64,000 nucleotides of DNA from Chlorokybus atmophyticus (Eukaryota; Plantae; Mesostigma and Chlorokybus algae): assembly GCA_009103225.1 (NCBI GenBank), contig RHPI01003330.1, positions 256,472 to 320,471 on the forward strand, in the 5' to 3' direction. Positions 1 through 64,000 of the stretch are shown piece after piece; the stretch's first letter is position 1; every line of letters begins with the position of its first letter. Both the position numbers and the translations under genes were made by a program. The notes under the pieces are model-generated. The model saw only the letters and a program-made list of their open reading frames with translations, was not told the DNA's origin and ran no database searches.

Positions 1-3000
1 TATTCGTAATTGACGTAGTCAAGAAGGAGCACAAGAAGTTTTTGATTGCGAACGAGGACTTGGTCGAGCGTTTGAGGAATTACACCAGCCTTTGATAACC
101 TGATTGAACCTTGGTTAGCAAATGAAATGAATGAAATTCACAGTGTGTGCATATCACAGCCTGTAGACCGAACGCGCTGGGTGCAAGTACCTGATGTCGT
201 GTACAAACGATTGATCTCGTTGTAGAACAACTAGCAATAGCTGCAGAGACAGGAGCACAGAACACTCTTCAAGGAACCCGTAAGACTGCTCAGCGCGGTC
301 AGGCATCGCCCGATCCGCACCAGGAGCTAAAATAAAGATGACTGTCTGGTATAGAGCGCTTTCTCCAAGAATATTCTGCCAGATTTAACAAGGATTGGCA
401 ACAACAAGCGACTACTTGTTAATCCAGCTTACAGCAGCCTGCCATACTGCAGCTGCTCCAGTTGGCAACAAATATTGAAGCAATAAACATTGAAAACCAA
501 TGGCTTCTGAAACACCTGCATGAGTTCCGCGTGTGGAGGAGTTGCTTGTTGTGCACCACCGGTGCTTATCGTGTTTTGTTCAGTGTCCTTTGCAGCGGTC
601 ATAGATGTGGCAGTATTCTGCAGGAGGCTGCAGGGTGATATGTGTGTCATGTGCTAATTCTCAGCAGCCCAGTTGGCATTACCACAACACCAATGTGCGC
701 AGCTCACCCCAAGAAGTACTCCAGGCAAGCAGTGGCAACCTCCCACTTCTGTGAGGGCACCTTGTACTGACGTTGTGCGAAATAGATAAATACGTGGTCT
801 CGCACAAAGTGAAAATACTTAGCGTCCCGTTGCATATGCGTTGAAGTTGCAAGTGGTCGCTGCAGCTTCTGAAGCGCGTTGAGCAGTTTGATCAGTCCTA
901 GTGTTGCAGGGTACTGCTCTTCCCGAGACTCAACCTCATTGAGCTCAGTGATTGCATCATACTGAGAGGCAGGAGGAGCGCTGGTTCCCCCGTTGCCATT
1001 GAAGTCCTGCCATGACATTCAGTTTGGCCAATTACACAGTGCCAGACCTAGCTGCCTATCGCAAGCAATGTGAAAGTAACCTGCAGAGTGCCTATTTCCT
1101 CCATAAGTGTCCATATGCGCTCAGCCAGCTCTGGAGCAAAGGCGAAAGCAGCGATTGTTTCACGCAGAGCACCCTGAATGCACTTGAGAATTATGGCACA
1201 TGCACATATGTGCAAGAATGCATGCCAGCAAGCATGAAACAGGTGCGCTTTGAAGGTGCACCCATACGTACATCAGCCTCAATAGAACGCTCGCTCAACT
1301 TGCCTTGAGAGAAACAGGAATTGAATAGCCGAGCAACAAGAATATGGTTTCTAGGGGCTGCAGCTTGTGAGTTGTTGTCAGCTCATGGTACCACTGCTGT
1401 TTATCAGCTGCAGTTGCATTGTCAAACACAGTCTGCAAAACTTGTAGGTATGCTTGCAGGCTGACAACATCCTCCCTGGGCATCCTCGGCGGTGACTACA
1501 TCACAACAGTTTATTCAGTATAGCCAAGAGTCAGCCATGCGCAATAACTGCGCAACATTGTTCGCAACATTGTATCTGGCTAGCACATTCACAATTTGTG
1601 CCAGCTGGCATGCTTGTTACGACTTTAACATGTAACATATGCAGTCACAATGTAGAGGTGACCGTCACCTGCAGTGTGCCCTCAGCCCTTTCTTGCTCTG
1701 ATGCAGCGAACATGTCGTTGTACAATTGCAGTGTGCGAAACAATGCCTCCCAGGATACTGCTCCAGGATCTCGACCATGTCGAAGCATTTGCATGAACAC
1801 TGCTCTAGCGCCGTCCTCATCAGATGCCTAATCACAGTCAGCTCCTCAACCATGCATATCAAGTAAGAATTAAATAGTAAAGGCTTACCAGAGCTGCGAG
1901 CAGATGCAGGTATGGTACAAGGGTAGTGTGGGAGCGATGTCCCTGGCCGACATACTCCACAAAAAGAGGAAGCTCTCGCCATTGCAATTGTAACTCAGGT
2001 TGTACCTGATGTTCGCAATCTCAGACACTGCACATCGCCTATCAACAAATACGACACAGCAAGGAGACAGCAATAGACCATTGAAGGTAACACTTGCCCT
2101 GTATATTGCAGAAACCAACTCCAGCAATGCAGCCAAAGCCGTCCCCAAAGAGTTGGCAGGTGCAGAGTACTCAGACTCTGTTGACGAGGCTACATCCTTG
2201 ATTTGCTTCACCTGTCAGCACACTGCTTCTTGTTGCTGCTGTACAAGAACGGCGGGAGAAAGTAGATGCATGCATGCACATGCCAATCACCTAACCTGCT
2301 CCTTGCCGATGGGGTCTGAGAGGAAGCAGCACAGCACTCTATGCACTGCATTGCTGTACAGGGCTCTATGGTAGTAATGGTCATCCGCAAAGGGTTGGGA
2401 TCCCAGCGATTTGTGTGCGAGGAAACCAAAAGCATCCCGTTCAATCGCAGACCTCAACAGCATCTGCGCCTCATCAACTCCAATGCTAGCTGGCTTATTG
2501 GCAGCGAGGAAAACGCCCCAAGCCCATTGCGCTGCAGCCATGAACCCTTCGTCTGCTATGGGAGCACTAGCCATAACCTGCACACCACGAGCTGTGATTG
2601 GTAAAGAGATGAGAACATGCAGCGGAGCATCCGCAGATGAGAGCACACCCAAGCTAGCAGCTATCACAGGTGGACACAGGCCGCAGAAAGGTAGGTATGC
2701 TCGGTCTAAGCATATGGACCCACACCTGTTGGGTGAACTCTTTGACAAATGCAGCGTTGCCAGCGAGGTCTGAAGCAGCGCCAGCAAAACCATTGCTACC
2801 ATCCGGAACCCTTGGGCAGACAGCCGAGATAAAAGCATACAGCGCTACAGATGCGATCTGCACGACGGAAGCATGCTGTTAGGGCTTGGAAAAATAGCGC
2901 GTTCCTACGACACGTGCTGCAGAACACATAACGATAAGGCACTACATCATGTCATACTTAAAATGTCTGCGTCACCTGAAAGCGTGTGAGGTCATTTGCC

Positions 3001-4703
3001 CTTTTCCAGTCTGCAGATAGGTCCCTCACCAAGTTATGCAAAGCTTGCAAGTTTTCTTTAGCTGCGAGGGTGATGATTCAGGGTACTGTCTTGCTGCAAG
3101 ATGTGGTGTCATTGCGCTTGTAGTACACATGAAAGACGAGTCAACCAGGTTTGATCCATTGGACTATAGAAACATGACATCGCAGATGCATTGTGATTTG
3201 TCTCATCAGTGACAACGCTCAACATAATTTTGTCACTTGCTCCAACCTGCAACCATGCTTGCCAAACGTTACTTACACAGCGGTATGTGTAGCACAGGCA
3301 GCAGCTCGCAGATGTAAAACAGGCACTCGCAGAGCATCCGGCGCTCTTTTTGGACAAGATCAGCTCGATAGACCAGCTGGCACCGCCAATCCTTCACAAG
3401 CTCCCCAGGGGAACCTAAACCATTAGGTCCTTCTCGGCCCAGGTCCTGTCTGTATTGTCAGCATGACATCACAACCGCTGACTACACCTCACACTTGATG
3501 GCAAACCTTGATTAAGGATATGATGCGCCCAACCAATGTGCCAGCTTGCAATAGCACTGTTATGTAGTCCCTAACATCCTCGAGTAGCTCTGGATGAACA
3601 TCAAATTCCAGCAGTTGCGACTGCACAATGTCAGCATCAGCAAGCAGCTGTCTGCAGCAACCACACTGTACACGACCCAACCACAACGAATGTGCATGCC
3701 AGTATAGCACCGAGTAGACAGCGCCATAGACACAGGCAAGCATGTGTGCTGGTAAATCAATGCAAGTATAATCTTTTACTTCTTCTATCGCGCTTGCCTG
3801 CAACAACTTGTGCAACACCGACAACAGGCTTTGGCGCTCTTGCAGAAATATGCCGCCAGCTAGCTGCAGTACTTCCTGAGGGTCTCTGTTCTCCAGGCCC
3901 CACTGCAGCAAGGCGAGCGTTAAAGCACTTGTGCGACACACACACTGAAACCTCAGTCTGTTTCTGGAACAACAAGAGACAGGCAGCGTACCTCTTGATC
4001 AGTGGCATTCAGCAGCTCTACACACTGGAGCTCATTCAAATTAAACTGCTCGCTCAACTGGACTGCCTGCAATCCACAAAGCAACATGCATGAGTTTCAG
4101 CATGCAAGGTCGTTATGAGTTGTGTTTCTGTAAACACGGTGACATTGAGAGCAGATCACCAATGAGTTGAGACAAGCACCGACACAACTGTTTTCTTGAC
4201 CATGCAATACATTGCACCAGTGCATGCTCACAGGCATGCTAGCTTACCAATTGGACGTCTATGTCTTCCAAGGGAATGAGAACCTGGTTGATATACACCT
4301 GCTTTGACTGCACGAGCTTTCGGTCCTGCTCGGACTTGGGCTGCAGCGAAGAACTAGTTGAGGACAAGCTTGGCGGAAAAATACCATAGTAAATGATAAC
4401 GGTAAGTCGTGAGCTAGGCACTGCTATGCAGAGGCAATGCTTTGGGAAAGCAACCACACATATGCTCAGCACACAATCGATTTTGAAATCGCTATTGCTG
4501 CTCACTACATGCAAGGTGCACAGCTGCACAGCTGGTGGATGGCAACCACACTGCTCTGCACTTACGGGAAATTCGAGAAGGTGCTCAAATTGTGAACGAG
4601 CCCTTCTCAAGTCGCGCATAATCTCAGCGTGCAGGCGAGGCTGTAAGTCCTTGGCTTGCAAGGCTACCTCCACCCTCCTTAGCAACTCCCTGTGGCTGCC
4701 CAT
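1..4703 (-). CDS. NUP205: Nucleoporin Nup205, multi-exon, 3' end beyond the left edge
   Basis: ATG at 4703 (MGSHRELLRRVEVAL). Exons encode WGLENRDPQEVLQLAGGIFLQERQSLLSVL, GLIKLLNALQKLQ...RDHVF and LGESALYQTVIFILAPG...SLQLLLVVLQRD, which match plant NUP205 segments. Exons are bounded by GT-AG. Confidence 0.88.
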
Positions 4704-5267
4704 TGCTGCAACGAGCTGTTGACTCTGGGCCGACTAGGCGAGACAGGCTACCCGCTCTTGCGCTATACGTTGTGTGATTAGCTTCACCCTTTACACAGAC
4801 AAGCCTGACAAAGCTTCACCTACGCCCATGCCCATGCCCATGCCCGTGCCCAAGCCGTCGCCGCCGCCAGAGGCAGCATTGGCGCCATGCACTGTTTAGG
4901 GTTGTCTTTCCGTTTGTGCACTCGCAGCAGGGCCAGCGAAAGGCAGCTGGTTGGATGCTAGGCGGACGGAGGAGGGCGGTGGCATTCTGAAGGTTGGCAT
5001 GATGCACTGCGTGTTGCTGGTTCCGTAACCACCAAGTAGCGGCTGCATCCGTGGCGTTTCAATTACCATTCGAAACATGCATGTATCAGCTTGGTCAGGT
5101 GTCCTTTGCTCAGTTGTGGTGGCATGCTGAAGTATTGGTTTGGAGCAATTCTGCTTACGTTGTCAATTGAACGAGCGAGGTTTGTGGCAACAGTGAACTT
5201 GGGTTTGGGGCTCATCCTGTACCGAAGCTGGCTGATCGGTTAGGGAGGCAGCATTGCACACAGCAGC

Positions 5268-8200
5268 ATGGAGGACGAAGAGGAGCTGGAGTTGGCGTCT
5301 ATCAGCTCCTCCGAAGAAGCCGGCAATCTGGCCGCCTCGTTACTGGACAGCGATGACGATGACAGCACTACACAGCCCAGCATACAGCCCCGCCGCTACA
5401 GCCGAGACAGCGATTTTGGGGAGGATGGGCTCAGCAGCTGGCAAGATGTGGACCATCAAGAGGTGAGGGCAGTTTGCTGCGTGCTCTCATGTCAGCAACA
5501 TGTTCATGCATGATAGTGTAGGCAGCAGTTGGCGTTTGCCTACTTGCTCAGCATGTCACAAATAATTGCAGCTTCATAGCACAGCAATGAATGAGCCAAC
5601 GACTACAGGAAGCGGCGTTGATTGACCTCATGCTGGTCATCTTACCTGGCTTGCTGCATCATGGCAGTCAAGTCAGCAGATGTTGTCCATTCCAATGCCA
5701 CGGAATGGTGTTCTCCACCTTTCACTGGACGTTTGCATAGCTCATCGTATCACATACTGCTGCATTCCGGCACACCACTTTGCATGCTGACTGTCCGCCT
5801 GGTGCCACTTGCGCTGCAGATGGCCATGCAAGTGGCTGGAATACTGCACTCTTACATCACACGCGCTGATGACAATAGTGAGGAGGCGACAATGCTTCGC
5901 GAGCTCTCATTGCATGAGGCTAATGCTGAGCCTACCGAGCACGAAGACCCTCTCGGCCTCGGGTGACTTACTGCTTTCTGAATTCGAGCAATTGCTTGTC
6001 ATCTTGCCACTAGCAGCAGCACTCTCAACTCAAACCATTGCATTGACAGGTTGATTGACCCCAAGTCTAAAAGTCTCATCAAGGAAGATATGAACGACTA
6101 CAGAGCTGAGCAGGAGCAAGCCCGTCGTCGCCGCATGACAATGTCGCTGAGGGCATCACAGGTGTTGCGCAAGGCGCCAGAACAACAAGCCAAGAAGCTG
6201 CATCCAATGCTGAGCTTAACGCCAGATGACGGTGTGTTAGCTAGTGGGCTTGGCATGTCAACCGTGTACTGTCGCAGGAGCGGATGACTGTTCTCTATGC
6301 AATGCAGACAATATACTGCCAAGTTCAGAACACTTTGATGCGGAAAAGTACTTGGCTCGGGTACACAGGGAGACGTCAATGCGAGATCTGGCCATGGGCC
6401 ATCGCAGTTTGAAAGAGCGCGTGTCAGAGCGCCAAAGCCAACTCAAGGTGAGTGTGGGTAGCAATCTGATGCGAGGCTGGTAGCTCTTGTCTTGTGTTCA
6501 GTTTTTGCTCAAGTCAAATGTCATATGTAGGCATTGGTGAAGGACAATTTTGAACGCTTTGTAAGTTGTGGCAACACGATTGAGGACATCGCTATGCGTC
6601 TACACCAAAATGTGACGGAGTCGGACGGCACAACAGCTCTGAGCAATGCCGTGGGAGTGTTGTTGGCTTCATCTCAACGAGCGTTCGTCCCGCTCATTGA
6701 ACGCCAGGAGCAGGCTGATCGCATCCGGTCTGTCCTGGGCTTACTTAGCCGCTTTCAGTCCCTCTTCAACCTGCCCAGCACGTGAGCATGAGAACTTTGA
6801 AGGGTGCAATGGTGCATCTGTTCATATAGTTTTGATGTTCGCAACCTTGTCCCAGCATGAAGGAGGACATTCACGTGGGTAAGTATGAGAAGGTTGTCCG
6901 CGAGTACAAAAAGGCCAAGTCTCTCATAGAATCCACACAACAAGGCATCCTTCACAAACTCTGGGAGGAGATATCACAAGTTGTAAAGGGGTTTCAAGGC
7001 ATGCTCTATCGGTACGCTCGTTGACAGTCGCAGCATTGCACTCTGCCGACGTTGTCAGTTGTGTTCATATGGTATGGTGACTTGTGCTAGTGCGCTGGAT
7101 ACTCCTGGGTTAAGGCCTGAGGATGCTGAGAGGGACATACGCCTGCTGTATGAAATTGACGCGAGTAATGATGCTGTCTGGCATTACTTGCAGGCCCAGG
7201 TAATGAGCGACTAACTCTTATCTGAGAGGTTAATAGGTACAGCTGCAACTTTATTGATATGGTGGTTTGCCCATCAGCATCACCATATTCTCGGGCTCTT
7301 TGAGGATTGCGAGCACCAGCGTGCAGAGGGCATCCAGGCTGTCCGGCAAAGAGCTGCGTCACTTGTACATACAGAAGCCAGGTGGAAGGAACTGAACAGA
7401 CCAGCAGAGTCTGGAGTCAACATATCTCTTCTGCTGGGCAGCACGAGTGAGATTAACAAAATCATGGTACGTCAAGCGCTTTTCAGATGAGCTTGTTGCA
7501 TGCTTCATATTGCGGCCTCCAGCATGCTGACATCATGTACTATCACTGTTTCAGCATGCCTGTTGCCAACAGGGCGTTACAGGAGCTGATGCGGTTGCCC
7601 GCAGGAAACAAGCAGCACAGATCTGGCCCAGGTGCACTTGGAGTACATCGCACAGCTGACTGCTGTGTTAACTGGCTCGCTGCCAGAGTACTGGCGGCTT
7701 GTTCAGTCTGTGGTCAATGGCAAGTTCTTGAAGGTGCAGCACTCTGATTTGTACTGCCATGTTGCTGAGACCATGCATGTTGTTGTTTATCACTGTCATA
7801 AGTCATCAGCATTGCCATTATGTGGTCGCAAAGTGGGCACACGTCGACATGCTGGTATGTGCAGCAACTGACTGTGGAGCTAAGCGCAGCCGATGACAAG
7901 CGCACTGCCGGTGACTCACCCATACCAAATACACCTCGTGTTGCACACACAAACAAGCTGCTGCAGGTAGCGAGGTTAGCGAGGTTAGCGAGGCAGCACT
8001 GTGTCCAGCATAACATGTTTGTGCATGGATTTGCACCTCGCTGACCAGTGGGCTGGTTGTGCGCAGGGGCATACACCACAAGAGACGGAGCAGATGGTCT
8101 TTGATCTTATGGCTGTTTATCAAGTATGATGTAGCTTCTTAATGCTGTAAACGATGCAGCTTGAACATGAGTCCATTGGTTGTTGAGGAATGGTGCATGC

Positions 8201-10543
8201 AGGCCAAAGTACATAATGGTGTGTCAGAAGTTGAAGCCGCAGGGACAAAGCAATGGCGTCACATGCGTGAGGCCACTCAGGAGGTTAGTCGACAGCTGTA
8301 ACCAGAATGCACAGATTGACTGCATCATGATGTCAATGCATGCACGGGCTTGAAGATCATCATCAACAGTGTGACTCCTTTAGCGCATTGCAGCATGTGT
8401 GCTAACACGTACCTTGGTAGCATGCTAAGTGGCGTCAGTTGCTGAGATGTCAATGCATGGGTGCTGACAGGATGGCTGCTATACAGGTTGCAGAAGCACA
8501 AAACCACCTGCAATCGGTTGCGGCAATCCCAACACGAGTGACTGCGATCACTGCCACACTTGTCACCGAGACATGTGGCGCTTTCGTGCAACATGTCTGC
8601 CGTGACATCCGAGAGCTTTCAACCAACATGTTCAAGCTTGAGGACTGGACGACAGCACCCATCGTCATGCACAAGTCAGCATAAGCACATCTCTGCCAGT
8701 ATGCATTGCGCACAAGAAGCAAGGTTTCGCCCTGCAGGATTGCATGTGTACACAGCACTCATGCGTGCTTGTACAGGCGCATAGCCAATCCATTTAGAAT
8801 ATCCAAGTTGCCGCTTCATCTTGGCAGCCTTTTGAGTTCCGCAATGGAGGATGTGTCGAGTGTGCTCCACCGTTCCAGTGCTAGCGGTGGCAAGCGGCCC
8901 GTGTCTGCTGGAGACTATGCCGCAATGCTCTCTGCTGTGCGCAGTACATTTCACGACTGTTTTGCTGCTTTCGCGGACGGGTTGCGTTTGCTAGCAAAGG
9001 AATCCATTACCGAGAAACGAAGTGGTGGTCAGGACATGGACAGCTCCCCTGCCAGCACCAGCCGTACTGCCCCATCAACATCTGCAAACTTGACGGTTGT
9101 TACGGTAAGGCGGCAATGTGTGTTATGCTCTCTATCGGTTGTATCATGCTCTCCATCGGCATATGTAAGATGCTGGGTTGTGTGTGTGCGCAGGGTGCCG
9201 CAGGTGACATTGTGGTTTCCAGGGAGGGCAGGTTGCTCATGTTAATCAGCAATTGTGCACATTCTCGGACAATCCTCTTGCCGGAACTTGCAGCAAAATT
9301 CAATCACGTGTTCCAGACATCATCAAAATTGCTGCAGAAGCTGGAGGAGGAGTTGCTGTCATTGTACATTGACCGAAAGGTGTGTTGCTGAGGGGTCTGT
9401 GCAAGTCATTACAATTATATTGATTGCGCATGGTAGTGACAAATAGCCAGTGAGCGCACAGCAATTAGCAGGACGAGCTTCACGTGCTCTCCGCAGCAGC
9501 ATTGATGTCGTTATTGTTACACAGGTTGGAGTGCTGCACTCTGCAGCTGAGGCCTTTCTCAATGATGGCAGTGTATGGGCAGCTGCACGCCCGCCTTTGG
9601 GTGTTCGCGGTGCAGTTCAGGATTTGCTGCTGCCTCTTGTGCAAGTACACTCCGAGGTGCGTGCTGTGTCCATCATCTGGCGATTACACATGCACATACT
9701 CTCAGCATGACACGTTGCATTCAACAGGTGTACGTTGGCGCTGAGCTGTATGTTGAACGGATTATCAGCCACCTTCTGGTCGTCCTTCTCAACGAGCTGA
9801 TGACTGCCATCACGCACCGGCTGAAGTCACTGAGCGCCAATGGCTACTGCCAACTGTCACTGGAAGTTGACTACCTCGAGGTTGTTCTTGCCACATATGC
9901 CGTCCAGGGCGTTGCAGACCTGTACACAAGCCTGCGCGCCTTGCTGCTGCAGTTGGCAACGAGCACTGCTGAGCCAGCAACAAGTCACCGCAGTACCATG
10001 AACAACGGTGGTCCTCCAGTAAGCGCAAAGCTTGAAGCAGCTGCGCGTGCAACAAGTGCGGAGTTGCTTGAGCATGAGCTGCGCCGAACTCGCATCAACG
10101 TGTTGTGCTTCGCACATGACATGCGTGCTCAGCGCCAGAATCAACCCACTCGCAGCAGCAGTGACAGCTTGCCTTCAGCCGCAAGCAATGGCACGGCTGC
10201 TTCCTCAGCTTTCGCAACTGGACCCGGAAGACCAGAGTCCTCGCGAATGGAGAGCGTGGATTCTGATTTGAGGCTACGCAGCACCCACTCTGCGGTTGAG
10301 ACAAGCAATGTGGTACGCAGCAGGTCGCAGACGGAAGCAGCCAGCGCAAGCAGCGGGCGCGTCGTCTCCGCTGCCTCAAGCAGTGTGGTTGAAACTGGGA
10401 GAAGGCGCATGCCTCCAGGAGACCTGAACCCAGCTACTCAAATGTCGAGTAGGACCAATGCACTTGACGTTCGTAATATTGACGCTAGTGCACTAAGGCA
10501 GGATCAGATTGACAGGACGCGGCGCCAGCTATTCAAGCAGTAG
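5268..10543 (+). CDS. SEC5: Exocyst complex component SEC5/EXOC2, multi-exon
   Basis: Acidic N-terminus, then SEHFDAEKYLARVHRETSMRDLAMG...LKALVKDNFERFVSC..TIEDI. Later LSANGYCQLSLEVDYLEVVL and ELRRTRINVLCF are hallmark plant SEC5 motifs. Stop TAG at 10541-10543. Confidence 0.92.
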
Positions 10544-11588
10544 TGCCATGTTGAATGCTTGCTTGCTGCTTCATCTTGCATTCTGAGGCTCTTTGCTGTA
10601 AAGAGGGTAGAATAGCATGCAAATGTCCTTGCACGCTGCTCACAAGTGTCATGGCTGCTGACACACGGCACGCTGAATGTGCTAGGCATTGACTTGCATA
10701 TGTGCAACTGCGCACTCTTCTACGCGAGGTAGAATACGCATGGACATAACACAAGAGTTGCATATAGCAAAACTCGGTAAAAGCAAATGTACCCGAGGCA
10801 ACCATGCATACACAGCAAGTGCACAAGCCAGCAAACAAGCAATGATACCGACAATGCACACAATCCCTAAATCCTGTGTTGTACAACACATCGCAAGCGC
10901 GCAGGCTGTATCATGAAACTACATGTTGCAGTCTGCTGTCACAGCACTCCGCATGTTATGCATGCGTCAGTCAACCATTGGAGTGCACTTGCGTTGCAAT
11001 TAGCACGCTATGCTTGTCATCCAACCATTGTAAGGCACTGGTGCAAGACAACTGCGTTGCAAAACATGCCGAGTACTTACATGTTGTTTGTATTCGTCTC
11101 TCTACTACATAAACAGCCACAGATACAGACAATTGTCCATATGTACCACAACACCAGTACAATCACAGTGTGGAGGTAGGTATTAGAGTAGGTAGCCCGG
11201 TGGTCGTGTATGTAGCAACGAGGTGAGTGCGTTGTGCAGAGTGTGGTCTAAATGGGCATACCCCTCTCGCATTTTTTGTACAACCACCGTCTAACACCAA
11301 TAGCCAGCACAGCAGTACAACAGCAACTAGCACGTATTCACATGCTTAGCGCACACCCAGTCAGGACAGTGCATTGGCCACAGTTGGGTATAGGGGCTGC
11401 CAACCAGCTGTACCAGGCGGCTTGCCAGATGTTTGAACGTGAAGCCTGTGCCTAGCGCAACACAACCACAAGAAGTGTGCGCCAACTTCAAGCGCTTTAG
11501 CCCAATGCGCAATGTCAGCGTCGTCGTCAAGTCGTGGTGGAATGCTCTACCTACCAATATGCAAGCCAAGCACGACACCAAGCACGAC

Positions 11589-11618
11589 TCACTCACTCAC
11601 TCACTCACTCACTCACTC
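11589..11618. repeat. (ACTC)n microsatellite upstream of the TFIIIC subunit gene
   Basis: About 7 tandem ACTC units are directly visible. Confidence 0.9.
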
Positions 11619-11708
11619 GTTATAGGCCTACTACATAAGCAACGCGGACCATCGTGACAAACACAGTGTCACATGCCAACCAGCGGCGCCCTTGCAGCGG
11701 CGCCTGCC

Positions 11709-14700
11709 ATGGAGGCGGAGGACCAGGCGGCGGACGACGAGGGGTTAGGCGGAGAGGATGAGGGGGCGGAGGCTGGTGCCTTGGCGCTGGTGCCTGCGGC
11801 AGAGGCATCAGCGCATGGCGATCTGCAGCAGGCGGCCCGGCCGGAGGCGTCTCCGGCTGCGGTCGGGGCTGAGGCGGAGGGCTGGACGCCTGCGGCGCTG
11901 CTGAGCTCAAACCCTAGGTTCCCGACCGCAGTGCGGTGGTCGCAGGACAACCTCCTGCTCGTCACGGCCGGCGCATACATTCACATACTGGTATACGAGC
12001 TGGGCATGCTTCCAACTGGTCCAACTGGAGCATGCAACTTGGCAGGCACGTGTTTGCTTGAGTGGGACAATTTGTCCATTGCACTGCATTGCTGTTGGCT
12101 TCCACAGTTGCCTCAAGTTACACAATGACAAATCTTGCAGCAGCACGGAGTGGCTGCGTTTCTACTTAGCGTTTTGCATGGGATAAATCCAAGCATACAA
12201 CCAGAAGAGTGAATGAACAAAACCATTTTACACTCGTGCCCTTTGCTTTGTAATGGTTGTGACTAGTCATCATGATTGCATGCACACACATTCTGCACAG
12301 ATCATGAAACATCAGCCTGTGCACACCGCAGAATCCGCACAACCTCAGTGGGCCGCGAGGGATCATCACTGCACCGCACCAAGCAAAGGCGAATGACGAC
12401 CAAGATGCACCAACAGGTAGTTTGAGTCAGCTCTGGACAAACATGAGCGCATATGTGCTTGTTTTGAAACGGTTCTTGAGCAGGTCCATCAAGCATTGGC
12501 GAGCTGTACCCACTGATGGTCGCTCCTCTGAGCAAGAGTGAGATGCTGTTGTTCCGTCAAGCAGCATGGTCTCCCGTCGGCTGTGCGCCATCTGGCGGGT
12601 GATGACAGTGCAGGAGCATGCGCGAAGCTGAATGAAAACTCGGCAGAGACTCACATGTGAAGCACTGCGCAGGTGCTTAATTGCTGCATTTACCACAGGC
12701 CGCCACATCAAGGTGTACAGACCATCCTACCCAGAAAGGCGTGCAGAATGGACGGAGGTAGAGCTTGTTGCCTTTGTTACAAGATTGCCCATGTTGTGGC
12801 AAGCGCATCCTCAAGCATCAGCCGCTGATGAAGCCCCCGCGCTGAAACTGTTGTCAGGTTGCTGATCTCGGTGCTGACCTCCTTGACTACCACGAATTGA
12901 CAGCGCAAGATGAAGCGCATGGTTTGTCGTCTGAGTACGTGCAGGTTTGTGAGCTGACATTCTATTAGTGATACTGTCGTCAACGTCTCTTTTGGCATTG
13001 CAATGCTCACATATTTATTGCAGAACATCCACTGGCTTCCTTTGCCAGGCACACACTCTGTTGCTGTTGCTTACAGCCTTGTTGTTGTCACCGTAACAGG
13101 TGGCAAATGCTGTGACAACACAGCAGTGCAAGGCCTCATCATTGGACATCAACACAAGCGGTGTACTGGGTAGAGTGTTGCCAGGGTATGTACAGAGGTA
13201 AGCTTGTCGTATCGATGTCTGTCAAAGCATGCATTTGCTCAGGAGCGCTCAGTGAGAAGCAGGCTTCTAACAGTGTTGTCTTGTAAGCAGTGCCAGTGGG
13301 GTCCTACACAGGCAAGGTGCGCTGCGTGCGGCAACGAAGAAAGTTAAGAAAGCCAAGAAAGCCAAGAAAGCCAAGTATGAAGGTCGCTTCCCGCAAGTTG
13401 ACGACAATGTAGAGGTACGCATTGTGTCTGTTGCTGGTGTTGAAGCGGCATCTGCAACGCGTTTGCCAACAGGTGTTCAGTGCTGCCAAAGGTCCCTGGG
13501 GATGCTGGCAGCCTGCACAAGTGACCAAAGTAAGGCTTCGCACTATCACTGTACAGCTCCACAACACAGTCTCAGGTATGAGCAGCTGATTGTCAGCTGT
13601 CGCAACTCTCACCTGTGAGTGACTTGCAAGTTCATGCTTTGATACTGTCCTTGAAGGTGCGGATCCAACCGGTATGTGCAAAGTCTCATTGGCGGACGCA
13701 AAAACAGCAGTGCCTATGCCCATCAAGCATGCAATCCGCAAGAAAGGCCCGCAGAAAAAAGCAAAGGCAAGTAGAGCACAGGCGATAAACATGCTTGTGC
13801 CACATATACGACCGCTGCGTGAAGACACGCAAGGTGTAGGCCAGCAGTTGGCTCTGCAGCAACGCGTTGAAGTACTCTATGAAGGCAGGTCAGTGACTGT
13901 GGGGTGTGGCAACTGCGGAACTATTACAGAACACTGACCTGTGATGCACCATCATTGCGCGCAGCTGGTGGCCAGGCATTGTGCAGGACTTGAAGCAGCG
14001 TAAAGAACAGTGCACAGTCCGGTTCGCTGGTACAGAAGATGCACGTTGCTGCACAACAGTCTTGAATGGCCCTCAGTGCCTTTACGAATACTCGTTCTCG
14101 CAGGTGCGAAGGCAACTGTTGTGGCCTTTGGTGCCGTGCGTCCTGTAAATACAGTTTGGAAGGACGCTCGCTGGATGCCCATTGATGAGGTCTTGGTACG
14201 GAACGAACAGCCGCTTACTTCCGCGCAGAAGTCGGCTTTTGAAAAACCGTCCACCATTGCTGGCCCCCCCAAGGTTGGCAAGGTAAACTAATGCACAGAT
14301 GTGTACACAAACCACTGTGACTGAAGCATTGTGGTCTTGTGCCGTGACAGCAGAAAGATGTTGTGCCGCGTGCAAAAGGGGTGAGCTCCTTGCAAGGCGC
14401 ACAGGGGCGAAAGCGAAAGCACTGCGATGAGGCAACTAAGCTATCCACGACGATGGCCGAGGTGGGCAGAATTCAACACGCTGTGTTGTTGGAATTTGCT
14501 GGCTGGGATATATGCTGCGAGACATGGCTTATGTCTACTGACAACACAGCATGCTGCGATTCAATCCAGGACGTTTTCATGAGGTTTGCAGCAGCTAGGG
14601 AGGAGATACCCAGAAACGAGCGAGAAGTCTATGACACAGGTAGGCTTAGCAACTTTGTCGGGTGATGGATGATGCAAAGTCAATGCGTTTCATGTCATAA

Positions 14701-17700
14701 TACCAAGTCATCGCAGCAACTAGCTGAGTCGTTGAAGCAGCTGGTTTCCCTCTTGACACATTGGAAACCCCATAAGATTCTATGCAGGGCAGCATTTGCG
14801 AAAGCAGGACTTGACCATCTTCGATGAAGCGCTGGACAGTGTTGTCAAGGCTTATCAGCAGGATATGGCAGAAGCTGCCCTGACCACAAAGGTATGCCTA
14901 ACATCGCTGCAGTCTAGCATGTACAGTAACTAGTTATGCTCCCCTAGTATGACTAAGTCCGGTGTTGGCACAGAATGTTGTTGCTGTATGTGCAATGTAC
15001 ATATCCGTGTTTCAGCCTACCACTCAACAACAATGTCAAACCTGCTGCACACTAACAGGAGGTCATCAAGTTGGCGAAGATACTCATCCGCACCAAGATC
15101 ACCAATATGCGGGGGAGCAGAGTTGTCACGCGCGAGACACTGTGCATGCCAGCCACAAGAGCAGCAGGAAGCAGGAAGCGGCACAAAGCAACGCAAGAAC
15201 AGGAGACACCGGGTGTCCCTTTGTCTCCAGCTGCAACGCCGAGCAACTTGCGCCAACTTGCCAGGGCAAAGGCCAAGGGCACGCCTCCAGCAGCCGTGTC
15301 ATCTGCCAAAGTTGCAATTGAATCCGCGAGCAGCATATTTGGAAAAGTGGCCAAGGGCAAAGGGAAAAGCAGACGCGAAAGTGAAAGTGAACCGGCAGAA
15401 CGCATTGATACGCAGGCATCATCCTTGAGCAGCATCCCTGAAAAAGTAGCCAAGGTCACAGGGAAGGTCAAAGGCAAACGTCGAAGTGCAACGGCAGAAG
15501 GCATCACCGCGCAGGCAAATGCTGCCGCCATTATACAAGCAACAGATGTGATTACGATTAGTTCTCCGGATGCAATAGGTAAGGGTCGCAAAAATCGCGC
15601 TCCGGCATCTGCCAATCGTGAAGTACAACAACAGAAGGCCAGCGAAGATGTGGACCCTATGGCAATGACCACTTGTAGAGACAGCACTGCGTGTGATGCA
15701 GCGCTGAGAGCTCCCGAAATCAAAGTCAAGGTGCTGGTGAGCGCAATGTGTTTCTTACAGTGATGCACATGTTCTGCAGTATGCTGTGCAATGATCTCAC
15801 TCAGTGTCATACAGCAAGGCTGCAAGACCAAGAAACGAATGGGAGGACAGCAGGCACTGGTTCACAGTGCAGAAGACATGCTTGAGAGGACCGCTAAGTT
15901 TGCTGCAGTCCGTGATCTGCTGACGCCCATGTCTCTGGACTGGTCTCCTGTTGTATCAGCTCCGATGCGGGAAAACCACGATCAGCTCCTTAACGCACCA
16001 ACATCAAACCCGTTCGTGCTGCTGGCGGTGGGTACCAGGGCAGGCACCGTGGTATTGTGGCGGATGCAGCTTCTGGAGCAATACACATTGCAAGGTGGAG
16101 GCAAGGTGTCCGGACCTTCTCCTTTCACTTCAGCGGGGTCGTTTGCTGCGCACACCTCTTGGACATCTGCACTGTGTTGGGTTTCTGAGCAAAGGGGAGT
16201 ATCTCCAACACATCAGCAGAAGCAGGATGCATTGCTGTTGGTGTCCGCGAGTGCAACAGGGGCCGTGCGGTTGTGGGCTGTCAATGCCAGTGCAGCTGCC
16301 ACGGCAGATGCACGAGCGTCGGGAGCTTCAGCCGTAAGCGTTGATCTGCTACTTGAGCTCTGCCCTGCGGACGACATGAACATCAGTGTACTCACTGCAG
16401 GTGAGCCCTTGATCTGCAGTTGTCTGTCTGTGCGCACACGTATACACTGCCAACAGGTTGTTTGTGCATTGCTGCAGTGCAATCAGAGCATGAAATTCTT
16501 GTGGCTGCGGACAAGGGCCCGGGAAATGTGGTCACATGGCGGCTGGGCATGGATGACAGCGGGTGTGTTCAGCCGCTGGCGATGCGGCAACGTGCGCTCC
16601 ACAGCTTGCATGTCACGGGATTAGCGTTCTCTTCCGACGGATCCGTATTGTACAGTACTTCCAGGGTGGGTAACAACTTCAGCACAGTTATGTTAGCTTC
16701 ATACCAGCAACCTTATCACTGACTTCTCCGTTACAGGAGGGGACGAGGTATGCTTGGAACATGGATGACGATTGCGTGGTACCGCTGAATGATGTGCTGG
16801 TCAACATACCGTTGCCCTTGATCGTCCCGGTCCTGCAAACAACAGTATGTGTTGTTGTAGTTGCAATCCCGCATCATAAGCTCTTCCAATGTATAAGACA
16901 TGTATTTGACACAGATTGCTGTCAACACAGGTATCTGCAACCAGCAGCAGCCCCACCTGGGGCCTAGCCCTATCTCCTCAGCACCAATTCATTGTGACAG
17001 TCATGCACATCCCGAGGACGTGCCTCACACAGCTACAGCGCAGGGTCTGTCATTCCTTGGTGCAACTACACGGCGTGTCTATTGCATCCATCAACAAGCC
17101 ACTCGATTTGTCTTCAAGCGCGGAGCGAGCATTGCATCTGCTCACAGCCGTGGCAGCAGACCCGACACACTCCCCATTGTCAGATGTTGTAGCCTTTCTG
17201 GCAGGCATGTCTGCAAAGCAAGCGCGCCAGCTCGTGTGTGCGCTTGAAGAACCATACGTTCCTATATGCGAGGCGCAACTGCAGGGGGGAGGAGGAGAGG
17301 GGTCAACTGCAGAAGTTGCCCAAGCTTGGCGGGCTGTACAGGTCGCCAACACCCTGCGCAGGCACTTTGCCTCCCAATGGATAGATGATGACGATGATAA
17401 TAAGGATCTCGCCATGGTGGATAGTGCTGGTGTGATGGCATCGGTGGCACGCAACGAGCACCTTGTCCGCCAGTGGCTTGCAGGTTGGCGCATGCGGGCG
17501 TATTTGCAGCAGGAGCAAAAAGAAGACAGCAGTATGAGAGATGCTATGCTGGCTGCAGCAAACTGGGTGGACACGAGCTTGGCTCCTGTCGCGACCCCCG
17601 TTCGCGCATTGGCTGTTGAGGTTCAGAGCAAGAAGTCACAACGGTGAGTGCAACATGACCTTCCATTTGCATCCGATCATAGCAAATCGTATTGGTGATG

Positions 17701-18145
17701 ACAGCTTGGGCCGTCTTTGTTGCGTGTTGCCCAAAAACTTATATGCAAAGCATACAGCTTATGCAACATGCGTGAAAATCTCGGCCAATTTGTGTGTTCG
17801 CTGGACAGGTGCGATGGATCCGCCTGCTGGAGAGATACGTGTCCACTCTGCAAGTCGACTATGACCAAAGGCCAAGACGACCCGCAAGCTGATCAGGCAG
17901 ATGTGCTGCAGTGCACCTCCGGCGCGCCGTCGCACCGCGTGTCTCGATGCATGGCCTGCTTCAAAGCGTGCTTCAGCCCGATCCTGTGGCGCTGCAGCTG
18001 CTGTGAAAGGCGCTCATGCATCGCGCCGCCCTCGCCCGCGCTACCGCTGGGTTGGCGCGGCGCCGCGCCTCCTTGCTGTCCCTTTTGTGGCATCCTGCTC
18101 AGCCAGCGGCTACCGCAGTCCATGCTGGCGCCCTCGCTCATGTGA
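11709..18145 (+). CDS. GTF3C4: General transcription factor IIIC subunit 4 (TFIIIC delta/Tfc8)-like, with a large internal insertion
   Basis: N-terminal AVRWSQDNLLLVTAG (TFIIIC_delta-like). WD-like repeats SLDWSP...LLAVGTRAGTVVLW and VTGLAFSSDGSVLYST. C-terminal Cys cluster CPLCK...RCMACF...WRCSCC...CPFCG (zf-TFIIIC-like). An alternative upstream ATG exists at 11673. Confidence 0.75.
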
Positions 18146-18705
18146 CAGGTGATGAGGGCTGATGATCTAGCGCAAGGCACTTACATGCAGGTGTCTGTTT
18201 CATGCGAGCGTTGGAGTGTGGTTGAGCCAGAAACAACCATCGCTGCGTGGTTATTCACGGTGAAGGGGTCAACCGGACAGTTGACAAAGTGTATAAGTAC
18301 TACGTCAGCTTCGAATTGGCAAATGTAAATGTAGCTTGCTTTTATTGGCTGTCCTTCATGAACCAAGTAAGCGAGGCCACTGAGTTTTGGTATGTTAATT
18401 ATTCTCCCAAGTAACTTGCAAGCAAGAATTGCGCCAGCACAGGGTGGGCCACTGCTCAGATTTCCACACATGCTGGTCAGCAACGTGCAACCAGGTGTGC
18501 ATGCCCGCACTCCCCATTAAGCTGTCTCCTGAATACCTTCGCAAAATGTCAAGCAACACACAACATTCGTCTTTGCATCGCAGACTTGAATAAATCATTA
18601 GACCACAACACCACAAGTGTTGCAGTTACACAACAATGAAACAATGAATCATCTACAGCGAGCTTAATGCGTTGACATCCACTACTACAGACGCGACAAG
18701 ATGCA

Positions 18706-19589
18706 TTAGGCGGCATATCCCAACATCATGCCCACTAGCAAGGTCACAGCAGGCCACCAGCCCAAGTGCAGTGTGAGGCCGTGCTGGGCCGTGCCAGCAT
18801 TTGGTGACGGTGACACGGTCGCGGGCGTGCTTGATGTTGGCGAGGGCGATGATGACGCGGGAGGAGGAGGACTCACACTTGGGACCACGGAGCCTGTAGC
18901 GAGTGTCGTGACTGTGAACCGCATCCCGAGCAAACAGTGCTCCGGGATGTTCACATTGCACATGAAGCCGTATGTGGTACCTGCAAGTAGTTACATGAGT
19001 CGCGCGCGCCACGAAAGAGCGCACACACGTGCATAATAACCATACCATTGCTTGCGAGCGTGTAGCGAAGCCCATTGCCGCCTCCCTGTGTGTTGTTTCC
19101 CAGCTCCGCCGCGCCAGCAAATTCGCATGCACTTGCCTGCTGCGGGCCCCTCGCCAGCCAGACCGTGTGCTCCGAGGTGTACCTGAACACTTGTGAGACC
19201 AACAAACAGCAACTCAGAAAACGTTTTGGCCAGGACACACTCATGAGTCTTACACCCATTTCTTTTGCAAATATGCATGCATGCCAAACATGTGGTATAC
19301 ATTGTGTATGCTGTTTTGCATGAAAAATGTGGTACACATTGTTTATGCTGTTTTGCATAAACACTGCGTCCCCCACGCACAGAGAGCATAGAATGCGCCA
19401 ATCAAGCAGGAAATGCCAGCAGATCAGGCATGCAGAGTTGTCTCTTCTACAAGTCGCATGCATACCCAGAGCGTCGCCCGCCACCAGCCTCGTAAAATTG
19501 GCGTTCGCATAGGCCTGGTAGTCCAAGTTCTGCGGAATCGCCCAACCCCTGTCGCCCCCAACTACACAACAGAAACAGTGTGTGTGTGT

Positions 19590-19650
<61 letters not shown>

Positions 19651-19909
19651 GCACGCATGCGAGTGACAGCAAGCTTGCGACTTCTGGTACGACCGGGCTT
19701 TCCAATCACAACCGATACTCGCATTCGCACTAATGACTGAACAGGACAAGACTGCTCTCAGCGACGCAACCACTCTTCTCACCGACATAGTCAGCAGCGC
19801 TCGCCGGTTTGGCGCTCAGGCAGCACCACAGCAGCGCATAAAAGCCCGCAGCTGTCACTACCGACATGCATGCTGGCTGAGCGCCCATCCTCCCTGACCT
19901 CCTCCCCAT
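18706..19909 (-). CDS. Phytocyanin (plastocyanin-like blue copper protein) with Ser/Pro-rich linker and putative GPI signal; 4 exons
   Basis: Signal peptide ending SAADYV spliced to VGGDRGW...AGDAL, then VFRYTSEHTVW, then FMCNVNIPEHCLLGMRFTV. The H/C/H/M copper ligands are present, followed by an SP-rich stretch and a hydrophobic tail. Junction phases checked by hand. Confidence 0.85.
19578..19649. repeat. (GT)n(GA)n compound microsatellite in intron 1 of phytocyanin 1
   Basis: Directly visible. Confidence 0.95.
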
Positions 19910-20455
19910 GGCCGCCGCCGCCGCCGCCGCGAGCTGCTGTATTTGGCAACGCAAACACAGACTTCTGTACGCAGCCTGGGTTTTGAACTCGTCTCGGGAC
20001 CTGTCCCGGGACGAGTCTAAAACCCAATGCTGTGTACAACGGCGTTGACAGGCTGCTGTGCAAAAGGACGTGCCGTGCCCGGGACAGCAACAACGTCAAC
20101 CAGCGTATTGCAATTGCTGCTTTCCACAAATCAGCACCTGCTCCAAGTATCTCTCAAACACACCGTCGTGATGGCACGGCGTCATCGGGATTGCTCATGC
20201 ACAATGCCGCGGGATACGCAACGTATCTCGTGCTTCAATGCAGGCGTGTTTGGCTTTCATCTTCGCCTTTCAACTTTCGCGCCTAATTGGCACGCAGGCG
20301 GCCAAACCAAATGGCGAACTCCACTCACACTGACACTGCCAGTGTCGTCTTCTGAGACGTCGTTGTTGTTGTTGAAGTTGGTGTTGTGGGTGGCGGCGGC
20401 AGCTGGGACGTTCTTGACGGCGCTTGCGGGAGTAGCAGGAGTGGGAGGGTGCACA

Positions 20456-21585
20456 ATGGCGGTAGCGGTGTTGCGGCTCGACGGCAAGCAAGTGGCCCTC
20501 GGGCTGACTTGCATGCTCCTGCTGGTGGCTAGCGCCGCAGCCAAGGACATTCTAGGTGAGCCGCAGGCAGAGCTTCCCGTTCAAAGCGTCAGAGACAGCT
20601 GTTCAGCATGCCAACTTACTTGACTGAGACGTTTTGTGGTGGTCTTCTTCTGTTGTGTGCAAGTGAGCTGTCAACACCTGACATTGATGAGCATGTGTGT
20701 CTATGTGCAGTCGGCGGAAGCAACGGCTGGACTCTTATAGGTATCGATGCGAACACTTACCAGTCGCAGATGGACACCGCCGGCGCTCAAGTGGGCGACG
20801 TGCTCGGTGAGGCTGTGTTTGGGGTACATTGCCTTGTCTTCCTCAATTGGCACGCTTGTCTGCCGCTGAGTCCGGCTTAACATGCATTTGCTGCTTGAGG
20901 CTGAGGCAGCACTTGGTTGTATGAGTAGTGTCATTCCTGCTGGCGTGTTGTAACTCGCCAATGAAGATAGTATCTAAGCTGCTTTTGTATGCGTGCGTGT
21001 GTGCTTGTGCGTTGCAGTGTTCAGCCACAGCGGCTCACACACCGTCATGTCGCTCCCGAGCCAAAGTGCACTGCTGGCATGCGATACCTCTCAAGGGCAG
21101 ATACGGAGCCCCGCCGCCGACGCTATTGGCACCAGCGCTTACAACTTCACCCTCTCTGGCTTGCGTACGTACAGGCCTGCAGCATCAACCATGTGTTGGT
21201 GCTCTGTATGTTTGTTGGCTGTGAAACAACACTCACAAGCTTCTTCATGCCAGCGGGCACGACGTTCTTCTTCATCTGCAGCATCAGCACCCACTGCCCC
21301 AGTGGCATGCGATTCAACGTGACAGTGTCAGCAGTAGGGGCTCCAGCTCCAGCGCCAGCGCCAGCTCCATTGCCAGCTGGTAGCCCGACGCCAGCCAGCT
21401 CCCCGACAACAACACCGGCCCCCTCGCCTGCCGGCACTCCACTCGCATCACCACCGCCTGCCACACCCACGCCCGCCTCCTCGCCTACACCCGCCCCCGC
21501 ACCCAACGGCGCGTCCATCAGCGCGCGTGGCACAAGTGTGGCGGGTGTCGTCGCTCTGGTTGCCGCGTTCATTCTGGGCGCTTGA
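20456..21585 (+). CDS. Phytocyanin with Pro/Ala/Thr-rich (AGP-like) linker and putative GPI signal; 4 exons
   Basis: Signal peptide ...AAAKDIL spliced to VGGSNGW...QVGDVL, then VFSHSGSHTV, then FFICSISTHCPSGMRFNVTV (H/C/H/M ligands). APAPAP/SPTP repeats and a hydrophobic C-terminal tail VAGVVALVAAFILGA follow. Confidence 0.88.
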
Positions 21586-23747
21586 TAAGGACAAGAGTAT
21601 GGCAGTCGGGCGCAGCGTGTGGCGCAGTTGTCCAAGTGTTGTGTACAGCCATAAAGCAAGCTAGAGACAAGTACCACTGAGCTCAGCATGAGCTTGAGCT
21701 CAGCAGGATAGTTGTTACAGGCTGCCAGTTGTACTAGTCGCAAACGAGTAGTTTGCGTTCGTGCCCTTTCTGCATCTTCCGGCTTACTGCCCACCCACTC
21801 TTCCATGGCACTAGCTAGAGCATAGACCTTTAGCTATGAAAACCCTTATACCAGCTTACTTGACTGTTTGAGTGCACTGGTTGCCGGTGTGATGTACAAG
21901 TATGCCTGCGTCTTCCGCCCATGTTTGTCCGGTGTACTGGGTAGGCAGCTACGCATGCTGTTACTGCTGCTGCCATTACACGTTCCATACTTGTGGCGCT
22001 ACTATCCTGTTGAGCACTGCTGTGATCCCACCGTGGTCAAGGGTTCCCTTTGCTCTGCAGCAAGAGGGTCCATCATTTGGCGGGGTGACCTGTCAAATGC
22101 CTGGCTTGCAATGAAATTGCAATCCAACACTAATCCGGACCATGAAGTCCAATATTGGGCTGTTGCGAATGTTTTGTGCGCGGCTCAAGCTGTCGGCAGT
22201 ACTCTTTGTTATGTTCATAGTATTGCAATTTCGGCAATGTTTCAATGCGCTAGCGGCTCCATTATGCAAGCTAGTGCTGTCGCAACATACACTCGTGGTG
22301 CACACAAAATGCCAAATGGAATTGCCCATGCACAGTACATCATCACCACTTGCATCTATTTTGCTTACATGTAGCAACCAGCAACATGCCAGGCAGCAAC
22401 TTCCATCAATACACAGGCTTTCCAGTGGTATGCAAGTGTACTAGCTAGCATGCAGCACGCCAACACCAGTCGAACCACACCGCACACACACACAACAAGT
22501 AGACAGCAACTTTTCAAGGCAATGGCAAGGCTGTTGTGCTAGTAACTAAGTGCATGAGCGGGGCGAGGGCGAGGGTGCAGCAAGCAGTGCAGTAGTAAGC
22601 AACTTAGCCGACCTGAGCAAAAGGTGACCATGTAACTCGCCGCAGCGAGCAAAGCGGCAGACCGGTGCGCGAGAGCTTAGCCAAGCACAGCACTGCACAG
22701 CATTGCGCCTGCCCTACTTGTGTTAGACCGCTGGGCTCACTTGTACTATGCATGGGCAATTGCACTCCGCACTGTTTGTACTTGCCCCTACTGCTGTGCC
22801 CTCCCCTCCCACGCCCCTGCAACCTGCTACTGCTTAATGCACACTCTTTACTATAAACGTCACTGTGCATGGGCAATTGTATTCCAATGTTCGTACACGC
22901 AGTGCAGACTAGTCCACGGAGTTTTAATGATGTTGTCTCTATCTGGTCGACTGGTGATCTATGTGTACAGGATATATATGACGTGCTGTTGTGCACACGC
23001 ATGCAATATGCACATCACTCAAGCATTTCACTCACACTAGTACACATCACCGATGTTACCACCGGGGTATGCTACTTCGCTACTCTACACCAACTAGCCT
23101 TCCCCGTTAGACATGCATGCACATGCACACTAATGTCATTACCTGCCCACATGAGCTGCTGTTAGTCGGTGGTGTCAACGGCAAGCAAGTCCACAGCACA
23201 CACGACGACTACCGCCCTCCGGCTCTCCCTCTCTCCCGCCACTCTCTTCGCTTTGCAGCTCATGCTTCTTCCTTGGCCGCTACTCTAACCCAATGCTTGC
23301 GGTGCAGTGCCAATGTCACAACTGCACCGCGTAGTGCAGGTGTGCTTATGTGCTGGGTGAGTCCGCTGCATGCAATGTTATAGCATGTACACACTGAAGC
23401 CACATCCCATAATCCTTGCCTATCACAGCAGCTTGCACCCATAGCATGACACAGTGGCCATCTGTGCTACACACAATCCACAACTACAACCAATGCAGCT
23501 CAATACAGTCCGTTGCAGTTCCACTCAAACAGGACATCCATAAGGTGCAGACTTAAGTGGCAAACTACAAATGGCAATGCAATCAATCTCATGGTGCAAA
23601 CCTGACAGTATCCACAGCTACAAGACTAGAGGCACTCGACAACCCCAGTGCTAACAGCAGCGAGCAAGGCCGAAGAATGTTGTCGGACCAAAATTCGACC
23701 TGTACAACTTGGCCTAGGCCTTATTCTTCGTGCCACCCCTCAGCTCC

Positions 23748-27264
<3,517 letters not shown>

Positions 27265-28865
27265 GGCGACGACGCTTCCTCCCCAGGGCAAACCCTCAGC
27301 TACTCCGTCAACCTCGACGATGGCGATGTCCCCTTCTCTACACACGCTCGCCGCCTCCCTGTCGAACGCCGACGATGCCGACGATGCCGCTGCCGGCGGT
27401 CACAAGGCTGAGGAGAAGCACAGTAACTACCTGGCGGAGTTGCCTTCCGCTTATGAATCAGCTTACCAATTACGCCTCTGTACTCTGATATCTAGGATCC
27501 TGTAATGCCTTTTGACTTTATCACGAAACCTTGACACGTCGCAGCGGTTTGGAGTTTGCTGAAACGGAAGGCAATGTCTAACCCTAATCAGCGGCAAGCC
27601 GCGGGGCTGAGTCCTCGTTAACTTAAGTCGACCAAACCGGCAAACGTTTCCGGGGCTGTGGGCCTCTAGAAGGTTCTGAGTCCCAGACAGAGACACAGGA
27701 TTAGGGTCTGGCGTCGTGAGCGGCGGCGTCGATGGGGGGATTGGGCGCAGAGGCAAAGGCAATGGTGGAGGTGGTAGTTGATCACTGTGCAACTTTTCAA
27801 CACATTCTACGTTAACTTGAGGTCTCAGGGTTACATAAGTTATAGACTGATTGAACACGTGCAACGCCCACGATGTGCACGCTTCACGTTGGGGGGGATT
27901 GGATCGTTCCGTGGTATTGTTTACCATCGCCGCACCCTTTGGATGTCTTTGTGTACCTGTCGACTTCTCTTGTCTTGTCGAATGCTGTGAGAGCTTGCTG
28001 CATGCCTGCGTACACACCAGACGGCATGGCATGAGTGTTAGTGAACTGTGCAGCCTGCACCTTCTCCCCAACATTGGCTGCTGTGTGTCGACGCTGCTAA
28101 AAACGTCACCGTGCATGCGTGTGCTGTTTACCGTCTGGTTGTCTCGGTGCTTGGCATGCAAGCAGGTTGTCCCCCTCCTGCTGTTGCCTGCACTGTACAC
28201 TCCCACCCATCCCCTGCTGCACGCACTTGCATTGCACGTAGGTTAGTGGGTGATAGGTAGAGTGTGTAAGCTATTCCCCCTGGTCAAATCTGATCCCGGT
28301 GTCTATGTGCTTGTGCATGTTGCTACATGTGTAGTGTTGTGCTTTGTGCGTTAGCTAGCACAATTGTATGTCTCTCATGCCGTATGTATAGTGCAATCAT
28401 TGCACTGCACGCTTGCTCCTGGCCCGTCTCACGTGCAATTTTTGAGTGCTAATGCAAATGCACTTTACTCGCGAAGTGCATTTTTATTAGCACGGGCACA
28501 AGTTGCTGCACAATGTTTGATAATTCTTGATGCAACACGTCAAAGCGAAGTTGATTACTATATTGGTTGCATGATGTCCTCATGCAAAGGCAGTATTATC
28601 TCTTTGGCAATAAAAGTATTAGAGTCGGCTAGAAGTGAATAGATATAAACACTCCGGCATTATGCACAATGTGCTTATTGTCATTTGCATGAAACTTAAT
28701 AGAAGCAGCGCTCTTGGTTTATATCATACAACAAGTCTAATATAATTTATGACAGATTTCAAGCTTCTTGAACATGTCGACATAATAAAATAAGCACAAT
28801 TGCTTTCAGGTTGTTATTATTGTAATGGTAAGCTTGGTGTTAAAAGGTAAAGGTAGTACACAAGG

Positions 28866-29340
28866 GTGGCAAGTATCTTTGATACGAGTCAAATGCGAGT
28901 TGTAGGCACAACCTTTGCATACAGCAGCAGCGCTGGCGAACCGATGATACTAACGGCGTACAATGTTGTAAACGCTCTCACCATTAAGCAAACAACTCGT
29001 CTGCTTCTGCGTTCGCGTGCGCAAGTTTTTGCAAGCACACATTATTGACGGCGTTGGGGACGGTGAGCGTTATATTGCAATCATACAAGCGAATTGCGCA
29101 TGTCATGTCAGCCGCAAGTGGGAGCATCGGCACTTCTGAGCTCGTTGTTGGACATGATGCCATCGCATACGAAATGCGCATGAGTGAAGGTATCATTGAT
29201 CGCATACCATGCTCGTTTGATCACGGAATCATTAATTCGAATATTACCTAATTAATTACCTAATGGGTATTCATTGCAAGAGCTCCAATAAGCTAGTAGC
29301 ATTTGTAAAGCGTTCATGTAGTGAATACTGCCTTGCATAC
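28866..29340 (+). pseudogene. Possible decayed trypsin-like (S1/Trypsin_2) peptidase fragment
   Basis: VVGTTFAY...ILTAYNVV resembles GTxF...LTAxHVV. A frameshift leads to VSVILQ...LVVGHDAIAY..MSEGII and, after a stop and a second frameshift, YLMGIH. No GxSG motif is visible. Confidence 0.3.
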
Positions 29341-32300
29341 TCAAAGCTTAAAGAGTACTTGCTGTAAGAGGATGGCAAGGTAAGCATTTGTTGGTAAAAG
29401 TTGCTTTTATTTGAATTTGTGGTCCGGCCATCAGGCATGCATCACATGTGCGTTCTTGTATAAGATGCTTTGCCAACGTATGTTGCACATGCAGGTGCAC
29501 AGGCCCAGCACTTAGCAAGTCAGCGACGGACCACGGGGTAAGTGAAGATATGAGGATGGTAAGGTCGCCACCATTGAATATGTAATGGTGATGCGGGGAG
29601 CACTGCAAGTGCCCGCATGCATATTGTGGTATGCACCAGGCATTGCCACCTATGGGTATATCATTAACATCATTTATGAATAAAGATTGCCAACGTGTAA
29701 CTGCCTATGTCCAACGGATACTTACATGTTGTTGCCTACCGGCCGCTACTACAAAACCTAACGGGTATACTTTACTGGACGGCGCCAGTTGCACAGCTGG
29801 GAAAAGGCCAAGTACGTGGCTGCGGTTGCTATAGGTAGTTGGTTTTGTTAGCTAACGAGGCTCTAAGGTTGTGGCAGGTGCGTGTGTTTGCTGTCATTTA
29901 CTGCTTTGCTGCTACTGCATTCACTTGGTTGTCCTAGCCTAGGCCCCCTTGCCCCTAATGCTATGGCCAATGAGTTGATGTGAGCCAGCTTGTGTTTGAG
30001 TGTGTGGCGTGTGCTCGCGTGTTAGCAAGGACTGCATTGTACACAACTAGTTACCTGCCCCCTCACAGCTTCAGATTTATGCATAGCAAACATTAGAGTT
30101 GCGCGAAGCACACTCTGTGGGAAGGTGTGGTGCATGTAATGCAAGCAGTTGACACAGTAGCACAGCAGCAGCAATTGGGGTGGGGGCCCAAGCAAAGCTC
30201 ACAACCTACCACCACACATCCTACGGTAAGTGCTTCGGACAGTATCTTAAATTCAAACACTAAGTCTTTGACTGACTGTGGTGGTCACCAGCGGTCATTT
30301 TTGGCAGATGATGGCTTGTGTTGTAGCCATAAACAAGATGCGTCCAACGGGAAAAGTTAGTTAATAACGAGGTTATTATGGCGATAACAACGCGATTTTG
30401 CAGAAAATAATGAAACTTAAGCCGTTAAGGACAGCCTTTGGAATAGGTGTTCGCGGTGTTTTTAAGTTGTATCTGACTGCTTAGTTATCTATCAACGGCC
30501 CTTAAAAGATTAGTTAAATGGTAAAGTATGTCAAAAGTTATGGTGGAAATAGCTATTTCTCTGCTACCACCAACAGCAAGACACTGCCAATTTGCCCGCG
30601 TCCGAAGTTGGGCCAAGCTGCATTTTCGGCGTTTCACCACACCCTCACCTTTGAAAGGGTGTAGTTAATGCATACGTTAACCAAACCTTTGTTAATAAGT
30701 GTGACGGACAGTCGACTTGAAGGCCTTTCCAACAAGCTAGCACACTGCTCCATCACTCATGTATATCATAGCAAAAAAGCTATACTTAATTGGTATTCGA
30801 AATAAAGTACACTTACCCTGGACCAAGCTAGGACTTAACCCAAAAACCCTCAGGCAGCAAGCAGCAGCTGCAGAGCCTTGCTGAAATTTGTTTGGCTGCG
30901 TTTTAACACTTACAATATTAAACGGACGTAGCTCTGGTTAACGACTTGTAGTATATGGAAAGCTAACATGATTACTTATTGTTGGCTTTTGATGACAATA
31001 AGCGATTTTGCTATCATTGGTATCAGCCACGGAGATCGGCCCGGCTACTACCTATCGTCAATTGCGACATATTTCAAAGCCCGCAAAAGTGAATTTACTC
31101 TTGAAATGCTTTGAAGGTAACTCCGAAAACGTGATAAATGAGTCGTTGATCATGTTTATGCTAATCCACAATCAAATCGACTAATGTCCACAGCAAACGC
31201 CCCCTCTTCCCTCCCTCCCTTCCGTTTTCTCTCTCATCTCGCCATTTCAACAAGATGCATTATTGATACATAACTTTCATAGGAGTTGCTAAAAGTAAAC
31301 TCCTAAAGCGGAAAGGGGCCACGCAAGGCGCACGCTCACACATGTGCACAGCAAACAACAACTGCAATAATGAGACAGGGGCCGAGTATAGCTTGTATGT
31401 AACTAAACTAACGGACACCATGACCCTAAGGCAGCAGCAGCAAAGAACAGCAACGGTAGGGCAAGAGTAGGAGCATGCATGCAGATGGCAAGAGACGAGG
31501 CACCATCTGTAGCGCAGGAAAGATATATTTGGAAGTACTTACTATGGTTATAGAATATACTCTATAACAAGTAATATACTCTATAAGTATCGGTGTGATG
31601 ATTTAAAAGAATTGGTTAAGGTAAGTTTAAAGTGTGTTTACACCATAGTTTTGTTTTCACATTGCTTGAAATAACCAATAGCGTACACAAAACAACATTT
31701 CACATTCGTTTCGACACGTGATTATTTTTGCAACTCTCGCGCTTTCATTTTACCCAACCGTTGTACGCTCTTTAAGCTTGTGACATGCCTTTCGCAAATT
31801 AATGTGGTGTTTGTGAACGCATCATTGCCAATGAAAAATCAATACGCTTTAAGCAATGCTCGACTTGACACAATTTCTGCAGCGATGCCGTTGCCCTTCG
31901 TCTCTGACGGCGATTGTGCAGATGAAGCATACTTGTGCTTGTTTGCCAATACAATCACACACATCAATGTTCGCATTTAAAATATATAACAAATTAAAAC
32001 ATGCAACACTGAAAAACCTTATTTGTAAGGCAACATTGGATTGGTTTCATGCAAGTCATGTGCACCATAACAAGCTACAGGCATGCATATAATGATAAGA
32101 GCTATGCACTACAAGCTTATGCACACAAGAGCTGTATGCGAGCTTGTAAGAGGCTGTTGCATGTGTAATCTATGATAAGGGCAACTTTAGTTATTTTATT
32201 CCTACTCTCTGATAAAGCACTTTATCAGGTTTACAATAATAATACATCAATTCAACCGTGCACACCGTGGCGCCGTTAATTTCTCTCAGAGGAATGGTTC

Positions 32301-33497
32301 ATAAGTGCAAGGAGGATGGGCACCTTTACTACAAGGTGTAGGCCCTATTTACCCAATGCGTATTAGCTTGGACACATCTGTGTGCTTGGTAAGCAACAAC
32401 AGCAAGGATACAACTGCAACAACAAAAACCTCCCCCTACCCACCCTACCCTGACACTACTACCAAAGGGCCTCGGCAATGGGGTAAAAAAGCAAAAGAAA
32501 CAACGATGCGCCTATCTGCAGCAGCAGCAGGAGGGGTGGCAACGGTTGATGATGATACTTGCAGGGGAAGCATTGCATGCAACAAATGCTTTTATTGTTA
32601 GCAATCATGGTTGTTTTGTTTAAAAATGGATGATAATTCAAGATTCACTTGGAAATATTTTGCATTAGGTATTGTAAGAATGCAACATCAAGCGGCTTGC
32701 TGTGTGCAATTATAAGGTAGCAAGCCTGCATCATTCGTTTTGCAGGTTTTCCTGCTGGTTGTTACAAGTTTGATGGTGGCTTGTGCTTCTGTGTTGGCTG
32801 AGTATGAGTTTAAATGCATGTGTTTGCAATGCTATACTCTATTGTGTCATCCTAGCTCAATGTGTGTTGTTCTATGCATGTTTAAGCGAGACAAGTGTAA
32901 TGTATGCCGCTGTAGAGGTGTTTGATGTATTATAGTTGGAGTTAATCTGTCAATGCCTTCCGCTGCGCATGTATACTTTGCATGGCACGCTGCTTGCAAA
33001 TACAACCTAAGCACAAGGCTCATGAAGCATAAGGTCCCTTTGCCTTCAACTGTGAAGAGAGACCTGCAGCTTAAATGTCCCGCAGTCTTTCTAGCCAAGT
33101 GTTTCAAGCCAATGTATCCCATGCGTAATTCTCAACAATATTATTGCATAGCGGTTGTACTGCAAACATTTCTGCACAATTAGCACGAGAGTTCGCAACT
33201 GCACTATACAAACACAATGACACAGAACAACAATTTGTGATGTAGTATGTGGCTCCGCGTAATTCAAAGCCAGACTCAGCTTTAAGGCTTAGGCCAACTT
33301 CTGCAATTGTAGTGATCGTGAGTGCTGCCCACTGAACATCTACTGCTTTTGGCAGGCTTGCAGAACTGAACACTACTGCAGTTGTGACCCAGCATCAACA
33401 CTTGCAACTCCATGACTATGAGGAAGGACAGTCATGAGATAACACTGCGTTATCTTATCACTTGCTCAAACATTTGAGAAACACACAACCTTCCAAC

Positions 33498-36400
33498 CTA
33501 CTTTGCAGCCGTGCTTTGCAGTTCAGGCCTCGCCATGAGAGGGTCGCGCCCGCGCACCGTCACAAATGGTAGGCACCGCTCGCACAGCCAGTAGTGCTCC
33601 CACACGGAGCCAACCTTGGGCGAATAGTTCCAACAACGCTTGCATTTCTGCCCCTCCGCCTTGGCCACGCCCACTGTGACCGCTCCAACACCCTCAACTT
33701 CATCTGTCCGGCAGAACTCAGGACACTTGGCAGACACCTCATCTGAGCTGTCTACAATAGAGGCCTGTGCGATGGGAGGGTGTGTTGGGCAGGAACAGAT
33801 ACACATGCATATAGGCAGAAGCTTTGCGACATACACCAAACTATGCCTATAAGCACCCCAGACTGTACCTGCGAGGTGATGAAAATGTATCGCAGCTCAT
33901 CAACCTGGTTGCCACCTCCAGCTGTAGACGTCATGCTCTTGAGCTGCTGCAGCAAGTCTGCGTCTGCAACGTGCACAAACACTCGCGCTTCCAGTGACGC
34001 GCCAATCATCTTGGCCTCTCGTGCCAAGTCAAGTACTTTCAGGACTCGTTCCCTCACCTGTTGCACCCCACAATCAGACTAAGCACTTTGGTGTTGAAAC
34101 TCAAAAGGTAGCTATCCTCACCCAGAGCAAGCTCATACCGTTTTTAGTTTGGAAAAGAATTCCAGCTCAGACTGAGGCAAAGCCTGCCACTGCTCTGGGA
34201 CCTCAGCCCAGCCGGCCTCAAAAATTGAGTCAGGAGTTGGCCGATCCTGGCCATCAAACTGACCGCCAGGGAAAGGCAGCTTCTGCCAAGCGTCTTCTGC
34301 CATATGCGGCGTGATGGGTGCCAATGACCGCAGCATGCATGAAAGAATTGCTGCCAAGACCGTTTGACATGAGCGCCTGCCAACGCTAGCAGCCGACCTG
34401 AAACAACACACGTACCATGAATGATCGCGCTTGCATGCAGATACGGATGCATGCCAGTTTCTTACATTGTGTATAGCCTGTCCTTAGCAATGTCGAAGTA
34501 AAAGTTTGACAGCTCCACAATGCCAAATCGCTGCAAAGCTTGATTCAACCGGTAAAACTGGTGTTTGCTGTATGCGTCGTTCACTTCATCCATCAGAAGT
34601 GATAGTCGACACAGCATGTACTTGTCCATGCGAGGCAGCTGCTCATACTGGACCTTGTCTTTCAGTGGCTGCACACAGTGCGGCATTCAGCAACCATATG
34701 CAATGGACAACCCAATATTTGCAAACAACACTCACCTCATAGGTGTTGAGGTTGCCGAGCATGTAGCGCAACGTGTTCCTGTATTTGCGATAGCTCTCGG
34801 ACACCTGCTTGAGGATTCCAGGGCCGATGAGGACGTCTGAGGTGTAGTCCACACTCGCGACCCACAATCTGAGGCAGTCTGCGCCATACGCGGGCTGCTG
34901 CTTCTGATTGCTACCACCGTTGATTACAAGCAGAGGGTCCACTACGTTGCCCAGCGACTTGCTCATCTTCTTGCCGGCCTCGTCCAGCACGAAACCGTGC
35001 GTCAACACTGCCTTGTAGGGTGCAACCCCGATCGTGGCCACAGCGGTGAGCAGCGACGACTGGAACCAGCCTCGGTGCTGATCGCTTCCCTCCAGATACA
35101 AGTCCGCGGGCACGTTCATGTTCTTGCGCTGCGCAGAAACAGCAGCCCAGGAAGACCCTGCCACATACATGAAACGTTAGTTGGGCGTAAGAGAGCATCC
35201 CCAAAGGCATACGGCATGCATAAGCAGTGGTTCTCATGACAACCAGTGGGACACACGCCACAACAATTGCACGGCACACAAGCCTGATGCAGACAAAGGC
35301 CAGTACTGCATACCTGAGTCAAACCAGACATCCATAGTATCCATGCCCTTGTCATACATGTCGGCTTCCGAGCGGTACGGCTCTGGCAACAACTCCGCAA
35401 CAGACCTGCACAAATCTGTTAAGCATGGTCTATCAACACCCAACCAAATATCTATCAACACAACTCAAGGGTGCGGTACCTTTCCCACCAAGCATCAGCC
35501 CCTTCCTCACGGACAATGTCTTGAACATGTCTGATAGTAACTTCATTCATCAATGGCTCCCTGGTTTCTTTGTGGTAGAACGCTGGGATCGGCACACCCC
35601 AGCTGCGCTGACGGGAGATGCACCAGTCTGACCGGCTTGTAGTCATTGCCGTGATGCGGTTCTCACCCTGCAGCAGTATCTCATACATCAGTGTCATGCT
35701 CCCGCTGCATACCAATGCAACAATACGTACTGCAGTCTGGAACTAGCCTGCTATGAAAAAGCTTCCATTACCTGTGAGGGGATCCATTGAACAGTGGATA
35801 TGGCAGCGAGTGCAGCTGGCCTGAAGCCTTCGACTGATGCAAACCACTGCTCGGTAGCCCTGAAGATGGTCGGCTTCTTAGTGCGCCAGTCATACGGGTA
35901 CTTGTGTGCTGAAGCATTATTACATGGACACATGTTAGTTGGCTGGTTCTGCAAGATACTTATGCATATGTTAGAAGCTACATACCATACTTGTACTCCT
36001 TCAGCAGGAAGCCACTCTCCGCAAGCGCATCTATCACAGCAGCATTGCCGTCGCTCAATACATCCTTGCCAACAAACGGGCCTGCCTCCCTATATTATTG
36101 CACATCTCAAGAAGCAAAATCATGCGAGCAGGACCACTTCATACTATGATGCCACGGTGATCACTCACTCTGTGAAGCGGCCATCGTCGCCAACAGGAGA
36201 CAACAGAGGCAGGCCATATTTCTGGCCAGTAATATAATCCTCCTGACCATGGCCTGGTGCCGTGTGCACAAGACCGGTACCAGCTGCCGTGGTGATGTAG
36301 TCACCTCCAACCACTACTGAGCTGGTGCGTTCAAACAGCGGGTGGCGATACTGCATTCCTGTGAGACTGCTGCCTGACACCACCCCTTTGACTTCCAGGT

Positions 36401-39226
36401 TGACTCGCAACGTGCATGCAAGAGCTGGTACAAGGTCTTCCGCAACGATCAAATGTTGGGACTTCCAGCTGGCCGTGTCAACAATGACCTGGCCTTCATC
36501 GTCTGTCTTTGAGGACACCTCAACCACGGCGTACTTCAATCGGTCGTTGATTGCAATAGCTGCCAAGCAAACAGCACAATCAACAAACACAAATGGCAGC
36601 AAGCCCATGCAACTGTCCTCATTTATGGGTTGCTCAACTGTACAGCAAAAACATAAGGTACCAGCATTGGCAGGGATGGTCCAAGGCGTGGTTGTCCAGA
36701 TAGCAAGCGCAAGGTCTTCAGACTTGAGCTCCTCTGGAAATCCTTCTGGCATCATCTCCACTTGCATGGCAACATATACGCTGCGCGATGTGTGCCCATC
36801 TGGATACTGTCAAACTGAGTAAGTCTGCAGCAATGCATGAGGCGGAGAGAGCGCACACACAGCAGCGCATCGGGCGTGCCTTACCTCAAGCTCTGCCTCA
36901 GCAAGTGCAGTGCGCGAGGACGGGCTCCAGTGCACGGGCTTCAACCCACGGTATATGTGACCGTTTGCATACATTTTGCCAAACACACCAATCTGCAATA
37001 CGACACAAGTGCGCAGTAAGATTGTGGCCAAAAGCCAGTGCAAGCAAAACACTAACAGCGAGCTTGTGCGTTTTTACCTCTGCAGCTTCATAGATAGGCT
37101 TCATGGTCAGATAGGGTTTGTCCCACTCTGCGAGGATACCGTAGCGCTTAAACTGCTCCTTCTGCTCTTCAACGGTCTTTTGCGCAAACTCGGCAGCTTT
37201 CTTTCGGATGCCAACTGGAGTCAAGTTCTTTTTCTCCTCAGACTTGAGGGACTGCAAGACCTTCAGCTCGATGGGCAGCCCATGGCAGTCCCACCCGGGC
37301 ACGTATCGAACCTTGCGCCCTTGCAAGATCTGGTATCTGTTGATGAAGTCCTTCAAAACTTTGTTCAAGGCGTGGCCGATATGCAAAGAACCGTTTGCGT
37401 ATGGCGGGCCGTCATGCAGCGTGAACACTTCCTGACGGAACAGCGCATGTCAGAACTACTTAGCATAAAGAAACTACACTGATGTGCTTTGAAGTGAAAC
37501 AACACTTTTGTATTCATGCATCAGTGTCAAGCAAACTCATGACAATACAACTTTGCGACAACTGGAAAAAGCACTGACCCCAGTGGCGTTCTGATATAAG
37601 CGCTGATAAAGGCCAGACTCATCCCACCACTTCTGAATTTCCGGTTCCCTCACTGTCGAGTTGGCACGCAGGTCAAAGGACGTCTCTGGCAAGTTGACAG
37701 TCATCTTGTAGTCAATCTCCGGGGGCTCTGTGTCCACTTCCTCTTGAGCAAGCTGCGCATACAACTCGGATTCCACTGTGTCTGAGTACACGACATCTAG
37801 TCGCGAATCTGCAATGGCAACAATGTCGGTTGTCACACAAAAAGTACCACGATGTTGCACTGCGAGCTTAGCTGTGTAACTACGTCCACCAGGGCAGTAC
37901 ATTGACAAGTAAGTTGATCGAAGAGTGGACGAGGCGTAATATCGGACCATCACAACAACATCGCAACCTATACTTGCTACAAGCACCTTGACCGGCCAAA
38001 TGGATGACGCAACAGTCGTAAACTATTAGCTGCTCTAGCAAATGCTGACTTTGTGTGAGGGGACTGACATTGCACTCCACCAACCCACCTGCCGGCGCTG
38101 GCTTGCCCAGTTTCAACTCAATCCTTTGCCCCTTCTGCTGCTCGCGCCACTGCTCCATCTGTTCGGCATAGTCATCATTTGACTCAACAGCCTCCAGCAG
38201 CTCACTGCCAGCCAGAAGCCAACTCAATGTGTCTGTTGTCATGTAGTCGATAGTGACATGACTTGATGGCTGCATAGCCCAACAAAGCAAGGCCGGCTCG
38301 CATTGCATGGATGCAATTCGAGGCCGTGCATGTTGGCTGAAAGGACCAAGCACCGTTCATACTTGTCGTAGGAATCAAGAAGACAAACCTAGACTAGTGA
38401 CTGGCAATCCCTGGCCCACCAAGCACCGTAACCTACACCAAGCAACACTTGATGTAGGTTACGAGGCTGGATCAAGCTGCTATAGCGCATGTCACACACC
38501 CACCACGCCTGTCTCGTTACATTATTCAGATTGTTTTCATTTGCATGACTCTGTCAACTCACAAATGCTGGGGAAAAGTCGTAATGCATGCGTTGGCGTG
38601 AAACCAACAACGTGCTGAACTTCTGATTATAAGCGCATGCAGCTGAATCGGAAACACTAGTCAGGGAATCACGTCGCCTGTTTCCTTACTGGCAACGATA
38701 GCGACAATTCTCAACAAACTTAGCACTTGGACCAGATCTGTCTGCAAGCACTCGGACAGCATGCTGCGGAAGTGCATTGTGTTTACTCCCATCCATGAAA
38801 CGCACTACCCACCTGATGGCGGGCTCGTCAGCCTCGCCAGCGGGGACGCCTGTGGCGACGCCTGCAGCGCCATCGTTCTCCTCAGTAGTCGACATGCACC
38901 GCAGCTGTGCGCAGCGTGGGCGGCGCGCCAGTCCATTGTAATGCACCCCTGGAAGCTGCCGCCTAGCACGGGACCTCACGGAAGCCTGATTGCACAATGC
39001 ACATTGTGCATTGGCACAATGCACAATGTGGGCAGAAATTCACACACCTTCTGACAGTGGTATTCCAAACAACTGAAGCAGACATTACCGCAAGTGATGT
39101 GGATGCCCGCAATTGCGTGCGCCTAATCGCAGCTTGGCTGCTGACGCAGCGCTGGTGTGCTTGCTTCAGCACTGGGCACAGCAGCCTGCCGGCGGCGACA
39201 GCGGCGGCGGCGCTCGTCGCTGCCAT
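33498..39226 (-). CDS. ileS: Organellar (bacterial-type) isoleucine--tRNA ligase with transit peptide; many exons
   Basis: [12 protein letters not shown], [16 protein letters not shown] (HIGH), [45 protein letters not shown] and a C-terminal Zn knuckle KCKRCWNY...CERC. The start could also be the ATG at 39352. Confidence 0.96.
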
Positions 39227-39388
39227 CGGCGCCAACTGTAGCTGCGCAGCTGACAATGAGCAGCCACTCCGCACGCTCAACCCGCTAGTAGCCACCCATC
39301 GCCGACCCGCGCCGGCGGCAACGGCGGCGACGACGCTATACACGGCAAGCATGCCACCGCCAATGCCCTGGCCGCAAACACCCGTCAG

Positions 39389-39413
39389 CCCTAACCCCAA
39401 GCCCTAACCCTAA
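39389..39413. promoter_or_regulatory. Telomere-like CCCTAA repeats (telo-box-like) near the IleRS 5' end
   Basis: ccctaa ccccaa g ccctaa ccctaa lies just upstream of the IleRS ORF. Confidence 0.45.
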
Positions 39414-40031
39414 GGCAGTTACAAATGACCGAGATGTTGATCCATCCGATTCCAACTTGATTTACTGTAAATCACAGGCAGTGAATCACTGGGGCTGAAT
39501 GTTGGTCTGATTTGTGTTTGACATCGTCTCCGTTAGGCGGCGGCGCTGCGGAGTCGTCAGCACAGACTCGTAAACTGTGGTCAGGCAGGAAACCGAGGCA
39601 GCGCCTGCGTGGACCATCGTGTGCCCAGAGATGGCGTGACGAGGGAGGCTGAGCCGAGAAGGTCAGCGTCACGCTTGAGTGCCGTCACGGGTTGGGGCTG
39701 GAGCTTCCTGCAGTGTGGAAGCTTTTGGCTACCTTACAGACATGCTGGCGATGTTAGCGGCACTGTCGCTGCCGTTGTTGACGCCGTCGGCTTCGTCGTC
39801 GTGCTGTCTGCGCTGCAACGCAAGCCTCATTGCTGCTGAACAAGGTGGCGTGTACAGCATACAGGCATTGTGTGTCTGCTTGGGCGGTGATCCGGCAGCG
39901 GCCGACCATCATGGGCCGGCGCTGAGGCGGCTTTCTTGCGGAGAAGAGGTGGCTCATTGTCTAGGGATTGGCCCCTCCTACTGCCCTGTTCATCAGTCTA
40001 GCATAGATTGCCTGCGTCTGCTCCCCCTAGC

Positions 40032-42388
40032 ATGAAGCGCAGCAAGTCGGATGGTGCAATGGAAGGCTCCTCGCCTGCGCTGCTGTCGCTTGCAGCCCCG
40101 CTTTCCGCTGGGCTGTACGCTTTCATGGCCATATCCATGGTGAGCACGGCCGATTGCTTTGTGCTCGGGTGTTGTTTTGTTCGCAAACCAAAGTTTTGTT
40201 GCAGGAAGCAATGCCTTTCGTGCCTTGCATGCGATGCTTCCATGCATGCTTGTTGCTAGCATCCGTTGCAGGCATTGCTTGCGTGCATGCTTCCATAAAG
40301 CATTAAGCACGGAAGGAAAGCCATGCTCTGCACGTGGCAATGATTTGTACCAAGACATGCCCCCCCNNNNNNNNNNNNNNNNNNNNNNNNNNNNNNNNNN
40401 NNNNNNNNNNNNNNNNNNNNNNNNNNNNNNNNNNNNNNNNNNNNNNNNNNNNNNNNNNNNNNNNNNNNNNNNNNNNNNNNNNNNNNNNNNNNAACACATG
40501 TGTACATATACAGGCTCGATACGCACACACGCACACACGCGCACACATACGCATCTGCTGTTACCCACTCTCACCCACTCCAACACCCGCAGGAGGCCTC
40601 AACAGCCAACGATGACTCCCCCGCCCCTCATGCCCCCAAGTCCAAGTCCAAGTCCAAGCCCAAGCCCAAGTCTTCCCCCCCCCGGTGTTACTTGTGCATG
40701 CAGCCTTGTTAGAGCTTTCTTGCAAGGTGGTGGCTGACAGTTATCAGACAGCGCACGTGTCAGTGCAATGACTGCGACTTGAGCTATGGTCTTGTCCCAT
40801 TGTGCACGAACTGTACGTCTGCATGCAGGCCTTCTTTAATAAAGCCGTGCTGACTGTGCACAAGTTTGACCACCCGAACTTCCTCTTGCTGCTGCAAATG
40901 GTGGTCGCCTTGCTTACTGTCTATGCATTGAAGGTGAGCCAAGCAACTGCTGCCTGAGTAACGTGTAACAACAGGGATTGTTATGTTACCGACCCTTATG
41001 GTTGCATGCTTTGTCACAGACCATTGGCACATTGCGGTTGGAGCCGTTCACACGACAGCGTGCACGCGCGTTGGCACCAGTTGCCATCTTGTATAATGCC
41101 AATGTGGCGTTTGCACTGGCATCGCTATCGTCACTTAACATCCCGATGTACAATGTGTTGAAGGTGAATGGCTTGTAGTGGTGCACAATTCTGCTCATGT
41201 TCTTGAACGCGATGTACAAGGGTTGATGGTGGGCGTGTGGTTTGTGCGATCAGAGGCTGACGCCATGTGTGGTGCTTGCAATGGGTGGCTTAGTGGATCG
41301 CAAGCTTCCCTCACGCAACGTGTCGCTGTCTGTGATGGTCACGGTGTTGGGCTGCGTTGTTGCTGGCATCGGCGATCTTGCATTTGACCTCAAAGGGTGA
41401 GTGAACTATGTGCATGTTAAATGTAAACTGTTGCAAGCAGTGTTGTGAAAGCGCTTCAAACAGTTGTTTTCCACAGGTATGCCTTCGCTTGTATGAGCTG
41501 CCTGCTTCAGGTAAGTGCAAAAGCTTTCTGACGGGTGCAGTTGTGTTGCTGGCCTCCCTACATGGCCTTAAACAACATGCTTGTGTTGCAGTCCGCGTAC
41601 TTGTTGTGCGTGCAGAAGACTGGTGTTGAAAAGGGCATATCTTCCTCCACTCTGCTTGCGTACAATGCATTGCTGTCCATACCACCGCTGTTTGTCATTG
41701 CCGCCGCTACTGGAGAGGTAAGAGTTTATTGATTGTCAACATGGTATGCACGTGTGTTTGGTTACTAACATGGCATTTGCACCCCCCACAGTTGTCCACA
41801 GCAATAACCGCCTTGCGCCTTCCTCACAGTGTTGGATTTTGGTTTGCGCTTATTATGACTGTGGTAAGCATAGGATTGCAGGCTCATCCCAAGTCTGTGT
41901 TGTAGATGACAATGTGATGACTCTCAACTAACGGTGGTTTACTGCAGGCTGGCGGCATGCTGCTGAACTACGCTCTGTTCTTATGCACACTGCTCAACTC
42001 AGCCTTGACCACAACCATTGTTGGTGTGCTGAAGGTGGGTAGTTTCGTTTGTTCTTCATCAGCTTGCCGTCAGTATTTGTTCACTTGCGTGCTGTCAGCA
42101 ATGTTGCGTTGTTGTCTTGCCGCAATGCTTTACCGTGATAATGTTGTTGTAACATGTCTGTTGTTTGCTCAGGGTGTCATTGCCACAGCGTTGGGTTTTG
42201 TTCTGCTCGGCGGTGTTCAGGCTACGGCCCTCAACATTGCGGGCGTCGCCATGAACACAGTCGGAGGCGTATGGTACACGTACCTGACCTACCGAGAGAA
42301 AAAGCAGCGCTCTAAGCAAGCGGAGAAGCTGGAGCCTGCGGCGGAGCCGCTGTTGCAAAAGAGACCCAACGCGCATGCCGCTGTATGA
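40032..42388 (+). CDS. Nucleotide-sugar transporter, UTR7/SLC35D-like; multi-exon
   Basis: ...AISM|AFFNKAVL, FALASLSSLNIPMYNVLK|RLTP, GCVVAGIGDLAFD, NYALFLCTLLNSALTTTIVGVLK|G and GGVWY are typical of plant UTR7 and SLC35D transporters. Confidence 0.85.
40367..40492. other. Assembly gap (N run) in intron 1 of the transporter gene
   Basis: 126 N. Confidence 1.
40493..40676. repeat. 184-bp copy identical to 60670-60853
   Basis: Direct comparison shows the same sequence from aacacatgtgtacatatac to cccaagtcttcc (offset 20177). Confidence 0.95.
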
Positions 42389-42678
42389 CAGCAGTGCTGA
42401 TGTTGTAGCTATGTTTATACAGACGTGCATGTTGCCCAAAGCCCATGTGGATGTCTTAGTGTTATGACTAACCGTAAATGTTGTAGCAGCAAGGTTGGAC
42501 ACCGTGCGCAGCACTGCCCTTGCAGAGCATACAATGTGGACATGTTGAAACAATCTTTGCAGCTACGCCTAATTCATATCGACGCGTGCGGCGCTTAAAG
42601 CGGGAGAGAATATTACATCTGAAGTTGAGCTTTACAAGTGACAGCCATTTACAGCTATCTCTACCAAGAGCGCGCTGT

Positions 42679-45600
42679 TTAGAAATTCTCTTTATGAAAC
42701 TCGAAGGTGTTGTTGCCAGGCGACGTGAACTGCTTGCACATGGCGCTCAGCTCGTCCGCACCCGGCCCGCACAGGAACACGCCAATCGTCTCCTGCGGGT
42801 GGTTCCCGGATATCTGCTTGAATATGCGCCTCCAGTTCGGCCTACCCGCCCACCGCTTCCCCGCCCACCGCGCCTGCATAAGACCATCAGGAGTTGCAGC
42901 CTTATTGATATTATGTATGTGAATTTGCGTGTGCGTGTGCGCGTGCGGGTGCATGTATGCGTGCGGGTGCGCGTGTTTTGTCACCTTGTCGGTCTCTTTG
43001 GTGGCATCATCGTCCAGGCTGAGCTCCCCCGTCATGTACGTGTTGATCTCAAAGCGCGAGCTTAGCCTCTCGTCCTCCTCAAACTCCGCCAGCAGCCATG
43101 AGAACCAGTTAAACTCCTGCTTGTCCTTACATACCCAGTAGAAGTACACCTGAACACAATAGTTTTAGACTTTCTGTACACAGCACCGTTTCAAGCATGT
43201 GTACAAGAGGTAGTGTGCCACATATCTGTGTATCATGGCACACACGCCCAACCACACACGTACGCGTATGTGCACACATGGTGGCGGCTGTCTGCTCGAC
43301 GTATGCGTGTGCAGCAAGTGCTGATGTATGCTGGTGCTGGACATGCTGAATGTGTGCCTTTCATACATTGCACGCGTATACTGGTGCTTTGAATTTTGTA
43401 CACGCCCTTGCGTGCGTACACATACGCACATGCGCATGCATGCACACACACGCACACATGCTCATGCATGCACGCCGGACACTCCCCCTTTCCTTCACTC
43501 TCTCCCTCTCCCTCTCCCTTTTCCCACCTTGAGTGGTCTGAGTAGCGTAGCATAGAGTGCTGTGTCGTTGCGTTCTCCAGCGCTGTCGGGGCGGCCGGAA
43601 GGTTGGGACCCGCCTTCGCCGGCACCACCGCCCACCCCGCTCCCGAGCTGACGGGACCAGCGCAGCCGGCAGCTCTTCAGGACAGATGCGAAGGGTGTCA
43701 CGCCGATACCAGCACCCACCAACACCACAGTGCTGGGTAGGAATGAGTTGGTGCGTTTGCGCGTGTGTGTGTATGGTACATTGTGCAGCATCAGCCAATG
43801 CAAACTCACCTGTAGTCCACTACGTGTTCTGATCCTGCGCCATACGGCCCGTCCACCCTCAACTCTGGAGCAAGCCTGACGACGCATCCAATGACAGATA
43901 TCAGAGTGCTGCACGCAAATCTCATCAGCTTTATCACCTCTGGCTCTGCGTCTCTTCACCTCGAGATTTGAGGGATTTCAGCGGCTCTGATTGTAGAAGA
44001 GGCATCGTTGTCCTTGTCCTTGACCTTGTCCTTGGCCTTTCCGCTGCCCTTGCCCTTCTCGTCTTTGTCCTTACTGATCTTGGCTTGGGAGCGAAGGGGA
44101 AGGGGACTTGCCTGCGGGCACACGTCTCCATGCTGCAAAGGACAAACGAATTTCAACACGCGCACACGCACACGCACATGCGTATGCGTACTTACGACCA
44201 CACAACCACGCACGCGCACACCAACACCAACACCAACACCACCACACACGCGCACGCACAGACAGTCTCTCACTGATTCTCTCTCCCTCACTGACTAACT
44301 TGTGCTCACGCACTCACGCATTCCAAGACAACTTGTCATCTTGGTCTCTTACCAGCGTGTGTTTGTGAAAGGACGGGTCCGCGTATCGCACCGACCGCGC
44401 GCCGTCCGGGTTGAGCAGCTGCCTGAGTCCCGTCGTCCAGTCCCCGCGCGTGCGGATGTGAACGGAAACCAGGGGCTCCTCGGGCGCGCTCGTGATCGTG
44501 AACGGGTGCCACTCTACGCATGTGTATAGGGGCATATTGGCAACGGATTGAACGTGGGGAGAGAGAAGTGTGTCTCTCTGCGTGCGTGCGTGCCTGTGTG
44601 TGCGTACCATGCTTGGATATGTGCGGGCAGTTGAGGTACAGGTACTGCCCTGACTTGTATCTGAAACCCTTGAGGCGCATCTCCAACCTCATCACATCCG
44701 TGCCAGTTACCTATTGGAGGCCAAAAGCACACCCCGTTCAGCCAACAACGACAAACCAACCATTCACACCCTCTGTTCAATGGCGCATGCACACCTGTGT
44801 ACACGTGTGTGTGTGCATGTGCGCGATGACCCAACTTTGTGTGCAACAGGGGCATGCGCACGTGTGCTTGTATGCGCACTTGTGTGCATGTGTTTGCATG
44901 ACCACGTGTACACGCAACACACGCGTGCGCATACACGTATCGTTGCATGCAACCACGTGTGTGCATGCGTGCTTGCATGTTCACATTCACCCTCACCTCA
45001 TCCACCACCCGTAGCAGTCTCACTTCCCTCCCCGCCCTCATCCTCCCCACCAGCTTATCCAAGAACCACACCAACACGGGAAAGAAGCTCCAGTGATGGA
45101 AGTTCCTGCTGTGTATCCACAGCAGCAAAAACACGCCGATGTAGAGGTACCGATGCACCGCGAAGAAGAGGTCGTAACCCCCGATCTTGAACCAACCCAA
45201 GTCGACACCTTTGCCACGTCGCACACGCGTGTGGGCCGTCGCGAACATGATGAGGAAGAAGAGGATGATAAGGTGACCGGTGATGCCCTCGCGGGTGGCA
45301 AATAAGAGGTCCACGCCGTTGCCGGACTGTGGGAGGGGGGGAGACTTAATATTTCTCTCTGTGTGTGTGTGCGTGTGTGCGTGCGTGTGTGTGGTGCACC
45401 TGTGTGTATGTGTACTTACGTTGAGCATCCAGCAGTAGTGCATGGCGATGTGGAGTGCCGAGGCGAGTGCTATAACGCCGGCAACGATCTGGTGGAAGAG
45501 CAGATGATCATCAAGCGGTATCGCCTCCGCTACGGGTGTCGTCCTGGAACCCAGAACAAAAGTCTTACTTGTAACAACGAACACACACACAACCACTTCT

Positions 45601-47260
45601 CTCACACCCACCCACCCACCTTATCCACGACAGCAGGTTCCTCATGACCGGAAACAGCACCAAGTTGCAGTTGAAGTCGAGCATGTACCCTCCGGCCTTG
45701 GCGAACGGGTAGTACGGCCCGTACGGCCACACTTTGAGATTATTCACAGCGAAGAGCCACCCGTCCCAGAACAGCGCCGCGTTGAAGGCCGCGTACAGGA
45801 GGAGGAACCTTCTTCCTTTGGGAAGCCTGTTCCACCACTTTGACAGGAAGGAGGCGGAGGGGGTTGTGGTTGGGGAGGGGGAGCCGGGAGGGGAGGTGGA
45901 GGGGGAAGGTGTTGTTGTTGTTGTAGTGGTGGTGGCTACCAAGGCGGAGGCGCTGCTAGGGGTGGAGGGGTTGGCTCCTGTCACGGGGATCACTGTGGGG
46001 GCGCGCCAGAAGAGGAACTTGGTGAAGGGGGACTTGGATGGGCCCTGTTGCTCTGTAGGGGAGGAGAAGGGGGGGTGAGTGAGAGGGCCTGAAGTGAATT
46101 GTGAGACGGCGAGTGTCGGGTGGATACGTGCGACACCAGAGTCACGTGACCATGTGTAAGCGTGCATGCGCATGTCCCTGCACTTTAAACACACACACAC
46201 ACTCCATCCCGCACACATACCCACCCACGCACACGCTGACGCACGCACATAACATCCCGCACACCTCACCTTGGAGGGCCTGTTCAAACTTGGTGGTCCC
46301 ACCCCCCTCTCCCGTCTCTCTCACCCCCCTCGCAGCCGCCTCCCTCTCTCTCCTCCTCCTCTTCCTTATCCCCGCCCCGAACCATACCCCGGCCGCCGCC
46401 GCCGCCACCCCCGCGACCCCCCCCGTGGCTCCCCCCGCAATCGCGGCCGCCCGGCTCGCGGGAGTGATCACCAGAAACCCCTTCTGCGACCGGTTGGAGA
46501 AGTTGTTGTTGCGGGTGGAGGAGTAGGCGAAGGAACCGGGGGAACGGAGGGGGAGGAGACCCGCGTCGAAGTAGGCGGAGGCGGAGTTCAGGACCTGGGA
46601 GGGGGAGAGTGTGTTTGTGTGTGTGTGTGTGTGTCGCTCGTCAAGATGTACACAATGCTTGTGGGTGCACACGCGGGCAGCGCAAGCAGCCCTGTACAGT
46701 GTAGTTGTACTTGTGTCACTGCTGGCAGTGGTAGTGATGTACCACTAGGTGGTGGTGGTGGTGGTGGGAGTGCATACAGTAGTAGTAGCAGTAGTTGAGC
46801 AGTAGTATCAGCACACAGGACACATACACAGATACTGGCAGTAGCGGTGGTGGAGATAGTAGTAGCTGTGTTCACAGGCACAGCACCAGTACTGGTAGTA
46901 GCCATAGTGGTAGCGATAGTGGTAGTGGTGTACACACTGGTACTGGGACACAGTGCCAGCAGCACAGTGCATGTATACTGCACGTATGCCCTCCCACCTT
47001 GCAATTGGTCGGACTCTGCGTATCCGGGTTCGTGTAATTGCACCCACTTTGCCTCAACAGCGCCAGCATCAGCACGACATCCGTATCCGGTCTCCCGTCC
47101 GTCCCCCTCATCATGGTGTTGGCGGACGCCGGGAGAGGGAACGTCGCGTCGGGAGCGGCGATCTGGACGAGGTTGGAACGGTCGGTCCCAGTCTTGCCCT
47201 CGCCGTCGTTGCCCTGGGAGTTGGCGTCGGAACCGGTCCATTGGACGTGGAGGAAGTCGC
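42679..47260 (-). CDS. Promoterless duplicate of the 3' half of the DD3-3-NOX gene (copy A)
   Basis: Exons run from [12 protein letters not shown] through the TM helix and NOX core to FHKENF*. There is no start exon. Confidence 0.75.
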
Positions 47261-47529
47261 CTTGGGGAGTTAAGGGGGGAAAAGGGGTGTTGGGGATAGT
47301 GTGGGTGGGTGTGTTGCGTACGCATGCACAGTAACACGCAGGCGCAGACACTCACGCACGCATGCTAGCATGTGAGTAGGCATGGACGTTTGGGGGTGAA
47401 ACAATCTTTGCAGCTACGCCTAATTCATATCGACGCGTGCGGCGCTTAAAGCGGGAGAGAATATTACATCTGAAGTTGAGCTTTACAAGTGACAGCCATT
47501 TACAGCTATCTCTACCAAGAGCGCGCTGT

Positions 47530-50500
47530 TTAGAAATTCTCTTTATGAAACTCGAAGGTGTTGTTGCCAGGCGACGTGAACTGCTTGCACATGGCGCTCA
47601 GCTCGTCCGCACCCGGCCCGCACAGGAACACGCCAATCGTCTCCTGCGGGTGGTTCCCGGATATCTGCTTGAATATGCGCCTCCAGTTCGGCCTACCCGC
47701 CCACCGCTTCCCCGCCCACCGCGCCTGCATAAGACCATCAGGAGTTGCAGCCTTATTGATATTATGTATGTGAATTTGCGTGTGCGTGTGCGCGTGCGGG
47801 TGCATGTATGCGTGCGGGTGCGCGTGTTTTGTCACCTTGTCGGTCTCTTTGGTGGCATCATCGTCCAGGCTGAGCTCCCCCGTCATGTACGTGTTGATCT
47901 CAAAGCGCGAGCTTAGCCTCTCGTCCTCCTCAAACTCCGCCAGCAGCCATGAGAACCAGTTAAACTCCTGCTTGTCCTTACATACCCAGTAGAAGTACAC
48001 CTGAACACAATAGTTTTAGACTTTCTGTACACAGCACCGTTTCAAGCATGTGTACAAGAGGTAGTGTGCCACATATCTGTGTATCATGGCACACACGCCC
48101 AACCACACACGTACGCGTATGTGCACACATGGTGGCGGCTGTCTGCTCGACGTATGCGTGTGCAGCAAGTGCTGATGTATGCTGGTGCTGGACATGCTGA
48201 ATGTGTGCCTTTCATACATTGCACGCGTATACTGGTGCTTTGAATTTTGTACACGCCCTTGCGTGCGTACACATACGCACATGCGCATGCATGCACACAC
48301 ACGCACACATGCTCATGCATGCACGCCGGACACTCCCCCTTTCCTTCACTCTCTCCCTCTCCCTCTCCCTTTTCCCACCTTGAGTGGTCTGAGTAGCGTA
48401 GCATAGAGTGCTGTGTCGTTGCGTTCTCCAGCGCTGTCGGGGCGGCCGGAAGGTTGGGACCCGCCTTCGCCGGCACCACCGCCCACCCCGCTCCCGAGCT
48501 GACGGGACCAGCGCAGCCGGCAGCTCTTCAGGACAGATGCGAAGGGTGTCACGCCGATACCAGCACCCACCAACACCACAGTGCTGGGTAGGAATGAGTT
48601 GGTGCGTTTGCGCGTGTGTGTGTATGGTACATTGTGCAGCATCAGCCAATGCAAACTCACCTGTAGTCCACTACGTGTTCTGATCCTGCGCCATACGGCC
48701 CGTCCACCCTCAACTCTGGAGCAAGCCTGACGACGCATCCAATGACAGATATCAGAGTGCTGCACGCAAATCTCATCAGCTTTATCACCTCTGGCTCTGC
48801 GTCTCTTCACCTCGAGATTTGAGGGATTTCAGCGGCTCTGATTGTAGAAGAGGCATCGTTGTCCTTGTCCTTGACCTTGTCCTTGGCCTTTCCGCTGCCC
48901 TTGCCCTTCTCGTCTTTGTCCTTACTGATCTTGGCTTGGGAGCGAAGGGGAAGGGGACTTGCCTGCGGGCACACGTCTCCATGCTGCAAAGGACAAACGA
49001 ATTTCAACACGCGCACACGCACACGCACATGCGTATGCGTACTTACGACCACACAACCACGCACGCGCACACCAACACCAACACCAACACCACCACACAC
49101 GCGCACGCACAGACAGTCTCTCACTGATTCTCTCTCCCTCACTGACTAACTTGTGCTCACGCACTCACGCATTCCAAGACAACTTGTCATCTTGGTCTCT
49201 TACCAGCGTGTGTTTGTGAAAGGACGGGTCCGCGTATCGCACCGACCGCGCGCCGTCCGGGTTGAGCAGCTGCCTGAGTCCCGTCGTCCAGTCCCCGCGC
49301 GTGCGGATGTGAACGGAAACCAGGGGCTCCTCGGGCGCGCTCGTGATCGTGAACGGGTGCCACTCTACGCATGTGTATAGGGGCATATTGGCAACGGATT
49401 GAACGTGGGGAGAGAGAAGTGTGTCTCTCTGCGTGCGTGCGTGCCTGTGTGTGCGTACCATGCTTGGATATGTGCGGGCAGTTGAGGTACAGGTACTGCC
49501 CTGACTTGTATCTGAAACCCTTGAGGCGCATCTCCAACCTCATCACATCCGTGCCAGTTACCTATTGGAGGCCAAAAGCACACCCCGTTCAGCCAACAAC
49601 GACAAACCAACCATTCACACCCTCTGTTCAATGGCGCATGCACACCTGTGTACACGTGTGTGTGTGCATGTGCGCGATGACCCAACTTTGTGTGCAACAG
49701 GGGCATGCGCACGTGTGCTTGTATGCGCACTTGTGTGCATGTGTTTGCATGACCACGTGTACACGCAACACACGCGTGCGCATACACGTATCGTTGCATG
49801 CAACCACGTGTGTGCATGCGTGCTTGCATGTTCACATTCACCCTCACCTCATCCACCACCCGTAGCAGTCTCACTTCCCTCCCCGCCCTCATCCTCCCCA
49901 CCAGCTTATCCAAGAACCACACCAACACGGGAAAGAAGCTCCAGTGATGGAAGTTCCTGCTGTGTATCCACAGCAGCAAAAACACGCCGATGTAGAGGTA
50001 CCGATGCACCGCGAAGAAGAGGTCGTAACCCCCGATCTTGAACCAACCCAAGTCGACACCTTTGCCACGTCGCACACGCGTGTGGGCCGTCGCGAACATG
50101 ATGAGGAAGAAGAGGATGATAAGGTGACCGGTGATGCCCTCGCGGGTGGCAAATAAGAGGTCCACGCCGTTGCCGGACTGTGGGAGGGGGGGAGACTTAA
50201 TATTTCTCTCTGTGTGTGTGTGCGTGTGTGCGTGCGTGTGTGTGGTGCACCTGTGTGTATGTGTACTTACGTTGAGCATCCAGCAGTAGTGCATGGCGAT
50301 GTGGAGTGCCGAGGCGAGTGCTATAACGCCGGCAACGATCTGGTGGAAGAGCAGATGATCATCAAGCGGTATCGCCTCCGCTACGGGTGTCGTCCTGGAA
50401 CCCAGAACAAAAGTCTTACTTGTAACAACGAACACACACACAACCACTTCTCTCACACCCACCCACCCACCTTATCCACGACAGCAGGTTCCTCATGACC

Positions 50501-52111
50501 GGAAACAGCACCAAGTTGCAGTTGAAGTCGAGCATGTACCCTCCGGCCTTGGCGAACGGGTAGTACGGCCCGTACGGCCACACTTTGAGATTATTCACAG
50601 CGAAGAGCCACCCGTCCCAGAACAGCGCCGCGTTGAAGGCCGCGTACAGGAGGAGGAACCTTCTTCCTTTGGGAAGCCTGTTCCACCACTTTGACAGGAA
50701 GGAGGCGGAGGGGGTTGTGGTTGGGGAGGGGGAGCCGGGAGGGGAGGTGGAGGGGGAAGGTGTTGTTGTTGTTGTAGTGGTGGTGGCTACCAAGGCGGAG
50801 GCGCTGCTAGGGGTGGAGGGGTTGGCTCCTGTCACGGGGATCACTGTGGGGGCGCGCCAGAAGAGGAACTTGGTGAAGGGGGACTTGGATGGGCCCTGTT
50901 GCTCTGTAGGGGAGGAGAAGGGGGGGTGAGTGAGAGGGCCTGAAGTGAATTGTGAGACGGCGAGTGTCGGGTGGATACGTGCGACACCAGAGTCACGTGA
51001 CCATGTGTAAGCGTGCATGCGCATGTCCCTGCACTTTAAACACACACACACACTCCATCCCGCACACATACCCACCCACGCACACGCTGACGCACGCACA
51101 TAACATCCCGCACACCTCACCTTGGAGGGCCTGTTCAAACTTGGTGGTCCCACCCCCCTCTCCCGTCTCTCTCACCCCCCTCGCAGCCGCCTCCCTCTCT
51201 CTCCTCCTCCTCTTCCTTATCCCCGCCCCGAACCATACCCCGGCCGCCGCCGCCGCCACCCCCGCGACCCCCCCCGTGGCTCCCCCCGCAATCGCGGCCG
51301 CCCGGCTCGCGGGAGTGATCACCAGAAACCCCTTCTGCGACCGGTTGGAGAAGTTGTTGTTGCGGGTGGAGGAGTAGGCGAAGGAACCGGGGGAACGGAG
51401 GGGGAGGAGACCCGCGTCGAAGTAGGCGGAGGCGGAGTTCAGGACCTGGGAGGGGGAGAGTGTGTTTGTGTGTGTGTGTGTGTGTCGCTCGTCAAGATGT
51501 ACACAATGCTTGTGGGTGCACACGCGGGCAGCGCAAGCAGCCCTGTACAGTGTAGTTGTACTTGTGTCACTGCTGGCAGTGGTAGTGATGTACCACTAGG
51601 TGGTGGTGGTGGTGGTGGGAGTGCATACAGTAGTAGTAGCAGTAGTTGAGCAGTAGTATCAGCACACAGGACACATACACAGATACTGGCAGTAGCGGTG
51701 GTGGAGATAGTAGTAGCTGTGTTCACAGGCACAGCACCAGTACTGGTAGTAGCCATAGTGGTAGCGATAGTGGTAGTGGTGTACACACTGGTACTGGGAC
51801 ACAGTGCCAGCAGCACAGTGCATGTATACTGCACGTATGCCCTCCCACCTTGCAATTGGTCGGACTCTGCGTATCCGGGTTCGTGTAATTGCACCCACTT
51901 TGCCTCAACAGCGCCAGCATCAGCACGACATCCGTATCCGGTCTCCCGTCCGTCCCCCTCATCATGGTGTTGGCGGACGCCGGGAGAGGGAACGTCGCGT
52001 CGGGAGCGGCGATCTGGACGAGGTTGGAACGGTCGGTCCCAGTCTTGCCCTCGCCGTCGTTGCCCTGGGAGTTGGCGTCGGAACCGGTCCATTGGACGTG
52101 GAGGAAGTCGC
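47530..52111 (-). CDS. Promoterless duplicate of the 3' half of the DD3-3-NOX gene (copy B)
   Basis: Same as copy A, shifted by 4851 bp. Confidence 0.75.
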
Positions 52112-52380
52112 CTTGGGGAGTTAAGGGGGGAAAAGGGGTGTTGGGGATAGTGTGGGTGGGTGTGTTGCGTACGCATGCACAGTAACACGCAGGCGCAGAC
52201 ACTCACGCACGCATGCTAGCATGTGAGTAGGCATGGACGTTTGGGGGTGAAACAATCTTTGCAGCTACGCCTAATTCATATCGACGCGTGCGGCGCTTAA
52301 AGCGGGAGAGAATATTACATCTGAAGTTGAGCTTTACAAGTGACAGCCATTTACAGCTATCTCTACCAAGAGCGCGCTGT

Positions 52381-55300
52381 TTAGAAATTCTCTTTATGAA
52401 ACTCGAAGGTGTTGTTGCCAGGCGACGTGAACTGCTTGCACATGGCGCTCAGCTCGTCCGCACCCGGCCCGCACAGGAACACGCCAATCGTCTCCTGCGG
52501 GTGGTTCCCGGATATCTGCTTGAATATGCGCCTCCAGTTCGGCCTACCCGCCCACCGCTTCCCCGCCCACCGCGCCTGCATAAGACCATCAGGAGTTGCA
52601 GCCTTATTGATATTATGTATGTGAATTTGCGTGTGCGTGTGCGCGTGCGGGTGCATGTATGCGTGCGGGTGCGCGTGTTTTGTCACCTTGTCGGTCTCTT
52701 TGGTGGCATCATCGTCCAGGCTGAGCTCCCCCGTCATGTACGTGTTGATCTCAAAGCGCGAGCTTAGCCTCTCGTCCTCCTCAAACTCCGCCAGCAGCCA
52801 TGAGAACCAGTTAAACTCCTGCTTGTCCTTACATACCCAGTAGAAGTACACCTGAACACAATAGTTTTAGACTTTCTGTACACAGCACCGTTTCAAGCAT
52901 GTGTACAAGAGGTAGTGTGCCACATATCTGTGTATCATGGCACACACGCCCAACCACACACGTACGCGTATGTGCACACATGGTGGCGGCTGTCTGCTCG
53001 ACGTATGCGTGTGCAGCAAGTGCTGATGTATGCTGGTGCTGGACATGCTGAATGTGTGCCTTTCATACATTGCACGCGTATACTGGTGCTTTGAATTTTG
53101 TACACGCCCTTGCGTGCGTACACATACGCACATGCGCATGCATGCACACACACGCACACATGCTCATGCATGCACGCCGGACACTCCCCCTTTCCTTCAC
53201 TCTCTCCCTCTCCCTCTCCCTTTTCCCACCTTGAGTGGTCTGAGTAGCGTAGCATAGAGTGCTGTGTCGTTGCGTTCTCCAGCGCTGTCGGGGCGGCCGG
53301 AAGGTTGGGACCCGCCTTCGCCGGCACCACCGCCCACCCCGCTCCCGAGCTGACGGGACCAGCGCAGCCGGCAGCTCTTCAGGACAGATGCGAAGGGTGT
53401 CACGCCGATACCAGCACCCACCAACACCACAGTGCTGGGTAGGAATGAGTTGGTGCGTTTGCGCGTGTGTGTGTATGGTACATTGTGCAGCATCAGCCAA
53501 TGCAAACTCACCTGTAGTCCACTACGTGTTCTGATCCTGCGCCATACGGCCCGTCCACCCTCAACTCTGGAGCAAGCCTGACGACGCATCCAATGACAGA
53601 TATCAGAGTGCTGCACGCAAATCTCATCAGCTTTATCACCTCTGGCTCTGCGTCTCTTCACCTCGAGATTTGAGGGATTTCAGCGGCTCTGATTGTAGAA
53701 GAGGCATCGTTGTCCTTGTCCTTGACCTTGTCCTTGGCCTTTCCGCTGCCCTTGCCCTTCTCGTCTTTGTCCTTACTGATCTTGGCTTGGGAGCGAAGGG
53801 GAAGGGGACTTGCCTGCGGGCACACGTCTCCATGCTGCAAAGGACAAACGAATTTCAACACGCGCACACGCACACGCACATGCGTATGCGTACTTACGAC
53901 CACACAACCACGCACGCGCACACCAACACCAACACCAACACCACCACACACGCGCACGCACAGACAGTCTCTCACTGATTCTCTCTCCCTCACTGACTAA
54001 CTTGTGCTCACGCACTCACGCATTCCAAGACAACTTGTCATCTTGGTCTCTTACCAGCGTGTGTTTGTGAAAGGACGGGTCCGCGTATCGCACCGACCGC
54101 GCGCCGTCCGGGTTGAGCAGCTGCCTGAGTCCCGTCGTCCAGTCCCCGCGCGTGCGGATGTGAACGGAAACCAGGGGCTCCTCGGGCGCGCTCGTGATCG
54201 TGAACGGGTGCCACTCTACGCATGTGTATAGGGGCATATTGGCAACGGATTGAACGTGGGGAGAGAGAAGTGTGTCTCTCTGCGTGCGTGCGTGCCTGTG
54301 TGTGCGTACCATGCTTGGATATGTGCGGGCAGTTGAGGTACAGGTACTGCCCTGACTTGTATCTGAAACCCTTGAGGCGCATCTCCAACCTCATCACATC
54401 CGTGCCAGTTACCTATTGGAGGCCAAAAGCACACCCCGTTCAGCCAACAACGACAAACCAACCATTCACACCCTCTGTTCAATGGCGCATGCACACCTGT
54501 GTACACGTGTGTGTGTGCATGTGCGCGATGACCCAACTTTGTGTGCAACAGGGGCATGCGCACGTGTGCTTGTATGCGCACTTGTGTGCATGTGTTTGCA
54601 TGACCACGTGTACACGCAACACACGCGTGCGCATACACGTATCGTTGCATGCAACCACGTGTGTGCATGCGTGCTTGCATGTTCACATTCACCCTCACCT
54701 CATCCACCACCCGTAGCAGTCTCACTTCCCTCCCCGCCCTCATCCTCCCCACCAGCTTATCCAAGAACCACACCAACACGGGAAAGAAGCTCCAGTGATG
54801 GAAGTTCCTGCTGTGTATCCACAGCAGCAAAAACACGCCGATGTAGAGGTACCGATGCACCGCGAAGAAGAGGTCGTAACCCCCGATCTTGAACCAACCC
54901 AAGTCGACACCTTTGCCACGTCGCACACGCGTGTGGGCCGTCGCGAACATGATGAGGAAGAAGAGGATGATAAGGTGACCGGTGATGCCCTCGCGGGTGG
55001 CAAATAAGAGGTCCACGCCGTTGCCGGACTGTGGGAGGGGGGGAGACTTAATATTTCTCTCTGTGTGTGTGTGCGTGTGTGCGTGCGTGTGTGTGGTGCA
55101 CCTGTGTGTATGTGTACTTACGTTGAGCATCCAGCAGTAGTGCATGGCGATGTGGAGTGCCGAGGCGAGTGCTATAACGCCGGCAACGATCTGGTGGAAG
55201 AGCAGATGATCATCAAGCGGTATCGCCTCCGCTACGGGTGTCGTCCTGGAACCCAGAACAAAAGTCTTACTTGTAACAACGAACACACACACAACCACTT

Positions 55301-58300
55301 CTCTCACACCCACCCACCCACCTTATCCACGACAGCAGGTTCCTCATGACCGGAAACAGCACCAAGTTGCAGTTGAAGTCGAGCATGTACCCTCCGGCCT
55401 TGGCGAACGGGTAGTACGGCCCGTACGGCCACACTTTGAGATTATTCACAGCGAAGAGCCACCCGTCCCAGAACAGCGCCGCGTTGAAGGCCGCGTACAG
55501 GAGGAGGAACCTTCTTCCTTTGGGAAGCCTGTTCCACCACTTTGACAGGAAGGAGGCGGAGGGGGTTGTGGTTGGGGAGGGGGAGCCGGGAGGGGAGGTG
55601 GAGGGGGAAGGTGTTGTTGTTGTTGTAGTGGTGGTGGCTACCAAGGCGGAGGCGCTGCTAGGGGTGGAGGGGTTGGCTCCTGTCACGGGGATCACTGTGG
55701 GGGCGCGCCAGAAGAGGAACTTGGTGAAGGGGGACTTGGATGGGCCCTGTTGCTCTGTAGGGGAGGAGAAGGGGGGGTGAGTGAGAGGGCCTGAAGTGAA
55801 TTGTGAGACGGCGAGTGTCGGGTGGATACGTGCGACACCAGAGTCACGTGACCATGTGTAAGCGTGCATGCGCATGTCCCTGCACTTTAAACACACACAC
55901 ACACTCCATCCCGCACACATACCCACCCACGCACACGCTGACGCACGCACATAACATCCCGCACACCTCACCTTGGAGGGCCTGTTCAAACTTGGTGGTC
56001 CCACCCCCCTCTCCCGTCTCTCTCACCCCCCTCGCAGCCGCCTCCCTCTCTCTCCTCCTCCTCTTCCTTATCCCCGCCCCGAACCATACCCCGGCCGCCG
56101 CCGCCGCCACCCCCGCGACCCCCCCCGTGGCTCCCCCCGCAATCGCGGCCGCCCGGCTCGCGGGAGTGATCACCAGAAACCCCTTCTGCGACCGGTTGGA
56201 GAAGTTGTTGTTGCGGGTGGAGGAGTAGGCGAAGGAACCGGGGGAACGGAGGGGGAGGAGACCCGCGTCGAAGTAGGCGGAGGCGGAGTTCAGGACCTGG
56301 GAGGGGGAGAGTGTGTTTGTGTGTGTGTGTGTGTGTCGCTCGTCAAGATGTACACAATGCTTGTGGGTGCACACGCGGGCAGCGCAAGCAGCCCTGTACA
56401 GTGTAGTTGTACTTGTGTCACTGCTGGCAGTGGTAGTGATGTACCACTAGGTGGTGGTGGTGGTGGTGGGAGTGCATACAGTAGTAGTAGCAGTAGTTGA
56501 GCAGTAGTATCAGCACACAGGACACATACACAGATACTGGCAGTAGCGGTGGTGGAGATAGTAGTAGCTGTGTTCACAGGCACAGCACCAGTACTGGTAG
56601 TAGCCATAGTGGTAGCGATAGTGGTAGTGGTGTACACACTGGTACTGGGACACAGNCGGATTATTGGTAACAGGACTCCTGTCATTATTCTCCCTCGAGT
56701 CCACCGACCTCAGCCCCGTTGTACTAGTAGTAGTAGCAGTAGCGCTACTCCCTACACCTGCCGTCGAGAGCTTGCCCGCGGTCCAGGTCTGGTAATCGCC
56801 AGTGGTGATGTTGTAACGGATGCGCAGGACGCACACGGACTCCTGAAGGCAGGAGGAACAACATGTTACTGGTGTTGGCATTGTGTTGTTGTGATTGGTA
56901 TTCTACCTGTAGGTTGAAGGGCGGGAGGGGGACTGTCCAGTTGTACGAGGGGCTGTCGTGTCCGGGGCCGGCGCCGTTGCCAAGGTGGTTGTCGCGAGAG
57001 AAGGGAGCAGCGGAGCAGTCTGCGTGCAATTGTAGCAGCATCAATATGTAGCTCAAACACGCACGCGCGCATGCATGGCCAACTGCAATCATCCTCACCA
57101 GGTGGTGCGATGCCATGCGCCGGGCCGGTGACCCACTGCGCCCCCGTGACGCTGGCCGCCTGGCACGCCGCCGGATTATTGTACGGCGCCTGAGTACAAT
57201 ACCCTGCAGAGAGAGACCCACCACTCGTTGGTCATCTCCTCACAACATGTCCAAACACCCACACCCCACACCTCTGCCCAGGACGTTCTCGGAGTTGGCG
57301 CGGTAGTAGCTGCATCGCGACGGGTCGGAGGTCAGCACGGCGATGTCGCGCCAGGGGGAAGGGTGCCAGTAGGGGTAGTAGTCGCGCTCCTCAGGACACT
57401 CGAGACCGTAACTGGGTGACAAAAGAGTGGGTGAGCGCATACGATGTGAGTGTGTGTAATCTCAGCCCGCGCGCGTGCACCCCGCGCAAAAGGGAACACC
57501 AACACATGCTTACTGCTACAGTGTACGTGCGTGCCTTTCCGCGTATGCCCGTGCACGTGCAATCGCGTGACCACGTGTGCACCCTCGCACGTGTGCACGC
57601 ACGCAGCGTGCTCAACCCACATGCGCGACCGCAACTGTATCCGCGCACACACATACAAACACGCGATCGTAGTCCCTCACCGATTCCCGTTATTGTTCTG
57701 TCTCGTCGCCGTCGCCCCCACCCCGTTATTCATCCCCCTATCCGCCGTAAACAACCCTTTGTTGCGCTCCCTCGCCAGGCAGTCGGCGTAGTGTCCCTGC
57801 GACTCGTGCATCCCGTACGTCGCGTTGAGGCTCTGAGTAGCGTCGTTGGGGACTGTATTTGTCGACTGGCCGTCGCGGAGGAGGGCGGAGGAGGGGGGAG
57901 AGGAGTCGCACATGTACTGCAATATCACCTGCAAGTGGGTGGGGATGTGGGTGGGTGTGCCAAGATAATAATTCACGCATGCGTGAATTTGTTTACGTGT
58001 GCATGTGCATGTAAGCACACATGGGTTGGGCGTGGGTGTGCACGCGCATGTTTACCTGTTCCTACACGTATGACTCTACACTACAGTTGCGTGAGCGTAG
58101 TCATAGCCATGCTATGTACGGGTACACTACGTATGCGTATATCTCTATATATAGATATGTGTCCAATTCTCTCAATTGTTCAGTGCTTGCCTCGCAGCGG
58201 GTCTTGAGGGGTCCGTCGATGTTCTGCTGTCCGCAGGCGTGCTGCATGGTCCAGCCGAGGTACAGCACGGACCCCGAATAGAAGTACATGATCCCTTGGC

Positions 58301-58515
58301 CCGCGCCGGGCTTGGACACATTGTACCTGTATGTGTGCGAGTGTGTGCTTGGTATCATGCGAGGTGTTGTGAGTGGGCAGCGGTGCTTACGTGTTGTCTG
58401 GGTTGAGGCAGTTTGGCTTGCAGTTGTCGCCGACCTGGTACCCGCCGTTGTCGTTATTCTGGGAGTCGAAGAGGCGATTGGCATTGCGACGGTTGTTCTG
58501 TTGCTGTTCTTGTTG

Positions 58516-58549
<34 letters not shown>

Positions 58550-58753
58550 NNNNNNNNNNNNNNNNNNNNNNNNNNNNNNNNNNNNNNNNNNNNNNNNNNN
58601 NNNNNNNNNNNNNNNNNNNNNNNNNNNNNNNNNNNNNNNNNNNNNNNNNNNNNNNNNNNNNNNNNNNNNNNNNNNNNNNNNNNNNNNNNNNNNNNNNNNN
58701 NNNNNNNNNNNNNNNNNNNNNNNNNNNNNNNNNNNNNNNNNNNNNNNNNNNNN

Positions 58754-58826
<73 letters not shown>

Positions 58827-59387
58827 TCTCTCCCCCTCTCCCTCTCCCTCTCTCGCCCTCTCTCTCCCTCGCCCTCGCCCTCTCTCGCCCTCTCTCGCCC
58901 TCTCTCGCCCTCTCTCGCCCTCTCTCGCCCTCTCTCGCCCTCTCTGTCACTCTCGCTCGCTCTCTCTCGTCTCTCTTTGTAACATCATTCTCATCAAACA
59001 GTTTAATGTACGTTTTCTTTGTTCGTCGTTTTCCCATGCAAGACCCCTGCCTACTGTGTGCATGCCTTTTATGAGTCAGCACAACGAGTCACCAACGAAG
59101 TGCAAACAACCTGACAGTAAACCCCTGCATGCAACGCCATGTCTATAACCTGACTCTCTCTGTGTGCGTACATGCACTGCTGCTTCATGAGTGAGTAATC
59201 ATAATTCACGTGTATGACCCCAATGCGTGCAACAGTTGCGAAACACCTCGTTGAGCTTGTCGTTGGAGCCCCTTGGAGAGTGCAGGTATATGTCGGCGAG
59301 GCAGGCGTGTGGAAGGGCCAACAATGCCGCCGCCAGAAGCAACAGCAGCAACGACAAGGATGACTGCCCAACCCAGTGAGAAGCCAT
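52381..59387 (-). CDS. DD3-3-family ectodomain fused to an NADPH oxidase (gp91phox/RBOH-type core); internal part missing at N 56656
   Basis: Signal peptide, then DD3-3 motifs [77 protein letters not shown] and [16 protein letters not shown] helix follows. NOX motifs: [17 protein letters not shown], heme His pairs FHQIVA..ALH and [55 protein letters not shown]. Confidence 0.88.
58550..58753. other. Assembly gap (N run) in intron 1 of DD3-3-NOX, flanked by (CA)n and (CT)n
   Basis: 204 N between microsatellites. Confidence 1.
58754..58945. repeat. (CT)n microsatellite followed by CCCTCTCTCG 10-mer tandem units
   Basis: Directly visible. Confidence 0.9.
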
Positions 59388-59703
59388 GTTGTTGTGTGGT
59401 TGGTTCCAACACCTACACCTCAGTCTAACGGCCTGTACTACAGACCGTTAGACTGAGGTATAATCGTATGCCGACCACGCTGCTATTGTAGCTGGATGTA
59501 TGGCATGCTGTAAGGTAATGTTGTCCTGGTTCTGTCAAACCAGACCAGGCCACCAGACTAACACCAGGCCAGGCCTGCGCACGTCAGCAGTGTAGCATTG
59601 TCACTGTCTCCAACTGCCAGGCTGGGGCGGCGGTACAGCATTGACAGTACCAGCACCTTCTAGCACCCTTTCCACCAACTTAGCGTCATGAGCCTCTCCT
59701 CTC

Positions 59704-61018
59704 ATGCTGCCTTCCCAGACCGCCGCCCATGTCACCGCCGCCGCCGTCTCCGCCGCAGGTGACGTGGCGCTCTTTCCAACTGCACGTGACCATCCGTACC
59801 AAACAGCAAACGGCTGCTTTTTCAGCTATTTTTGGCTCTCCGCAATCATACTGATACTATCACGTGACCAGCAGGGTCAAGCTGGTGGCTGACTCTCTGA
59901 CCAGGCGGCGGCGGCGGCGGCGGCGGAGGAGGAGGAGGAGGAGGAGGAGGAGGAGGAGAAGTTTGCGATTTTGAGGACGTGCGTGAGAGTGTATTAAAGG
60001 TGTTAGGCGCTGGTGTGGCGGTGCTGTGTTGAGCGGGTATATTCGCTGCTGCGGGGAGAGCGGGGTGGAGGCGAAGAAGGGGTGCGGTGCATGTTGTTGG
60101 CAACATGATGATGTGCTACGTGATGTGGCTATGAGAAGCAGCTGATAGCCACACCCCTACTCTCTATCTGCTTCTGGACTGACAGGTAAGCTGTGTGCAC
60201 ACAACACAACTTCAGAATTGCAATAGCCCACACTGTTGTACTTACTCCATACACCACTACGTCTTGAACATACTTTCCACGTTATCAGTAATACCATCGC
60301 AGCAACAAACACTGTGCTCACCACCAACACCACCATTGACTCTATCATCATCAGCAGCAGCGATGAGGCCCGGCGGCAGTGATCGCACATGGGACGAATG
60401 GGTGACGCGTGAGTTTCTGTGGGCGATGCGCGCAAAGGGAGTGTTGCCATCACCCGGGTCGCCCACAACAACACCGGGAACAACATCAACAACAACGACA
60501 GATGTGACGTCCCGTGAACGCCTCCTCAACGACCTGTACCGCGGGTCCGCGGAACGCATCTTCCCGGACCCGAAGCAAGTCGAGAAGAAAATCGCACGAG
60601 CCGTCACTTGGCTCAGGGAGCAGGTGAGCAAGGGCGATGTATATGTATACAAACATGCAAACAAAGACGAACACATGTGTACATATACAGGCTCGATACG
60701 CACACACGCACACACGCGCACACATACGCATCTGCTGTTACCCACTCTCACCCACTCCAACACCCGCAGGAGGCCTCAACAGCCAACGATGACTCCCCCG
60801 CCCCTCATGCCCCCAAGTCCAAGTCCAAGTCCAAGCCCAAGCCCAAGTCTTCCTCCTCCGCGCCGCCGCCCACGTCCACGCGCACGCGCAAGGTGCTGAA
60901 GCGTCGCGCGCGGGCGCTGACGGTCGAGCTGGCGGCCGCGAGGGGGGCGAAGGAGGACGCCGAACGGAGGCTGAGGGAGATGATAATGACGGAAGGGGTG
61001 GGAGGGGGAGAGTGTTAG
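59704..61018 (+). CDS. Hypothetical protein, about 227 aa, 5 exons, divergent from DD3-3-NOX
   Basis: Exons 59704-59758, 59905-59978, 60149-60185, 60355-60623 and 60770-61018 join in frame with GT-AG boundaries (684 nt). No family recognised. Confidence 0.55.
59904..59957. repeat. (GGC)n(GGA)n triplet repeat (poly-Gly if exonic)
   Basis: Directly visible. Confidence 0.9.
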
Positions 61019-61968
61019 GGGATGGAGAGGGTGGTAGGGGTAGTACTGTGGGAGAGATGGTTATTAGTAGTATCAGGGGCGTGTGTGTTAGTGTTGAGTG
61101 GTGGTTTGTAGTTTACAATGTAGGTGAGAAGGTTTGCGTTGTGGCAGAGGGTGATGGTGGGTGAGTGAGTGACTGGTGTGTCGCATGGTAAATGCTACTG
61201 ATGTGGACTCGCAAGCAGTGAGAATGCACAGGTTGCGTGTGTTACAACTGTGGCCTGTGCGAACCGCTGGTTGCGATGTGCTAACGTACCTTTGTGGCGG
61301 GTGTGAGTGGGCGTGTCACTCAGCAGCAGCAGCTGGACCAAGGGCTGGCGATGGAGAGGGCTACACACTAGTGGCTAACGTTGAACACTAGCATGCTGGG
61401 ACTGAGTATGCTTAGATACAATACAGCAATGCCACCCGAATAGCATGCTAACATGTCAGACAGAAAGTCAAGTTTGCCGTATGCAAATGCGTTACACACC
61501 ATTCTGTCCCAAGCGCGAAAATGAGGTTGTCGCAGTGCAAGTGTGAGGCACCGCATACATGGCGTAGGACAAGCACACAAGAACGTGCAACAGCCATTTC
61601 TGTTGTAATGAATGCGGTAGTCAGCGCCCTCCACCGATTGCTAACAACTGAGTGCCATCCGCTTCCAGTGTGTCTTCTTGACAGCGAATCACAGCATGCC
61701 ACCTGGGTTTAAACAATTGACAACACCGCAAGATGAGACATGTCCATGATGCAACCGCCTGCAACCATGTAAGAACCATCTACAGTTACAAATGGTGTTG
61801 TGGAAGACCACTTACAGTAGTATAGGGGTACAGGACAACGCAATGCAAGCGTAGTACATAGAGGTACTGCATTGCAATCTGAAAAAACTACAATGCTGTA
61901 TATGAAGAAGTCCTGGTTGTGCTGACCAAAGCAATAGTGGCTTGGCTTGGCATCGCTACTACAATGTG

Positions 61969-63849
61969 CTACGACTCGTCATCCTCAAACTGCTGCTCAT
62001 ACTCTCTTAACGACTTCTCGAAGTCCTCGTCATCATCTATGAAGTCGGGGTCGTCTTCGGGCAGCGCAATAACCTCCTCATCGTTGTCCCCATCAGCAGC
62101 ATCAGGCAGCTCTCCCTCCTCTTCTGCTGCCGCAGCCCGTGGGGGGTCAGGTTGTGCCGCTGGCGTGGTGCCAGCTGGCGTAGAGAGCTGATCGCTGGTT
62201 GCAGTGGAGTCCGGGTGTGCCGGTTGGCTGGTAGCAGCAGCAGATGGCCGCTGAAGTCTCGGTCGCTTCGGTGCGGCGTCCGCGGGCTTCCCGGAGGTGC
62301 TGGGCTGCTCTTCCTCGTCCTGCTGCCGCCGTTTGCGCTTGTCTTCCATGATCTCAGCAAACGACTTGGGAGCTATAAACTGCGACGACACAGCGGGGGC
62401 CGATTTTGCTGGTGATGCGGTCACAGATGGTTCTTTGCCCTTTTCAGCTTGCCTTAACCCTTGCACAGCAGCATCCTTCTTGCTCGCCTGGCCATTGCTG
62501 CCGGCAGGGTTGATGCATTGCTGTGGCGGAGTCAATCCGGGTAAGGTTTCCAGAGCTGCTTCAAGTGCTTTGGGCTTACCGCCAGCCGCCCTCGGCTGCA
62601 CCTTACCTCGCTGCGTGGTACTGCCCGCCTGCGGTGGTCGCTCGGGCACGGCTGCTGCTGCTGCAGCTGGTGAAGCGCTGCGCGCAGCACGCTTCTCAGC
62701 CAGAATCTCTGCCAAAGGCCTTGGTGGCTTGAATGGAGATGACTGCGTTGAAGCCTCTGTTTGAGGTCTGGACTTCACGCGCATCCCGGCTGGTGCAGCC
62801 GGCATTTCGTTCTCCAATCCAGCTGGTAACCTTTCAGCGATGACTGCGGGACGCCCATCCACTTTATCTTCTACGGCTGCCACGACAGCGTGCTGAAACG
62901 CTCGCGGGCCTCCTGGTCTCCTGATGCCCGCTGGCGCTTGCTGCCGAGCTGGACTGCTGCTGCCGCCAGGCTGGCTGTTGGATGGACCAGACTTCAAGTC
63001 ATTACTGCTTGCGACGCCAAGCCGCCCGGCCAAGCGTTTTGAGCGCGGCTGAATACCATTGAGCTGTGCTTCAGCTGCTGTGGCGCCAGCTCTGGCGGCA
63101 CGTAGACCTGCTTCGCTCCTCGGGTTAATGACATTGTTCTGTTGGGGCCGGTGGCGTGCAGTCTCCTGTTTCTGACTGGCCGCTGCTGGTGGCTGCTGCT
63201 CTTCCGCACGCTTGTTCGCTGACGTTGGGGCAGGTAAGCTTCCAGCAAGCGATGGTGGTTTGGCCTGCACAGCTTCTGTATCGTCTATGATGATGTTTGA
63301 TAGAGCAGACGCTGCTCCTGGATGAAGGAACGGGCATGCGTCTCCCTTTGTGCAGTTGCCTTGAAGAAAGAAGATGCAAGGTTTCTTGCGTGCGTCGGGT
63401 GGGCGGGACTGTCACAATCACGCAGTAGCGGCAGTAAGTCTACATGAACGTCGCAACTGTGGCCTATCTTTGACAAATGAGGACAAGCAGCATCTATGAT
63501 GATGGTCGTATAATCGCCATCCGCGAACGGACGCACTGCCAACTGCAACATGGGTGCGAATACGTTCTTCAAAGCAGGGCATCCGTACCGGATGCCGAAA
63601 GACACAGTCGGTTCTGGTGCACTGATGCTTCAGCCAGAAAGCACAAGTCACTGGGTTTATCTTGGCCTTCTCACTGTGACGAAACTCGCAGCCATCACCC
63701 TAGCAGCATATCATGCAATCAGATAATTGCACCATTACTTTCACACAACACATGAGTGCAAGCTGAGAATGTACAACACTTACATTTCTGCATGTCCCAC
63801 TGAGGAAGAAAACACAATCGGTGTTTTTCTTCTCGGCTTCAGTAGTCAT
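61969..63849 (-). CDS. Zinc finger CCCH protein (three N-terminal CCCH fingers, ZC3H11A/plant C3H17-like) with a long disordered C-terminus; 3 exons
   Basis: MTTEAEKKNTDCVFFLSGTCRN|GDGCEFRHSE, CAFWLKHQCTRTDCVFRHP and CIFFLQGNCTKGDACPFLH. The last exon continues into the 433-aa ORF, which ends in an acidic tail. Confidence 0.85.
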
Positions 63850-64000
63850 TGAGGGAACCCCAGCAGCAGACAGCCACACTCAAGCAGCTCCTGCAGAGAT
63901 TGTGTGTTAGAGACTGGGTTACGCGACTAGCTACAACTATTGCCTGCATCATCACACAAATCAGTTGGCACTGCTCCAGTGACAGATTGACTGCTGCATT

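Follow-up and report, generated by a model that had tools for sequence, protein, structure and literature searches.

Among NADPH oxidases (NOX), DUOX is the classic enzyme with an ectodomain of its own, and this ectodomain determines the fate of the reactive oxygen species (ROS) that the enzyme produces. DUOX1/2 combine a signal peptide, a large ectodomain, an extra transmembrane (TM) helix, a cytosolic segment and a NOX core. The DD3-3 family has been known since work on Dictyostelium and, to our knowledge, has no assigned biochemical function. Its members, in Dictyostelium and among the animal 'DD3-3-like' proteins such as ascidian HrSMLP1, are glycosylated and many of them are membrane-anchored, the stand-alone proteins ending after the anchor. 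A further set of enzymes, the 'unclassified NOX' of Chytridiomycota, Chlorophyta and early-diverging eukaryotes, lack EF-hands, occupy a basal position and in some cases carry His119 (PMC9421330). A membrane module of ferric-reductase type is also associated with an extracytoplasmic redox partner in DOMON-FRE proteins and in the MsrQ-MsrP system.

Here we describe a gene of the alga Chlorokybus atmophyticus, located in a window of 64,000 nt (the whole stretch of DNA analysed), that very probably joins DD3-3 and NOX in one real polypeptide chain. Its layout is that of DUOX1/2, with a structurally similar core. In contrast to DUOX1/2, the ectodomain is DD3-3 and not a peroxidase-homology domain (no N-terminal exon had a Pfam match to An_peroxidase), the cytosolic segment is devoid of EF-hands (Pfam matched none on exons 10 and 11, which contain the low-complexity linker leading from the extra TM helix to the NOX core) and no confident prediction of ectodomain docking was obtained. 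We know of no DUOXA-type partner for the fusion. Like the DD3-3 family, the predicted protein would be glycosylated and anchored, and like DOMON-FRE and MsrQ-MsrP it would pair a membrane module with an extracytoplasmic domain; the modules of these two systems are, however, of metalloreductase or YedZ type, without the O2-site signature of NOX, and DD3-3 is unrelated to the domains they pair with. We consider it likely that the locus, although incompletely assembled, represents one gene for a seven-TM flavocytochrome, that this protein belongs to a widespread and undescribed NOX subfamily, and that its ROS would be used by DD3-3.

Organization of the gene

The gene lies on the minus strand, from an ATG at 59387 to a stop codon at 52381-52383, and encodes in order a signal peptide, the DD3-3 ectodomain, one TM helix, RKRRRR, a linker of ~110 aa and a full NOX core. 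Its features and those of the surrounding assembly are the following, with the evidence in parentheses.

59247-59387, minus strand: exon 1, with the ATG, the signal peptide and the start of DD3-3, ending in phase 0 (splice model, tblastn with homologs)
58550-58753, no strand: 204-N gap within intron 1, flanked by (GA)n and (GT)n (exon phases, peptide length)
58391-58503, minus strand: exon 2, starting in phase 0 (splice model, homolog alignment)
58191-58326, minus strand: exon 3 (YNVSKPG…TRCE), with a GC-AG intron downstream (splice model, homolog alignment)
57681-57928, minus strand: exon 4 (VILQYMC…) (splice model, homolog alignment)
57272-57411, minus strand: exon 5, the best-conserved DD3-3 block (82% identity to P0016)
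57099-57203, minus strand: exon 6 (splice model, homolog alignment)
56907-57019, minus strand: exon 7 (…SRDNHLGN…NWT…) (splice model, homolog alignment)
56657-56842, minus strand: exon 8, its frame open up to the N (homolog alignment, extending to 56657)
56656, no strand: single N, a true break in the gene (open exon-8 frame, homolog alignment)
51849-52111, minus strand: exon 9, the QWTGS exon (…TNCK), cupredoxin part of DD3-3, phase 1 in and phase 0 out (RNA contig splicing it to exon 10)
55972-56296, minus strand: exon 10, with the end of DD3-3, the TM0 helix, RKRRRR and the start of the cytosolic linker, ending in phase 1 (splice model, homolog alignment)
55755-55971, minus strand: GT-AG intron of 217 nt that separates the TM exon from the first exon of NOX (splice sites; no RNA coverage)
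55322-55754, minus strand: exon 11, with a Thr/Pro/Ser-rich linker, NOX TM1-TM2 and a Lys aligned to Arg54 of NOX2 (RNA confirms the 3' junction)
55122-55245, minus strand: exon 12, with NOX TM3 and the equivalents of His101, His115 and His119 (RNA, alignment)
54699-55028, minus strand: exon 13, with TM4-TM6, Thr-Gly178/179 and the TM5 His pair (Pfam, RNA, alignment)
54310-54412, minus strand: exon 14, first part of FAD_binding_8 (Pfam, RNA)
54055-54215, minus strand: exon 15, with the FAD motif HPFTITS (Pfam, RNA)
53662-53834, minus strand: exon 16, with a Lys/Asp-rich insertion (RNA contig)
53512-53577, minus strand: exon 17 (start set by RNA)
53230-53434, minus strand: exon 18, bearing a motif of 14 residues (Pfam, RNA)
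52687-52851, minus strand: exon 19, NAD_binding_6 (Pfam, homolog alignment)
52381-52575, minus strand: exon 20, with CGP, …FHKENF and the TAA stop (Pfam)
52248-52380, minus strand: 3'UTR of 133 nt with three TGTAA, reaching the repeat-unit boundary (sequence; RNA contig)
42546-56655, no strand: perfect tandem array with a period of 4,851 bp, 2.9 copies (100% identity; the array ends at the N at 56656)

All the motifs cited in the first-pass annotation were found, on the minus strand. The signal peptide and the hydrophobic helix with an RKRRRR stop-transfer that it described have their place in the gene model, the helix being an Ala/Gly-rich stretch at model residues 500-524 directly followed by RKRRRR, and its several ectodomain N-glycosylation sequons amount to seven N-x-S/T. 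The phase-1 junction it proposed between the TM helix and NOX is a clean GT-AG intron (CAA G/gtgagg...ctacag/AG CAA, slashes marking the splice sites). What did not hold was the description of exons within 52381-59387, QWTGS included, that splice in frame, and the span does not contain the complete gene: QWTGS occurs only at 52094 and 47243, exon 9 lies outside the span and ~82 codons are missing. Spliced as assembled, without exon 9, this span yields a CDS of 3,394 nt with a stop at residue 463; with exon 9 inserted (52111-51849) the reading frame is open over 1,218 aa, or 1,207 aa after an RNA-based correction of exon 17, and the splice phases fit. This correction replaced an exon-17 acceptor at 53610 by 53577. 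An exon-8 donor at 56758 was discarded, the frame staying open to the N and matching the next block of the homologs.

Assembly breaks and the tandem array

The 204-N gap is harmless: it lies inside intron 1 between two phase-0 exon ends, and the peptide joined from exons 1 and 2 is as long as the family consensus, to the residue; the gap costs no coding sequence. The single N at 56656 hides ~82 codons together with the QWTGS exon and introns. The exons of the window cover homolog residues 20-357 and 440-574, and residues 358-439, a conserved DD3-3 block of ~82 aa present in all homologs, are missing from the assembly; a search of the entire window for this block returned a best match at the level of noise (E 1.1). 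Direct splicing over the N was rejected, as it is out of frame and runs into the stop at residue 463.

The same N bounds the tandem array, whose units (42546-47396, 47397-52247 and the partial 52248-56655) each correspond to the segment from exon 9 to the 3'UTR, exon 9 itself heading copies 2 and 1 of the repeat only (51849-52111 and 46998-47260). It is uncertain whether these 2.9 identical copies of the 3' two-thirds of the gene are real. An assembly artefact, the genome carrying one copy of exon 9 to 3'UTR, is a serious possibility, if not quite the probable one; the alternative is a real and very recent tandem duplication with 5'-truncated copies downstream. An artefact would account for an identity of 100.000% across 9,259 bp, for an array that stops at a contig break, for a further perfect 184-bp duplicate at a gap edge and for an RNA contig in which unique sequence left of 42546, and not the unit junction, is linked to the 3'UTR. 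Runs X1, X3 and X4 contributed very little sequence at the locus. This junction (…tttggggg/tgaaacaatc…) nevertheless argues against it: it is found twice in the assembly, lies outside repeats and has no k-mer in common with the true flank, so that some reads must carry it. The locus is misassembled, and the scaffold is unreliable from about 40.4 to 60.9 kb. Since the 5' exons are joined through the scaffold N only and part of the domain is missing, we infer, rather than observe, that the gene is intact in the real genome.

The oxidase core

The NOX core announced by the first-pass annotation (four heme His, HPFTITS, the NADPH motifs, CGP and HKENF) was located in every part, and its exons matched the Pfam domains Ferric_reduct, FAD_binding_8 and NAD_binding_6, the last two above cut-off. 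Alignment to NOX2, NOX5 and csNOX5 places all four NOX2 heme ligands (His101, 115, 209 and 222) in TM3 and TM5, His119 within HIAMH and a TG opposite the TG of NOX5 at Thr-Gly178/179; HPFT, GxGxxP, CGP and the C-terminal aromatic residue (the terminal F of HKENF) are present as in NOX2 and NOX5. His119, Thr178 and Gly179 separate NOX from the metalloreductases (FRE) (Zhang et al. 2013). Across 37 fusions the heme His and the NOX-signature positions are invariant, with the exception of Thr178, which falls outside the listed invariant and near-invariant columns. The Chlorokybus fusion differs from NOX2 and NOX5 by its ectodomain and TM0, by the lack of EF-hands, by a TM5 His pair spaced by 13 instead of the 12 of NOX5, csNOX5 and Spizellomyces, and by the residue at Arg54 of the NOX2 O2-reducing centre, which is a Lys here and invariably so in the fusion family, a conservative change. 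The best structural match of the family's C-terminal half is NOX2 (E 3.8e-36), followed by DUOX1 and NOX5. NADPH-dependent production of superoxide or H2O2 is predicted for the fusion protein.

The DD3-3 ectodomain

Pfam contains no DD3-3 model and returned on the DD3-3 exons only sub-threshold noise (Mucin, Toxin_19). The assignment of the N-terminal region to DD3-3 was nonetheless supported by structure comparison: the top match of the closest relative's ectodomain is Dictyostelium DD3-3 (Q58A42; E 5.7e-50, TM 0.82), with which it shares fold and sequence homology over the full length. The AF2 model of the ectodomain has a pLDDT of 81.6 and a pTM of 0.85. The domain comprises ~550 aa and its membrane-proximal end is modelled as a cupredoxin fold, whose structural neighbours include the iron-uptake cupredoxins EfeO, FtrB and Fet3p. 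A blue-copper site was considered for this module and rejected, the loop STRNNxFSNRSQK having no conserved Cys, His or Met and the type-1 ligands being missing; in the module, His427 alone is conserved. The LPMO-like resemblance of the N-terminal β-sandwich was not used because its Z of about 5.5 is aligner background. Alignment of 40 ectodomains revealed 62 invariant columns and six near-invariant His, and conservation of the domain appears enzyme-like rather than receptor-like. With a pTM of 0.51, the full-length AF2 model gives no support for a docking of the ectodomain onto the oxidase.

Distribution of the fusion among eukaryotes

When a DD3-3 exon alone was used as query, all 13 distinct long proteins retrieved had the three Pfam domains of NOX on the C-terminal side of the match to DD3-3. 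The full-length search uncovered many more fusions in most eukaryotic supergroups; to look for both domains in one chain had been proposed in the first-pass annotation. They belong to green algae, dinoflagellates, pelagophytes, chytrids, aphelids, Amoebozoa and a malawimonad, with members in Symbiodiniaceae, Amoeboaphelidium, chytrids, Nephroselmis, a pelagophyte and Gefionella, and several are single Trinity transcripts (Ceratiomyxa, Biecheleria, Artemidia). All share the STRNNxFSNRSQK motif, the TM helix and a variable linker before NOX. In a tree, the fused ectodomains all fall in one group and the stand-alone animal DD3-3 proteins lie outside it. We regard this comparative evidence for the fusion as decisive; the DUOX-like chain of DD3-3, extra TM helix and complete NOX that was first proposed from this one locus thus has homologous counterparts, some of them on single transcripts.

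We found no paper describing DD3-3 combined with an NADPH oxidase, in agreement with the initial impression that no NOX class of this kind has been described. Since proteins so built are common in databases, the architecture is undescribed rather than unseen. In NOX surveys they stand among the 'unclassified NOX' (Massari et al. 2022, PMC9421330), without description of an N-terminal domain; this set probably includes chytrid fusions such as Spizellomyces SPPG_05133.

Proposed mechanism

In the protein we propose, a glycosylated DD3-3 ectodomain is anchored by a single TM helix with its basic stop-transfer, and a disordered linker in the cytosol leads on to a NOX core of canonical type. NADPH would supply electrons that travel via FAD and two hemes to reach O2 at the outer face. 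The product, superoxide or H2O2, would be formed beside the DD3-3 domain, and this domain may use or convert the ROS on an extracellular substrate, by analogy with the peroxidase-like domain of DUOX. The first-pass annotation had offered ligand sensing or local ROS use as the role of DD3-3, and both may be envisaged.

A receptor-oxidase, in which DD3-3 would sense a ligand or contact and gate NOX through TM0 and the linker without acting on ROS, draws on the same architecture and seems to us unlikely, though worth keeping in view. Antibody binding to a DD3-3-like surface glycoprotein of an ascidian causes phenoloxidase to be released (PMC6916515), and a 'novel mode of activation' was suggested for unclassified NOXs (Massari et al. 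2022, PMC9421330). Pfam detects neither EF-hands nor other recognisable regulatory domains in the fusion family, so that some other control of its NOX is needed. On the other hand, 62 columns invariant across supergroups would be unusual for a ligand-binding receptor, and a variable, low-complexity linker would be a poor allosteric conduit.

Distinctly improbable is a transmembrane reductase in which a metal or redox centre of the ectodomain, and not O2, takes the electrons of the outer heme, as MsrQ feeds MsrP or in the manner of DOMON-FRE proteins. The cupredoxin fold adjoining the membrane with its EfeO, FtrB and Fet3p neighbours, the near-invariant ectodomain His and the known fusions of FRD to extracellular redox domains (PMC3591440) are compatible with such an acceptor, but the STRNNxFSNRSQK loop lacks type-1 copper ligands, the structural matches of the N-terminal part are middling and the NOX-specific O2-site residues (His119, Thr-Gly178/179) are retained. 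The preferred reading remains that of an O2-reducing oxidase whose ROS would be used by DD3-3.

The junction between the TM helix and NOX

RNA contigs (run X2) confirm eight junctions (E9/10, E11/12, E12/13, E13/14, E14/15, E15/16, E16/17 and E17/18) with similar depth for DD3-3 and NOX exons. The RNA check proposed in the first-pass annotation across DD3-3, TM and NOX thus succeeded in part: exon 9 is spliced to TM exon 10, and no Chlorokybus RNA read or contig spans E10/E11. An exact search of metagenome contigs for the spliced E10/E11 sequence gave 0 matches, and a search with the protein fragment spanning it gave only two weak, unrelated ones. In-frame ATGs are present inside the 217-nt intron, and a separate NOX start is therefore possible from sequence alone.

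Two adjacent genes separated by these 217 nt, a membrane-anchored DD3-3 gene ending after the TM exon and an independent NOX, would be consistent with the uncovered junction, the ATGs within 55755-55971 and the existence of DD3-3 proteins terminating after a TM helix, but are very unlikely in view of strong GT-AG sites with matching phases, an interval devoid of TGTAA and too short for a terminator and a promoter, the want of an ATG ahead of TM2 for a NOX starting in exon 11, nearest relatives that are all fused (several on single transcripts), fused ectodomains that group together in the tree and alike RNA depth on either side. The domain order, the motifs and most splice junctions of the single gene are established, as is the fact that distantly related eukaryotes have the fusion too.

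Significance

The DD3-3 and NOX fusion would be a second NOX class with its own, strongly conserved ectodomain and a broad eukaryotic spread, and would fill the place that current NOX phylogenies leave as 'unclassified NOX'. Extracellular superoxide has been reported for phytoplankton and coral symbionts, and the fusion is a candidate for its source; it would also give the DD3-3 family its first mechanistic lead. More tentatively, and as a possibility we would not yet call probable, DD3-3 may be an extracellular redox enzyme domain of ancient origin that naturally works with a NOX-type source of electrons or ROS, the fusion representing a further NOX class from early eukaryotes. If true, the fusion would serve as a 'Rosetta stone', predicting an action on ROS derived from NOX or DUOX for the stand-alone DD3-3 proteins, both in Dictyostelium and in invertebrates (the ascidian allorecognition protein HrSMLP1, for example).

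Position and reading frame of the gene

The DD3-3 + NADPH oxidase (NOX) gene and the features around it are as follows:

36165-37428, minus: exons of an isoleucyl-tRNA-synthetase-like gene
41957-42388, plus: C-terminal exon of a nucleotide-sugar/TPT-like transporter gene, ending at 42388, convergent on the NOX 3' end
51849-52111, minus: exon 9, or QWTGS exon
52381-59387, minus: DD3-3 + NOX gene, ATG at 59387, TAA at 52383-52381
55972-56296, minus: exon 10, or TM exon
59900-59960 and 60195-60899, plus: (GGC)n/(GGA)n run and divergent gene start, ~1 kb upstream of exon 1

The last of these suggests a bidirectional promoter region common to exon 1 and the divergent gene. All motifs listed by the first-pass annotation were recovered on the minus strand except QWTGS, which is absent from the span then reported; a minus-strand motif search of the window places it only at 52094 and 47243, both outside that span. 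The oxidase domains Ferric_reduct, FAD_binding_8 and NAD_binding_6 are assigned by Pfam to the 3' exons, and the 5' exons are without any corresponding model.

The exons had also been said to splice in frame, which does not hold for the gene as assembled. Cut at the first-tried donor, exon 8 has a phase-1 end, out of register with the phase-0 start of the TM exon; joined directly, they give a 3,394-nt CDS that runs into a stop codon at residue 463. The QWTGS exon, entered in phase 1 and left in phase 0, restores an open ORF of 1,218 aa when placed between them. The first-tried donor was itself dropped because the homolog alignment shows the exon-8 frame open as far as the single N at 56656. 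At this N the end of exon 8 matches the opening of a conserved ~82-aa block (…SPVK…GPLRLA…QFGRTFEDRSH…NVRGRRGNIVQVYPSVEYDF…) that is present in every homolog and was found nowhere in the window. Since this block is missing, comparison with the homologs indicates a true protein probably near 1,300 aa.

A gap of 204 N lies within intron 1, with (GA)n on one side and (GT)n on the other. Both the end of exon 1 and the start of exon 2 are in phase 0, and the peptide joined across the gap is exactly as long as the family consensus; no sequence is lost from the gene here. The gene's real break is the single N at 56656.

Tandem array of the 3' part in the assembly

A tandem array with a period of 4,851 bp and 2.9 copies stops exactly at this N; in it, 42546-51804 and 47397-56655 are 100.000% identical by self-comparison of the window. 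On the minus strand, one unit begins with 135 nt of intron, continues through the QWTGS and TM exons and all NOX exons to the stop, and closes with 133 nt of 3'UTR. In the copy inside the reported span, the third, the unit's initial 443 nt are missing, and the QWTGS exon with them. The unit junction is outside any repeat and has no sequence in common with the unique DNA left of 42546. Since the contig ends of the region sit in repeats, order and copy number are insecure. Separately, 184 bp at 40493-40676, directly after a 126-N gap (40367-40492), are 100% identical to a same-strand stretch 20,177 bp distant (60670-60853), with divergence beginning at 40677/60854; a dispersed low-complexity repeat is one explanation, a scaffolding artefact of the gap edge the other.

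Transcripts

One RNA run, X2, is the only one with much of the gene. Its contigs confirm junctions E11/12, 12/13, 13/14, 14/15, 15/16, 16/17 and 17/18, relocate the exon-17 start to 53577 and, in one case, run from the QWTGS exon 15 nt into the TM exon. DD3-3 and NOX exons have a similar depth of 3-6, and coverage is zero over 55605-56600, a stretch that includes the TM-to-NOX junction. An exact search of metagenome contigs returned no match to this spliced junction, and a protein search found no fragment spanning it (two weak unrelated matches).

In a deep RNA contig of 1,732 nt, the 3'UTR is continuous with the unique flank left of 42546. This contig has a mean word depth of 136.6 and reaches from the flank into the last NOX exon. 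As the transporter-like gene lies in this flank, it and the NOX gene may overlap at their 3' ends. The 133-nt 3'UTR (52248-52380, minus) carries three TGTAA pentamers, with ~0.13 expected by chance; we take them to be similar to the chlorophyte polyadenylation signal.

Distribution and origin of the fusion

The 87-aa QWTGS exon had 199 matches among 1.84 billion representatives. The combination of DD3-3 and NOX in one chain recurs elsewhere: all 13 scanned long matches (816-1,430 aa) carry the full NOX domain set, in each case C-terminal to the DD3-3 match. Among their sources are Ceratiomyxa, Biecheleria and Artemidia, each as single Trinity transcripts, Symbiodiniaceae genomes, some of whose members are named 'Protein DD3-3' in UniRef, and Amoeboaphelidium. 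The full-length search brought in many chytrids, more dinoflagellates and transcripts from MMETSP and EukProt; Nephroselmis pyriformis, a pelagophyte, Gefionella, Polarella, Crypthecodinium and Gymnodinium came from cluster look-ups. Identity between the window's protein and any fusion homolog is at most ~52%. All fusions have a common layout, STRNNxFSNRSQK followed by a TM helix, a variable basic linker and NOX.

In an ectodomain tree (n=41), the fused ectodomains (27/27) form a single group with five short proteins (support 91/89), outside which fall stand-alone proteins of animals, Diacronema and Planoprotostelium. This grouping is compatible with one old fusion event but is no proof of it. 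Nephroselmis is among the nearest relatives in the tree, which, together with the three TGTAA pentamers of the 3'UTR, hints at a green alga. Among individual homologs, P0176 (Gefionella okellyi, a malawimonad) has an extra SH3 domain, and the 1,900-2,100-aa EukProt models P0219 and P0226 an extra AMP-binding domain (PF00501), an addition that may reflect gene-model fusion.

Ectodomain and oxidase core

The DD3-3 identity of the ectodomain, proposed from motifs, is supported by structure prediction: the ectodomain of the closest relative, modelled with AF2 (pLDDT 81.6, pTM 0.85), has a full-length match to Dictyostelium DD3-3 (E 5.7e-50, TM 0.82, 36% identity). In this model the last ~170 residues, including QWTGS and STRNN…, adopt a cupredoxin fold, matching plastocyanins with a Foldseek probability of 1.0 and a VIA Z of up to 8.3; its copper-ligand loop contains no Cys, His or Met. 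Sixty-two columns, His84 and a short sequence block among them, are invariant in 40 ectodomains. The full-length AF2 model has a pTM of 0.51 and does not set the placement of the ectodomain relative to the oxidase.

The C-terminal half of the fusion family has structural matches to NOX2, DUOX1 and NOX5. Aligned to NOX2, the window's exons present the equivalents of His101, His115 and His119 and, aligned to NOX5, Thr-Gly; the His119 and Thr-Gly class positions set NOX apart from metalloreductases (Zhang et al.). The position of NOX2 Arg54 is instead occupied by Lys, invariant across the fusion family. The TM5 heme His pair is 13 residues apart, whereas NOX5, csNOX5 and the fusion homologs in the alignment have a spacing of 12; at this site (exon 13, 54830-54870, minus) the RNA contig agrees without differences.

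Topology and possible function

In the papers found that mention it, DD3-3 is treated as a surface glycoprotein without assigned function. Zhang et al. (PMC3591440) distinguish nine domain variants, DD3-3 not among them. In Massari et al. (PMC9421330), chytrid, chlorophyte and further NOXs stay 'unclassified', and no N-terminal domain is mentioned. No paper treating DD3-3 and NADPH oxidase together was found in the literature searched and, as far as searched, the architecture is present in databases and undescribed in print.

The topology of the layout is coherent, with DD3-3 outside and the NOX N-terminus inside. The signal peptide and TM0, the extra helix before the NOX core, would bring DD3-3 to the outer side, and the basic stop-transfer and linker would keep the NOX N-terminus on the inner side, as NOX requires. 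The ectodomain might gate the oxidase, or electrons might be passed to it directly. We favour a catalytic role, because the DD3-3 domain is conserved like an enzyme: the protein would be an O2-reducing NOX producing ROS beside a DD3-3 domain that would use or convert them.
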